A DNA stretch of 64,000 nucleotides, from NCBI GenBank assembly GCA_002269645.1, contig NIVC01000702.1:310001-374000 (forward strand). Reading direction: 5' to 3'. The notes beneath the pieces were generated by a model. That model saw only the letters and a list, made by a program, of their open reading frames with translations, was not told the origin of the DNA and ran no database searches. The DNA comes from Macrostomum lignano (lineage: Eukaryota). Below are positions 1-64,000 of this stretch, piece by piece. Position numbers and translations under genes: made by a program. The stretch's first letter is position 1, and each line of letters begins with the position of its first letter.

Positions 1-2964
1 GTAACCGTCAATAGCAGGACGTTATCTGCAGGCGGAGTAGATAATAGGAAATTAAGTAGCAAAAACACATGTCTTACCGCAAACACGGGTTCATGAAAGA
101 AATAAATCTGTCATGCAGTTGTCAGGCCAGTTACTACTGCAAATATAAAATTGCCTGATTCTGTGAGCATTTTCGCTGCGAATGTTGACAGATGTCATTG
201 TTGACCATAGTTTGATTTTCAAGATTTGATATAGAGTTGTAATTCTTATAGTACCACAGTATAGTACGCTCTACTTTACCTTTTTGTGTGCTGGCGCCCC
301 TTGGTGCTGGCGCCCCAGTGCTGTTAATTGTGAGAGACGAGATGAGACAAAAGATGATATGATAGGAGAGAAGAAGCTTAGAAGAGGAAGAGACACCAAA
401 CCTTGAGTTTCAAAGGACTCTGAAAGAGAGGCTTTTGCAGTAGGCTGCATGAATATCGTCGCTCATGACGTCAGATTTACTCGCAATTCATAACTCGTGT
501 GGCAGAGGCAAAGAGAAGTTAAGGGTGAGAGATGAGAGCACAACCCTAATAGTCTCGATGCACTTGCGATGCACCCGCGGACATTCGGTGTTTCGAATGG
601 AAATTAGATTATTCACAATTAGTCTCATATGAAAATACAATGTGCAGAATACCTTTTTACTACAGATGTGCATCAGGATTATTCGCCGTTAAAACATAAT
701 TAAATTTTATCAAGTATAGCGATCATAGAACAGGGATCGCACTACATGTAGCTGTTGTGTATGCGCGGCCGCTTGGCATGTCGCCTACTAGAGATTTGCG
801 TTCTGACTGGCTGGGAGGTTTGTCTGTCTGCCCAGACCGGCATTGGCCGGATAGGGGTTTGGTGTTTGCTGAATCATGCTAGTTAGTTTAACTATAATAT
901 ACATGTAAGTGCGCACTGGCCTTTCAAGCCTTTGACTTTTCCTACTCGCTTCTCGCATTTAGTTCACATATACACTGTGCTGAAATTTTAATAACATTAA
1001 ATTTATATTGGCGGCTTTTTGCCGAAGTTTCCCTCTTTCGCAGCCGACATGGCAACTGCTGTCGCCGCAATGTACAATTGTTTCTAAAGTGTCAAAAGTT
1101 GTACTTGTATAGTGACATGATGCCCTGGTAAAACAAATATCCGACATAATAAATGGTGAAATTTGCGAAGAGGACAACTAAAAAATCTTTTATATTTTAT
1201 AAATTGAGGAAAGTGGATAGTTAAAATTCCGAATTTTTTTGCACTCAGAAAAATAATTTATCGCATGTACGTATTTTAAAAATCATTTTCTGCGAAACTC
1301 GCGTACCGTCGCAGTGTGAGCTAGGGGTTGAATTATTCAATAGTTAGGCTTTTGGCCTATCTTAGAAAAAGGTTAGTATCAGTTTCAATTAAGTTAGGCC
1401 TATTATTTCTTGACAGCGAAAATTCAGAAAACTTATTTTAGTTTTAGTGATTTGCGTTTACTGGTATTTACGTACGTTCATATTCAAGGGATTGTACTTT
1501 CTGCTTCAGACGTTCATTTCTGTTCTGAGAATCTTTGTCTGAGACTGATTCTGATGTAGCTTTCTGTAAATCCAAAAATAGGCCTCTAATAAGAGCAATA
1601 CGAGTAAAGAAAGTCAAATTATGTAAATGGACTTTAAAAAGGCCATTAAACGTATGTATTTAATGCAATGCTAAACAATAAAGCTTATCTAGGACTAGGT
1701 GTACTTTCTACTTTCCTATCTAGAATAATTACCACTATTCTATTATAAGTCTAATTATAATTACTATTATCAGTTGTGTTGTATTTTTAATCTAAAATGA
1801 ATTTAATTTAATGAAGAATATCTTTATAAAATATTAAAATTAATTTAATTAAATAAATATAATAAGGACCTAAACTAAATAATGTCTAGTTAGGCCTACT
1901 ATAATTAAATAGTTGTTCTTTATAGAAAGCTTTTTAGCTATTATTTTTTTGGCTAGGCCATATACATTGAATTTTGATTTTTAAATAAATTCAATATAAC
2001 AAATATTTAATTTATATAATAATAAAAAATCTTAGTTTAGTAAGAACTTCATTATTTTCTTTTATGATTATGATGAGCCTTATTGTAGTAACTCAATTAT
2101 TGTAGTTAGTTTTAATTTGCTTAAAATATTCATAATATTTCTGCTAATTTGCAGAAATATCATAAAAGCACATAGCTTTTATGATAAACCACATAGCTAG
2201 CCTACTACCAAAAAGTCTAAAATGTCTAAATTTTTTTAAATATTGAATGCAAAAGTGAAACCTTGCCCTAGTTACTCCTAATTATTTTTATTTATTATAT
2301 TATATTATATTAAATAATAAATAATAAATATTATAATAATATATAATAATATATTATATTATTATTATCTACTTTTTATTCTTCTACTTATAACTTCTAC
2401 TTCTTAGTAGTATATATAGTATGTGCCTCTGTTAATTAGTTAATAGAGGCCTTTAAATGATTCTAACAATACAATAAATAATATATAGGCTTTTCCCTAT
2501 CTGTTTAGTGTTTAATAATTCTACAGAGCATCTATGCGCTTATATGTCTGTAGAACTGCTTCATTTCTATCAATAGATTAAGATATTACAGAGTATATTG
2601 CACTAGGCCTAACAGGATATTTAGAACCCTCCTGAAATTATTTATCTTTTTTATAGCAATTAAAGGTTTGTCTGACTATATTTATTATTTTAGAAAGTTA
2701 CCATTTTTTTGCCTTTCAGCAATAATTTTCAATAGGAATTGCTGATCTCATGCTATTAGCTTGTATATTACTTTTGCATCGGTAATTGACTACTTAAATA
2801 AGTAGTTTTTAACTTCCATTTTTTCAAGAGTTCAATTAAGGATAATTATTTTTAATTTCTATTTTATTAATTGATAAAAGGCTTTGATAGTTTTGATAAG
2901 CATGAAATTTATATGATATTCATTTTGCATGCAAATCCAGTTTTGCACCAAATACCAAACAAAG

Positions 2965-4545
2965 ATGCCTCAGAAAACTCACAGCTTAGTTGTTATTGGT
3001 GCCGGGGCACCACGAACTGGCACTGTCTCGCAGAAGGTGGCCCTTGAACTCCTTCTTGGCCAGCCATGCTACCATATGGGTGAAGCTTTGGGTCCTCAAA
3101 ATTCTAGGTAGGTAATGATCTCTAGTGATTGAATCAACTATGCTTGTAGCCACAAATCTAATTACAAATCTAATCTAACACTTGTCCATTAACTAGACGC
3201 CACATTCCAATGTGGATTCAAGCAGTGGAATCTGGATTGAGCAAATCGTTGGCAGATGAAATTCTTGGCAATTATTCGGCCTGCGTTGACTACCCTACCG
3301 CCAGCTTCTACCAAGAACTGATGCAGCACTATCCAAATGCCAAGGTTGGTCATAAAAAATTAACCCAGAAATTTTAAGAAATAAAATTTTACTCAGTTTA
3401 TAAGGCTGGTTTTCGCCAAAAAATACACCACAGAGATTAGAAGTTTTCATCTTTTGATATGTCATGCCTTTCTTATGGTTTTATTAATATTTATAAAGTT
3501 TCTTGTTTGGAAGATTAGAATTCTGTGTCAATTTGTTAGTCTACATACAATTCTAAATGTCCTGTGCCTATTTTAAGCTAATAATTGAGCTGTGCTATTT
3601 TAATGGTTTTTAGGCAAAGGATGTGCAGTTCAATTGCACATAAAATAAAAAATAGCATAGAGTCCTAATGTTCTAAACGAAAAGCTTTATAAATATCAAT
3701 AGAGCTGTAAGAAAGGCACAACATATCAAAAGATGAACACTGGGTCTGTCTCCTATTGAAAGCAGTAACAATTTATTTTGCTAAAAATGAAACTTCCTAT
3801 CTCCGTAGTGTGTTTTTCACTTGTACCACCAGTCACTGATACCAAAGTTGTTCATTTTTTTAAAATCAACCCAACACACAAGGATCCTATTGAAGGTCAC
3901 ACGAGTGACCATTTATTTAACGGTCACATTGCAGGATCACATTATTAACTGACGGTCACAAGTGTCAGATTTCATCTTATCGAACATTTTTTGAGAGAAA
4001 ATTTCCCAACTGAATTTATCCCTATTCGTTCGTGTTTCAAAAAAAAGTGCTCACTCTTAAACCCAACCGACTCGCAGGTGATTCTGAGCGTTCGCGACAC
4101 AAGCAGCTGGGTAGAAAGCATGCAGACCAGTATTTTGAAAGCTATGCACACTATGGAGAGATTTCCCCGTCCTTTGAAATGGTTGCTAGGCATTGGACAG
4201 GCTGACAAAATGATTGACGCCGTGTTTCGTCGCGAATTCGGCGACAATTATAACTTAGCCGATTCCGAATTCATGGCGCGTCGATTTGAGGAGAGAAACG
4301 ACTCGATTCGTCGAGTTGTTCCATCGGAACGGCTGCTCGAATTTCGCGTATCCGACGGTTGGGCACCTCTGTGCCAGTTTCTTAACTTGCCAGTGCCAGA
4401 TAAGCCGTTTCCAAGGCTGAATGATCGCAAACAGGTTGAAAGAGCTTTGAACATTATGACCGCGATCACATACGTTAGCGACGCCCTGGCAACGGCTTCT
4501 TGCATCGGATTGGCCGTCTGGATTGGTCGACGCTTCCTAAATTAA
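2965..4545 (+). CDS. Sulfotransferase, Sulfotransfer_4 family (schistosome SULT-OR-like), 3 exons
   Basis: Exons 2965-3107, 3197-3344 and 4078-4545 join in frame across GT-AG introns. Motifs VIGAGAPRTGT (PAPS-binding loop), PCYHM, VDYPTASFYQELMQHYPNAKVILSVRD and VPSERLLEFRVSDGWAPLCQFL; hydrophobic C-terminal tail. Confidence 0.88.
3418..3817. mobile_element. Foldback MITE-like element (copy 1, in sulfotransferase intron 2)
   Basis: Left end aaaaaatacaccacagagattagaagttttcat is the inverted match of right end atgaaacttcctatctccgtagtgtgttttt. The internal arms are also inverted, and the same family recurs at five other sites. Confidence 0.7.
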
Positions 4546-5485
4546 CAGCTGAAATTAAAGAATCGCTATAGGAATAGAAGTACGCTCGTATGTTCTCTAT
4601 AGTCTACTATTTTAGTAGGCGAGTAGAGAGTTTTAACGCCTAAATTTGTTTTGTAAGTAGAAAAGTCTTAGGTAAGGAGATACTAAAAATATTGTAGCTT
4701 GACATTCGCTACTTACCTAACTACTCAATTTTTACAACGTGAGTAGTCTATATAAAACATTTTTACTTTATCGCTTATTGTTTTTTTCAAATCAACTTTA
4801 TTATGAAACTCTGATTGATTATTGGAATTTTCGTGTACTCGAAGTATTCAATACGTAACCAAAACGCGCTTGCTTAAAAATGCTACTAAATTCATGTGTG
4901 TAACTTCATTCGGGAATAAATAAACTCTTATCTAACAACAATATTTAGTTTGTAGTTTCTTTTTTTACCAAAAAACTACGTAAATAAGTATTGTTTTTTA
5001 TTGCTTCGCTTTTTTCCAATATTCAATAGTGGCTTCACTTCGCTGCATATCTTTGACTGAGGCTGTAAAATGTTGTAAAACAAGAAAATCCAAGTTAGTT
5101 GCTCGCTTAAATGTGCTGCAACTTTCAACAGCTTTTTTCTGCCCTCTGCCCTCGATTTTTCCTCGAATGCATGTACCCTTTTGACAATGAGTCATGTACA
5201 CATGTTGCACGCGCGTATAAAACACATGCTACACGCCAACTGGAAAACGAATAGGGAGGGACTTCAAGAAAATAGAAAGGTCCATTAGTTGCACATTTTG
5301 TTCCTCTGTGGCCAGTACAGTCAGTTTAGAACAGCTGTTGTAGCAGCAATTCTTTGCTTTGACCATCTGATGTATGTGTAACAGCCGTAGATACCTGATG
5401 CTTATATGATGCATTTGTCCTACATAATTTACCCCATGAAGTTTCTGGAAAAGTCCTTCCTTACCGACGTAACTGTATACATTAG

Positions 5486-6264
5486 GTCTTTCAAATGAAA
5501 TTCCAGTCTCTCAAATGAAAAGCCAGTCTCTCAGATGAAATGCCAGTTTTTCAAATGAAATGCCAGTCTCTCAAATGAAATGCCAGTCTCTCAAATGAAA
5601 TGCCAGTCTCTCAAATGAAATGCCAGTCTCTCAAATGAAATTCCGTCTCTCAGATGAAATGCCAGTCTCTCAAATGAAATGCCAGTCTCTCAAATGAAAT
5701 GCCAGTCTCTCAGATGAAATGCCAGTCTCTCAAATGAAATGCCAGTCTCTCAAATGAAATTCCGTCTCTCAGATGAAATGCCAGTCTCTCAAATGAAATG
5801 CCAGTCTCTCAAATGAAATGGCAGCCTCCCAGGTGAAATGCCAGTTTCTCAAATGAAATGCCAGTCTCTCAGATGAAATGCCAGTCTCTCAAATGAATGC
5901 CAGTCTCTCAAATGAAATGCCAGTCTCTCAAATGAAATGCCAGTCTCTCAGATGAAATGCCAGTCTCTCAGATGAAATGCCAGTCTCTTAAATGAAATGC
6001 CAGTCTCTCAAATGAAATGCCAGTCTCTCAAATGAAATGCCAGTCTCTCAGATGAAATGCCAGTCTCTCAAATGAAATGCCAGTCTCTCAAATGAAATGT
6101 CAGTCTCTCAAATGAAATGCCAGTCTCTCAAATGAAATGCCAGTCTCTCAAATGAAGTGCCAGTCTCTCAAATGAAATGCCAGTCTCTCAAATGAAATGC
6201 CAGTCTCTCAAATGAAATGCCAGTCTTTAGATGAAATGCCAGTCTCTCAGATAAAATGCCAGCC
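5486..6264. repeat. Minisatellite, 20-bp unit aaatgaaatgccagtctctc
   Basis: Directly visible tandem array. Confidence 0.95.
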
Positions 6265-6809
6265 TAAAACAGCAAAACCAATCGCAAGTCACAATACCGA
6301 AGCGCATCCTAGATATTGAGACGATAATTTCATTTCTTAGAAAACAGTTTTGAAGGCTCGGCCGTTTTTCTAGATAACCAATGGTTTACTAATTAATCAA
6401 ATGTATGCGGATCTATGCAGTGCATGTCTCTCGATTCTTGTCCCTTCCGTTCCGACTGTCAGTATTGGTTGCGGCCTTCATGGTTTTGCCATAATCTGGC
6501 ACTGCAGGCACCGAGACAGCCAATGGCGCTCGATCATAGCGGCGTGGACTCTGAAATTATTGCTTTTTATATATTCCGACACAGCAGTTACCGCAGCGAC
6601 TTAAAAACTATTAGAATTCTACTAAACATTCAATGATTTACATGTACTAAAGCACCTGTTATGAGACATATACATGTACATAGACTGTCATCGGGCTGCC
6701 ATAACTGATCATGCGCATCTTGTGAACAAACTGTGCTTATAAGGTGAGTCGAAATTTTCACAAGAGCTCTACAAGTTAACGCACCTCTCACGCGTCATAC
6801 ATTAAGATA

Positions 6810-7460
6810 GTTTTACAGAATGCTGTCATGCATAAGCTACAGTCTTACAGAATGCTGTCATACATAAACTACAGTATATTTTACAGAATGCTATCATGCA
6901 TAAACTACAGTCTATTTTACAGAATGCTTCATGCATAAACTACAGTCTATTTTACAGAATGCTGTCATGCATAAGCTACAGACTATTTTACAGAATGCTT
7001 TCATGCACATGCTACAGTCTATTTTACAGAATGCTTCATGCATAAGCTACAGACTATTTTACAGAATGCTTCATGCATAAGCTACAGTCTATTTTACAGA
7101 ATGCTGTCATTCATAGCCTACAGTCTATTTTACAGAATGCTGTCATTCATAGCCTACAGTCTATTTTACAGAATGCTGTCATGCATAAGCTACAGTCTAT
7201 TTTACAGAATGCTATCATGCATAAACTACAGTCTATTTTACAGAATGCTTCATGCAGAAGCTACAGTCTATTTTACAGAATGCTGTCATGTATAAGCTAC
7301 AGTCTATTTTACAGAATGCTGTCATTCATAGCCTACAGTCTATTTTACAGAATGCTGTCATGCATAAACTACAGTCTATTTTACAGAATTCTGTCATGCA
7401 TAAGCTACAGTCTATTTTACAGAATGCTGTCATTCATAGCCTACAGTATATTTTACAGAG
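6810..7460. repeat. Minisatellite, 36-bp unit tattttacagaatgctgtcatgcataagctacagtc
   Basis: Tandem array; explains the MHKLQSILQNAV repeat ORFs. Confidence 0.95.
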
Positions 7461-8034
7461 TTCTGTAAAATTCAAATGCTACTCCAATGTTTACAGACTA
7501 AACACCAAAGGCAGCAGGACTTGAAGCTGCATATTTTCGAACCCCGATATATTAATTGCAGGGTGAACTGCATGTGATCAGTTATAGACAACCATATTTT
7601 TCATTTCTGCGGCTAGTGGTGGCTTTGCCTACTTTCAAAAAAGCCAGTCAGGCGATATGAGCGTTGCATGCGGATATTTTTTCGCGGCTGCCTCGAGGGG
7701 AGGGGGTGGTTCGAGGTTATAGGAATCTGGTCGAGACAGATAGATGTATTGATGCAGAACATTCCAAATGATTTTTAACGATGAGTCACTGCTATAGAAC
7801 CCGGCACCTTGAATGCCTCGATATAGATGATGCTTCAAGTATATCTACAACCTTTTCGTTTAGGAAACCCGATGGCAGAGGTGCTGCGGGGTTCCTGTGT
7901 AGTTCTGTTATCAGTGTAATTATTTAGCTTCACTGACCTCTGCGGTGACCTCGTCTGATTGCCATATGGTAGTTTGATTTGTCGATAAAATCATATTAGA
8001 TAGCTAACACAGGTTGGTTTGTCTTTCTTAGAAT

Positions 8035-8997
8035 AGGGCGATTCTCAGGGAGATTGTAGGGCGATTCTCAAGGAGATTGTAGGGCGATTCTCAGGGAGAT
8101 TGTAGGGCGATTCTCAAGGATATTGTAGGGCGATTCTCAAGGAGATTGTACGGCGATTCTCAGTTAGATTGTAGGGCGATTCTCAAGGAGATTGTACGGC
8201 GATTCTCAGTTAGATTTATAGGGCGATTCTCAGGGAGATTGTAGGGCGATTCTCAGGGAGATTGTACGGCGATTCTCAAGGAGATTGTAGGGCGATTCTC
8301 AGGGAGATTGTAGGGCGATTCTCAAGGATATTGTAGGGCGATTCTCAAGGAGATTGTACGGCGATTCTCAGTTAGATTGTAGGGCGATTCTCAAGGAGAT
8401 TGTACGGCGATTCTCAGTTAGATTTATAGGGCGATTCTCAGGGAGATTGTAGGGCGATTCTCAGGGATATTGTAGGGCGATTCTCAAGGAGATTGTACGG
8501 CGATTCTCAGGGAGATTGTAGGGCGATTCTCAGGGAGATTGCAGGGCGATTCTCAGGGAGATTGCAGGGCGATTCTCAAGGAGATTGTAGGGCGATTCTC
8601 AAGGAGATTGTAGGGCGATTCTCAAGGAGATTGTAGGGCGATTCTCAAGGAGATTGTAGGGCGATTCTCAGGGAGATTTTAGGGCGATTCTCAGGGAGAT
8701 TGCAGGGCGATTCTCAGGGAGATTGCAGGGCGATTCTCAAGGAGATTGTAGAGCGATTCTTAGGGAGGTTGTAGGGTGATTCTTAGGGAGATTGTAGGGT
8801 GATTCTTAGGGAGATTGTAGGGTGATTCTTAGGGAGGTTGTAGGGTGATTCTTAGGGAGATTGTAGGGTGATTCTTAGGGAGATTGTAGGGTGATTCTTA
8901 GGGAGATTGTAGGGTTATTCTTAGGGAGGTTGTAGGGTGATTCTTAGGGAGGTTGTAGGGTGATTCTTAGGGAGATTGTAGGGTGATTCTTAGGGAG
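8035..8997. repeat. Minisatellite, 23-bp unit gggagattgtagggcgattctca
   Basis: Tandem array; the unit drifts to gggagattgtagggtgattctta in the last quarter. Confidence 0.95.
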
Positions 8998-9604
8998 ACA
9001 TCTCGTAGTTTAAAATTATTGATAATTTTGAGTTAACGTAATACTCGGGGCTGCTGTGTACACCTTGGGTAATCGCGAGCGTTGCACCAGACTGAACTTC
9101 CAAAGCATCAATACCTTTGCATAAATTCCTACATCGAAAAAATAAATAATTTTCAAATGTCAAAGCTAGAAAAACTAACTGTTTTGAGGGCATTTCCTTA
9201 GCAACCGAAACGACGCACATGCCCCCCGTTTCACTTTCATTGAAAGTATCTCTTTGCTAACTTTGTCATTCATTAAACTCGCATCGCGAAACTCCTTTGG
9301 CTGGGGAGGAATTCTTTAAAAAAAGGAAAAACTCGGCAAGAATCGCCTCTCGCAGGGCGACTGCTGCGCATTTGCACTTGCCAATGAAATTTTTCGTTTC
9401 TATAGGTCTTTTTTTCGCATTTTTGCATCGAGAAATTTTTTTAACTGCCCTAATTTATTGAATTCAGTTCGTCGCTTACTTGCATGTTCACTCAACTAGG
9501 CTCACACAACTGCTTATTGCGTAAAGATCTAGGAGTGTACTCATAAGGAGCCTTGGTTCTCATCAGCTTGCCAAAAAGCCAATATTCATTTTTTATTTAA
9601 ATTA

Positions 9605-10170
9605 TGCACCCCTTCTGGCTCTATGGCCCACCACCCCTTCTGGCTCAATGGCCCACCACCCCTTCTGGCTCAATGGCCCACCACCCCTTCTGGCTCTATG
9701 GCCCACCACCCCTTCCGACTCTATGGCCCACCACCCCTTCTGGCTCTGTGGCCCACCACCCCTTCTGGCTCTATGGCCCACCACCCCTTCCGACTCTATG
9801 GCCCACCACCCCTTCTGGCTCTATGGCCCACCACCCCTTCTGGCTCTATGGCTCACCACCCTTTCTGATTTTGTGGCCCACCACCCCTTCTGGCTCTGTG
9901 GCCCACCACCCCTTCTGGCTCTATGGCCCACCACCCCTTCCGACTCTATGGCCCACCACCCCTTCTGGCTCTATGGCCCACCACTCCTTCTGGCTCTATG
10001 GCTCACCACCCTTTCTGATTTTGTGGCCCACCACCCCTTCTGGCTCTGTGGCCCACCACCCCTTCTGGCTCTGTGGTCCACCACCCCTTCTGGCTCTGTG
10101 GTCCACCACCCCTTCTGGCTCTATGGTCCACCACCCCTTCTGGCTCTGTGGCCCACCACCCCTTCTGCCC
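9605..10170. repeat. Minisatellite, 25-bp unit ggcccaccaccccttctggctctat
   Basis: Tandem array ending about 70 bp upstream of the APC-like ATG. Confidence 0.95.
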
Positions 10171-10239
10171 CTAAATTGAGGCATTTCTGACCCTTAAACA
10201 ATTTTAGAAATCTGCAACCATCGACCGTGGTCAGTCGGC

Positions 10240-13200
10240 ATGAACTCCGAACTCTCGGCAGCTGCTCATCATCGTGACGTCACTCGCCACAGAGCGGCCA
10301 GAAGGCCCAACTCTCTTCTCCTATCTCCAGCCTCTGAGTCAGCATCAGTCAGCATTCTCATTGGCAGACTCGAACAGTCTTTGGCTTCAACGTCCACCGA
10401 CTCAACTGCCGCAGTGTCTTGGTCGCTGCTGCAAGCCACCTACTCTGCTGCAGCTCGCAGGTCGCTGCTGATAAGCTCAAACTGCAACTCCCACGGCAGC
10501 TTCTTGTCGCGTCTCTGCGACTGCCTGCTGCAGGTTCTGCTGCCGTTGGCTCGCCAAGACGCTGCACTGCAGGAGACAGCGGGTCGCCTGCTCTGCGCTC
10601 TCGCCAATCTCACCTGCGGCGACTCCACAGCCAAGCAGCTCGTGACTCTTCACGCCGACGGCGCTCTGACCTCAGCAGCGGCTGCTCAGCTTCATCAAAC
10701 TGACTTCTCAGTCGGCCTCGCTGCCGCCGCCCTGCTGCGCAATCTCGGCTGGCAACCGCGGCCCGACTGCCGGCGCAGACTCCGCCTCGCAGGTGCGGCC
10801 GTCTCGCTGATGCGCTTCGTCCAGAGACTGGCAGCTCTGGAAGCGACATCGGCCAGCCGCCTTCGCTGCCCGCTGGCTGCACTCTGGAATCTGACGGACA
10901 GCTCCGGCGAGGAACACGATCATCGCTGCTCGCCTGCCGAACTCCTGGCTGTCTGCGACGTGCCTGACGGAGTTCGCTGCCTGTTCGAGTGCCTCGCTTC
11001 ACCCGACGTCGATGTTGTGGAGTCGAGCGGCGGCGTCCTGCGCAACCTGACGCCGGCGCTTTTGCGTCAGTGGGACCAGCTGGCTCCATCAGTTCTGCCG
11101 GCGCTGCCGCTGCTAGTGAAGATGCTGGACATCGGCTCGGCGAACTCGGCGAGCTCTACGACCCTCACCATGGCTGCCAATGCGTGCCGCCTCATAGCCT
11201 GCATCAGCGGCGCTGGTCGGCCTCGCGAACGACGTCTGCTGCTGTCTCTGGGCGCCGAGCCCGGCCTCCGGTGGCTTCAGCGCCTGTGCCGGCACCGCAG
11301 CGTACGGGAGGACTGCCGGACCGCTCTGAGCAACCTGCTGGCCTCGTCAGCAGCGAAGGCAGCTGCAGCCTCCGTCACATCGGCGCCTCTGTCGCCGTCG
11401 ACTCCGTCAATGTTGCTGCGCCCATCGTCGTCGATTGCATCGGACCGCGAATTGTCGCCTCTGGTTGAGGAGGTCTCGGACCCGCTTATCGGCGAGGACG
11501 CCAAAGAGGCTGGCGACCATCTGCAGCAGCCTCCACCGCAACCAATGTCGCTGCTTCCTTCTCTGTTGAGTCGTCCGTCGGCGACTCGATCAGTGGCTGC
11601 AGCGTCTCGTCCTCTTGGAATCGTTGCCCCGATGCCAAAGGCTAAGCAGCAGCCGCCGCAGGCGCAACAGCAACAACACCAGAAGCATGAGCAGCACCAG
11701 CACCAGACGCAGCAGCACCAGACGCAGCAGCACCAGACGCAGCAGCACCAGCCGCAGCAGCACCAGCCGCAGCAGCACCAGCCGCAGCAGCACCAGCCGC
11801 AGCAGCACCAGACGCAGCAGCACCAGACGCAGCAGCACCAGCCGCAGCAGCACCAGACGCAGCAGCACCAGCCGCAGCAGCACCAGACGCAGCAGCACCA
11901 GCCGCAGCAGCACCAGACGCAGCAGCACCAGACGCAGCAGCACCAGCCGCAGCAGCACCAGCCGCAGCAGCACCAGACGCAGCAGCACCAGACGCAGCAG
12001 CACCAGACGCAGCAGCACCAGACGCAGCAGCACCAGACGCAGCAGCACCAGACGCAGCAGCACCAGACGCAGCAGCACCAGACGCAGCAGCACCAGACGC
12101 AGCAGCACCAGACGCAGCAGCACCAGACGCAGCAGCACCAGATGCAGCAGCAGCGGAAGAAGCAGCCGCAGGAGCATCAGCAGCAACAGCAGCAGCACTT
12201 CCGACTGTCCTCCTCTCTGTCAAAGGACTCCGGATACGCAGATGAAGTGTCTTCAACTATTAGCGCGAGTTTGTCACCTCAGTCGCCGCCGTCTCAATCG
12301 CTACAGCCGTCGCCAGCTTCAAGACATCTGCCGATTCCAGCGTCGAATTCCAGTCGACTTCAACGGACGAAACTGGGACAGCCGACTTCCGGCCTTGCAG
12401 TGCCGCACACTGCGACTGCCGCACCCACTGGCATCCCGGGTGAGTCCTTGGTGTGCAGTTCGTCTGGCTCACTGAACCGCATTTACCATCCCCACCTTTC
12501 CCATCCCCACATTTCCCATCCTCACATTTCCCATTGTCCACATTTCCCATCCCCACATTTCCCATCCCCACATTTCCCATCCCCACCTTTCCCATCCCCA
12601 CATTTCCCATCCTCACATTTCCCATTGTCCACATTTCCCATCCCCACATTTCCCATCCCCACATTTCCCATCCCCACATTTCCCATCCCCACATTTCCCA
12701 TCCCCACATTTCCCATCCCCACATTTCCCATCCCCACATTTCCCATCCCCACATTTCCCATCCCCACATTTCCCATCCCCACATTTCCCATCCCCACATT
12801 TCCCATCCCCACATTTCCATCCCCACATTTCCCATCCCCACATTTCCCATCCCCACATTTCCCATCCCCACATTTTCCATCCCCACATTTTCCATCCCCA
12901 CATTTCCCATCCCCACATTTTCCATCCCCACATTTCCCATCCCCACATTTCCCATCCCCACATTTCCCATCCCCACATTTCCCATCCCCACATTTCCATC
13001 CCCACATTTCCGATTGTCCACATTTCCCATGGCCCACATTTCCCATTGCCCACATTTCCCATTGTCCACAGACCCCACATTTCCATCCCCACATTTCCCA
13101 TACCCCACATTTCCCATACCCTACATTTCCTATCTATACTTCATGCCTCATCATCCGTTTGCGAGTTTCTAATAAAATTTCACTCTATTTTTAAATTGTC

Positions 13201-13423
13201 AGTGAAATCCTCCTCTAGCGGCACTCCATCCGGTAGCCAGAAAAGTCCATCTCGATCTGCTTCCGGCATCCCTAGATCTAGCAGCGTCCGCGCCGCAGCA
13301 ACTGCGCAATCGAATATTCGACCGCCATCTTCGTTGGGAATTTATAAAAACGGAATCGCGCTGCGTCAGTCTACTATGAGTAGGCGTCAGGAGCAGAAGA
13401 GATGCTCAGCGCCGCCAAACTGA
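10240..13423 (+). CDS. APC: Adenomatous polyposis coli (APC)-like armadillo-repeat protein, 2 exons, about 806 aa
   Basis: Exon 10240-12439 (donor G|GTGAGT) and exon 13203-13423 (acceptor tcag|TG) join in phase 1. ARM segments match recalled APC ARM motifs in order: ALANLTCGD, ALLRNLGWQ, LAALWNLT, VESSGGVLRNL, ANAC and ALSNLLA. Confidence 0.8.
11690..12150 (+). repeat. Coding minisatellite, 15-bp unit caccagacgcagcag (HQ[T/P]QQ, about 30 copies)
   Basis: In-frame tandem array inside APC-like exon 1. Confidence 0.95.
12485..13130. repeat. Minisatellite, about 15-bp unit cccacatttcccatc (APC-like intron)
   Basis: Tandem array between donor 12440 and acceptor 13202; accounts for the spurious tail of the 984-aa ORF. 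Confidence 0.95.
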
Positions 13424-13626
13424 CCTGATTTTGTGATTTCTTAGAAAAATTAATTTGAATTATGGAAGAACTACTTGTTATTGATTTAATAAATAGTCAA
13501 AAGTTCTTTACTTATTGAAATTATATTAATAAATATTAAATATCAAAAGATAATATAAAATAGCTTGAGTGGCCGATATGTTGTGTAAATAACTTTCTAA
13601 GGCTACTTTTTCAACACGATACCAGT

Positions 13627-15220
13627 TCAGCGATAATACCACGGCACTACAAAGGCTAGGCTTGCAGAGACTGCCACTGCAATTATCACAGTTTGAGAAG
13701 CAACCAAGAGTGCATTGCTGCTTTTAGTAGTGCCCAGAATAATTGTAGTGTTATCACCCGTGCCGTAGTAATATTGAATACGCAACATATCGGATTTGGT
13801 CAGCAGCACCGGATAGGGAATGATTGCCGATGACTTTGTTGTGATTGTGGCCGACCGGCTGTTGCAGGAGAAGGCCATGGAGTCGTAGTGCATGATGGAG
13901 CTGGTGTCGTAGGCTGGGTAGCCCCGAGCCGGGGGTGACCAGAATATGCCGAAGTTGCTGCACTTCTGCAAAATTGGCGAGTGCTGTCTTACACTTTCAG
14001 CGAAATTCTCCCAGTTGCAAATTTCAGTTCAAGTGAATCCTAACTTAGGAACCCGGAGGCGGATTCGAACCCGGGACTTCAGCTTGACCGCTGGTCTATT
14101 AATTGTGATGCGAATAATCAGATACTAGACTCATGATGCCCCCTGCTGTGTCAGAATTCTCATAAATGTGTCAGTAGTGTCAAAATTGTGTTAGGAGTGT
14201 CAATAGTTGTGTCGTCAGTGTCAATAATTGTCAGGAGTGTCAATATTTGTGTCAGGTGTCAAAATTGTGTCAGGAGTATCAGTTATTGTCAGGAGTGTCA
14301 GTAAATGTCAGTAGTGTCAATAATTGTGTCAATTATGTCAATAATTGTGTCAGTAGTGTCAATAATTGTGTCAGGAGTGTCAATAATTGTGTCAGTAGTG
14401 TCAATAATTGTGTCAATTATGTCAATAATTGTGTCAGTCATGTCAATAACTGTGTCAGTTATGTCAATAACTGTGTCAGTTATGTCAATAACTGTGTCAG
14501 TTATGTCAATAATTGTGTCAGTAGTGTCAATAATTGTGTCAATTATGTCAATAATTGTGTCAGTCATGTCAATAATTGTGTCAGTCATGTCAATAATTGT
14601 GTCAGTTATGTCAATAAATGCTTTAGGAGCGTCAATAATTGTGTCAGGTGTGTCACCCGGCAGGGAGCAGAGCACACGCAGGTTAATCTCACCCCAGAGT
14701 CGATGTTACTCCACCAGATAACGACACTGTGATCCCTGTCAGCTCGGCTCTGCTCATGCCAGAAGCCCAGCGCATGCATGAACTCATGCTGGATGATGTA
14801 CTTCTGCAGGCAGACGCCTCTCTGAAGACTCAACCATTGAGGCCCGGTCTGTCTGCCAACAAAGGAACTGCAGCCGGAGCCGCTGTACACTTCAATATAG
14901 TCGGCAGCCTCTCCCGGCGACACCCGCTTGAACTGGACGGCACTTCCCACGTACAGTTGAAGCTCTTGCAGGCTCGATTCGATGTAATCGGCCTCGGATG
15001 CTGTGTAATCTGCTGACAGACTGTAGTAGACTGTACCATTCGGCCAGTAGATTGATGCGGCAGAGGCTGCTGCTGCTTGGCCATTCAACATCTGCGATTG
15101 GTGAGTCTGGGAGATCATGATGTCGCCTTCAATTATTTTTATGTTGTCTTCGGCTTGGCGGCTCGTGGCCATAGTCGGATCTGTTGCGGTCGTTGCTATG
15201 GCGCTGGCTTGGGCCTGCAT
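13627..15220 (-). CDS. Astacin-family (M12A) zinc metalloprotease with hydrophobic C-terminal tail
   Basis: Exons 15220-14693 and 13965-13627 join in phase 0 (SNIDSG|KCSNF). Zinc motif HEFMHALGFWHE, Met-turn SIMHY, propeptide motif EGDI and CSSFVG. An upstream signal-peptide exon (near 16205-16250) is possible but its phase is unresolved. Confidence 0.9.
14165..14645. repeat. Minisatellite, 21-bp unit gtcaataattgtgtcagtagt (astacin intron)
   Basis: Tandem array inside the intron between the HExxH exon and the Met-turn exon. Confidence 0.93.
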
Positions 15221-15319
15221 CTGCAGTTTAAATGACATTAGTTTACTAAATACTAAGGTCAGCAGTTTTGAAGTTTTCAAAAATTAGTGAAATGATCTAA
15301 CAGTATATTTTTTAACGGA

Positions 15320-16105
15320 TGTGTCAGTAGTGTCAATAAATGTGTCAGGAGGGTCAATAATTGTGCCAGTAGTATCAATATGTGTGTCAGTAGTGTCAAA
15401 AAATGTGTCAGTTGTATTAATAAATGTGTCAGTTGTATTAATAAATGTGTCAGTTGTATTAATAAATGTGTCAGTTGCGTTAATAAATGTGTCAGTTGTA
15501 TTAATAAATGTGTCAGTTGCGTTAATAAATCTGTCAGTTGTATTAATAAATGTGTCAGTAGCGTTAATGAATGTGTCAGTTGTATCAATAAATGTGTCAG
15601 TTGTATTAATAAATGTGTCAGTTGTATTAATAAATGTGTCAGTTGTATTAATAAATGTGTCAGTTATATTAATAAATGTGTCAGTTGTATTAATAAATGT
15701 GTCAGTAGCGTTAATGAATGTGTCAGTTGTATTAATAAATGTGTCAGTTGTATTAATAAATGTGTCAGTTGTATTAATAAATGTGTCAGTTATATTAATA
15801 AATGTGTCAGTTGTATTAATAAATGTGTCAGTTGTATTAATAAATGTGTCAGTTGTATTAATAAATGAGTCAGTTGTATTAATAAATGTGTCAGTAGCGT
15901 TAATGAATGTGTCAGTTGTATTAATAAATGTGTCAGTTGTATTAATAAATGTGTCAGTTGTATTAATAAATGTGTCAGTAGCGTTAATGAATGTGTCAGT
16001 TGTATTAATAAATGTGTCAGTTGTATTAATAAATGTGTCAGTAGTATTAATAAATGTGTCAGTAGTATAAATAAATGTGTCAGTAGCGTTAATAAATGTG
16101 TCAGG
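15320..16105. repeat. Minisatellite, 21-bp unit aataaatgtgtcagttgtatt
   Basis: Tandem array directly 5' of the astacin main exon. Confidence 0.95.
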
Positions 16106-16504
16106 ACTGTCGATGAAAGTGTTAGAAGCGTGTCAAACAGTATCTGATTATAAAACTCTGTCAGATGAGACTGAATACCCTGCCAGCAATGTCAGAGACT
16201 TACTGTGTCAGACGCAGCAGAGGTGCAACCACAAGTAGCGGTGCAAACATTCTTATTCTGCCCAAAAATCAATGATAAACTAATTTGCAGGCTAATTATC
16301 GATTTAAATTGTTTCATTTCTCAAATTTTATGTACTATTTCGATTCTAAACTACAATATGAACACACACACACATCCATATACGAGTACTAAGTTCAACT
16401 CTTTAGTCGAAAATATTTCAGGGCGTGTGAAAAACTTTCTGAACTTTCTCACGGCTTTTGACGTCAATTCTCGTAAATGAAAATTAGTTCTTTTTTCATT
16501 CAAA

Positions 16505-16880
16505 ATGTCAGGATGGCGCCAAATCGAGTTGTCAGGATGGCGCCAAATCGAGTTGTCAGGATGGCGCCAAATCGAGTTGTCAGGATGGCGCCAAATCGAG
16601 TTGTCAGGATGGCGCGAAATCGAGTTGCCAGGATGGCGCTAAATCAAGTTGTCAGGATGGCGCCAAATCGAGTTGTCAGGATGGCGCCAAATCGAGTGGC
16701 CAAGATAGCGCCAAATTGAGTCTCAGGATGGCGTCAAATCGAGTTGTCAGGATGGCGCCAAATCGAGTGGCCAAGATAGCGCCAAATTGAGTCTCAGGAT
16801 GGCGTCAAATCGAGTTGTCAGGATGGCGCCAAATTGAGTCTCAGGATGGCGCCAAGTCAAGTTATCAGGATGGCGCCAAA
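16505..16880. repeat. Minisatellite, 24-bp unit aatcgagttgtcaggatggcgcca
   Basis: Tandem array; source of the MAPNRVVR ORF. Confidence 0.92.
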
Positions 16881-18780
16881 TCAGGTGTAAATAGGCGCTA
16901 AATCAGGTGTAATATAGGTGTCAAATCAGGTGTAATATACCAGTAGGTGTCAAATCAGGTGTAATATAGGTGTCAAATCAGGTGTAATATACGCACCAAA
17001 TCAGGTGTAATATAGGCGCCAAATCAGGTGTAATATACGCACCAAATCAGGTGTAATATACGCACCAAATCAGGTGTAATATACGCACCAAATCAGGTGT
17101 AAATAGGCGCTAAATCAGGTGTAATATAGGTGTCAAATCAGGTGTAATATACCAGTAGGTGTCAAATCAGGTGTAATATAGGTGTCAAATCAGGTGTAAT
17201 ATACGCACCAAATCAGGTGTAATATAGGCGCCAAATCAGGTGTAATATACGCACCAAATCAGGTGTAATATACGCACCAAATCAGGTGTAATATACGCAC
17301 CAAATCAGGTGTAATATAGGTGTCAAATCAGGTGTAAATAGGCGCTAAATCAGGCGTAATATAGGCGCTAAATCAGGTGTAATATAGGTGTCAAATCAGG
17401 TGTAATATACGCACCAAATCAGGTGTAATATACGCACCAAATCAGGTGTAATATACGCACCAAATCAGGTGTAATATAGGTGTCAAATCAGGTGTAAATA
17501 GGCGCTAAATCAGGCGTAATATAGGCGCTAAATCAGGCGTAATATAGGCGCTAAATCAGGTGTAATATAGGCGCTAAATCAGGCGTAATATAGGCGCCAA
17601 ATCAGGCGTAATATAGGCGCTAAATCAGGTGTAATATAGGCGCCAAATCAGGTGTAATATAGGCGCCGAATCAGGTGTAATATAGGCGCCAAATCAGGTG
17701 TAATATAGGCGCCAAATCAGGTGTAATATAGGCGCCAAATCAGGTGTAATATAGGCGCCAAATCAGGTGTAATATAGGTGTCAAATCAGGTGTAATATAG
17801 GTGTCAAATCAGGTGTAATATAAGCGCCAAATCAGGTGTAATACAGGCGCCAAATCAGGTGTAATGTAAGCGCCAAATCAGGTGTAATCTAGGCGCCAAA
17901 TCAGGTGTAATATAGGCGCCAAATCAGGTGTAATATAGGCGCCAATCAGGTGTAATCTAGGCGCCAAATTTGGTGTAATACTGGCGCCAAATCAGGTGTA
18001 ATATAGGCGCTAAATCAGGTGTAATATAGGCGCCGAATCAGGTGTAATATAGGCGCCAAATCAGGTGTAATATAGGCGCCAAATCAGTTGTAATATAGGT
18101 GTCAAATCAAGTGTAATATAGGCGCCAAATCAGGTGTAATATAGGCGCCAAATCAGGTGTAATACAGGCGCCAAATCAGGTGTAATGTAAGCGCCAAATC
18201 AGGTGTAATATAGGCGCCAAATCAGTTGTAATATAGGTGTCAAATCAAGTGTAATATAGGCGCCAAATCAGGTGTAATCTAGGCGCCAAATCAGGTGTAA
18301 TATAGGCGCCAAATCAGGTGTAATATAGGCGCCAAATCAGGTGTAATATAGGCGCCAAATCAGGTGTAATACAGGCGCCAAATCAGGTGTAATGTAAGCG
18401 CCAAATCAGGTGTAATAAAGGCGCCAAATCAGGTGTAATCTAGGCGCCAAATCAGGTGTAATATAGGCGCCAAATCAGGTGTAATATAGGCGCCAAATCA
18501 GGTGTAATGTAAGCGCCAAATCAGGTGTAATGTAAGCGCCAAATCAGGTGTAATACAGGCGCCAAATCAGGTGTAATGTAAGCGCCAAATCAGGTGTAAT
18601 GTAAGCGCCAAATCAGGTGTAATATAGGCGCCAAATCAGGTGTAATGTAAGCGCCAAATCAGGTGTAATGTAAGCGCCAAATCAGGTGTAATACAGGCGC
18701 CAAATCAGGTGTAATGTAAGCGCCAAATCAGGTGTAATGTAAGCGCCAAATCAGGTGTAATATAGGCGTCAAATCAGGTA
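16880..18780. repeat. Minisatellite, 23-bp unit aatcaggtgtaatataggcgcca
   Basis: About 1.9-kb tandem array with higher-order blocks. Confidence 0.95.
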
Positions 18781-19434
18781 AAATGTCACCTACAAAAGGC
18801 TCCGCGAGCCCATGGACACCGAGCCCATGGATACAGTAGTATAATAATTTTCTAAATTTACTCATGTAAGCCTAAATACGATGTTTTTTACATCTATTCA
18901 AAGCTCTCAGGCTAACAACAACTAACCGGAAACTTCTCCAGCTCATGAGCAACTGCCAACTTGAATCTAGCGTGTGAGTCAGTGCATTATTAGCTAGTTT
19001 CACAATAACAATATAGTTATGAAAACTTCAGCATCATCATTTTCCGATTAATAGAGCAAAGCCGGAAGGTCAGCAGGGACTTCTAAAATTAGCAGTCATC
19101 TGGACTGGAAGCAATTAATTAATTAAGACTGCCGTTTATGTTAATCCAGATCAGAGCCCTCCCCAGAAGTCCTTGGCCGAGATTTTTAGCTGCCATTGTT
19201 GTATTATAGTCATGAGGCTCAAGGGCTCTTTCTTAGAGTGAATGAATAACAACAGATCCTACACGTGTATGCTAAAATTGACTTTGTTATAAAATGGCTT
19301 CAAAATATTGATTTTTTCAGTTTGAACCAGCGTCACTCTTTCCGATTGACCTTTTTTATTCTCGGCCTCTCCAACACAGCTGTCAACAGACAGGGATTTG
19401 TGAATGTAAATATTTGTTACACGAACTTCTAAGA

Positions 19435-21075
19435 TCAACATAGACACAGAGTGACTAGATCAGCATAGACACAGAGTGACTAGATCAGCATAAAAAGACA
19501 GAGTGACTAGATCAGCATAGACACAGAGTGACTAGATCAGCATAGACACAGAGTGACTAGATCAGCATAAAAAGACAGAGTGACTAGATCAGCACAGACA
19601 CAGAGTGACTAGATCAGTATAAAAAGACAGAGTGACTAGATCAGCATAGACACAGAGTGACTAGATCAGCATAGACACAGAGTGACTAGATCAGCACAGA
19701 CACAGAGTGACTAGATCAGCATAGACACAGAGTGACTAGATCAGCATAAAAAGACAGAGTGACTAGATCAGCATAGACACAGAGTGACTAGATCAGCATA
19801 GACACAGAGTGACTAGATCAGCACAGACACAGAGTGACTAGATCAGCATAGACACAGAGTGACTAGATCAGCACAGACACAGAGTGACTAGATCAGCATA
19901 GACACAGAGTGACTAGATCAGCACAGACACAGAGTGACTAGATCAGCATAGACACAGAGTGACTAGATCAGCATAGACACAGAGTGACTAGATCAGCATA
20001 GACACAGAGTGACTAGATCAGCATAAAAAGACAGAGTGACTAGATCAGCACAGACACAGAGTGACTAGATCAGTATAAAAAGACAGAGTGACTAGATCAG
20101 CATAGACACAGAGTGACTAGATCAGCATAGACACAGAGTGACTAGATCAGCACAGACACAGAGTGACTAGATCAGCATAGACACAGAGTGACTAGATCAG
20201 CATAGACACAGAGTGACTAGATCAGTATAAAAAGACAGAGTGACTAGATCAGCACAGACACAGAGTGACTAGATCAGTATAAAAAGACAGAGTGACTAGA
20301 TCAGCATAGACACAGAGTGACTAGATCAGCATAGACACAGAGTGACTAGATCAGCATAGACACAGAGTGACTAGATCAGCATAGACACAGAGTGACTAGA
20401 TCAGCATAGACACAGAGTGACTAGATCAGCATAGACACAGAGTGACTAGATCAGCATAGACACAGAGTGACTAGATCAGTATAAAAAGACAGAGTGACTA
20501 GATCAGCATAGACACAGAGTGACTAGATCAGCATAAAAAGACAGAGTGACTAGATCAGCACAGACACAGAGTGACTAGATCAGTATAAAAAGACAGAGTG
20601 ACTAGATCAGCATAGACACAGAGTGACTAGATCAGCATAGACACAGAGTGACTAGATCAGCACAGACACAGAGTGACTAGATCAGCATAGACACAGAGTG
20701 ACTAGATCAGCATAGACACAGAGTGACTAGATCAGTATAAAAAGACAGAGTGACTAGATCAGCACAGACACAGAGTGACTAGATCAGTATAAAAAGACAG
20801 AGTGACTAGATCAGCATAGACACAGAGTGACTAGATCAGCATAGACACAGAGTGACTAGATCAGCATAGACACAGAGTGACTAGATCAGCATAGACACAG
20901 AGTGACTAGATCAGCATAGACACAGAGTGACTAGATCAGCATAGACACAGAGTGACTAGATCAGCATAGACACAGAGTGACTAGATCAGCATAGACACAG
21001 AGTGACTAGATCAGCATAGACACAGAGTGACTAGATCAGCATAGACACAGAGTGACTAGATTAGCACAGACACAG
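19435..21075. repeat. Minisatellite, 25-bp unit gacacagagtgactagatcagcata (27-bp aaaagacag variant)
   Basis: Tandem array starting about 25 bp 3' of the calmodulin-like stop codon. Confidence 0.95.
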
Positions 21076-21099
21076 ACAGATGCACATTAAAGAGTCTCG

Positions 21100-22408
21100 T
21101 CACTCGCACTGGGTACAGTCGAACACCTTCATACTGGCAGCCAGGATGCTAAACTCTTCAAAGCTGATGACGCCATCGCGGTTGCTGTCGGCAGCCAGCA
21201 TCATCTCCTCTAGCTCAGCCTCCGACATGCCCTCCTGCAGGATGTCATTCATGACAAAGCGCAACTCTGTGCGGGAGATCACGCCGTCCTGGTTCTGGTC
21301 GAGCAGCTCGAAGATTCGCTGCCTCTCGGAGTGTGGCTGGTGACCGCCTTTGGCTGCGAAGGCGGACATCATGGCGGAGAACTCCTGCGATGTGGAGTCG
21401 GGTGGATGTGCAGACTGAGGATGCGGAATGCTGCATGCTGTGCTTCTTTCTTGTCGAGAAGTTAAGACTACCTCACAAAAATCCTATATTGTCCAAGAAG
21501 CAGCCTCATGTCTAAGGGACATTATTAAACGCTCAAACAACCTCTAAGGTCTAAGACAACTCATAACTTCATCATAACGACAGTCGATCGTCAATTCAGC
21601 AACCCCACATTAAAGATGAAAATCCGTTGTCGCAAACTCAAAACCACCACTAAAACTGTTTTTCATCGACACAAACAATTGTGCACAGACAAAAAATTGC
21701 CTAAAGACTCAAAACGTTTTCAAAGACACAAACCATTGTCTAAAGACGTCTGTAGTCTGTGACAGACCATTCTCTAAAGACACAGGCCACTGTCTAATGA
21801 CACAAACCATTGTACAAAGACACAAACCATTGTCTAAAGAAACAGACACAACATCACGGTCAAGAAACGACAACCTAGACAAACTCAACAAGAACACAAC
21901 ACCACATTCAAAAAGACAACCCAGACAAAGTCAAAAAGAACACAACACCACATTCAAGAAACCACAACCCAGACAAAGTCAACAAGAACACAACACCACA
22001 TTCAAAAAGACAACCCAGACAAACTCAACAAGAACACAACACCACATTCAAGAAACCACAACAAGAACAAAGTCAACACGAACACCCAAGCAAGCAACTC
22101 AAATCGCACCTGGAAATCCAAGGTACCATTGGAATTCTTGTCGAACTCGTGAATCAGCGCTTCAGCCTCCGGCCGGGTGACTGTTTGTCCCGCCGCTCGC
22201 ATCAGTCCGACGAGCTCCTTCACGTCGATGGCGCCGCTGCCGTTGGTGTCGAAGCGAGCGAAGACTTCGCGAAGCAGATCGAGGTTCTCGCAGTCGCACA
22301 TGGCGAGCCTTTGAGCAAGTCGGACTTCTGGTCTGAGCTGGATGGATGCTCGGAGATCCGGGGGGATCTTAAGTAGGGCTTGCAGACGCTCTGAGATTGG
22401 CTTACCAT
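21100..22408 (-). CDS. Calmodulin-like protein with four EF-hands
   Basis: Exons: probable ATG-only coding exon 22408-22406 (ATG|GTAAGC), then 22337-22110 and 21384-21100 (GTLDFQ|EFSAMM). EF loops DTNGSGAIDVKE, DKNSNGTLDFQE, DQNQDGVISRTE and DSNRDGVISFEE. Confidence 0.88.
21875..22075. repeat. Short tandem array, about 46-bp A/C-rich unit (calmodulin-like intron)
   Basis: About 4 copies of agacaaactcaacaagaacacaacaccacattcaaaaagacaaccc. Confidence 0.75.
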
Positions 22409-22509
22409 TGTGATGGGATTCTGCTTTTGTAGTGAGCCGTGAAGTAAAGGAGAGGCAGAAGAGGCTGAGAGGCAACGCCCTTCGATCTAGTTTCTAAAAA
22501 TTCCCCAGT

Positions 22510-24642
22510 AGGATACTTGATGTGTGTGGGACATTTGATATAGGGGATATTTGATGTGTGTGGGACATTTGATATAGGGGATATTTGATGTGTGTGGGAC
22601 ATTTGATATAGGGGATATTTGATGTGTGTGGGACATTTGATATGGGGGATCTTTGATGTGTGTGGGACATTTGATCTGGGGGATACTTGATGTGTGTGGG
22701 ACATTTGATATAGGGGATCTTTGATGTGTGTGGGACATTTGATATGGGGGATCTTTGATATGTGTGGGACATTTGATCTGGGGGATACTTGATGTGTGTG
22801 GGACATTTGATATAGGGGATATTTGATGTGTGTGGGACATTTGATATGGGGGATCTTTGATGTGTGTGGGACATTTGATCTGGGAGTACTTGATGTGTGT
22901 GGGACATTTGATATAGGGGATATTTGATGTGTGTGGGACACTTGATATGGGGGATCTTTGATATGTGTGGGACATTTGATCTGGGGGATACTTGATGTGT
23001 GTGGGACATTTGATATAGGGGATCTTTGATGTGTGTGGGACATTTGATATGGGGGATCTTTGATGTGTGTGGGACATTTGATCTGGGGGATACTTGATGT
23101 GTGTGGGACATTTGATATAGGGGATATTTGATGTGTGTGGGACATTTGATATGGGGGATCTTTGATATGTGTGCGACATTTGATCTGGAGGATACTTGAT
23201 GTGTGTGGGACATTTGATATAGGGGATATTTGATGTGTGTGGGACATTTGATATAGGGGATCTTTGATGTGTGTGGGACATTTGATATGGGGATACTTGA
23301 TGTGTGTGGGACATTCGTTCTGGAGGATACTTGATGTGTGTGGGACATTTGATATAGGGGATCTTTGATGTGTGTGGGACATTTGATATGGGGGATCTTT
23401 GATGTGTGTGGGACATTTGATCTGGGGGATACTTGATGTGTGTGGGACATTTGATATAGGGGATCTTTGATGTGTGTGGGACATTTGATATGGGGGATCT
23501 TTGATGTGTGTGGGACATTTGATCTGGGGGATACTTGATGTGTGTGGGACATTTGATATAGGGGATATTTGATATGTGTGGGACATTTGATATAGGGGAT
23601 ATTTGGTGTGTGTGGGACATTTGATATAGGGGATCTTTGATGTGTGTGGGACATTTGATATGGGGATACTTGATGTGTGTGGGACATTTGATCTGGGGGA
23701 TACTTGATGTGTGTGGGACATTTGATATGGGGGATACTTGATGTGTGTGGGACATTTGATATAGGGGATACTTGATGTGTGTGGGACATTTGATATGGGG
23801 GATACTTGATGTGTGTGGGACATTTGATATGGGGGATATTTGATGTGTGTGGGACATTTGATATGGGGGATCTTTGATATGTGTGCGACATTTGATCTGG
23901 AGGATACTTGATGTGTGTGGGACATTTGATATAGGGGATATTTGATGTGTGTGGGACATTTGATATAGGGGATCTTTGATGTGTGTGGGACATTTGATAT
24001 GGGGATACTTGATGTGTGTGGGACATTCGTTCTGGAGGATACTTGATGTGTGTGGGACATTTGATATAGGGGATCTTTGATGTGTGTGGGACATTTGATA
24101 TGGGGGATCTTTGATGTGTGTGGGACATTTGATCTGGGGGATACTTGATGTGTGTGGGACATTTGATATAGGGGATCTTTGATGTGTGTGGGACATTTGA
24201 TATGGGGGATCTTTGATGTGTGTGGGACATTTGATCTGGGGATACTTGATGTGTGTGGGACATTTGATATAGGGGATATTTGATGTGTGTGGGACATTTG
24301 ATATGGGGGATCTTTGATATGTGTGCGACATTTGATCTGGGGGATACTTAATGTGTGTGGGACATTTGATATAGGGGATATTTGGTGTGTGTGGGACATT
24401 TGATATAGGGGATCTTTGATGTGTGTGGGACATTTGATATGGGGATACTTGATGTGTGTGGGACATTTGATCTGGGGGATACTTGATGTGTGTGGGACAT
24501 TTGATATGGGGGATACTTGATGTGTGTGGGACATTTGATATAGGGGATACTTGATGTGTGTGGGACATTTGATATGGGGGATACTTGATGTGTGTGGGAC
24601 ATTTGATCTGGGGGATCTTTGATGTGTGTGGGACATTTGATC
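22510..24642. repeat. Minisatellite, 33-34-bp unit gatacttgatgtgtgtgggacatttgatatgggg
   Basis: About 2.1-kb array; explains the 740/744/589-aa ORFs. Confidence 0.95.
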
Positions 24643-24921
24643 GGGCGGATATTCGATCTAAAATATTTATGGATGTACAACTTCTTTTCCGTAGAAATTC
24701 ATGAAGCATATTCCAGCCATTGCTTTTCTAAAATGAAAGTTTTCTGTAACTTCAGGCTACACGACTATTTTGACTGAATTCCATGATAATCGTTAACTTT
24801 GCTTAGTTATATGGTGAACTATAATTTCCGACTATTTGAGCCTGACATAGTTATTATTTACGGTCATGTACGCCCTATATTTTTATAATTTTAGGTACCC
24901 AACTTCTTTCCTAATCTTCGA

Positions 24922-25170
24922 GTTCATAAAACCAAAGACTTGAGCTGTGCCATGCATTTTTATGATTTCAAGGTACAGGAAATGTACGTAGAATAAAAAA
25001 TTAACATATAATCCTAATTTTTTGAAGGAAAAGCTTTATGAATATCAAAGGAGCTATAAGAAAGGCACAACATATCAAAATATGAACATTGGGTCTGCCT
25101 CCCATCGAAAGCAATAACATTTTTGTGTTGAAAAATGAAAACTTCCTATCTCCGTAGCTAGTGTATTTTT
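24922..25170. mobile_element. Foldback MITE-like element (copy 2, right half)
   Basis: Matches the right arm of the family (gtacaggaaatgtacgtagaataaaaaatt...aatgaaaacttcctatctccgtag). Confidence 0.65.
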
Positions 25171-25910
25171 GGAAAATCCTGTCTACTAAAACTTTCCAAG
25201 ATTTTTGTTATTATTTCAGTTTTTAATCATACATTAAAACTTTATTCTGTAATAAAATTTAAAAATTGAATCATATTTCTGACTTTTTTAAGTTAAGGAC
25301 AGTACAGGATTTTTCTGTATTAACTAGGAGCAATCCATATAATAAGTACTCAGGTGCTCAGTGCTCAAACCACGTATCACAAGTTCTATTTTCAGCAAGT
25401 TTTAAATTTGCACAGGTACCAGAATTCAATACAAACTTCGAACTAGATTTATAGAGATTGAACAAGCGCTTTAAATAGTTTATCACGTGATAATGATAAT
25501 TTTCTGCAAGTACTGCAAGGTATAGCTACATGTTTCTGTGTGCATTCAAAGGTCGATCAAGTTAGTTTACGATCAAGCTCTTTTACATGTATATCTGAAT
25601 AGAATTCTGTTTTAGCTGTGACGCAGAGATAGAAAATTATAAGTACACCCAGAGTTGTAAAGACTATACAACTATGGACTAGGAAACTAATTCTAGTACA
25701 GTACCATTATTCCAGCATTGGAACTACAAAAAAGCATTTACAATCTTAGCTTAGCTACTGACGTTCCAATTGAAGCTAATTATAAAAACTTTTATCAAGA
25801 GAACCTCATATAATTTCAAATTAACAAATCCTGCATTTAAATACTGTATTTAGGTGATCGTTTATGTCCATGAAAATTCTCTAAGATAGCCTTATGCTTT
25901 ACCAAAGACG

Positions 25911-27280
<1,370 letters not shown>

Positions 27281-30200
27281 TGCATGTATGTCCTCTGCGT
27301 CAATGCCTGCGATATTACCTTAACTTAAACTATTATGCAGTTAAAGGTGTGTTAAAGGGACTCAATATATACGGCTATAAGATGCTGCTGACAGACCGCA
27401 CTCATGGTGCCCGCCGGCAGTTTGAGGGCGAGCGGATCGAACGATAGAGGAGAGCGGAGAGGAAGAAGCGGATTGGGAAGAATGCTTGGCGGCACTCGTT
27501 GCCGAGGTCGTGTGGGGAGAAAGGAAAACCAAACAGTCTGGGGGAGGAGGCCGAGCTGAGTACAGTATACTGTGAGCTCTGTGGTACGCTGAAGGCAATG
27601 TGCGTGCATCTAGTCTCGCAGCTTTTCTATCCCCTCCTACAGTTGCCCTCTACTCTATCCTTCATATTCGCGGGTACAGCGCTTCTGCTCATGCATGAAT
27701 CATTGTGAAGCAGCTCACTCTGAAAGTCGCTAGTGACTAAATGTGACACACGGTGTATTTGTTTCCCCATATCCGCATGCTCTATCATCTCAATCCCTAA
27801 CTCTATTTTCAGGCGCCCTGCACAGTTCTTCTAGGATACGTTCGTAGAAGTTCATCCGGATCCGTGTCCCAAAAGCCCTTAGTTTTATTTAATTGACTCT
27901 AAGTCCTGATCCTGATACGCTATCTGTATAATCTTATCTGTACACAGCCGAGCACTGCATGAATACAGGAGCTGAAGCCCATAAAATGAGCCTGAATAAA
28001 GCTTTGCGCACTGACCAATAGAGAAGAGCAAAACTTTAGGGATAGTGGCCTGCGTTATTCATCAGCATTGCTGATCATGCTCAACAGGAACCGCTCTGCA
28101 AAGCTTAGGCTTAAAAGCTAATAAACGGCAGTACAAATCATGAAAGAATGTAGGGATACGTATGTCCCTTTTCCAACAGAAATTGCAATTCTATAAACTG
28201 AAGCCGTTACGCTGACGCTAAACTATGAAGCCGCTCACCCTCTATGGAAGGGACATTTCTATGAAGAAGCAGATCTGACGCCTAGCTGGGCTTCACTCCG
28301 GACCACAAGCTTCACTGGACTCCCCACATGCCCTAAAGCCAAAAAGCCATAAACTAAGTGGCCGTCCTGGCTCAGATCAAGCGCTCCGGTGGGAACTACC
28401 TGGGGGCTCACCCCTTGAAAGCTGTGGTGGATTTACACTGTAGTTATTCATATCCGATCAGTTACGTCAGACTCGTGTGGGCCAGCGGCCTGAGTGTCAA
28501 GGGTGACGTCGACGCTCTCTATTGAGTCCAGGGCAGAGCTTGGCGCATGACTATGCAAGAATGCCTGATCGTCAGTGCCCCTCCTCTGGACATTTTAGAT
28601 CAAAGGAGAGGCTGCAAAGAGCACCCGACGTCTCCTAGATGTTGGGGTGGCATTAAAAATGCGGGCCTTTAAAGAAGCATTCGCTGCCCCGAACTCTGAC
28701 AGCTCTGCCTTAAAACTCGGGGAGTGTGGCGGGGCTCAAAGTCCTCACGGAGGTACAAAAGGTCACCATTCAGCCTCGACATGAGGCGAGTGACAGCTGG
28801 AGCGATTCCAAAGTCCAGTGTTGCGGTGACGGCTCAATGAGGCATGGTATTTCTGGCTTCGGTGCATGCGTACTTATCAAAGGGAGAAGCGGTGTGGAGC
28901 TACTCTGCATGGTTTCCCTGGCAACGAGTGCGTTGACTTGCTGGGCCGCAGACTCCGCCGTATTTAGTTCCGTCGGTAAGGAGGAGGCGAGGCCGACGGG
29001 TCCCCCTTGAGCGACATCACTTCGATGAAAACTACTGTATTGGTGGAATGCGGAATGGGTGCATGGTCGATGCATCCACCGGTCGATGTCTCCTGAAACA
29101 AAGTCAAGTAAGCCTGTAAGGGCACAGACAGTTCTTATAAAACCCTATGAACTCCGATGCCCAGCCACGCTGACCATAAACACTTTCTACTGTACCAGAC
29201 AGATAGTTTGTGGCCCTACCGGCTGATTCTCGGCTTGCACCCAGAGTCTAGACTCCATTGTTGTTTTAAACTTGGCCACAATATTAATAATTTCCGTTCC
29301 GAAACCAGTGGTAAATAAGTGGCAGTTTTAGCGAATCCAGCTCTAGCCATAACTCTCCACTCTCTCCTCACCAGCCTAAGCTAAAGTATTGTGTTGTGAA
29401 GAAAATTGCATCATCTACAGTTGAGATGAATTGCGTCACCTGGGGCTGTGATATTTTCGGGATGGAAACTTTAACATGTCGCTGGATGTAAATGTGTCTA
29501 TTTAACATTTTACTTCGTCTGTACATGCAAAAAGCCAAAGTCATATTAGGTAGACAACTATATAGCTCCATACGCAGCATCTATACTCTTATTTTAGTTG
29601 ATTCGAGATGAAGTTTTGTTTAGATATGGTTCCGCTTAAATTATGAAAACAGTGACTGAAAGTTCAACAAAGCAACAAGCTATTAACAGTAGAAAGACCA
29701 CGCTATTCTTCCCCAATATGGGCAAACATTTTTCCCCATAATATGCAGACATGCCTGGTTTGGTGCCTCGATAGAAAAATCACGATGTTGGCGGTGTCAG
29801 CTCGTCGGGGCTGCGTGGTGGCACTCGGTTGAAGGTCCCGAAGGTCGCCTGTATGTCTACAGGTCAGCCTAGAGGGTTGCCATCGTGCATTTCATTCACC
29901 GATTATGTCTACTGACTGAATGCTGCATGCAGAAGAGGATTCTTCCATTTCAGTTTTGGGAACGCAGCCGTCTCTGAGATGCCGATCGGGTGCTTTTGTT
30001 GAAGGTCCTGACGGTCGCCGCCGATGCTCCAGACGGTGATGAAAGGGACCCTTTTGCCTGGGATGCTGAGAACAAAGGCCTCTACGACAGATGGACCCAG
30101 ATTATTGAGCCAATTCCGATTCACCATAAAGATTTATTAAGTGTAGTGTTGGTTGTCCTTACCACCAGTGTCTTCAAAAGAATCGTTGAATATCTCGACG

Positions 30201-30890
30201 CTGCTGACGTCGGATGACTTTGAAAGTTAGTTCGTCGGAAAGGGCGGAAAATTTTGATCCACATGGTGAACTTTTACGAAAATCGGTAAATCGGTTTGCG
30301 AGCTATCGTGAAATGGGTCGTGTGTTTTTGTAATACACCCCGTGGTCTTTCCCCATGGGGAAAATAGCGTGGTCTTTCTACTGTTAACACGGAGCTACTT
30401 CTTGTCCATAATATAATTTTAGTATTGACAAAAAGTCAGCCCGTGTTATGGATTTTCGTGTGTCTGCGTGGCTCCGTGAAAAATATTTTTTTTAAAAAAG
30501 AAAAGAAAGTTGCGCAGCCGTAAAGTCGTTTTTTGGTTTTGCCAGTCACTGTAAGGCATCCATGCAAGCCTATAGTTGGAAAGTAGCATGAATTATTGAA
30601 ATAACTTTAAAATATTTGATCAGAAGATATTATCTTCAACTATTTTTGTGGGTCTACGCCATACCCAGAAACCCAGAAAAACTTTATACTTTCCCTGTAG
30701 GTTTGAAGTTCTGCAACAAAAAATTTAAACTATTCAAAAATGCAAATTTACACGTGGCAAAAACTTATTTTGTATTTAAAGCTGCAAGTCTCTTTCTACT
30801 TGAATGTTCGACATAAGAAGGATTTATACTCCGAATTCATTCTCCGAGGACCGAAGCGATTATAAGATTATTAACTCCGGTAGTCAAGCC

Positions 30891-32247
30891 ATGCAAAAGC
30901 GCTGCGTGCTTCTCTTCCTTGTCCTCTGCGTGTCGCTGGTTCCGTACGCCTCTGCTGCAGAGTTTCAGGTGAACTTCTTGAAGAAGCCTCCTAGCATCAT
31001 GTACAACCTGTTCTATGAGAAGTACGAGCTCGATCTGGCCCTCAAAATCACTGAGGTCGCCTCGCAGAGTCCTGACGGGAAGCGGAAAGTCACCGGACTA
31101 AAAGTGATACCTGAAAATGGAATGCAAAAGCAGGACTTCGGTGCCACCGTGCTGGCTCGAGTGTCCAGCGATGGAACTTCGGGCAAACTTGTCTTCGTGT
31201 GCAGAACCTTGCACAGGTGCATGAGTATTAGGAAAAAAATCTCTGATCATCCTCTCTTCATCCAGCAGGCTGTGCAGTTCGCGCCCTTCGGTACGCAGGG
31301 CCCCATTCCCACTCAGTTTGGTGCCGTCCGCTCTGCATCCGGCCCTGCACCCGTCCCTGCTGAGGTGGTCTTCCAGAGGCACCTGGACAACAGCCTCTCG
31401 TTCGCCCAGAACTGGCACGGCTACGTGAAAGGATTCGGAGATCCCAGCGGCAATTACTGGATGGGTGAGTAGTTAATTATGTTTACATCGGCTCACTATA
31501 AATCTGTACGTCAATAATAGCTGAAAACTTAGCTATAAGTCGCGTATCGCTCCCAGACTTTGGCATTCCAGCTCAAGCTCAATACTCGAATGTGGTCCCT
31601 AAGCAACCAATGAATGAATCAGACTGGGAATCAAGTAACAATGATAACCAATAGCATTCGGCCACCAGAGAGAGAAGGGTATTCGATTTAGAGTGTCACT
31701 TGTATTGGCTAACAAGTGATGCATGGGTATCTTTAGCTGAAAAATCTGTATACTACAGGGGTAAAAATCAAATCAAAAAAGTTACAAACAGTTTTTATTT
31801 GAACTCCTCAATCCGACAGGTTTAGAGCAGCTTTTAGCCATGACAAAAGACCGTCATTGCCAGCTCATCTATGAGGGAGTTCGGATCGATAACGGTAAAC
31901 TTATGCGTGGGACTTTCAAGCGCTTTGGGCTGCACGGAGCGGACGAGAACTACAAGCTGGTGCTCGAAGATCAGGAGCCGGGTGGTGACCTCTGGAAAGG
32001 TACCGCCGAGTATTTCAACGCAATGCAGTTCAGCACCTTTGATGCGGATAATGATAAATATAAAGGAGAATGCACAAAGGAGCAAGGACACAATGCTGGC
32101 TGGTGGTATAAAGACTGTCATCGCTTAAATCCAAATAGTTGGATCACCACTTCTCCGAGTTTCTGCTGGAATTGGTGCTCAGCAGTTGATGTAAACAAAA
32201 TAGACATTTGCATTAAGAGTACGAAGCTGTCCTTCAGCTGCAGCTGA
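30891..32247 (+). CDS. Secreted fibrinogen-related domain protein (FReP), copy A
   Basis: Exons 30891-31464 and 31820-32247 join in phase 1 (NYWMG|LEQL). Signal peptide [22 protein letters not shown]; FReD motifs [39 protein letters not shown] and GWWYKDCHRLNPN. Confidence 0.9.
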
Positions 32248-32721
32248 GACAAACGTCTGCAAGACCGGCTCCTGTTGGGGACTGCGAGATTCAACTAAAG
32301 CTTTCTGGTCTCAGTAAATAAATGAATAATAAATGACTGTTGTACCAGCCTTAACTATAGTATTCCACTGTTTCTCCGTGTTTCTTTTTGGCTATTGAAG
32401 GCGGGAGGGGGGTATGGGAGTGAAAAATCGACATAACATTTAGAAGTCCGGAAGTCTCTATACGAATATAGGCCCATATCACGGCGCAAGTCCATCCTCA
32501 AGTTAAATCAAGTCTACGACGTAGAACATTACAGATCTAAACTTGTAGTCAACCACGAATTCTGTTAAAATTGACGGCGTGCCGTTATTGGCACAGAAAT
32601 CGAAGTCAGGACAGAACCGATTGCAAGAAACTATCTACAGTAATAGCAATCGAAGCTGAAAACTTTAGAAGCTTTTTCTTTGTACAATTTTGCTTTTGAT
32701 GTGTACAAGTAGTATTTGAAG

Positions 32722-32723
<2 letters not shown>

Positions 32724-32771
<48 letters not shown>
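32724..32771. repeat. (GT)n microsatellite (copy A)
   Basis: Directly visible; counterpart at 49291-49322. Confidence 0.9.
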
Positions 32772-32772
<1 letters not shown>

Positions 32773-33082
32773 AGGGATGAAAGTGTTTCAGGCTCAAAGA
32801 AATGTGTCAGTGAGGAAGGAAGGTATATTTTGTAAGACCGTGGGTTGAATTGCAGAGAATAACAAAACGTGAGGAGACCTCACTGGCTCACGCCAATATA
32901 TTTAATGTCAAAGTTGGGGTGGGTGTAACCACCCTAAGCACGCACACGCCGCAGCACTAAACCCCAACCCCCAAACCAGCCAGACGTGCACATCTAAGTG
33001 CACGCGCACCAACAAGCCAGACTACAATTTATTCGGAAGAAACTAATGCGTCAGGAGTGAATGAACGCCTCAGCGATGAAGT

Positions 33083-33866
33083 AACAACAACAACAACAAA
33101 GAACTCCTTCCACCGACCACACGAAGTGGCCAGAGGAGGAGGAGTCAGATGGCACTCCGATGGGCCAGGTCCCTCAGAAAGTCACACCCGCCCGCCTGGT
33201 CAAGGGCCTTTCGCCCTTGGCCTCGCCTGCGCGGTCCCTGCAGCTGAAGCAGCAGCACGTCATGCAGCGGCTCCCGGCAGCGAGCTTCCGACAGGATGAC
33301 GTGGCCAGCCAGTCGGCGTCGTCGCCCGCGCAGCAGGTCAGAAGGCCGCGTCAGGCTTGCCCTCTCATAGAGCGCGGCGTTCGTCTCGGTGCCTGGGCCG
33401 CAACGAACTCTAAAAGCAGCACACAGCATGGCCGCATGCGCAGCGTCCAGCTGCCCCTCTAAGGGCGTCCGTCAGGGTCCAGGTCTCTGCGTTGTACAAC
33501 AGGATAGTCTCAACGACTGCCTGGAACAGCTGAGACCTGAGCCATCCAGGGCCCCAGAGTGCAGCACAGCGCACAGTGCGGAGAGCAGCCCAGGCCAGTC
33601 TGCGCCGTCTCGCCAGGTCGCCGGCGTCATCTGGAACGAGGCCGTCGAGGAACACGAAGTGCCTGCTGCGGGTAGCGAAGTCACTGGGCAGCGGTTCCTC
33701 ATGAGTAGATGATCTCGGCCGGCAAGTCCGAAGGGACCGTGAATACTTTGGTCTTCTGCGCAATCGGCGTGAGTCCGAACCGCGCCGCTGTCACCGTCAG
33801 ACCAACCAGCAGCCGTTGGGCGCCTTCGGCCGTCGATCGGACAGCAGCGTGAGGTCGTCCGTGTAG
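33083..33866 (-). mobile_element. 5'-truncated, degenerate non-LTR retrotransposon (RTE-like) 3' fragment, copy A
   Basis: The minus strand encodes YTDDLTLL (RT YADD box), FQAVVETILLYNAETW and RRRRLAGH, with stops and frameshifts. It ends in a (TTG)n tail. Confidence 0.8.
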
Positions 33867-33980
33867 ACAGACAGACACTAAGACAGACAGACAGACAGAC
33901 AGACACTAAGACAGACAGACAGACAGACAGAAAGACACTAAGACAGACACTAAGACAGACAGACAGACAGACAGACAGAC

Positions 33981-34079
<99 letters not shown>

Positions 34080-34082
34080 CTA

Positions 34083-34159
<77 letters not shown>

Positions 34160-34177
34160 TAGACAGACAGACAGATG

Positions 34178-34233
<56 letters not shown>

Positions 34234-34235
34234 GG

Positions 34236-34270
<35 letters not shown>
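33866..34270. repeat. (GACA)n microsatellite (copy A)
   Basis: Directly visible; abuts the RT YTDD codons. Confidence 0.97.
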
Positions 34271-34272
<2 letters not shown>

Positions 34273-34855
34273 TCATCAGAGAAGTCAGGGCATCCACTGC
34301 TTCACTGACAGTCTGTCTATGTGCGAAGGCAAGGGTGTGGGGATCCTGCAAGAGTCTTCATCTTAGTGTAAATGGCTTGGTTTTTCTATCCGAAGTCATG
34401 GCCATCAGCCAATGTGCTGAGCAACTACACAATGCTAACATCATGGTAGCTTTGACATAAATTTATACTCTGACAGTCAGACCGCTATAAGGCCTTGTTC
34501 TCTACCAAGCTGTCTGCTGTCTCTTTAAGTAATATTGACCTCAGAGGACATACTCGTACATGTATCTCACTACAAAGCTGTTTTTTCTCCTATTTGCCCC
34601 TATTGTGGCTTAGAGAATGAAAATCCAACGCACCACGTCACCTCGGCTGTCCCGGTAAGGTTAAACGAATCTGCGGTCTGCCTGCGCGGATTCTTCCGGG
34701 ATTTCTGCTGCTGGCGAGGATAGGAGCAGTCCCAAGGCTAGTAACGCCTTTCTGTTTTTTTTAGCTTGGGGTTGAGATCAAGGACGACTCAAGCTTTCCG
34801 TTGAAGGACGGAAAACCTTGTTTCTTAGAAAATTGAAGAAAGGTTTTTTTCTCCG

Positions 34856-35312
34856 AAAAAAATACACTACGGAGATAGGAAGTTTTCATTTTTCAGCACA
34901 AAAATTGTTATTGCTTTTGATAGGAGGCAGACCCAGTGTTCATCTTTTGATATGTTGTGCCTTTCTTATTTGCATGTACATGTATCTTGTGCCTAAAAAA
35001 CCATTAAAATGACACGGCTCAGCTCTTTGGTTTCATGAGTCTATTTTATCATTCTTAGCTGACTGTATAACAAATATTTGTAACAGAGATGATAAAATAG
35101 ATTCATAAAACCAAAGATTCGAGCTGTAGCATGCATTTTTATGATTTTTAGGTACAGGAAATGTACGTAGAATAAAAAATTCACATAGAATCCTAACTCT
35201 TTGAACAAAAAGCTTTATGAATATCAATAGAGCAATAAGAAAGGCACAATTAACATATCAAAAGATGAACACTGGATCTGCCTCCTATCAAAAGCAATAA
35301 CATTTTTTGTTA
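34856..35312. mobile_element. Foldback MITE-like element (copy 3)
   Basis: Nested inverted arms, e.g. ttgataggaggcagacccagtgttcatcttttgatatg versus catatcaaaagatgaacactggatctgcctcctatcaa, and tctttggtttcatgagtctattttatcat versus atgataaaatagattcataaaaccaaaga. Confidence 0.75.
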
Positions 35313-36816
35313 GCAGAGATTGGGGCCTAATGTACTAAAATCTTTAAAAGGATTATGGAAGAAAACAGCTTTCCAGGAAACCGACGACAGAATTCAAAGA
35401 CGCATCTAATTAAGATTTATAAATTAGATAAAATGCATCGATCAAGTAAGTGTTTTTCTGAATTGAATAAAAAAATAATAAGACTAACTTGACCTGCCGC
35501 TGATGAAAAATGCAAGTAAAAAATAATAAAATGTGTTTTTTTAATTCTAACGTACATGCATGCCATTATATGGTCATTTGAAAAATGCATTTTCGAATTA
35601 TAATCGGTCGGTATCCAATATTGAGTAGTTTACTAGTTTCCATTGGTTTTCTTCGCTTTGTATGGCGATAGCTGATTTTCTGAAATTAAAAGTTTAATGT
35701 AAATTCCTTTTAGTTGACTATATGCAGTTACTTTATTGTAAAATAATTTATAGCAAACTTGCAGTGCCGTAAACAATTTAAGTAAAACACGAAACTTTAT
35801 TTTCCAAATTGTACTGCTCATAAAACACAAATCGCTTTTGTTTAAATTAGCTATATTAATTATTCAGTTTAGTTAAAACAAAAATCATGACTATACAAAA
35901 CTGTTTTGTTCATAATTGTATCTATTAAAATGGTAAAATATTTTTGTGTGCAACAGGATGGAATTTAATAAATCATCATTTTAAACAAAGAATCATGTAA
36001 ACGATTTCAATTATTAAATTCATTCCAATTTTAGAATTATTAAAATTTGAGTATTAGAATGCTATTACATGAGCACCTTAGAATTCCAGTATAGATACAA
36101 TTCTTAGACTGTCATTAGATGAGATTCTGATGAGATGACAGATAAGTTAGAATGCCTGCTTGTTTTGGGGGATGCCTGCCTTGTCTGCTGCCTGTTGTGT
36201 CACAAATTTTCCTTACGCACCCAATTTAAAGGTCATATTCATGCCAATGCCAATGCAGCAGGAATTTTAGCATGTAGGGCCAAGGTAGCAATTATTTTTC
36301 CATGCTAAAATTTTACTTGTGATGGCTTTTCAACACATGTGCTTCAAAAACTCACTGATTTCTTCAACTGCTAGAGAAATCTTCGCATAACATTCTGCTT
36401 GTTTCATCCGCCTGCGCACTCAGTCGATTCGTGTTGACTCGAGTTGGCTCTCACCAGACGGCACCAGTCTGTATAGTTTCTGTTGAACGTTAAATTCAAT
36501 GAACAAAAGTTTACAGGTCTGCATCAGGAGTGACAAAATAGATATACGATTATAGAATGGGTCACGAATAATAAAATAGATCAGAGATTACAAAAATAGA
36601 TCATGGTTCACACAATGGTCAGAAAATAAAGAATGGGTCTGAAAATATCCTTTCATTATTTCCCACTTACAGTACACTTTTGGCATTTGCACTTCAAGTC
36701 CCCGTTGTCACTGCCATGGTACAACATAGTAATCACCATCACCACGTCTAGTTTCACTACATTATGGCTTGAGAAAAACATGCAAACATGTGTACATCAT
36801 CGACTCACGCATATGC

Positions 36817-39800
36817 CTAGTCTCCTGTAAGCACTTCAGGGTAAACAACGTTCCTAGTCTTGGTTCCGAAAATTCGCACACGGACATTAGCCGCGTTCTT
36901 CGCTCGTGACAGAGCCGTGTACAGCTGGCCATGAGTGAAGCAACCGACTGCCAGGTCCACGCCAACTGTGTCCAGAGACTGTCCCTGCGACTTGTGGATC
37001 GTCAGGCAAAAACTCGGCTTCACAGGGAACTGCAGCCGCTTAAAACTGACGGGCAGGTCCGCATTGCTTGGAATCAGCGGAATTCGCGGCAGAAGAATCT
37101 CGTCTCCCGTGAACTGGCCGGCGGCAATCTTGCATCTAAGCACGTTATCGCCCATTGCGAGTATGATCAGCCGCGTACCATTGCACATCCGTGGCGGGTT
37201 GATGTTCCTGAGAAGCACCACCGGCATACCGACTTTCAGCCTCAGCAAGTGAATCGGAAAGTTTGGAGCATCCAGCTGGTTGAGCAACTCAGGCGGGAAG
37301 TGCGTAGCGGCATCCTCATCGGCCACGCTGTCTATCGAGCGGTACTCCCGCAGGCTGCCGGGGAACATGCCCAGGCACGTCTCATTAATGGCATCGACAG
37401 AGTCGTTGTAAGGCGCCAGGATCGCTCGGCTTGCAAAATAGCCGTCTCTCTCCACTGACTCCTCAAACGATGGGTAAACAAAATTGATTAGATCAGTGAG
37501 TGGCCCCTCCGCAGATATCACGATCTCGACTGGGAGGGACACTTTCTCCTCCACATCCTGCTCCATTGTTCCAGATCCGATCTGTGAGGAGTGAAACAGT
37601 CAGTCAAAAGCTAGCCAGACTTTTAGGTTAGACATTCTGAATAAAGCACAATAAAAGCATTTTGCATTTTTTTCACAAAAACCCGCCCTTTAAATTTAAC
37701 ACCCGGAATTATTAAATATTTAAGTCAACAAAGACCAAACTTACCTGCTTGAGTAGCTCGGTGTACTTTACATATGTTGCAGAATCGGAACTGCTCAGCA
37801 ATCGGATGTTTCTCGTCAGACGATGCCGCCGGAAAAATTTCCACAGCGGGGATCTACTAACACACGCCATAACGTTATTCGCACGCGTCCCATTCAAAAC
37901 AACTGGCAAGAGCTGGCGATAGTCACCAGCGCAAACAAACACCAGTCCGCCGAATGGCACGTCCTGCTTTCGCACGTCTCGCAAGCACCGGTCGACTACC
38001 TCCAAATCCTTCCGGTTAGTCATGGAAATCTCGTCCCAGACAATTAGACGCGCTGTCCGAAACACGGCGGCTTGTTTGGACTGCGCTCCAACAGAGCAGA
38101 CGTCTTTGTTAGAGCGGACCGCCCGGATAGGGATCTTGAACCTGTCATGAACAGTTGGTTTCGGCGCAATCATGTACAGCGGAACAATGCGGCTTAGTCA
38201 GATAGTAAGCAACTCACGTGGAATGCGCAGTCTGTCCACCTGGCAACAGAGTCGCTGCGATTCCAGAAGCCGCAACGGCGAGGGCGACTTCCCCCCGGCT
38301 GCGCACGAAGGCCAGCAAAACCTCCAGTAGGAAGGTCTTGCCAGTGCCAGCGGGCGCGTCCAGGAAGTGCAAGCCGCCGTTGCCGCTCACAAGATCCTGA
38401 GTCACTGACTCGTACACCGCTTTCTGCTCGTCTGTCAGCATTGGTAAGCGCGCCTCAGTAATCTGCGCTTGCTCGACCGCATCAAACTGCATCGGTCCAA
38501 CTTGAGGCATCGCGGATGCCGCAGGCAGGCCGTAATCTGGCAGGTTGTTCCCGCCCATGGAGGTCAGCATGCTCTGCAGCTCGCGCAGCGCCAGGTCAGT
38601 AATCTCCTCGGTGCTCAAGTCTCGGTAATGAAACCGCAGGTCCTCGCACATATCCTCGGCAAAGCTGCACCAGAGGTCGTTGCCATCATCAGGGTCACCC
38701 CATATGAGAATGACAGCCAGAAGATGTCTCAGGGCTCTTGGCATTCTTGACTGAACGGCCTCAGCTAGGCACCGCCGCCAGTGGTCATCTCGCTGCAGCA
38801 GGCCGAGGGCCATGCAAGCAGCCTTGGCGCTCGGGTGCACAACGCCATCCACAGTCTGCAGCGCCTCAAAGCTGGTTGGTCCCCTAACCTGCAAAAGGAG
38901 CATGCGAACATAAAATAAATCACCAGTTCTTGGGCTCACCGTGTACATGCGTGCAACGTTTGTGTTCCGCACTACACCCGGGTTGCCATCGACTTTCGCG
39001 CCTCGCTTCGCTCGCCGCCACACTCTTTCACTGGCATGCCAAACGAAGTAGGACGGCACCTCCGTGTAGAGCAAGGACCGAGCAAACTCGTCAGTACGGC
39101 ACAGCTTGAAAAATGCCGTCAACGTAGAGTCCCTCGGCGTCCTGGCTCTAGTACTTGCGGTCTGCTCGTTGAAATACACGAGCTGCTCCTCCGACTTGTG
39201 AACGCAGAGCCGGATGACCGCCGGAAATCTGTCGTGCACCTGATCAGAAGGTGGGAGAAATAAATACCTTTAAAGTTGTTGCTGACTTCTAAAGCTCACA
39301 GCTTTGCAATATTTAAAATTTAAAATACTTATTACTTCAAAGCCCAAAATGGTATTCACGGCTTCCATTGGGCCAATGTAGCGCGCAGACAGATACTCCT
39401 TGATTTCATCACGCGGCCTCTCTCCATCGTTTGCCGCTACCGTTTGTGCCGGCTGTTGGCTACCCACAGCCTGCTCTCTCGGATCAGTTGAATTCTTATT
39501 GGCGTCGACTTTGAACGTCGCCATGTCGCCGCCCTTCAGCAAGTACTTGATCACGTACTTGACCGATTTCACAGTGGCACAAACTTCAACGTTCATGTGG
39601 CACGCAAACTGGAGCAACAGGTCAGGGCTGTACGGAACAACCCACCTATATTTTTATTAAAAAAAGAATGTCATTAACTTTTAAAAATACAAAAGCAGAA
39701 AAGTACAATTAGGCAATATCATTTCAACTCGCCTGTTGTCCATGCGAATGCTGCGGCCTTTGAACAGTTTGTCCACCGTAAATCCGCCCATCTCAGGCGA

Positions 39801-42800
39801 GCGTCTGCGATACAAAGGGTAGCCAGTATCGCTGGTCAGCGTCACCTGCTGGAACTCCTTCGGAAAGCCCTTGCTGCATTCGCCATTTTCCATGCAAGGG
39901 CACGCCGGATTCTCCTTGCCGCAGGGGCCATGGATCATGTGCGTCTTCACCAGCTCATACAGCACAGGCTGCTGTCGTGGGTCCGGAATCTCAGCAGACA
40001 CGATGTCATCGTATCGGTCCGGAGTCACCCGCTGGCCACTCGCGAGCCACAGCAGAAAGTGCACATGGGGGAGACCTGAATTATTAAAAAAAATCTCGAA
40101 ACATTTTTCAATCCAGTTATCCAATTTGTATCGAATTTGCATCACACAAACCATGCCTATATTTAGTATTTTTGTAACGATATAAATATTATAAAACTTA
40201 ACACTCAGAGTTGTACTCACCACGCTTTTGGTACTCTAGCGAGCAGACGTGCGCGGCCTCTTTCCCATAGCGCTTCGTTAGCTGAGCCAGCAGAGCTTTC
40301 TTCTTCATTTCAAAGACTCGGCTAACAATGTCCGGCCGGTGTTCAGCCCGCTGTCCAGGCAGCAGCTGAGCGCTAATCTCCGGCCAATTCGGATTGCATG
40401 TTGCCGTGACAAACAGGTCCGGCTTACCAAACTTGTGAACATAGGTCATAGCGTCCTGAAGCCTCTCCATCAGGTACCTTGGCCCGCCAACGAAGCTTGA
40501 GGACAGAAGCACATGCGCGGGCTTGCCTATGTCACTCGGATCTCTGTCGGTAGACCTGCCATCGGCTGCAAACAGAGCGTCCCGCAGACCGCTATACGTC
40601 TCGCTGCGCAGGTCCTGCTGATGGGTCCGCAAATACAGCAACCTCTCTGCCTCAATCTTCGCACACATGTCCACCAGGTACTGTTGAAATAATCTTCGGC
40701 CATAGTGCAGCACACTGAACTGGCCCGCTCGCACCATGATTTCGCTTGCATAGTATTTCATGGGGGTCAATTTCTTGTCATTACTCATCCGCAACTCTGG
40801 GTGCCAGCCGTCCTCGCCATTCGGGAACAGCAGCACATACTCCAGCGGGTCATATGAGCGGTGCGTCTCACTGATTCGCTGAGAACCGCCACCACGCAGT
40901 TGAATCACGACGTCCCGACTGGCCGGTGCGTCCTCATTGTCCTCAACGATCAGGATACCGACCTCGTTTGCCGTAGGCAAGTTGTAGCGCCTGATTTTAA
41001 CGGAGTTCATGGGATACAACTTCTGTAGAAACTGAATCACTTATTACGCTTATTTTACTTCTGCTTTCGTTTACATTTTTAAGTTTCGTTATAACAAACA
41101 CACTAACTTACCGAATGTGTTCCCCAGATGGTCGACGGTCAGGGTGAATCACAATTCGCGCATCTCCCAGCTCTGGGTCTTGGCTAATTCGCTCAGCAGC
41201 AGCCTTCAGGCTGCGGACATAGCCATTGCACTCGTGAAGCAGCGTCTGCAGCAGCTCCAGTAGCTCCGGTTTTACCTTCTGGCTGAGACTCTGGCGGCTT
41301 TCGAGTTCGCGATCGTTGAAGTACACCTGCCATCCCTGAGCTTCAGCCGAAGCCTCTGCAAACAGCGGCGCCGTGCGATGATGCATCTGGCCGCTGATGA
41401 TGAAGCTGGGACACCAGCCTGGCACCAACCGCAGTTTGGCACCCAGCGATGTCAGGTGCAGCGCCGAATTGTAGCTCCTGATGTTGGCCAGGAACTCGGC
41501 ACTCAATCTGTGCCGCCCCATGTACAGATCCGCCAGCACTTGCGGCACGGTGCGGCTGGGCAGCTTCACCTTGCCTTTGGCGCAGCAGAAATTCCTGGTC
41601 TCCGCGCGCCAGAGTAGAGCACCACATTCCTGGCATGCCCTGTTCATTGGGCCGCAATCATGGGCCGGGGCCTCTGGCCTCGGTATTCTGTCAGACCTGT
41701 GATTGAGTTATATGCATGCACAAATAGTTACTATAATATAGACTGCCAAAATTTATGAAATTTACAGTGTAAATATAAAAACTAAAATATAAAAATTACA
41801 CTGACCAGCAGCACAAAAAGCCTACCTATTTTGAGCAGATTCTGCATCAGAATGACCTGTACCAAAATGACCTGAATCGGAAAGATCTGCCCTCTGCCCC
41901 GTTAAACTCGGCGCTTCTGCATCTGCAACGGGCTCAGAAACTGGCAGTGGATCAGTCACGCGCAACGACTCATAGTGTTCATGGCGTAAAAGGATACGCA
42001 CAATTGCAGTGGGTGGCTGCACAGTGGACATGCAGTACTGCAATACACTGCCATTTGCCTGATAAATAACCAGGTCAACATTGAAAAAACGGCTTAAAAG
42101 TGGCACGACCTCATCAGGAACATAGGTGCCCTCAGAAAAAGACTCATTAATAATGGAATCAGCATTATCCGGCAAAACAAAGCCTTCGTCAATTAATTCG
42201 GGCATTACCTGCACTGCACGACATGTCAGTTCATGCCTCAAAGACGCTGCATTGGTCTCAAGCGGAGTGCCCTGCAACTGGTCACATACTGCATGAAAAA
42301 AGCAATTTCCATCACCAGGGATTGGAACAACACTTAGCGTATTGAATGGTACCACAGCTGGTGTGGCCAACTCACTATTGTCAAACCTGAAAGATTGAAG
42401 TTATACTTTAGACTCTGAAAAACTCATTCCCACTGATACAGATTCCTAGAGAGTCAACAAAAAGTCAATTCTCACAAATGCAGACCCTTACAAACATTCC
42501 TCCACATACAGTTTCTTACAGTGGTTTCTTAGAAATTCTGATTCTTAGCACAAATCCTACAAATAAAGATTCTTAAAAACGTATCCTAGAAATGCAGTTT
42601 CTTATATAAACACAGTCCTACAAATAAAGATTCTTCGAAATCGAAACGTTTCCTAGAAATGCAGTTTCTTATATAAACACAGTCCTACAAATAAAGATTC
42701 TTAGAAACGTTTCCTAGAAATGCAGTTTCTTATGTAAACACAGTCCTACAAATAAAGATTCTTAGAAACGTTTCCTAGAAATGCAGTTTCTTATGTAAAC

Positions 42801-44188
42801 ACAGTCCTACAAATAAAGATTCTTAGAAACGTTTCCTAGAAAAGCAGTTTCTTATGTAAACATAGTCCTACAAATAAAGATTCTTAGAAACGTTTCCTAG
42901 AAATGCAGTTTCTTATGTAAACACAGTCCTACAAATAAAGATTCTTAGAAACGTTTCCTAGAAATGCAGTTTCTTATATAAACACAGTCCTACAAAAAAA
43001 GATTCTTAGAAACGTTTCCTAGAAAAACAGTTTCTTATATAAACATAGTCCTACAAATAAAGATTCTTAGAAACTTTTCCTAGAAATGCAGTTTCTTATA
43101 TAAACACAGTCCTACAAATAAAAAATTCTTAGAAACGTTTCCTAGAAAAGCAGTTTCTTATATAAACATAGTCCTACAAATAAAGATTCTTAGAAACTTT
43201 TCCTAGAAATGCAGTTTCTTATATAAACACAGTCCTACAAATAAAAAATTCTTAGAAACGTTTCCTAGAAAAGCAGTTTCTTATATAAACATAGTCCTAC
43301 AAATAAAGATTCTTAGAAACTTTTTCTAGAAATGCAGTTTCTTATATAAACACAGTCCTACAAAAAAAGATTCTTAGAAACGTTTCCTAGAAATGCAGTT
43401 TCTTATATAAACACAGTCCTACAAATAAAGATTCTTAGAAACGTTTCCTAGAAATGCAGTTTCTTATATAAACATAGTCCTACAAATAAAAAATTCTTAG
43501 AAACGTTTCCTAGAAAAGCAGTTTCTTATATAAACATAGTCCTACAAATAAAGATTCTTAGAAACTTTTCCTAGAAATGCAGTTTCTTATATAAACACAG
43601 TCCTACAAATAAAGATTCTTAGAAACGTTTCCTAGAAATGCAGTTTCTTATATATAAACACAGTCCTACAAATAAAGATTTTTACAAACGTTTCTCAGAT
43701 ATGCAGTTTCTTACAAACACATTCCTACAAACAAAGATTCTTAGAAAGTTTCTTAAAAATACAGTTCATCTCTACAAATAAACATTTTTTGAAACGTTTC
43801 TTAGACTTAGATATACAGATACAGTCAAATTAAAATGTTCATCTCACCTGTTAACCGACACTCCTCGACGGCGAATTTGGTCGGCCTCCACTCGAGCTCT
43901 TCGCTGAGCCTCAGTTTCCGTGGCCCTACGCTCACTTGTGCGCCGCCGAGCTGCAGTTAGGCGCTCTTCTCGCTGAGCGTCGGTCTCCACGGCACTCCGC
44001 TTAGCCTTTTGCTGTCGGAGTCCAGCCAGGCGCTCTTCGCGCTGAGCGTCGGTCTCCCTGGCCCTTCGTTCAGTCTCCTGCTGCCGGTGTGCAGCCAGGC
44101 GCTCCTCTTGTTGAACAGCGGTCTCTTGCTGACGTTTCTTTTTGGCATCTCTGCTCTTTTTCAAAGCGCTGGTGCCACGTCGAGCCAT
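36817..44188 (-). CDS. Helitron RepHel polyprotein: STPR-like repeats, OTU protease, Cys-rich Zn finger, HUH/Y2 Rep and Pif1-family helicase; 9 exons, about 1697 aa
   Basis: Exons 44188-43848, 42386-41826, 41696-41112, 40990-40221, 40075-39733, 39645-39336, 39239-38218, 38141-37745 and 37581-36817 have compatible phases (5094 nt total, no internal stop). Motifs ETDAQREERL, GDGNC/HYES, CQECGA..CCAKG, RYNLPT, EYQKRGLPHVH, DNRWVVPY, KYVIKYLLKG, DAPAGTGKT, WDEISM, GDYRQLLP and TIHKSQGQSL. Confidence 0.93.
42540..43800. repeat. Minisatellite, 61-bp unit (Helitron intron 1)
   Basis: About 20 copies of aaacacagtcctacaaataaagattcttagaaacgtttcctagaaatgcagtttcttatat. Confidence 0.95.
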
Positions 44189-44639
44189 TTTAGAATTTGG
44201 ATCGAAAAATATGATAGGAATTGAATTGAAAAATAAGATAAGTAGAATTAGAATGAAAAAGTAAAGATAGTCTGAGTGAGGGGTTGTGTGATAATTGACA
44301 AAGATAAGAAAACAATCATGACAAACATTTTAAACTCAGCGCACCACCGCCACCCCAAAAAGCTGTACACTATTCAGTGTTAATAAATGTACACTAAACG
44401 TAAATTCTCTCCAGCGCCCGCTGCTAATTGGTCAAGCTGCCCTTTAAAGCCAAAATTCTCCTTACAAAACTGCTAATAAAATGGTCAAAGTCAACAAGCA
44501 GCGATAAACAAATAGATGTGCAAATACTCGTGCACATTTTACACTCATCTTTTTTACCACAAAGTTGTTAGCAATGTTGCATTGAAAACTTTCAATAAAA
44601 ATCGCTTATTTATATGAAAGTCGCTCTCTGCAATGCAGT

Positions 44640-45250
44640 CTTGGTCTTGGTAATCCTTGGTTTATTAATAGCAATAATCTTTGGCTTCTTGTAATCCTTG
44701 GTTTATTAATAGCAATAATCCTTGATTAATCAAGTGCATTAATCCTTGGTTTATTAATAGCAATAATCCTTGGCTTATTGAGTGCAGTAATCCTTGGTTT
44801 GCCAAGAGCAATAGTCCTTGATTTAATCCTTGGTTTATTAATAGCAATAATCCTTGGCTTCTTGAGTGCAGTAATCCTTGGTTTGCCAAGAGCAATTGTC
44901 CTTGGTTTATCGAGTGCAGTAATCCTTGGTTTATTAATAGCAATAATCCTTGGCTTATCGAGTGCAGTAATCCTTGGTTTATTAATAGCAATAATCCTTG
45001 ATTAATCAAGTGCATTAATCCTTGGTTTATTAATAGCAATAATCCTTGGCTTCTTGAGTGCAGTAATCCTTGGTTTGCCAAGAGCAATAGTCCTTGATTT
45101 AATCCTTGGTTTATTAATAGCAATAATCCTTGGCTTCTTGAGTGCAGTAATCCTTGGTTTGCCAAGAGCAATAGTCCTTGGTTTATCGAGTGCAGTAATC
45201 CTTGGTTTATTAATAGCAATAATCCTTGGCTTATCGAGTGCAGTAGTCTA
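44640..45250. repeat. Minisatellite, 24-bp variant units (aatccttggtttattaatagcaat / aatccttggcttcttgagtgcagt) in the Helitron 5' region
   Basis: Tandem array with repeated higher-order blocks. Confidence 0.9.
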
Positions 45251-45912
45251 AGTGTTTTTATTTAGTCCTTTAATAAAAGCTTTTAATAAAAAAATTTACA
45301 CTACTACTTTTAAACTACTTAGATTCGAAGCCAGGTCGCTGCATTAGCAGTCTGGTCTGTTCAGCTCTAGGCTAGCTCTCATCGAAGTTATCAGTGAATT
45401 TGTACCACTTATATAATTCAACACTTACACCAAGTCAGGTAGAGTAAAAAGTCACACGAAGCAGTTATGACATAATCAATTTCTTAGGCAAGTCAGTACC
45501 AGTGTCTATGAAAGTTAACAATATGGTTACGTAATATAAATTCAGTACTGCGCTATGCTTTCACACTCAAAGCTGTGACGCAATTCAATTGAGTGTCAAA
45601 TTCAGCCAGTACACAGACGATAAACAAAGTGTATTGTGATGCAATCTATTTCAGAATCAGAATTCAACCAGTCAGATTTTTCTCTAGCATTCTTACAATG
45701 CATTTCAGGTCGAAAGAGCTGCTTGACCTTTGCAAAAAATCATGTTTTTCGAATATTTAATCCCTTTAACATTGAGCAATTTCTTAGCCAAGATGCATGT
45801 ACCGTCACGGAAAAATTTCTGATCGAACAGTGCAAGTTCGAACAAAATCGGTTGAGCCGTTTTTGCTAAAATCGATCACACACATACCGACAGACCATTT
45901 TTAGTATATGGA

Positions 45913-46207
45913 TGTGAATTTTTTATTCTACGTACATTTGCATGTACATGTATCTTGTGCCTAAAAAACCATTAAAATGACACGGCTCAGCTCTTTGGTT
46001 TCATGAGTCTATTTTATCATTCTTAGCTGACTGTATAACAAATATTTGTAACAGAGATGATAAAATAGATTTATAAAACCAAAGATTCGAGCTGTAGCAT
46101 GCATTTTTATGATTTTTAGCTACAGGAAATGTACGTAGAATAAAAAATTCACATAGAATCCTAACTCTTTGAACAAAAAGCTTTATGAATATCAATAGAG
46201 CAATAAA
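45913..46207. mobile_element. Foldback MITE-like element (copy 4, truncated at the Helitron 5' end)
   Basis: Near-identical to 51122-51393; 45913-45940 is the inverted match of about 46127-46154. Confidence 0.75.
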
Positions 46208-47132
46208 TAAAATCGGTTTGCGAGCTATCGTGAAATGGGTCGTGTGTTTTTGTATTAAACACGCCGGAAGGAGCCAAACGAGACAAAGTCAGTTGCGAAA
46301 GGCAGGCAGCGGCCGAGAAAGCGGATCCCTGTGGATCAAGCGAAGCGTTTATTTATTAGTTTAAACGAGTTAATATTTATTGGTTCGTAAAAAGAAGATA
46401 AAAAATTGAGAAATGGCGGCGGAGCCAAGCCGGGCCGGGTGCAGAGGCTTTAAGCTGGCCGGCGCGGCCAACACCCCCATAACTCAACCCCCCGCCAAAG
46501 TACAGCGATATGTACAGCGGCACCCTCCGGCGCGTCTAACACCCTTACTCAGAGAGTAACGATTGCAATACACCCCGTGGTCTTTCCCCATGGGGAAAAA
46601 TCGTGGTCTTTCTACTGTTAACACGGAGCTACTTCTTGTCCATAATATAATTTTAGTATTGACAAAAAGTCAGCCCGTGTTCTGGATTTTCGTGTGTCTG
46701 CGTGGCTTCGTGAAAAATATTTTTTTTAAAAAGAAAAGAAAGTTGCGCAGCCGTAAAGTCGTTTTTTGGTTTTGCCAGTCACTGTAAGGCATCCATGCAA
46801 GCCTTCTTGGAAAGTAGCATGAATTATTGAAATAAAAACTTTAAAAAAATTGATCAGAAGAAATGATCTTTAACTATTTTTGTGAGTCTACGCCATACCC
46901 AGAAACCCAGAAAAACTTTAGACAATTTCCCTGTAGGTTTGAAGTTCTGCAACAAAAAATTTAAACTATTTAAAAATGCAAATTTACACGTGGCAAAAAA
47001 CTTTTTTGTACTTAAAGCTGCAAGTCTCTTTCTACTCGTACTTGAATGTTCGACATAAGAAGGATTTATACTCCGAATTCATTCTCCGAGGACCGAAGCG
47101 ATTATAAGATTATTAACTCCGGTAGTCAAGCC

Positions 47133-48835
47133 ATGCAAAAGCGCTGCGTGCTTCTCTTCCTTGTCCTCTGCGTGTCGCTGGTTCCGTACGCCTCTGCTGC
47201 AGAGTTTCAGGTGAACTTCTTGAAGAAGCCTCCTAGCATCATGTACAACCTGTTCTATGAGAAGTACGAGCTCGATCTGGCCCTCAAAATCACTGAGGTC
47301 GCCTCGCAGAGTCCTGACGGGAAGCGGAAAGTCACCGGACTAAAAGTGATACCTGAAAATGGAATGCAAAAGCAGGACTTCGGTGCCACCGTGCTGGCTC
47401 GAGTGTCCAGCGATGGAACTTCGGGCAAACTTGTCTTCGTGTGCAGAACCTTGCACAGGTGCATGAGTATTAGGAAAAAAATCTCTGATCATCCTCTCTT
47501 CATCCAGCAGGCTGTGCAGTTCGCGCCCTTCGGTACGCAGGGCCCCATTCCCACTCAGTTTGGTGCCGTCCGCTCTGCATCCGGCCCTGCACCCGTCCCT
47601 GCTGAGGTGGTCTTCCAGAGGCACCTGGACAACAGCCTCTCGTTCGCCCAGAACTGGCACGGCTACGTGAAAGGATTCGGAGATCCCAGCGGCAATTACT
47701 GGATGGGTGAGTAGTGTAATCTGTACGTGTACACGTTTGTACATATCGTCGGTGAGAATTAACTGCCGCCAGAACCGCTGTCTGCCGTCTCATTTCAAGC
47801 TCAATTATGTGGCGTCTGGGTGACACTTGTATTAGGCCGAATCTCCAGCTAATCAATATCCTCACCGTCCACCAAAAGAGAGGGCCAGGGGTATCTACTG
47901 CTACAGAAATAGGAAGCAGACCCCCAATGTTCATCTTTTTGATGTGGTTGTGCCTATCCTATTGCTCTATCAATATTCATAAAGCTTTTCGTTCAGAAAA
48001 TTAGGATTCTATATGTTAATCTTTTATTATACGTACATTTCCTGCACCTAAAAATCATTAAAATGGCATATGGCACAGCTCCAATCTTTGCTTTTGTGAA
48101 TATATTTTATCATCTCTGTCTGTTACACATATTGTTACACAGAACACAGTCAGCTAATAATGGCAAAATAGATTCATAAAACCAAAGAGCCGAGCTGTGC
48201 CATTTTAATGGTTTTTAGGCGCTGGACATACGCAATTGTACGTAGAATCAAAACTTAACATAGAATCCCAATTTTAAAGTTTAAAAGGTAGGCCTTTGCG
48301 AGTGAGATGTTACAGTAGATGGAAATCTTTAACTACGGGCTGAAAATCAAATCAACAAACAGGTTTACAAAGGAGTTTTAATTCATTTGAACTCATCAAT
48401 CCGACAGGTTTAGAGCAGCTTTTAGCCATGACAAAAGACCGTAATTGCCAGCTCATCTATGAGGGAGTCCGGCTCAATAACGGTAAACTTATGCGTGGGA
48501 CTTTCAAGCGCTTTGGGCTGCACGGAGCGGACGAGAATTACAAGCTGGTGCTCGGAGATCAGGAGACGGGTGGTGACCTCTGGAAAGGTACCGCCGAGTA
48601 TCACAACGGATCGCAGTTCAGCACCTTTGATGCGGATAATGATAAAGCAAAAGGAGTATGCACAAAGGTGCAAGGACACAATGCTGGCTGGTGGTATAAT
48701 TCCTGTCATCGCTTAAATCCAAATAGTAGGATCAACACTTCTCCGAGTTCCTGCTGGGATTGGTGCTCAGCAGCTGATCTAAACAACAAAGACACTTGCA
48801 TTAAGAGTACGAAGCTGTCCTTCAGCTGCAGCTGA
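47133..48835 (+). CDS. Secreted fibrinogen-related domain protein (FReP), copy B
   Basis: Exons 47133-47706 and 48408-48835. Exon 1 is identical to copy A; exon 2 keeps [14 protein letters not shown] and all cysteines. Confidence 0.9.
47895..48280. mobile_element. Foldback MITE-like element (copy 5, divergent, in the FReP-B intron)
   Basis: Arms aatgttcatctttttgatgtggttgtgcc and aaaatagattcataaaaccaaagagccgagctgtgcc match the family; absent from the FReP-A intron. Confidence 0.6.
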
Positions 48836-49287
48836 GACAAACGTCTGCAAGACCGGCTCCTGTTGGGGACTGCAACTGTTGCACTTTCACCGAGATGCAA
48901 CTGAGGCTCTCTGGTCTCAGTAAATAAATGAATAATAAATGACTGTTGTACCAGCCTTAACTATAGTATTCCACTGTTTCTCCGTGTTTCTTTTTGGCTA
49001 TTGAAGGCGGGAGGGGGTAGGTATGGGAGTGAAAAATCGACATAACATTCAGAAGCCCAAAAGTCTCTTTACGAATATATAGACCCATATCACGGCGCAA
49101 GTCTATCCTCAAGTTAAATCAAGTCTGCGACGTAGACCATCACAGATCTAATCTTGCAGTCAATCTGCATGAATCCTGTTAAAATTGACGGCGTGACGCT
49201 TGTTGGCAAAGAAATTAAAGTCAGGACAGAACCGAACGCAAGAAACTATCTTCTGATTGCTTTTGATGTGTACATGTAGTATTTGAA

Positions 49288-49332
<45 letters not shown>

Positions 49333-49439
49333 CAGGGATGAACGTGTGCCAGGCTCAAAGAAATGTGTCAGTGTGGAAGGAGGGTACATTTATTCTGAAG
49401 AAACTATGTGTCGGGAGTGAATGAACGTCTCAGCGATAA

Positions 49440-50221
49440 ATAACAACAACAAAGAACTCCTCCCACCGACGACCACACGAAATGGCCAGAAGGAGGAGGA
49501 GTCAGATGGCACTCCGATGGGCCAGGTCCCTCAAAGTCACACCCGCCCACCTGGTCAGGGGTCGTTCGCCCTTGGCCTCGCCTGCGCGGTCCTTGCAGCT
49601 GAAGCAGCAGCACGTCATGCAGCGGCTCCCGGCAGCGAGCTTCCGACAGGATGACGTGGCCAGCCAGTCGGCGTCGTCGCCCGCGCAGCAGGTCAGAAGG
49701 CCGCGTCAAGCTTGCCCTCTCATAGAGCGCGGCGTTCGTCTCGGTGCCTGGGCCGCAACGAACTCTAAAAGCAGCACACAGCATGGCCGAATGCGCAGCG
49801 TCCAGCTGCCCCTCCAGGTCGTCCGTCAGGTTCCAGGTCTCTGCGTTGTAGAACAGGACAGTCTCAACGGCTGCCTGGAACAGCAGATCTGAGCCTGTCA
49901 TCCAGGGCCCCAGAGTGCAGCACAGCGCACAGTGCGGAGAGCAGCCCAGGCCAGTCTGCGCCGTCTCGCCAGGTCGCCGGCGTCATCTGGAACGAGGCCG
50001 TCGAGGAACACGAAGTGCCTGCTGCGGGGTAGCGAAGTCACTGGGCAGCGGTTCCTCATGAGTAGATGATCTCGGCCGGCAAGTCCGAAGGGACCGTGAA
50101 TACTTTGGTCTTCTGCGCAATCGGCGTGAGTCCGAACCGCGCCGCTGTCACCGTCAGGCCAACCAGCAGCCGTTGGGCGCCTTCGGCCGTCGATCGGACA
50201 GCAGCGTGAGGTCGTCCGTGT

Positions 50222-50222
<1 letters not shown>
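49440..50222 (-). mobile_element. 5'-truncated RTE-like retrotransposon fragment, copy B
   Basis: Same motifs as copy A (YTDD, FQAAVETVLFYNAETW, RRRRLAGH). Confidence 0.8.
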
Positions 50223-50468
<246 letters not shown>

Positions 50469-51011
50469 TCATCGGAGAAGCCAGGGCATCCACTGCTTCA
50501 CTGACAGTCTGTCTATGTGCGAAGGCAAGGGTGTGGGGATCCTGCAAGAGTCTTCATCTTAGTGAAAATGGCTTGGTTTTTCTATCCGAATTCATAGCCA
50601 TCAGCCAATGTGCTGAGCATAAATTTATACTCTGACAGCCAGACCGCTATTAAGGCCTTGTTCTCTATCAAGCTGTAAGCTGTCTCTTTAAGTAAAATTG
50701 ACCTCAGAGGACATACTCGTACATGTATCTCACTACAAAGCTGTTTTTTCTCCTATTTGCCCCTATTGTGGCTTAGAGAAGGAAAATCCAACGCACCACG
50801 TCACCTCGGCTGTCCCGGTAAGGTTAAACGAATCTGCGGTCTGCCTGCGCGGATTCTTCCGGGATTTCTGCTGCTGGCGAGGATAGGAGCAGTCCCAAGG
50901 CTAATAACGCCTTTCTGTTTTTTTAGCTTGGGGTTGAGATCAAGGACGACTTAAGTTGAAGGACGGAAAACCTTGTTTCTTAGAAAATTGAAGAAAGGTT
51001 TTTTTTCTCCG

Positions 51012-51470
51012 AAAAAATACACTACGGAGATAGGAAGTTTTCATTTTCAGCACAAAAATTGTTATTGCTTTTGATAGGAGGCAGACCCAGTGTTCATCTT
51101 TTGATATGTTGTGCCTTTCTTATTTGCATGTACATGTATGTTGTGCCTAAAAAACCATTAAAATGACACGGCTCAGCTCTTTGGTTTCATGAGTCTATTT
51201 TATCATTCTTAGCTGACTGTATAACAAATATTTGTAACAGAGATGATAAAATAGATTTATAAAACCAAAGATTCGAGCTGTAGCATGCATTTTTATGATT
51301 TTTAGCTACAGGAAATGTACGTAGAATAAAAAATTCACATAGAACCCTAACTCTTTGAACAAAAAGCTTTATGAATATCAATAGACCAATAAGAAAGGCA
51401 CAATTAACATATCAAAAGATGAACACTGGATCTGCCTCCTATCAAAAGCAATAACATTTTTTGTTAGCAG
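51012..51470. mobile_element. Foldback MITE-like element (copy 6)
   Basis: Duplicate of copy 3 within block B. Confidence 0.75.
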
Positions 51471-52499
51471 AGATTGGGGCCTAATGTACTAAAATCTTTA
51501 AAAGGATTATGGAAGAAAACAGCTTTCCAGGAAACCGACGACAGAATTCAAAGACGCATCTAATTAGGATTTATAAATTAGATAAAATGCATCGATCAAG
51601 TAAGTGTTTTTCTGAATTGAATAAAAAAATAATAAGACTAACTTGACCTGCCGCTGATGAAAAATGCAAGTAAAAAATAATAAAATGTGTTTTTTTAATT
51701 CTAACGTACATGCATGCCATTATATGGTCATTTGAAAAATGCATTTTCGAATTATAATCGGTCGGTATCCAATATTGAGTAGTTTACTAGTTTCCATTGG
51801 TTTTCTTCGCTTTGTATGGCGATAGCTGATTTTCTGAAATTAAAAGTTTAATGTAAATTCCTTTTAGTTGACTATATGCAGTTACTTTATTGTAAAATAA
51901 TTTATAGCAAACTTGCAGTGCCGTAAACTATTTAAGTAAAACACGAAACTTTATTTTCCAAATTGTACTGCTCATAAAACACAAATCGCTTTTGTTTAAA
52001 TTAGCTATATTAATTATTCAGTTTAGTTAAAACAAAAATCATGACTATACAAAACTGTTTTGTTCATAATTGTATCTATTAAAATGGTAAAATATTTTTG
52101 TGTGCAACAGGATGGAATTTAATAAATCATCATTTTAAACAAAGAATCATGTAAACGATTTCAATTATTAAATTCATTCCAATTAGCTAAAGTCAGCGTC
52201 TTTGAAGTCTGTCAAATAGTGAAAGGCAACCTGCAAATTTAAAGAGGGCACTGTACTTTGGCCGAATTGAGGAGAACATTTTTATGTAGCAAGTCATGCT
52301 TTTAAATAAAAGAATACTTTGTTTAGGTTTTTTAGAAAATATAACTTACCTAACAACTAAAAAAGTGTCGACAACGAATCAAATTAAGCTTAAAATTGCC
52401 ACTCGCTTCACCAGTGAGCGTCCCAGATGTTCCTGTGCCGGTTCGATGCGGTGAAAAATATCCTTTATCAATAGGATAGGACTGTGATCAAATACTCGT

Positions 52500-53135
52500 A
52501 GCAGGATCTGGGAGGTTGGCCCAGCAACTGAGGTTCTGGGAGGCTGGCCCAGCAACTGAGGATCTGGGAGGCTGGCCAAGCAACTGAGGATCTGGGAGGC
52601 TGGTTTATCAGCAACTGAGGATCTGGGAGGCTGGTTTATCAGCAACTGAGGATCTGGGAGGCTGGCCCAGCAACTGGGGATCTGGGAGGCTGGTTTATCA
52701 GCAACTGAGGATTTGGGAGGCTGGTTGCCCAGCAACTAAAGATCTTGGAGGCTGGCCCAGCAACTTAGGATCTGAAAGGCTGGCCCAGCAACTGACACTC
52801 TGGGAGGCCGGCCCAGAAACTGAGGATCTGGAAGGCCGGCCCAGCAACTGATGATCTGGGAGGCTGGTTCAGCAACTGGGGATCTGGGAGGCTGGCCCGG
52901 CAACTGGGGATCTGGGAGGCCTGGCCCAGCAACTGAGGATCTGGGAGGCTGGTTGCCCAGTAACTGAGGATCTGGAAGGCTGGTTCCCCAGCAACTGAGG
53001 ATCTGGGAGGCTGGTTCCCCAGCAACTGAGGATCTGGGAGGCTGGCCCAGCAACTGCGGATCTGGGAGGCTGGCCCAGCAACTGGGGATCTGGAAGGTTG
53101 GCCGAGCAACTGACACTCTTGGAGGCTGGCCCAAA
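52500..53135. repeat. Minisatellite, about 28-bp unit ggatctgggaggctggcccagcaactga
   Basis: Tandem array starting about 10 bp after the FAIM stop codon. Confidence 0.92.
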
Positions 53136-53144
53136 AACTTCGAC

Positions 53145-54787
53145 TCACATCTGATCCACGGCAGCCTCGGGTACTACATTGTTCCCATAGTACATGGTGT
53201 ACTTTAATAGCTTTCGACGACCAGCAGCAGAGGTTGCGCTGTTGGTCACTCGAATCATACAGGGCGTTCCTCGAAGCTCAAAGTGGGTCTCAGATCCTTC
53301 ATCTGTGAATTCACCCTGAAAGGAAACGTAACGTACGAGAGTTGGACTGTAAATCAACTTAATCATTGTTCATTGAAGTATTCTCAAACATAATGTTGTA
53401 AACATGCAGTATGATAATAGGTTAAAGCAGAAAACAAAACAAGAGCTCACCATGATATCCAACTGCTCCCCATTCGAGTAAACTTCCATGCTGTCAAGCC
53501 GCAGCACCACGCGAAGAGACTCTTCATCCACAGGCAGAATCCAGCATTTCAACTGTTTCGCCTGATTCGCCAGGAACTGTTCAAATGGCAGACCGTTCAC
53601 CAGGAGAAAATATCCATAATCCATAGAGCTCACAGTCTTAATTTGAACTGTGCAGTGGGCCTCGCTGCCAACTTTGAAATGTTCCTCGCCAATTAGCGCG
53701 AATTTGAATTCTTGCCGACGAATGCACTAGTGATTTTAAACAAATAAATAAATAAATCATTTAGATGGAAATTTTTACTCTTAAATGCAAAGTCTAGTCA
53801 AAATTTAACCTGATTATAGCTGAGAAAATCAGGGGCAGAGGCATAGTCAGAGATAATGTCGCGCAACCTTAACTAAAAGGGCGCCCCCTCAACTGAAATG
53901 GCGTCCCTCTCGACTGAAATGGCGCCCTTCAACTGAAATGGCGCCTTCTCGAGAGAAATGGCGCCCCACTCAACTAAAATGGCGCCCCTCAACTGAAATG
54001 GCGTCCGTTTCGACTGAAATGCGCCCCTCTCGACTGAAATGGCGCCCCTTAACTGAAATGGCGCCCCTTAACTGAAATGGCGCCCCTTAACTGAAATGGC
54101 GCCCCTTAACTGAAATGGCGCCCCTTAACTGAAATGGCGCCCTCTAACTAAAATGGCGCCCCTTAACTGAAATGGCGCTCCTTAACTGAAATGGCGCCCC
54201 TCAACTAAAATGGCGTCCCTTTCGACTGAAATGCGCCCCTCTCGACTGAAATGGCGCCCCTTAACTGAAATGGCGCCCTTCAACTGAAATGGCGCCTTCT
54301 CGAGAGAAATGGCGCCCCACTCAACTAAAATGGCGCCCCTCAACTGAAATGGCGTCCCTTTCGACTGAAATGCGCCCCTCTCGACTGAAATGGCGCCCCT
54401 TAACTGAAATGGCACCCCTTAACTGAAATGGCGCCCCTTAACTGAAATGGCGCCCCTTAACTGAAATGGCACCCCCTAACTGAAATGGCGCCCCTTAACT
54501 GAAATGGCGCTCCTTAACTGAAATGGCGCCTCGCCATTTTAAAACAGCGCCCCTTTAACTACGAGTAAAATAGCGCCACTTCAACTAAAATGGCGCCACT
54601 TCAACTAAAATGGCGTCACTGTAGAAAAAAAACAGTCTGTACCTAGCCAACCTACCTTTCCATTAATGAAAATGGCGCGCGTTCCCGAGGCAGTGCCATG
54701 CTCAAACTCAACTGTGTACACTCCATCGCTAAGTGGAATCTCCCACTTGGCCACTATTGATGGTGTGGATAATTGGCCTGATGACAT
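53145..54787 (-). CDS. FAIM: Fas apoptotic inhibitory molecule, 3 coding exons, about 192 aa
   Basis: Exons 54787-54656, 53726-53451 and 53315-53145, all phase 0. Motifs WEIPLSDGVYTVEFEHGTASGTRAIFINGK, FKFALIGEEHFKVG, LRVVL...MEVYSNGE and GEFTDEGSETHF match the recalled FAIM family. Confidence 0.9.
53880..54620. repeat. Minisatellite, 19-bp unit aactgaaatggcgcccctt (FAIM intron 1)
   Basis: Tandem array with a duplicated higher-order block. Confidence 0.93.
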
Positions 54788-55736
54788 TGAGTTAAACTGG
54801 AAAGAAAAAAAATTTAATACGATTTTTTGCCATTTAGATAAAATACAATTTTAGTTTGTTATAAAGTTTGTTAAATATAAAATGTTTCAAGTTTACTAAT
54901 ATAATATTTTATATTATGATATTATTACCAACTATCTAAATTAACTTGTTAAGATTGTAAAAAAACAAAAACTATCCAAGCAGAAGTCAATATTTGGAAA
55001 AGTAGCTGCAGCAAATAAAAAAAGCATGTATGTAAAAAACAAAGACACATTTTGCACCTAGTCAAAGTCTCTGAAAGCCAACTGCTTAGATAAAAGATCC
55101 CAAGATGTTGAAGGCCCTTCTTACTATAGTAATTGAGGCATTAAAAGAGGGTAGTATATTAGAACAGTCTACATATTATTTAGAAAAATGCTTAGGAAAA
55201 ACATTGTAATCAATTTAAATCGCCTAAATAAAATACTGCCCGGCAGAAAGTTATAGCAGCATAATTTTCGACTGATTCTTGAGGAGATTGAAAATAAAGA
55301 AATTTAGAGTTTAGCTACTGATTTATTATAGATTTTACAGATTTTAAATACTCACAGAAGCAGATGTGTATGTGTTTGAGTGAATGCCCAGCAGATAGTG
55401 TTTGGTTGGCGCTACGTTGCAAGTGCAAATGCAAATTAATATAATAATATGAACTTGTTCAAACTAAGCAAGCGCCTCATTTCATATCTAATTTTCCGTC
55501 TAGTTAAAAAGTACTTAGGCTTTATAAAATTAGATTCACAGATGAAAACAGAGTTCATAAATATTTTCATTTATAACTAAAAATCAAATTTTTATATATT
55601 GTTTATCTGACAGCTGCGAAAAAATAAATTGGCGCTAATTTAAGAAACGTAATAAACCGATTTAATTCTCATTTTGGAAAAAGAACGCCTCACTATAGTT
55701 GTCCTTTACTGAAGCTATTTTAGATATTCGAATCAA

Positions 55737-58700
55737 ATGGACCTACCGTCGCATATTAAAAAGCCGAAGCTGTGCTCGTTAAGGAAATGGGAAAACTACG
55801 CCGGCTACGGCTTTAATCTGCATTCCGAGAAAGGCAAAAAAGGCCAATTTATCGGCAAAGTAGATCCTAACTCGCCTGCAGATTTGGGCGGACTAAATAT
55901 TTACGATGTGCTAATCGAGGTTAACGGCATCAATGTCGGTAAGAAAGCTACACGTTTGTGAGGATATTTTAAATGAGACTGTGGAGTTTTAAAATTACGA
56001 TCAATGCTCCGTTTTTTAGAGGACGCGTCGCACAATATTGTGGTTGGCCGGGTCAAATCGATTCCTGACCGAGTCGATCTATTTGTCTGCGACAAGGAGA
56101 CCTATTCGTACTGCAAGGAGAACGACATCAAGCTGAGCTCGGCTATGCATAATATCGACGAGCACAGCACGCCCGCCAGGCAACCGCCAGTTGAGGAACG
56201 GGTGCGTACATGTAACACATCCTATTACTAAGCTTGCATTAGAACAGTGCTTGCTTTGTATAATTTAAGTCCCATGCCAGTATAAGTTCAGTACAGTTCA
56301 CTCAACACAACTCTCACGAAGAAGTCCTCGTCGCCAGAGGCTGCATCATCGACATCAGTTGACGCGGCTGCTTCGCTGCGAGCGGCCGTCGAACAGTCAG
56401 GCGGAGTCGACTATATGTACGAAGAAGTGAAACCGAGCGACCTGCCCCAGCGGTTTCGGTCTGAAGAGCCGAATGGACAGGTACTGCAGCGATTCAGCAC
56501 TGACGCATGCACTGAGCCATCATCACAAATAGCATGCTGTTCGAATAGTTCTGTTTTTGTCAGAATTGGCAGCCTTAACTTTCAAACAGATTTTTATGGA
56601 CACCTCTTCTTTGCATCTCTTGGGCTTTTTTTGGTGCCCCCTTCTCGGCGCCCCCTTCTCGGCGCCCCCTTCTTGGCGCCCCCTTCTCGACGCCCCCTTC
56701 TCAGCGCCCCCTTTTCGGCGCCCCCTTCTTGGCGCCCCCTTCTTGGCGCCCCCTTCTTGGCGCCCCTTTCTTGGCGCCCCCTTCTCGAGGCCCCTTCTTG
56801 GCGCTCCCTTCTTGGCGCCCCCTTCTCGGCGCCCCCTTCTTGGCGCCTACTTCTCTGTGCCCCTTTCTCGACGATCTCTCTAGGCGGCCCCTTCTTGACG
56901 CCCCCTTCTCGGCGCCCCCTTCTCGGCGCCCCCTTCTCGGCGCCCCCTTCTTGGCGCCTACTTCTTGGCGCCTACTTCGCTGTGCCCCTTTCTCGGCGAT
57001 CTCTCTTGGCGCCCCCATCTCGGCCGACACCTCCAACCACCGCAAAGCCAATGTAGGCACCCAACTAACGACACGCTAAATAGCTACACTAATTTTATCT
57101 CAGTTCACTTGCTATACTTGCAAGTTCAATTCAACCTCTGTCCACCGACAGCATTCGCCGAGCTCATGCAGTTAAACTATGCATGTAATTCGCTATCGCA
57201 GACAACGACTACGCCCAAGTGAAATCAGTGAGGACAGCAGGGCCAACTAACTGGCAGCCAATAAGTTTGTGTTCGATGCGCTCCGAGCAAAAACCAAACA
57301 GGCTTATCGGTTCTATTTGAATTTGTTCCAGTAAGAAGTTATGCCGCTTCTCAGCCTTCTTCTTTTTCTTCTTCGACCTGGTCGGCAATCGGATTGCTCT
57401 TTCTGTAGCCAAGGCTCTGCTTCTTTCTTATCTTATCGAAGTATAAACTCTCCCCCATCGCTTATACGAGCAATTTTCTCTAGCTTGAAATGCGGGCATT
57501 CTGAAACTTTTCGGGCCCTAACGTCATTGGAATTATTAATTATTGACTGCCTTTAAACTGTTGGGGGCCGGCCAAGCACAGATTGTGTAGGGAGGGGGTC
57601 AGCAACCACAGATTGTGTAGGGAGGGGGTCAGCAACCACAGATTGTGTAGGGAGGGGGTCAGCAACCACAGATTGTGTAGGGAGGGGCTCAGCAACCACA
57701 GATTGTGTAGGGAGGGGGTCAGCAACCACAGATTGTGTAGGGAGGGGGTCAGCAACCACAGATTGTGTAGGGAGGGGGTCAGCAACCACAGATTGTGTAG
57801 GGAGGGGCTCAGCAACCACAGATTGTGTAGGGAGGGGGTCAGCAACCACAGATTGTGTAGGGAGGGGGTCAGCAACCACAGATTGTGTAGGGAGGGGGTC
57901 AGCAACCACAGATTGTGTAGGGAGGGGGTCAGCAACCACAGATTGTGTAGGGAGGGGCTCAGCAACCACAGATTGTGTAGGGAGGGGGTCAGCAACCACA
58001 GATTGTGTAGGGAGGGGGTCAGCAACCACAGATTGTGAAGGGAGAGGGGGTCAGCAACCACAGATTGTGTAGGGAGGGGAGGTCAGCAACCACAGATTGT
58101 GTAGGGAGGGGGTCAGCAACCACAGATTGTGTAGGGAGGGGAGGTCAGCAACCACAGATTGTGTAGGGAGGGGGTCAGCAACCACAGGCTGTGTAGCCAT
58201 TGATTGTGTTGGTAGTTTATTTCAATTTCAAATCTCTTCAAATTTTCAAAGGCTGTCGCATATTGTCGTGAAAAGCTTGAAAAACTTTTGAGTTCAACAC
58301 AGCACTGGCAACAACGAAAGATAACGGAAGACACAGCTATACTCTGCCTCTGTGCAATGCCATATAAGCTTAATGCCCTCTTGTTGAAGACGCAGTCAAA
58401 TGACATAATTTTTACCAAGAGTCAACCGTTGTCCATTCTCCTTTGTTAAGTGTTCGACTTTTTGCAAAAAGAAGTTGTTGCCATGGCTAAGATAAGCTTG
58501 ATTATAAGCATATACCTACATGTATTTTAGGTATAAATTGTTAAATTTGCTACTTATAAACGTTTATGAGTAGGATATTTTGATTAGAGACGGAATAATT
58601 GATAATGTATATTATTACGAGTTTGCATAAATTAGAACATTACATCATTCCATGCATGGTAGACAGCAACATGAATATTAACTGTTAAATAACTAATGTG

Positions 58701-59496
58701 ACCCAGACATCCTGGGTGATACCTGTTAGACATCCTGGATGATACCTGTCAGACATCCAGGGTGATACCTGTTAGACATCCTGGATGATACCTGTCAGAC
58801 ACCCAGGGTGATACCTGTTAGACATCCTGGATGATACCTGTCAGACACCCAGGGTGATACCTGTTAGACATCCTGGATGATACCTGTCAGACATCCAGGG
58901 TGATACCTGCCAGACATCCAGGGTGATACCTGTTAGACATCCAGGGTGATACCTGTTCGACTTTGCGGGTGGCATCTGCTACACATCAAAGGTGATACCC
59001 CATAGATGCAAAGGTTGGCACCTGTTTGAAATTAAAAGCAATAACTATTAATCATCAATGTTGTGTATTCGTAAAACGTACAACGTTCAGCAGCAGTTTC
59101 TGGCTACCGCTTCTCCCCTCTCAATTAAATTTCATTCAGCGCGAATCCGACCGGAGCTCAAAAACGGCTACTCCGCCGCCTTCGTTCTCCGCTGCTGCGG
59201 CTCCAGTCGCTGCTGCCGCGGCCGTCGCCGCCCCTGCCGCTGCCTCTGCTCCAACTTCTTCGGCCAGTCCACCCGCTTACCCGACCCCTCAGCAGCAGCA
59301 GCAGCAACAACCGAAGTCGCAGCCACCGCCGAAGGAGCAGCAGCAACAACAGAAGCAGAAGAGCAACGGCGGCGATCCAGTTGGCAACGTTAGCCTTGAA
59401 GAAGTTCGCAGCCGAATCGGTCAAAACAAGCGCAACCAAGTGAAGATGAATAGCGGCACCTTCTCGGAGAAGTATAGCATGTTTGAGTCGCTCTAA
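55737..59496 (+). CDS. NHERF/EBP50-like PDZ scaffold (one PDZ plus ERM-binding tail), 4 exons, about 309 aa
   Basis: Exons 55737-55938, 56020-56201, 56292-56480 and 59140-59496 join in frame. PDZ GYGFNLHSEKGKKGQFIGKVDPNSPADLGGL...IEVNG; C-terminus FSEKYSMFESL* resembles the EBP50 ERM-binding motif. Additional exons in the long intron cannot be excluded. Confidence 0.82.
56630..57020. repeat. Minisatellite, about 13-bp unit ggcgccccttctc
   Basis: Degenerate tandem array in NHERF-like intron 3. Confidence 0.88.
57575..58195. repeat. Minisatellite, 30-bp unit agcaaccacagattgtgtagggagggggtc
   Basis: Highly homogeneous tandem array in NHERF-like intron 3. Confidence 0.96.
58705..58960. repeat. 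Minisatellite, 23-bp unit gatacctgttagacatcctggat (alternating dimer)
   Basis: Tandem array in NHERF-like intron 3. Confidence 0.92.
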
Positions 59497-59559
59497 CTGT
59501 CTAGATTGATATTATTTGAACAACCTAACACCGACTTCACAATTGGGTTGGAGTTTTAT

Positions 59560-60010
59560 TGCAAATGGAGTGGGGTGGTTGTGCGTGCGCGAGGGTTTTT
59601 ATAGCCAGGGGAGTGGGATGGTTTTGGGTGCGCGAGTGGTTTTATAGTCACGGGAGTGAGGTGGCTGTGCGTGCGCGAGGGTTTTATAGCCAGGGAGTGG
59701 GGTGGTTGTGCGTGCGCGAGAGTTTTATAGCCAGGGAGTGGGGTGGTTGTGCGTGCGCGAGGGTTTTATAGCCAGGGAGTGGGGTGGTTGTGCGTGCGCG
59801 AGGGTTTTATAGCCAGGGAGTGGGGTGGTTGTGCGTGCGCGAGGGTTTTATAGCCAGGGGAGTGGGGTGGTTGTGCGTGCGCGAGAGTTTTATAGTCACG
59901 GGAGTGAGGTGGCTGTGCGTGCGCAGGGAGTTTTATAGTCACGGGAGTGGGGTGTTTGTAACGTCCAGAGGAGGTTTTACAGCCAGGGAAGTGGGGTGGT
60001 TGTTCGTGGG
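59560..60010. repeat. Minisatellite, about 41-bp unit gggagtggggtggttgtgcgtgcgcgagggttttatagcca
   Basis: Tandem array about 65 bp after the NHERF-like stop codon. Confidence 0.9.
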
Positions 60011-60549
60011 GGAGGGGTAATATGGGAGTAGGTTTTTTAAGTGTGCTCGAGGGGGTTTATGCCCAATTCTTTTGTCCATGTGCTACTTTTGAAACTCGTT
60101 TATTAAGTAATAGCTATTACTAAAAGCCGATATGCTACACGATAATTACCCTAAATGTATCCGATAAGTCTGGCAAAGCACATTTTATAACTGTATTCAA
60201 AGTCTTTGATGATATTTCACTACACAACTTGAAGTTCTGCAATCAAACTGCAGCTTTTGCCCTAGTTTCCGAACGCTTTGGAAAGCCATGTACTTTTCTT
60301 TGTTGTTTCGAGTTACCATTCCAACTCTGGATGTATTGACTGCAACCTAACTAGACTAAATATTGTGCCAATCAAAGAACAAAAAAATCGAACCTAATAA
60401 TGCATATAAATTTTCCATTAATACTATTCTGCTGTTAAATGACTACTAAAGCACTTGTAAAACATTATTTTCAGCAATATAAACACTTCAATTGATTGTC
60501 GCGGCCGCTTAAATGTGAACGAAACATGGATTGGTTAATAGATCTGTTT

Positions 60550-61965
<1,416 letters not shown>

Positions 61966-62624
61966 AAAATTAGCTCATAACAATCAGAGAAGAACTTATA
62001 CCTTTTTACTCTGGCTTCTCTCCATCTACTTAGCGCAGAGAACGCACGGCTCGCAAGCAGATTAAACCCACGCCATCTCAGGTGCTAGAAGCTGTACATG
62101 TAGCATTTTAGCCAGCCCGGTGGCAACAAGCGGAGGAAAGCAGTTAAAAAGTAGCTGCAAAGCAGGTGCACCGCGCAGCTGTCCAAATTCTCCCCCGGGA
62201 ATATTTGCTCTGCCATATTGCACCGCTGCATCGAGTGTTTCCAGCCTCACAGCTCTCCACTCTGCATCCCTTCCTAACAAGACTCATCAGGCGGGTCGTC
62301 TGTCGCAGAATCCTCCCCCCCCCTGACTCAAACTAGCCCTTCTAGGTGCCTTCTCACGTCTCACTCAGTTATCCCCTGTCATCATCTCTCTTCCCTCTTA
62401 TTTTTCCTTTTGCGATTCAATCTCCTTCTAGCTTTGAAGGCCGAAGACGTTTCATTGGTCAGGAGGCCTTTGCCCCTCCGCTCCCCTTCAATATCTTTTC
62501 TGTATGCAGCACGCAAGCAGTTTTCTGTTTAAAGACACACAAGATCGACTCTTTAACGAACTCGGCAACAAAGGAGACTTGTCAGTCCAAGCATTTCGAC
62601 CGCATTCACAGCTAGTAAAACACA

Positions 62625-63977
62625 ATGAGCAACGAGACTGGCTGCATCACCATGGAGTACCTCACCTCACCTCACTTCATCGCTCAGACCTGCAGTCTCG
62701 GCATTGTCAACATCATCATCATATTCGGGAACATCCTGGTTGTGCTGGCCGCCTGCACATCGGCGAAGCTGCAGACCGCTCTGACCAGCACGTTCGTGGT
62801 GAGTTTGGCCACCAGCGACCTCCTGCTGGGCCTCCTGGTACTGCCGTTCTCCATCGCCTACCAGGTGCTTCTGAAGCATTGGATCTTCAGCAGATGGTGG
62901 TGTCAAATCTGGTTGGCCGTAGACGTGTGGACCTGCACTGCCTCGATCCTGAACCTGGTTGTCATCAGCCTAGACCGCTACCTGAGCCTGCGTCACCCGC
63001 TGAAGTATCCGAAGCTGATGAACCGGCGTCGAGCACGACTTCTAGTTGCTAGCGTCTGGATTCTGGCCTTCGCCATCAGCCTGCCAACTCTGTTCAAACT
63101 GTTCCTGCAGAACTCCTCACTGACTGATGACAGCTCCGATTCCAGCAGCAACAGCAGCAGCAGCAATGAAAGCTTGCTGTGCCTAGACCTGGGTCAGCAG
63201 TGCACCATCGCGCACAGCACGCCTCTGTACATCGTCTACTCCGCCCTGGGCTCCTTCTTCCTTCCCCTGCTGGTCATGATCTACTTCTACTTGCACATCT
63301 TCGCCTCAGTGCACCGGACTCTCAAAGCCGGACGCAGGGGCGTCTTGGCCAGCCGAGAGAGCGCCGCTCAACACGGAGAGCTGCGAATCCACCGAGGCGG
63401 CGGCGGCGGAGGCACCTCGTCCGGAGCAGCGAACTACAGCGGAGGCGCTGGAGTCTCCATCGTCAGTCGACGGGTCCGCTTGGTAAAGAACTCGCAGCAG
63501 CAGCAGCAGCAGCAGCAGAATCTGCAGGTGCCTCCGGCCGCCAACACCAGCCGCAAGGCTTCATGGAACACCCTGATCAACGTGGCCACAAAGTACGCCC
63601 CGTTCTCCGGTCGCTACGGACGCGAACTGAAAGCGGCTCGAATGCTGGCAATCATCTGCGTCACGTTCATTGGCTGCTGGGCCCCGTTCTTCTCGGTGTA
63701 CTTGTTCGGCGCCTTCTGCCAGGACTGCGTTGCTCCACTGACCTTCGATGTCTGCTTCTGGTTGGGCTACGTCAATAGCGCGCTGAATCCGTTTATCTAC
63801 GCGCTGTTCTCGGCGGATTACCGGCGAGCGTTCAAGACGCTGGTGCTGCGAAGGCAGCGCAGAGCCTATCAGACCATCCGCCAACTGGCTCGGGGCGGCC
63901 TGCGAGGCATCGAGGTGGTGACGGCTGCTCAGGCCACGGCGACAGCCTCGTTTAGCCTGGCTGGGAAAAGTAGTTAA
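62625..63977 (+). CDS. Intronless class A biogenic-amine GPCR (octopamine alpha-type / dopamine-like), 450 aa
   Basis: GNILV, LATSDLLLG, TM3 Asp in DVWTCTASILNLVVISLDRY, TM5 SALGSFFLP, KAARML, CWAPFF and FWLGYVNSALNPFIY. Confidence 0.92.
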   Translation: MSNETGCITMEYLTSPHFIAQTCSLGIVNIIIIFGNILVVLAACTSAKLQTALTSTFVVSLATSDLLLGLLVLPFSIAYQVLLKHWIFSRWWCQIWLAVDVWTCTASILNLVVISLDRYLSLRHPLKYPKLMNRRRARLLVASVWILAFAISLPTLFKLFLQNSSLTDDSSDSSSNSSSSNESLLCLDLGQQCTIAHSTPLYIVYSALGSFFLPLLVMIYFYLHIFASVHRTLKAGRRGVLASRESAAQHGELRIHRGGGGGGTSSGAANYSGGAGVSIVSRRVRLVKNSQQQQQQQQNLQVPPAANTSRKASWNTLINVATKYAPFSGRYGRELKAARMLAIICVTFIGCWAPFFSVYLFGAFCQDCVAPLTFDVCFWLGYVNSALNPFIYALFSADYRRAFKTLVLRRQRRAYQTIRQLARGGLRGIEVVTAAQATATASFSLAGKSS

Positions 63978-64000
63978 GCAGATCAGTGGCGTACGCAGCA

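Follow-up and report, generated by a model that had tools for sequence, protein, structure and literature searches.

How two neighbouring genes can share an identical first exon and differ in the second almost only by amino-acid replacements is the question raised by the 64,000-nt stretch of Macrostomum lignano contig NIVC01000702.1 analysed here (the window; positions 20804-42247 of it match L002 at 100%). In one subgenome copy of this neopolyploid genome, two FReD genes, A and B, each with a 333-aa ORF, lie 16.2 kb apart (Table 1). The unit that holds gene A comprises 563 nt of upstream sequence, the gene itself and 3.8 kb downstream, and its right junction reads ...CCAATT/TTAG at 36030/36031. 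L001 and L003, the contigs of the sister subgenomes, match this one at 98-99% identity and carry a single gene each, with 0 nt differences from A in exon 2, the A-type exon 2 being invariant in three subgenome copies. Gene B has no entry among the GenBank proteins, where it appears to be unannotated, and the tandem arrangement is known from one PacBio contig only; the B-type sequence is nevertheless confirmed by UniRef A0A1I8HQX8 (= P0012), from the annotation of a separate assembly, which matches B without a difference along 274 aa and continues across an 18-nt 3' insertion private to B.

Table 1. Features of the A/B locus, in window coordinates.
Feature	Position	Strand	Details
Duplication unit A	30328..36030	+	5.7 kb; self-BLAST blocks and 4-way alignment
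Gene A exon 1	30891..31464	+	574 nt; ORF, GT donor, identity to PAA61964.1/P0010
Gene A intron	31465..31819	+	355 nt, GT..AG
Divergent block, A-side counterpart	31478..32785	+	A = L001 = L003 (0-2 differences/200 nt); B differs from all three
Gene A exon 2	31820..32247	+	428 nt including stop; FReD B/P subdomains, A-type
(GT)n microsatellite, right edge of block, copy A	32724..32771	.	
Spacer	36031..46562	-	10.5 kb; absent from sister subgenome contigs
Degenerate Helitron Rep/Hel ORFs in spacer	36817-42370	-	Helitron_like_N 9e-46, PIF1 8e-35, Pif1_2B 1e-15 (Pfam)
Third copy, in spacer, of a MITE-like piece (~290 nt) found in the unit	45912-46206	.	99%; BLAST
Duplication unit B	46563..52184	+	5.6 kb
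Gene B exon 1	47133..47706	+	100% match to A
Gene B intron	47707..48407	+	701 nt
Divergent 'old' block of B	47720..49346	+	Intron, exon 2, ~510 nt of 3' flank; 4-way alignment
MITE-like palindromic repeat inserted in B intron	47909..48271	.	
Gene B exon 2	48408..48835	+	428 nt, B-type; 29 nt / 22 aa differences from A
(GT)n microsatellite, right edge of block, copy B	49291..49331	.	

The sequence-only reading had identified the genes as FReD paralogues, and Pfam Fibrinogen_C (PF00147) bears this out, with 96.4 bits for A and 101.4 bits for B against a cut-off of 22; sequence matches in the PDB include angiopoietin, ficolin and tenascin at 1e-17. The protein is a secreted FReD that has no A subdomain and is preceded by an orphan module at the N-terminus, exon 1 encoding the signal peptide, this module, a linker and the beginning of the FReD B-subdomain. 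Residues 159-333 fold as B and P subdomains (AF2 pLDDT above 90) and are matched by Foldseek to the heads of M-/L-ficolin, ANGPTL2 and MFAP4 (E ~1e-14, TM ~0.7), in structural alignments spanning ~180 of ~217 target residues, while residues 133-154 form a low-confidence linker before the FReD. No A subdomain was found, as the Pfam match covers positions 44-188 of the 221 of the model and positions 1-43 are absent. Fibrinogen_C is the sole Pfam match, Gly-X-Y repeats are absent from the sequence, and the N-terminal module, found only in M. lignano, has no Ig match in Pfam and no PDB neighbour at E<=0.001 for its model (pLDDT 77), an Ig-like chain reaching only E=0.48 and TM 0.28. The FReD family itself is a small one, of ~8 gene clusters, with no members known outside M. 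lignano.

The counts given in that reading were reproduced on re-alignment: exon 1 is identical between A and B at 574/574 nt, and exon 2 shows 29 substitutions in 428 nt with 0 indels, affecting 24 codons, of which 22 are non-synonymous and two synonymous (GTT/GTC, AAC/AAT). If differences were uniform over the 1002 nt, the probability that 29/29 fall in exon 2 would be (428/1002)^29, or ~2e-11, and the contrast between the exons far exceeds chance. Conservation of the cysteines and core motifs also stands, with 7/7 Cys, the DADND motif and GWWY..CH kept in exon 2 of both copies. Several replacements had been described as both multi-nucleotide and radical, which is correct for F257H, M260S, Y272A and D290S, whereas W299R and I319K are radical yet single-nucleotide changes. 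The clustering claimed around the Ca-site, GWWY and the C-terminus is upheld in part, since most replacements do lie in the Ca-loop, GWWY..CH and C-terminal segments and 17 of the 22 fall in residues 257-321 (p=0.003, for a region picked post hoc), but a-priori clustering tests of the exon 2 replacements were not significant (p=0.12-0.15). The loop between DADND and GWW is different in every paralogue.

The sequence-only reading saw a constant exon 1 and a hypervariable exon 2 with a signature of positive selection. If differential selection or mutation of the two exons were the cause, B would be a recent tandem duplicate whose exon 2 evolves fast under positive selection or targeted hypermutation while purifying selection holds exon 1. 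Differences at 0/574 and 29/428 positions, the 22:2 codon ratio and an omega above 1 on the A and B branches agree with such a history, but the non-coding sequence does not. Exon 1 has dS=0, and the non-coding DNA next to it is identical as well, A and B showing 0 differences over 30776-31477 (4-way alignment), including 115 nt 5' of the ATG, which indicates shared recent ancestry or gene conversion and not purifying selection; in the family at large, exon 1 is far from constant (dS 0.24, omega 0.25). Over the stretch that begins 570 nt before the ATG and includes exon 1, B resembles A as closely as the three subgenome copies of A resemble each other, and the same closeness resumes ~0.5 kb past the stop and continues for the remainder of the 5.7 kb unit. 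In a 4-way sliding comparison, these homogenised flanks stand on either side of a local divergence peak, a block of 1.3-1.6 kb that is equally far from all three subgenome copies of A and has abrupt edges, at the intron start on the left and at a (GT)n tract on the right. Within the block, the 3' flank differs at 36/507 positions (7%) with at least 6 indels, and the B intron is homologous to that of A, only ~77% identical after removal of the MITE and with many indels, so that intron and 3' flank have diverged as much as exon 2 or more; dS in exon 2 (0.034) is below the divergence of both the 3' flank (7%) and the intron (~23%). The pattern of a constant and a hypervariable exon is thus mostly a recombination mosaic: exon 1 identity is shown to reflect recent duplication and/or interlocus gene conversion, and the divergent block descends from a much older lineage. 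No donor for the block was found among the sequences compared.

When polarised by the paralogues, 8 of the 29 differences are derived in A, 10 are derived in B and 11 are unpolarised, with ML branch lengths of 0.10 for A and 0.12 for B. The eight A-derived nucleotides include both synonymous sites and the change by which A-type exon 2 has FNA in place of the conserved HNG, the ancestral state kept by the B-type, and they are fixed in all three subgenome copies; at eight positions the nucleotide of B is precisely the one found in L004 as well as in L005, the derived one being common to A and its two subgenome counterparts. A post-duplication burst was rejected on these grounds, and the split between the lineages argues that B is not a fast-evolving fresh duplicate, given that a recent copy of A would need reversion at all eight L004/L005-like positions and that the A-type is invariant across subgenomes. 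Since A and B are equidistant from L004/L005 (81%), B was not converted from that clade. What polarisation shows is a set of exon 2 differences that built up on both lineages before the subgenome split, and we consider the recent-duplicate history highly improbable.

A signature of positive selection, on a lectin with a putative role in pattern recognition or allorecognition, had also been proposed, and it fared unevenly. By NG86, exon 2 gave Sd=2.8/S=84.8 and Nd=26.2/N=341.2, with a pN/pS of 2.4 (Fisher p=0.13), and the pairwise ML omega was 3.2, differing from the family omega of 0.43 (p=0.0008) and not significantly from 1 (LRT p=0.08); the pairwise excess of replacements is therefore not significant by itself. 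With A and B as foreground, on branches selected after the data were seen, a branch model gave omega 3.76 against a background of 0.34 (p=3e-5), a value nominally above 1 (p=0.032), an excess that was lost when the four multi-nucleotide codons were masked (p=0.12). In site models, a class of sites under positive selection was favoured for exon 2 (p=0.001 to 4e-5; M1a vs M2a LRT 20.4 with six taxa, and 13.4, p=0.0013, with four close taxa) but not for the exon 1 control (p=0.20), in tests on 4-6 sequences of a kind that recombination is known to inflate. All codon models were our own implementation, neither PAML nor HyPhy. Taken together, positive selection on exon 2 is suggestive only.

These same figures leave room for relaxed constraint, under which one copy, probably B, would be redundant or silent and drifting, the excess of replacements being noise plus multi-nucleotide mutations. 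The pairwise tests (p=0.08-0.13) and the masked test are in keeping with it, as are the lack of B in the GenBank protein set, the shortness of the upstream region that B has kept for itself (570 nt, next to a transposon), and the existence of pseudogenised relatives (L005b with a stop, L006 with a frameshift). Against drift, however, exon 2 has 0 indels or stops in 428 nt where ~5 indels would be expected at the rate of the adjacent flank (P ~0.006), and neither A nor B has lost a Cys, the Ca motif or any invariant FReD column, which shows that both copies have been under coding constraint. Moreover, the changes arose on both lineages, including an A type conserved on three subgenomes, and the site models place the same hypervariable positions in clearly functional paralogues. 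Relaxed constraint seems unlikely to us, though it deserves some weight.

It might also be asked whether A and B are paralogues at all. The Mlig_3_7 assembly consists mostly of 3-copy S/L1/L2 blocks with SNP divergence of 1.4-2.4%, and its 4-copy blocks are often redundancy artefacts, most having 3-fold read coverage (PMC10733133); the unit is present four times, against the usual three, which could mean that A and B belong to different subgenomes or to variants of an aneuploid chromosome and were wrongly linked across the repeat-rich Helitron spacer, and that B is a divergent allele or homeolog. Downstream of the block the groupings are indeed {A,L003} and {B,L001}, and the join crosses 10.5 kb of transposon and repeat sequence. 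Yet B differs alike from L001, L003 and A within the block, which makes it a fourth distinct sequence regardless, the B-type recurs in the independent annotation, both unit boundaries are sharp and unique, and tandem arrays of the family also occur at L005. We regard such a misjoin as distinctly unlikely, and it would alter the label (allele or paralogue), neither the mosaic nor the dN/dS result.

The spacer holds, besides the Helitron ORFs, an STPR-repeat ORF and tandem repeats, and copies of the MITE-like family lie at 34991-35288, 51145-51442, 45912-46205, 24923-25102 and 3657-3757. Helitron-mediated capture or duplication of the gene was rejected because the units flank the element and are not inside it, and because the junctions are without canonical termini (5' TC ... 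CTRR 3' with hairpin) or an A^T insertion site; the association of the Helitron with the duplicates is positional only.

On balance, we hold it probable that A and B are mosaics in which homogenised flanks surround an old exon 2 block, the two lectin-like heads having likely diverged in ligand specificity. The identical upstream region and exon 1 are accounted for by recent duplication and/or interlocus gene conversion, whereas the intron, exon 2 and proximal 3' flank form an old block that ends at the (GT)n microsatellite. The replacements, in roughly 3-fold excess over synonymous changes, lie mostly in the Ca-loop, the pre-Cys-His cis-peptide segment and C-terminal loops, of which the last are predicted from motif alignment to correspond to those that line the S1 pocket for ligands in ficolins and in FIBCD1, and we infer divergence of ligand specificity as the most likely consequence. 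Selection for difference, together with intron heterology, may have shielded this island from the conversion that homogenised the rest. The block could be what remains of an ancient A/B pair whose B member the two other subgenomes lost by unequal crossing-over, or a piece that some unsampled donor contributed to a young duplicate. A more ambitious interpretation, to which we give little credence, is a maintained germline two-head system, where gene conversion would keep the N-terminal (effector/oligomerisation) module identical and balancing or diversifying selection would preserve two old, functionally distinct FReD binding cassettes, in a flatworm-specific lectin family that may serve to recognise microbes, self and non-self or gametes and whose number of copies differs between the three subgenomes.

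If the differences alter ligand specificity, the mosaic reading would provide a compact case of a neopolyploid flatworm diversifying a lineage-specific lectin family, and a clean natural divergence island in otherwise homogenised duplicates. As a caution, an identical exon beside a variable one, even with a striking ratio of replacements, can come from recombination mosaicism, and exon-specific hypervariability should not be inferred without polarisation and comparison of non-coding flanks. The orphan N-terminal module joined to an A-subdomain-less FReD would modestly extend known FReD architectures.

Among known systems, ficolins, FIBCD1 and tachylectin-5A resemble A and B in the B and P fold, the Ca-site motif and the Cys-Cys-His arrangement. 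Residue roles in FIBCD1 (Ca2+ site, cis-peptide Cys-His, S1 pocket) have been described (PMC3908420), and the motif D266-x-D268-x-D270 with C276...C291-H292, conserved in A, B and the paralogues, aligns at motif level only with its D393/D395/S397, C401-C414 and H415. The canonical aromatic acetyl-pocket residues, equivalents of Tyr405/Tyr431/Ala432/Trp443, are not evidently conserved as far as the alignment suggests, the fourth residue after C276 being Gln/His and not aromatic, no Tyr-Ala motif occurring in 299-321, and the C-terminal segment being too diverged for secure alignment. Unlike ficolin-type lectins, A and B have neither an A subdomain nor a collagen-like or coiled-coil stalk, carry the orphan module where oligomerisation regions usually stand, have a shorter C-terminal segment with extra cysteines and, in the A-type, replace the near-universal HNG.

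Snail (Biomphalaria) FREPs and the expanded invertebrate FReDs are likewise secreted proteins with an N-terminal module and a C-terminal FReD, in lineage-specific multigene families with tandem copies and pseudogenes. The architecture is distinct from that of snail FREPs, as had been proposed, for no IgSF domain is found by Pfam or Foldseek, and the diversity at this locus is germline and lies between two loci. Snail FREP diversity reportedly arises from gene conversion and point substitutions (Zhang et al. 2004). In the assembly sequence, nothing at the A/B locus indicates somatic diversification. Expanded FReD families are also known as the FBG genes of mosquito and Drosophila (PMC1242226, PMC2429915) and from the B. 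sudanica genome (PMC10875847).

In the model of Teshima and Innan, divergence peaks persist around selected sites in gene-converted duplicates (reviewed in PMC3924837). Red/green opsin exon 5 and RHCE/RHD are, like A and B, tandem duplicates ~16-24 kb apart and near-identical overall, with a one-exon divergence peak rich in amino-acid differences. In the opsins, however, homogenisation extends to the flanking introns and a few functional codons form the centre of the peak, whereas between A and B divergence is highest in the intron and the peak spans 1.3-1.6 kb; given this and the abrupt left edge, a single recombination or patch event explains the origin of the A/B peak no less well than an island maintained by selection would.

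Self-comparison of this eukaryotic window, in which introns and microsatellites are present, revealed that a 5.7 kb segment occurs twice. Each unit (A and B) holds one two-exon gene whose product is a 333-aa secreted protein with a fibrinogen-related domain (FReD), and no third copy was found across the window by tBLASTn. Positions 20804-42247 are 100% identical to part of GenBank NIVC01000702.1 (locus L002), from the Macrostomum lignano Mlig_3_7 assembly. Exon 1 is identical in A and B (574/574 nt), while exon 2 carries 29 substitutions, which alter 24 codons (22 non-synonymous and two synonymous changes), exactly the counts of an earlier sequence-only reading. Four of these codons carry multi-nucleotide changes (F257H, M260S, Y272A, and D290S), and by arithmetic the chance of all 29 differences landing in exon 2 is ~2e-11. 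Sequencing or assembly error was discarded as their source, since they are substitutions with no indels and recur in an independent annotation. Indeed, the B-type sequence recurs in another assembly: UniRef A0A1I8HQX8 (P0012) agrees with B across 274 residues, and the mis-spliced end of that model continues through an 18-nt 3' insertion private to B, which rules out an artefact.

In the GenBank annotation of Mlig_3_7, gene B (47133-48835) apparently has no protein record; NCBI members of the 90% protein cluster are A-type only (gene models g1-g3), and the sole B-type entry is the mis-spliced UniRef model of the older assembly. Model g2 starts with MQKRC; in g1 and g3 the start is placed at an in-frame ATG further upstream, so that 29 extra residues (MFDIRRIYTPNSF...) precede the signal peptide, probably through an annotation artefact. 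Scans of this eukaryotic locus for bacterial-type promoters and terminators, Rfam families, and tRNAs were uninformative or empty, and neither the literature nor the genome-paper supplements mention or list Mlig005727.

Two sister subgenome contigs, L001 (NIVC01001671.1) and L003 (NIVC01001984.1), match the window at 98-99% identity and carry one gene each, with an exon 2 showing no nucleotide difference from A; this fits Mlig_3_7 being mostly a three-copy (S/L1/L2) assembly with SNP divergence of 1.4-2.4% (PMC10733133). In both contigs, the single gene is directly followed by the FAIM1 and PDZ genes that the window has downstream of B. Three zones were defined by a four-way sliding comparison of A, B, L001, and L003. 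Upstream and through exon 1, A and B differ no more than the subgenome copies do among themselves, with no difference at all at 30776-31477, 115 nt of non-coding sequence included. In a central block, A equals L001 and L003 (0-2 differences per 200 nt) and B differs from all three. Past the (GT)n tract, the copies group as B/L001 and A/L003, the pattern becoming patchy further on. On its right side, the limit of the divergent block coincides with the (GT)n tracts.

Within the central block, A and B differ at 29/428 nt in exon 2, and at 36/507 nt plus at least six indels in the 3' flank. BLAST aligns only the intron ends, and the B intron holds a ~360-nt MITE-like insertion; with this removed, the introns are homologous (alignment score 59.5 vs 32.8 +/- 5.6 for shuffles), at ~77% identity with many indels. 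Since exon 1 has a dS of 0 and identical non-coding neighbours, its identity points to gene conversion or a recent common origin rather than to purifying selection, and exon 2 simply belongs to an older block, whose edges are abrupt. Consequently, the description of a constant exon 1 and a hypervariable exon 2 is not supported, as intron and 3' flank diverged alongside exon 2; the exon contrast is real, but mosaic ancestry largely accounts for it. Furthermore, dS between A/B and the paralogue clade L004/L005 is 0.24 in exon 1, about half of the 0.45 in exon 2, which hints that exon 1 was homogenised among more distant paralogues too.

The age of the split was addressed using paralogues L004 (Mlig014133g1), L005 (Mlig014133g2), L007, and L006 as outgroups. 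Eight of the 29 differences are derived on the A lineage, including both synonymous ones, the two-nucleotide H257F, and G259A, the last two jointly abolishing the near-universal FReD motif HNG in A; 10 are derived on B, and 11, mostly at positions varying in every paralogue, are assignable to neither. Maximum likelihood (ML) branch lengths agree (A 0.10, B 0.12). Because the derived states of A are common to all three subgenome copies, the block split predates subgenome divergence, which rules out B as a fast-mutating recent copy of A. Polarisation likewise led to the rejection of targeted hypermutation and of a burst of change soon after duplication.

Two histories both fit these data. An old A/B pair might have been held similar through gene conversion, B being lost from the other two subgenomes via unequal crossing-over at different points; the downstream groupings of B with L001 and A with L003 are consistent with such losses. 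Alternatively, the duplication would be young and the central block overwritten from an unsampled diverged paralogue. L004 and L005 are equidistant from A and B (81%), so B was not converted from that clade; protein records P0140 and P0003 belong to the L004 clade and are not B-type, and no donor for the B block was found among these four. Since four-copy blocks in Mlig_3_7 are often redundancy artefacts (PMC10733133), the tandem A-B linkage is provisional.

A 10.5 kb spacer, absent from the sister contigs, separates the units. Besides tandem repeats and an ORF with STPR repeats, it holds a degenerate Helitron (Helitron_like_N 9e-46, PIF1 8e-35, and Pif1_2B). A MITE-like piece of the unit, ~290 nt long, also recurs there as a third copy at 99% identity. 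Capture by the Helitron was considered and is unsupported, since canonical termini are lacking at the junctions and the element lies between the units instead of enclosing them. An OTU-like ORF (GDGNCFFHA) had no Pfam match. The MITE-like repeats (~300-360 nt) have internal inverted symmetry, three copies being 99% alike and the remainder 80-88%. Minisatellite arrays are unusually dense in the window, some being crossed by long ORFs, and long (GACA)n/(TGTC)n microsatellites occur once per unit and, close to the end of the window, as an array of 1.4 kb in inverted orientation. Downstream of the gene, both units carry a GC-rich ORF-bearing segment, whose 117-aa ORF had no match in Pfam; it may be a transposon remnant.

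Coordinates of features (window positions unless a locus handle is given)
Feature	Coordinates	Strand	Remarks
Unit A	30328-36030
Unit B	46563-52184
Gene A	exon 1 30891-31464; intron 31465-31819; exon 2 31820-32247
Gene B	exon 1 47133-47706; intron 47707-48407; exon 2 48408-48835
Upstream and exon 1 zone	A 30383-31477
Central block	A 31478-32785; B 47720-49346
(GT)n tracts	32724-32771; 49291-49331
29-residue N-terminal extension	L001 10001-10087; L002 10001-10087		L002 = window 30804-30890
Spacer	36031-46562
Degenerate Helitron Rep/Hel	36817-42370	minus	at least 6 separate ORFs; situated exactly between units A and B
OTU-like ORF	41822-42370
MITE-like copies	47909-48271; 34991-35288; 51145-51442; 45912-46206; 24923-25102; 3657-3757		one copy inside B intron
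(GACA)n/(TGTC)n	33870-34270; 50222-50468; 60543-61963
Minisatellites, first set	5486-6262; 6794-7466; 8033-8998; 9607-10167; 11645-13134; 14146-16111; 22511-24657
Minisatellites, second set	52503-53133; 53849-54615; 56628-57024; 57563-58196; 58704-58999; 59551-60016
Long ORF	10240-13194	plus	984 aa; in a stretch of 64% GC
Long ORF	22402-24636	minus	744 aa
GC-rich ORF-bearing segment	33100-33763; 49460-50060	minus
Mlig014133g2 array pieces	L005 8-374; 19414-19856
Mlig009561g2	L006 10687-11120

Regarding selection on exon 2, the NG86 pairwise estimate gave dN 0.082 and dS 0.034, a ratio of 2.4 (Fisher p=0.13), against a family background omega of 0.41-0.45 in exon 2 and 0.25 in exon 1. Pairwise ML, run like all codon models with self-written software (GY94/F3x4), yielded omega 3.2 (p=0.08 vs 1; p=0.0008 vs 0.43). 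A branch model for the A and B terminal branches gave omega 3.76 vs 0.34 (p=3e-5 vs one ratio; p=0.032 vs omega=1), falling to 2.8 with the four multi-nucleotide codons masked (p=0.12 vs 1; p=0.0006 vs background). Site models (M1a vs M2a) supported a selected class in exon 2 with six taxa (LRT 20.4, p=4e-5; 13% of sites, omega 6.5), high-posterior sites including 272, 279, 290, 299, 306, 316, and 321, and with four close taxa (LRT 13.4, p=0.0013), but not in exon 1, the negative control (p=0.20). In addition, exon 2 has no stops, and its lack of indels compares with ~5 expected (P ~0.006) from the adjoining flank, which has at least six per ~500 nt; no invariant FReD column or cysteine is hit by the A/B changes. 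Frame conservation and the omega tests together thus indicate a replacement rate clearly raised over the family norm with the coding frame maintained. The positive-selection signature proposed from sequence alone stands as regards elevation over background and a site class confined to exon 2, but omega above 1 is suggestive and not secure, given the small sample, post-hoc foreground, recombination, multi-nucleotide changes, and our own software. Selection on exon 2 is a likely but unproven contributor.

Seventeen of the 22 replacements fall within residues 257-321 (p=0.003, for a region picked post hoc); a-priori clustering tests were not significant. By motif alignment to ficolin-1 and FIBCD1, the Ca-loop/helix that separates the Ca site from GWWY includes residues 272, 275, and 279, residues 289-290 directly precede the Cys-His forming the S1-site cis-peptide, and residues 299-321 stand in place of the FIBCD1 loops carrying Tyr431/Ala432/Trp443. 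The loop following DADND is different in each family member. The suggested position of the changes near ligand-binding loops is plausible on this alignment.

Fibrinogen_C was the sole Pfam match (residues 159-300), and its confinement to model positions 44-188 of 221 indicates that the FReD A subdomain is absent. In the AlphaFold2 model, pLDDT exceeds 90 for residues 159-333, and confidence is moderate for the N-terminal module (residues 24-132). Having no significant match in PDB (Foldseek) or Pfam, this module was discarded as an Ig-like or other known fold; an exhaustive HMMER scan found it in just six of 1.84 billion representative proteins, all from M. lignano. Full-length relatives were likewise restricted to M. 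lignano in a 5.8-billion-protein search, so the architecture is lineage-restricted. The family comprises ~8 gene clusters (Mlig005727, 014133, 009561, 025557, 019353, 019538, 009296, and 009779/017068). Mlig014133g2, too, sits in a tandem array: a fragment resembling exon 2 precedes the gene, and a pseudogene copy resembling exon 1 (in-frame stop, frame lost) follows 9.4 kb downstream. Mlig009561g2 is disrupted in frame near the end of exon 2 (truncated 213-aa model), being either a pseudogene or an assembly indel. P0132 (UniRef A0A1I8FXL4), a 1222-aa M. lignano model joining retroelement RT/RNase H to a distant N-module and FReD member, is probably a chimeric prediction.

The nearest structural relatives of the A/B FReD are the heads of ficolin, FIBCD1, and TL5A; by Foldseek, the model overlays ficolin, ANGPTL2, MFAP4, and FIBCD1 heads (E ~1e-14, TM ~0.7). 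The Ca-site motif D266/D268/D270 aligns with FIBCD1 D393/D395/S397, and the C276...C291 pair and His292 align with C401-C414 and H415; conservation of the aromatic S1 pocket residues is not evident. Nevertheless, A and B are not ficolins, which have a collagen stalk that they lack, nor snail-type FREPs, which carry an IgSF domain also missing here, bearing out the architectural distinction from snail FREPs drawn from the sequence. At the conceptual level, the nearest relatives are FReD families that have expanded in invertebrates, together with peaks of divergence between duplicates undergoing gene conversion, red/green opsin and RHCE/RHD being examples (PMC3924837).
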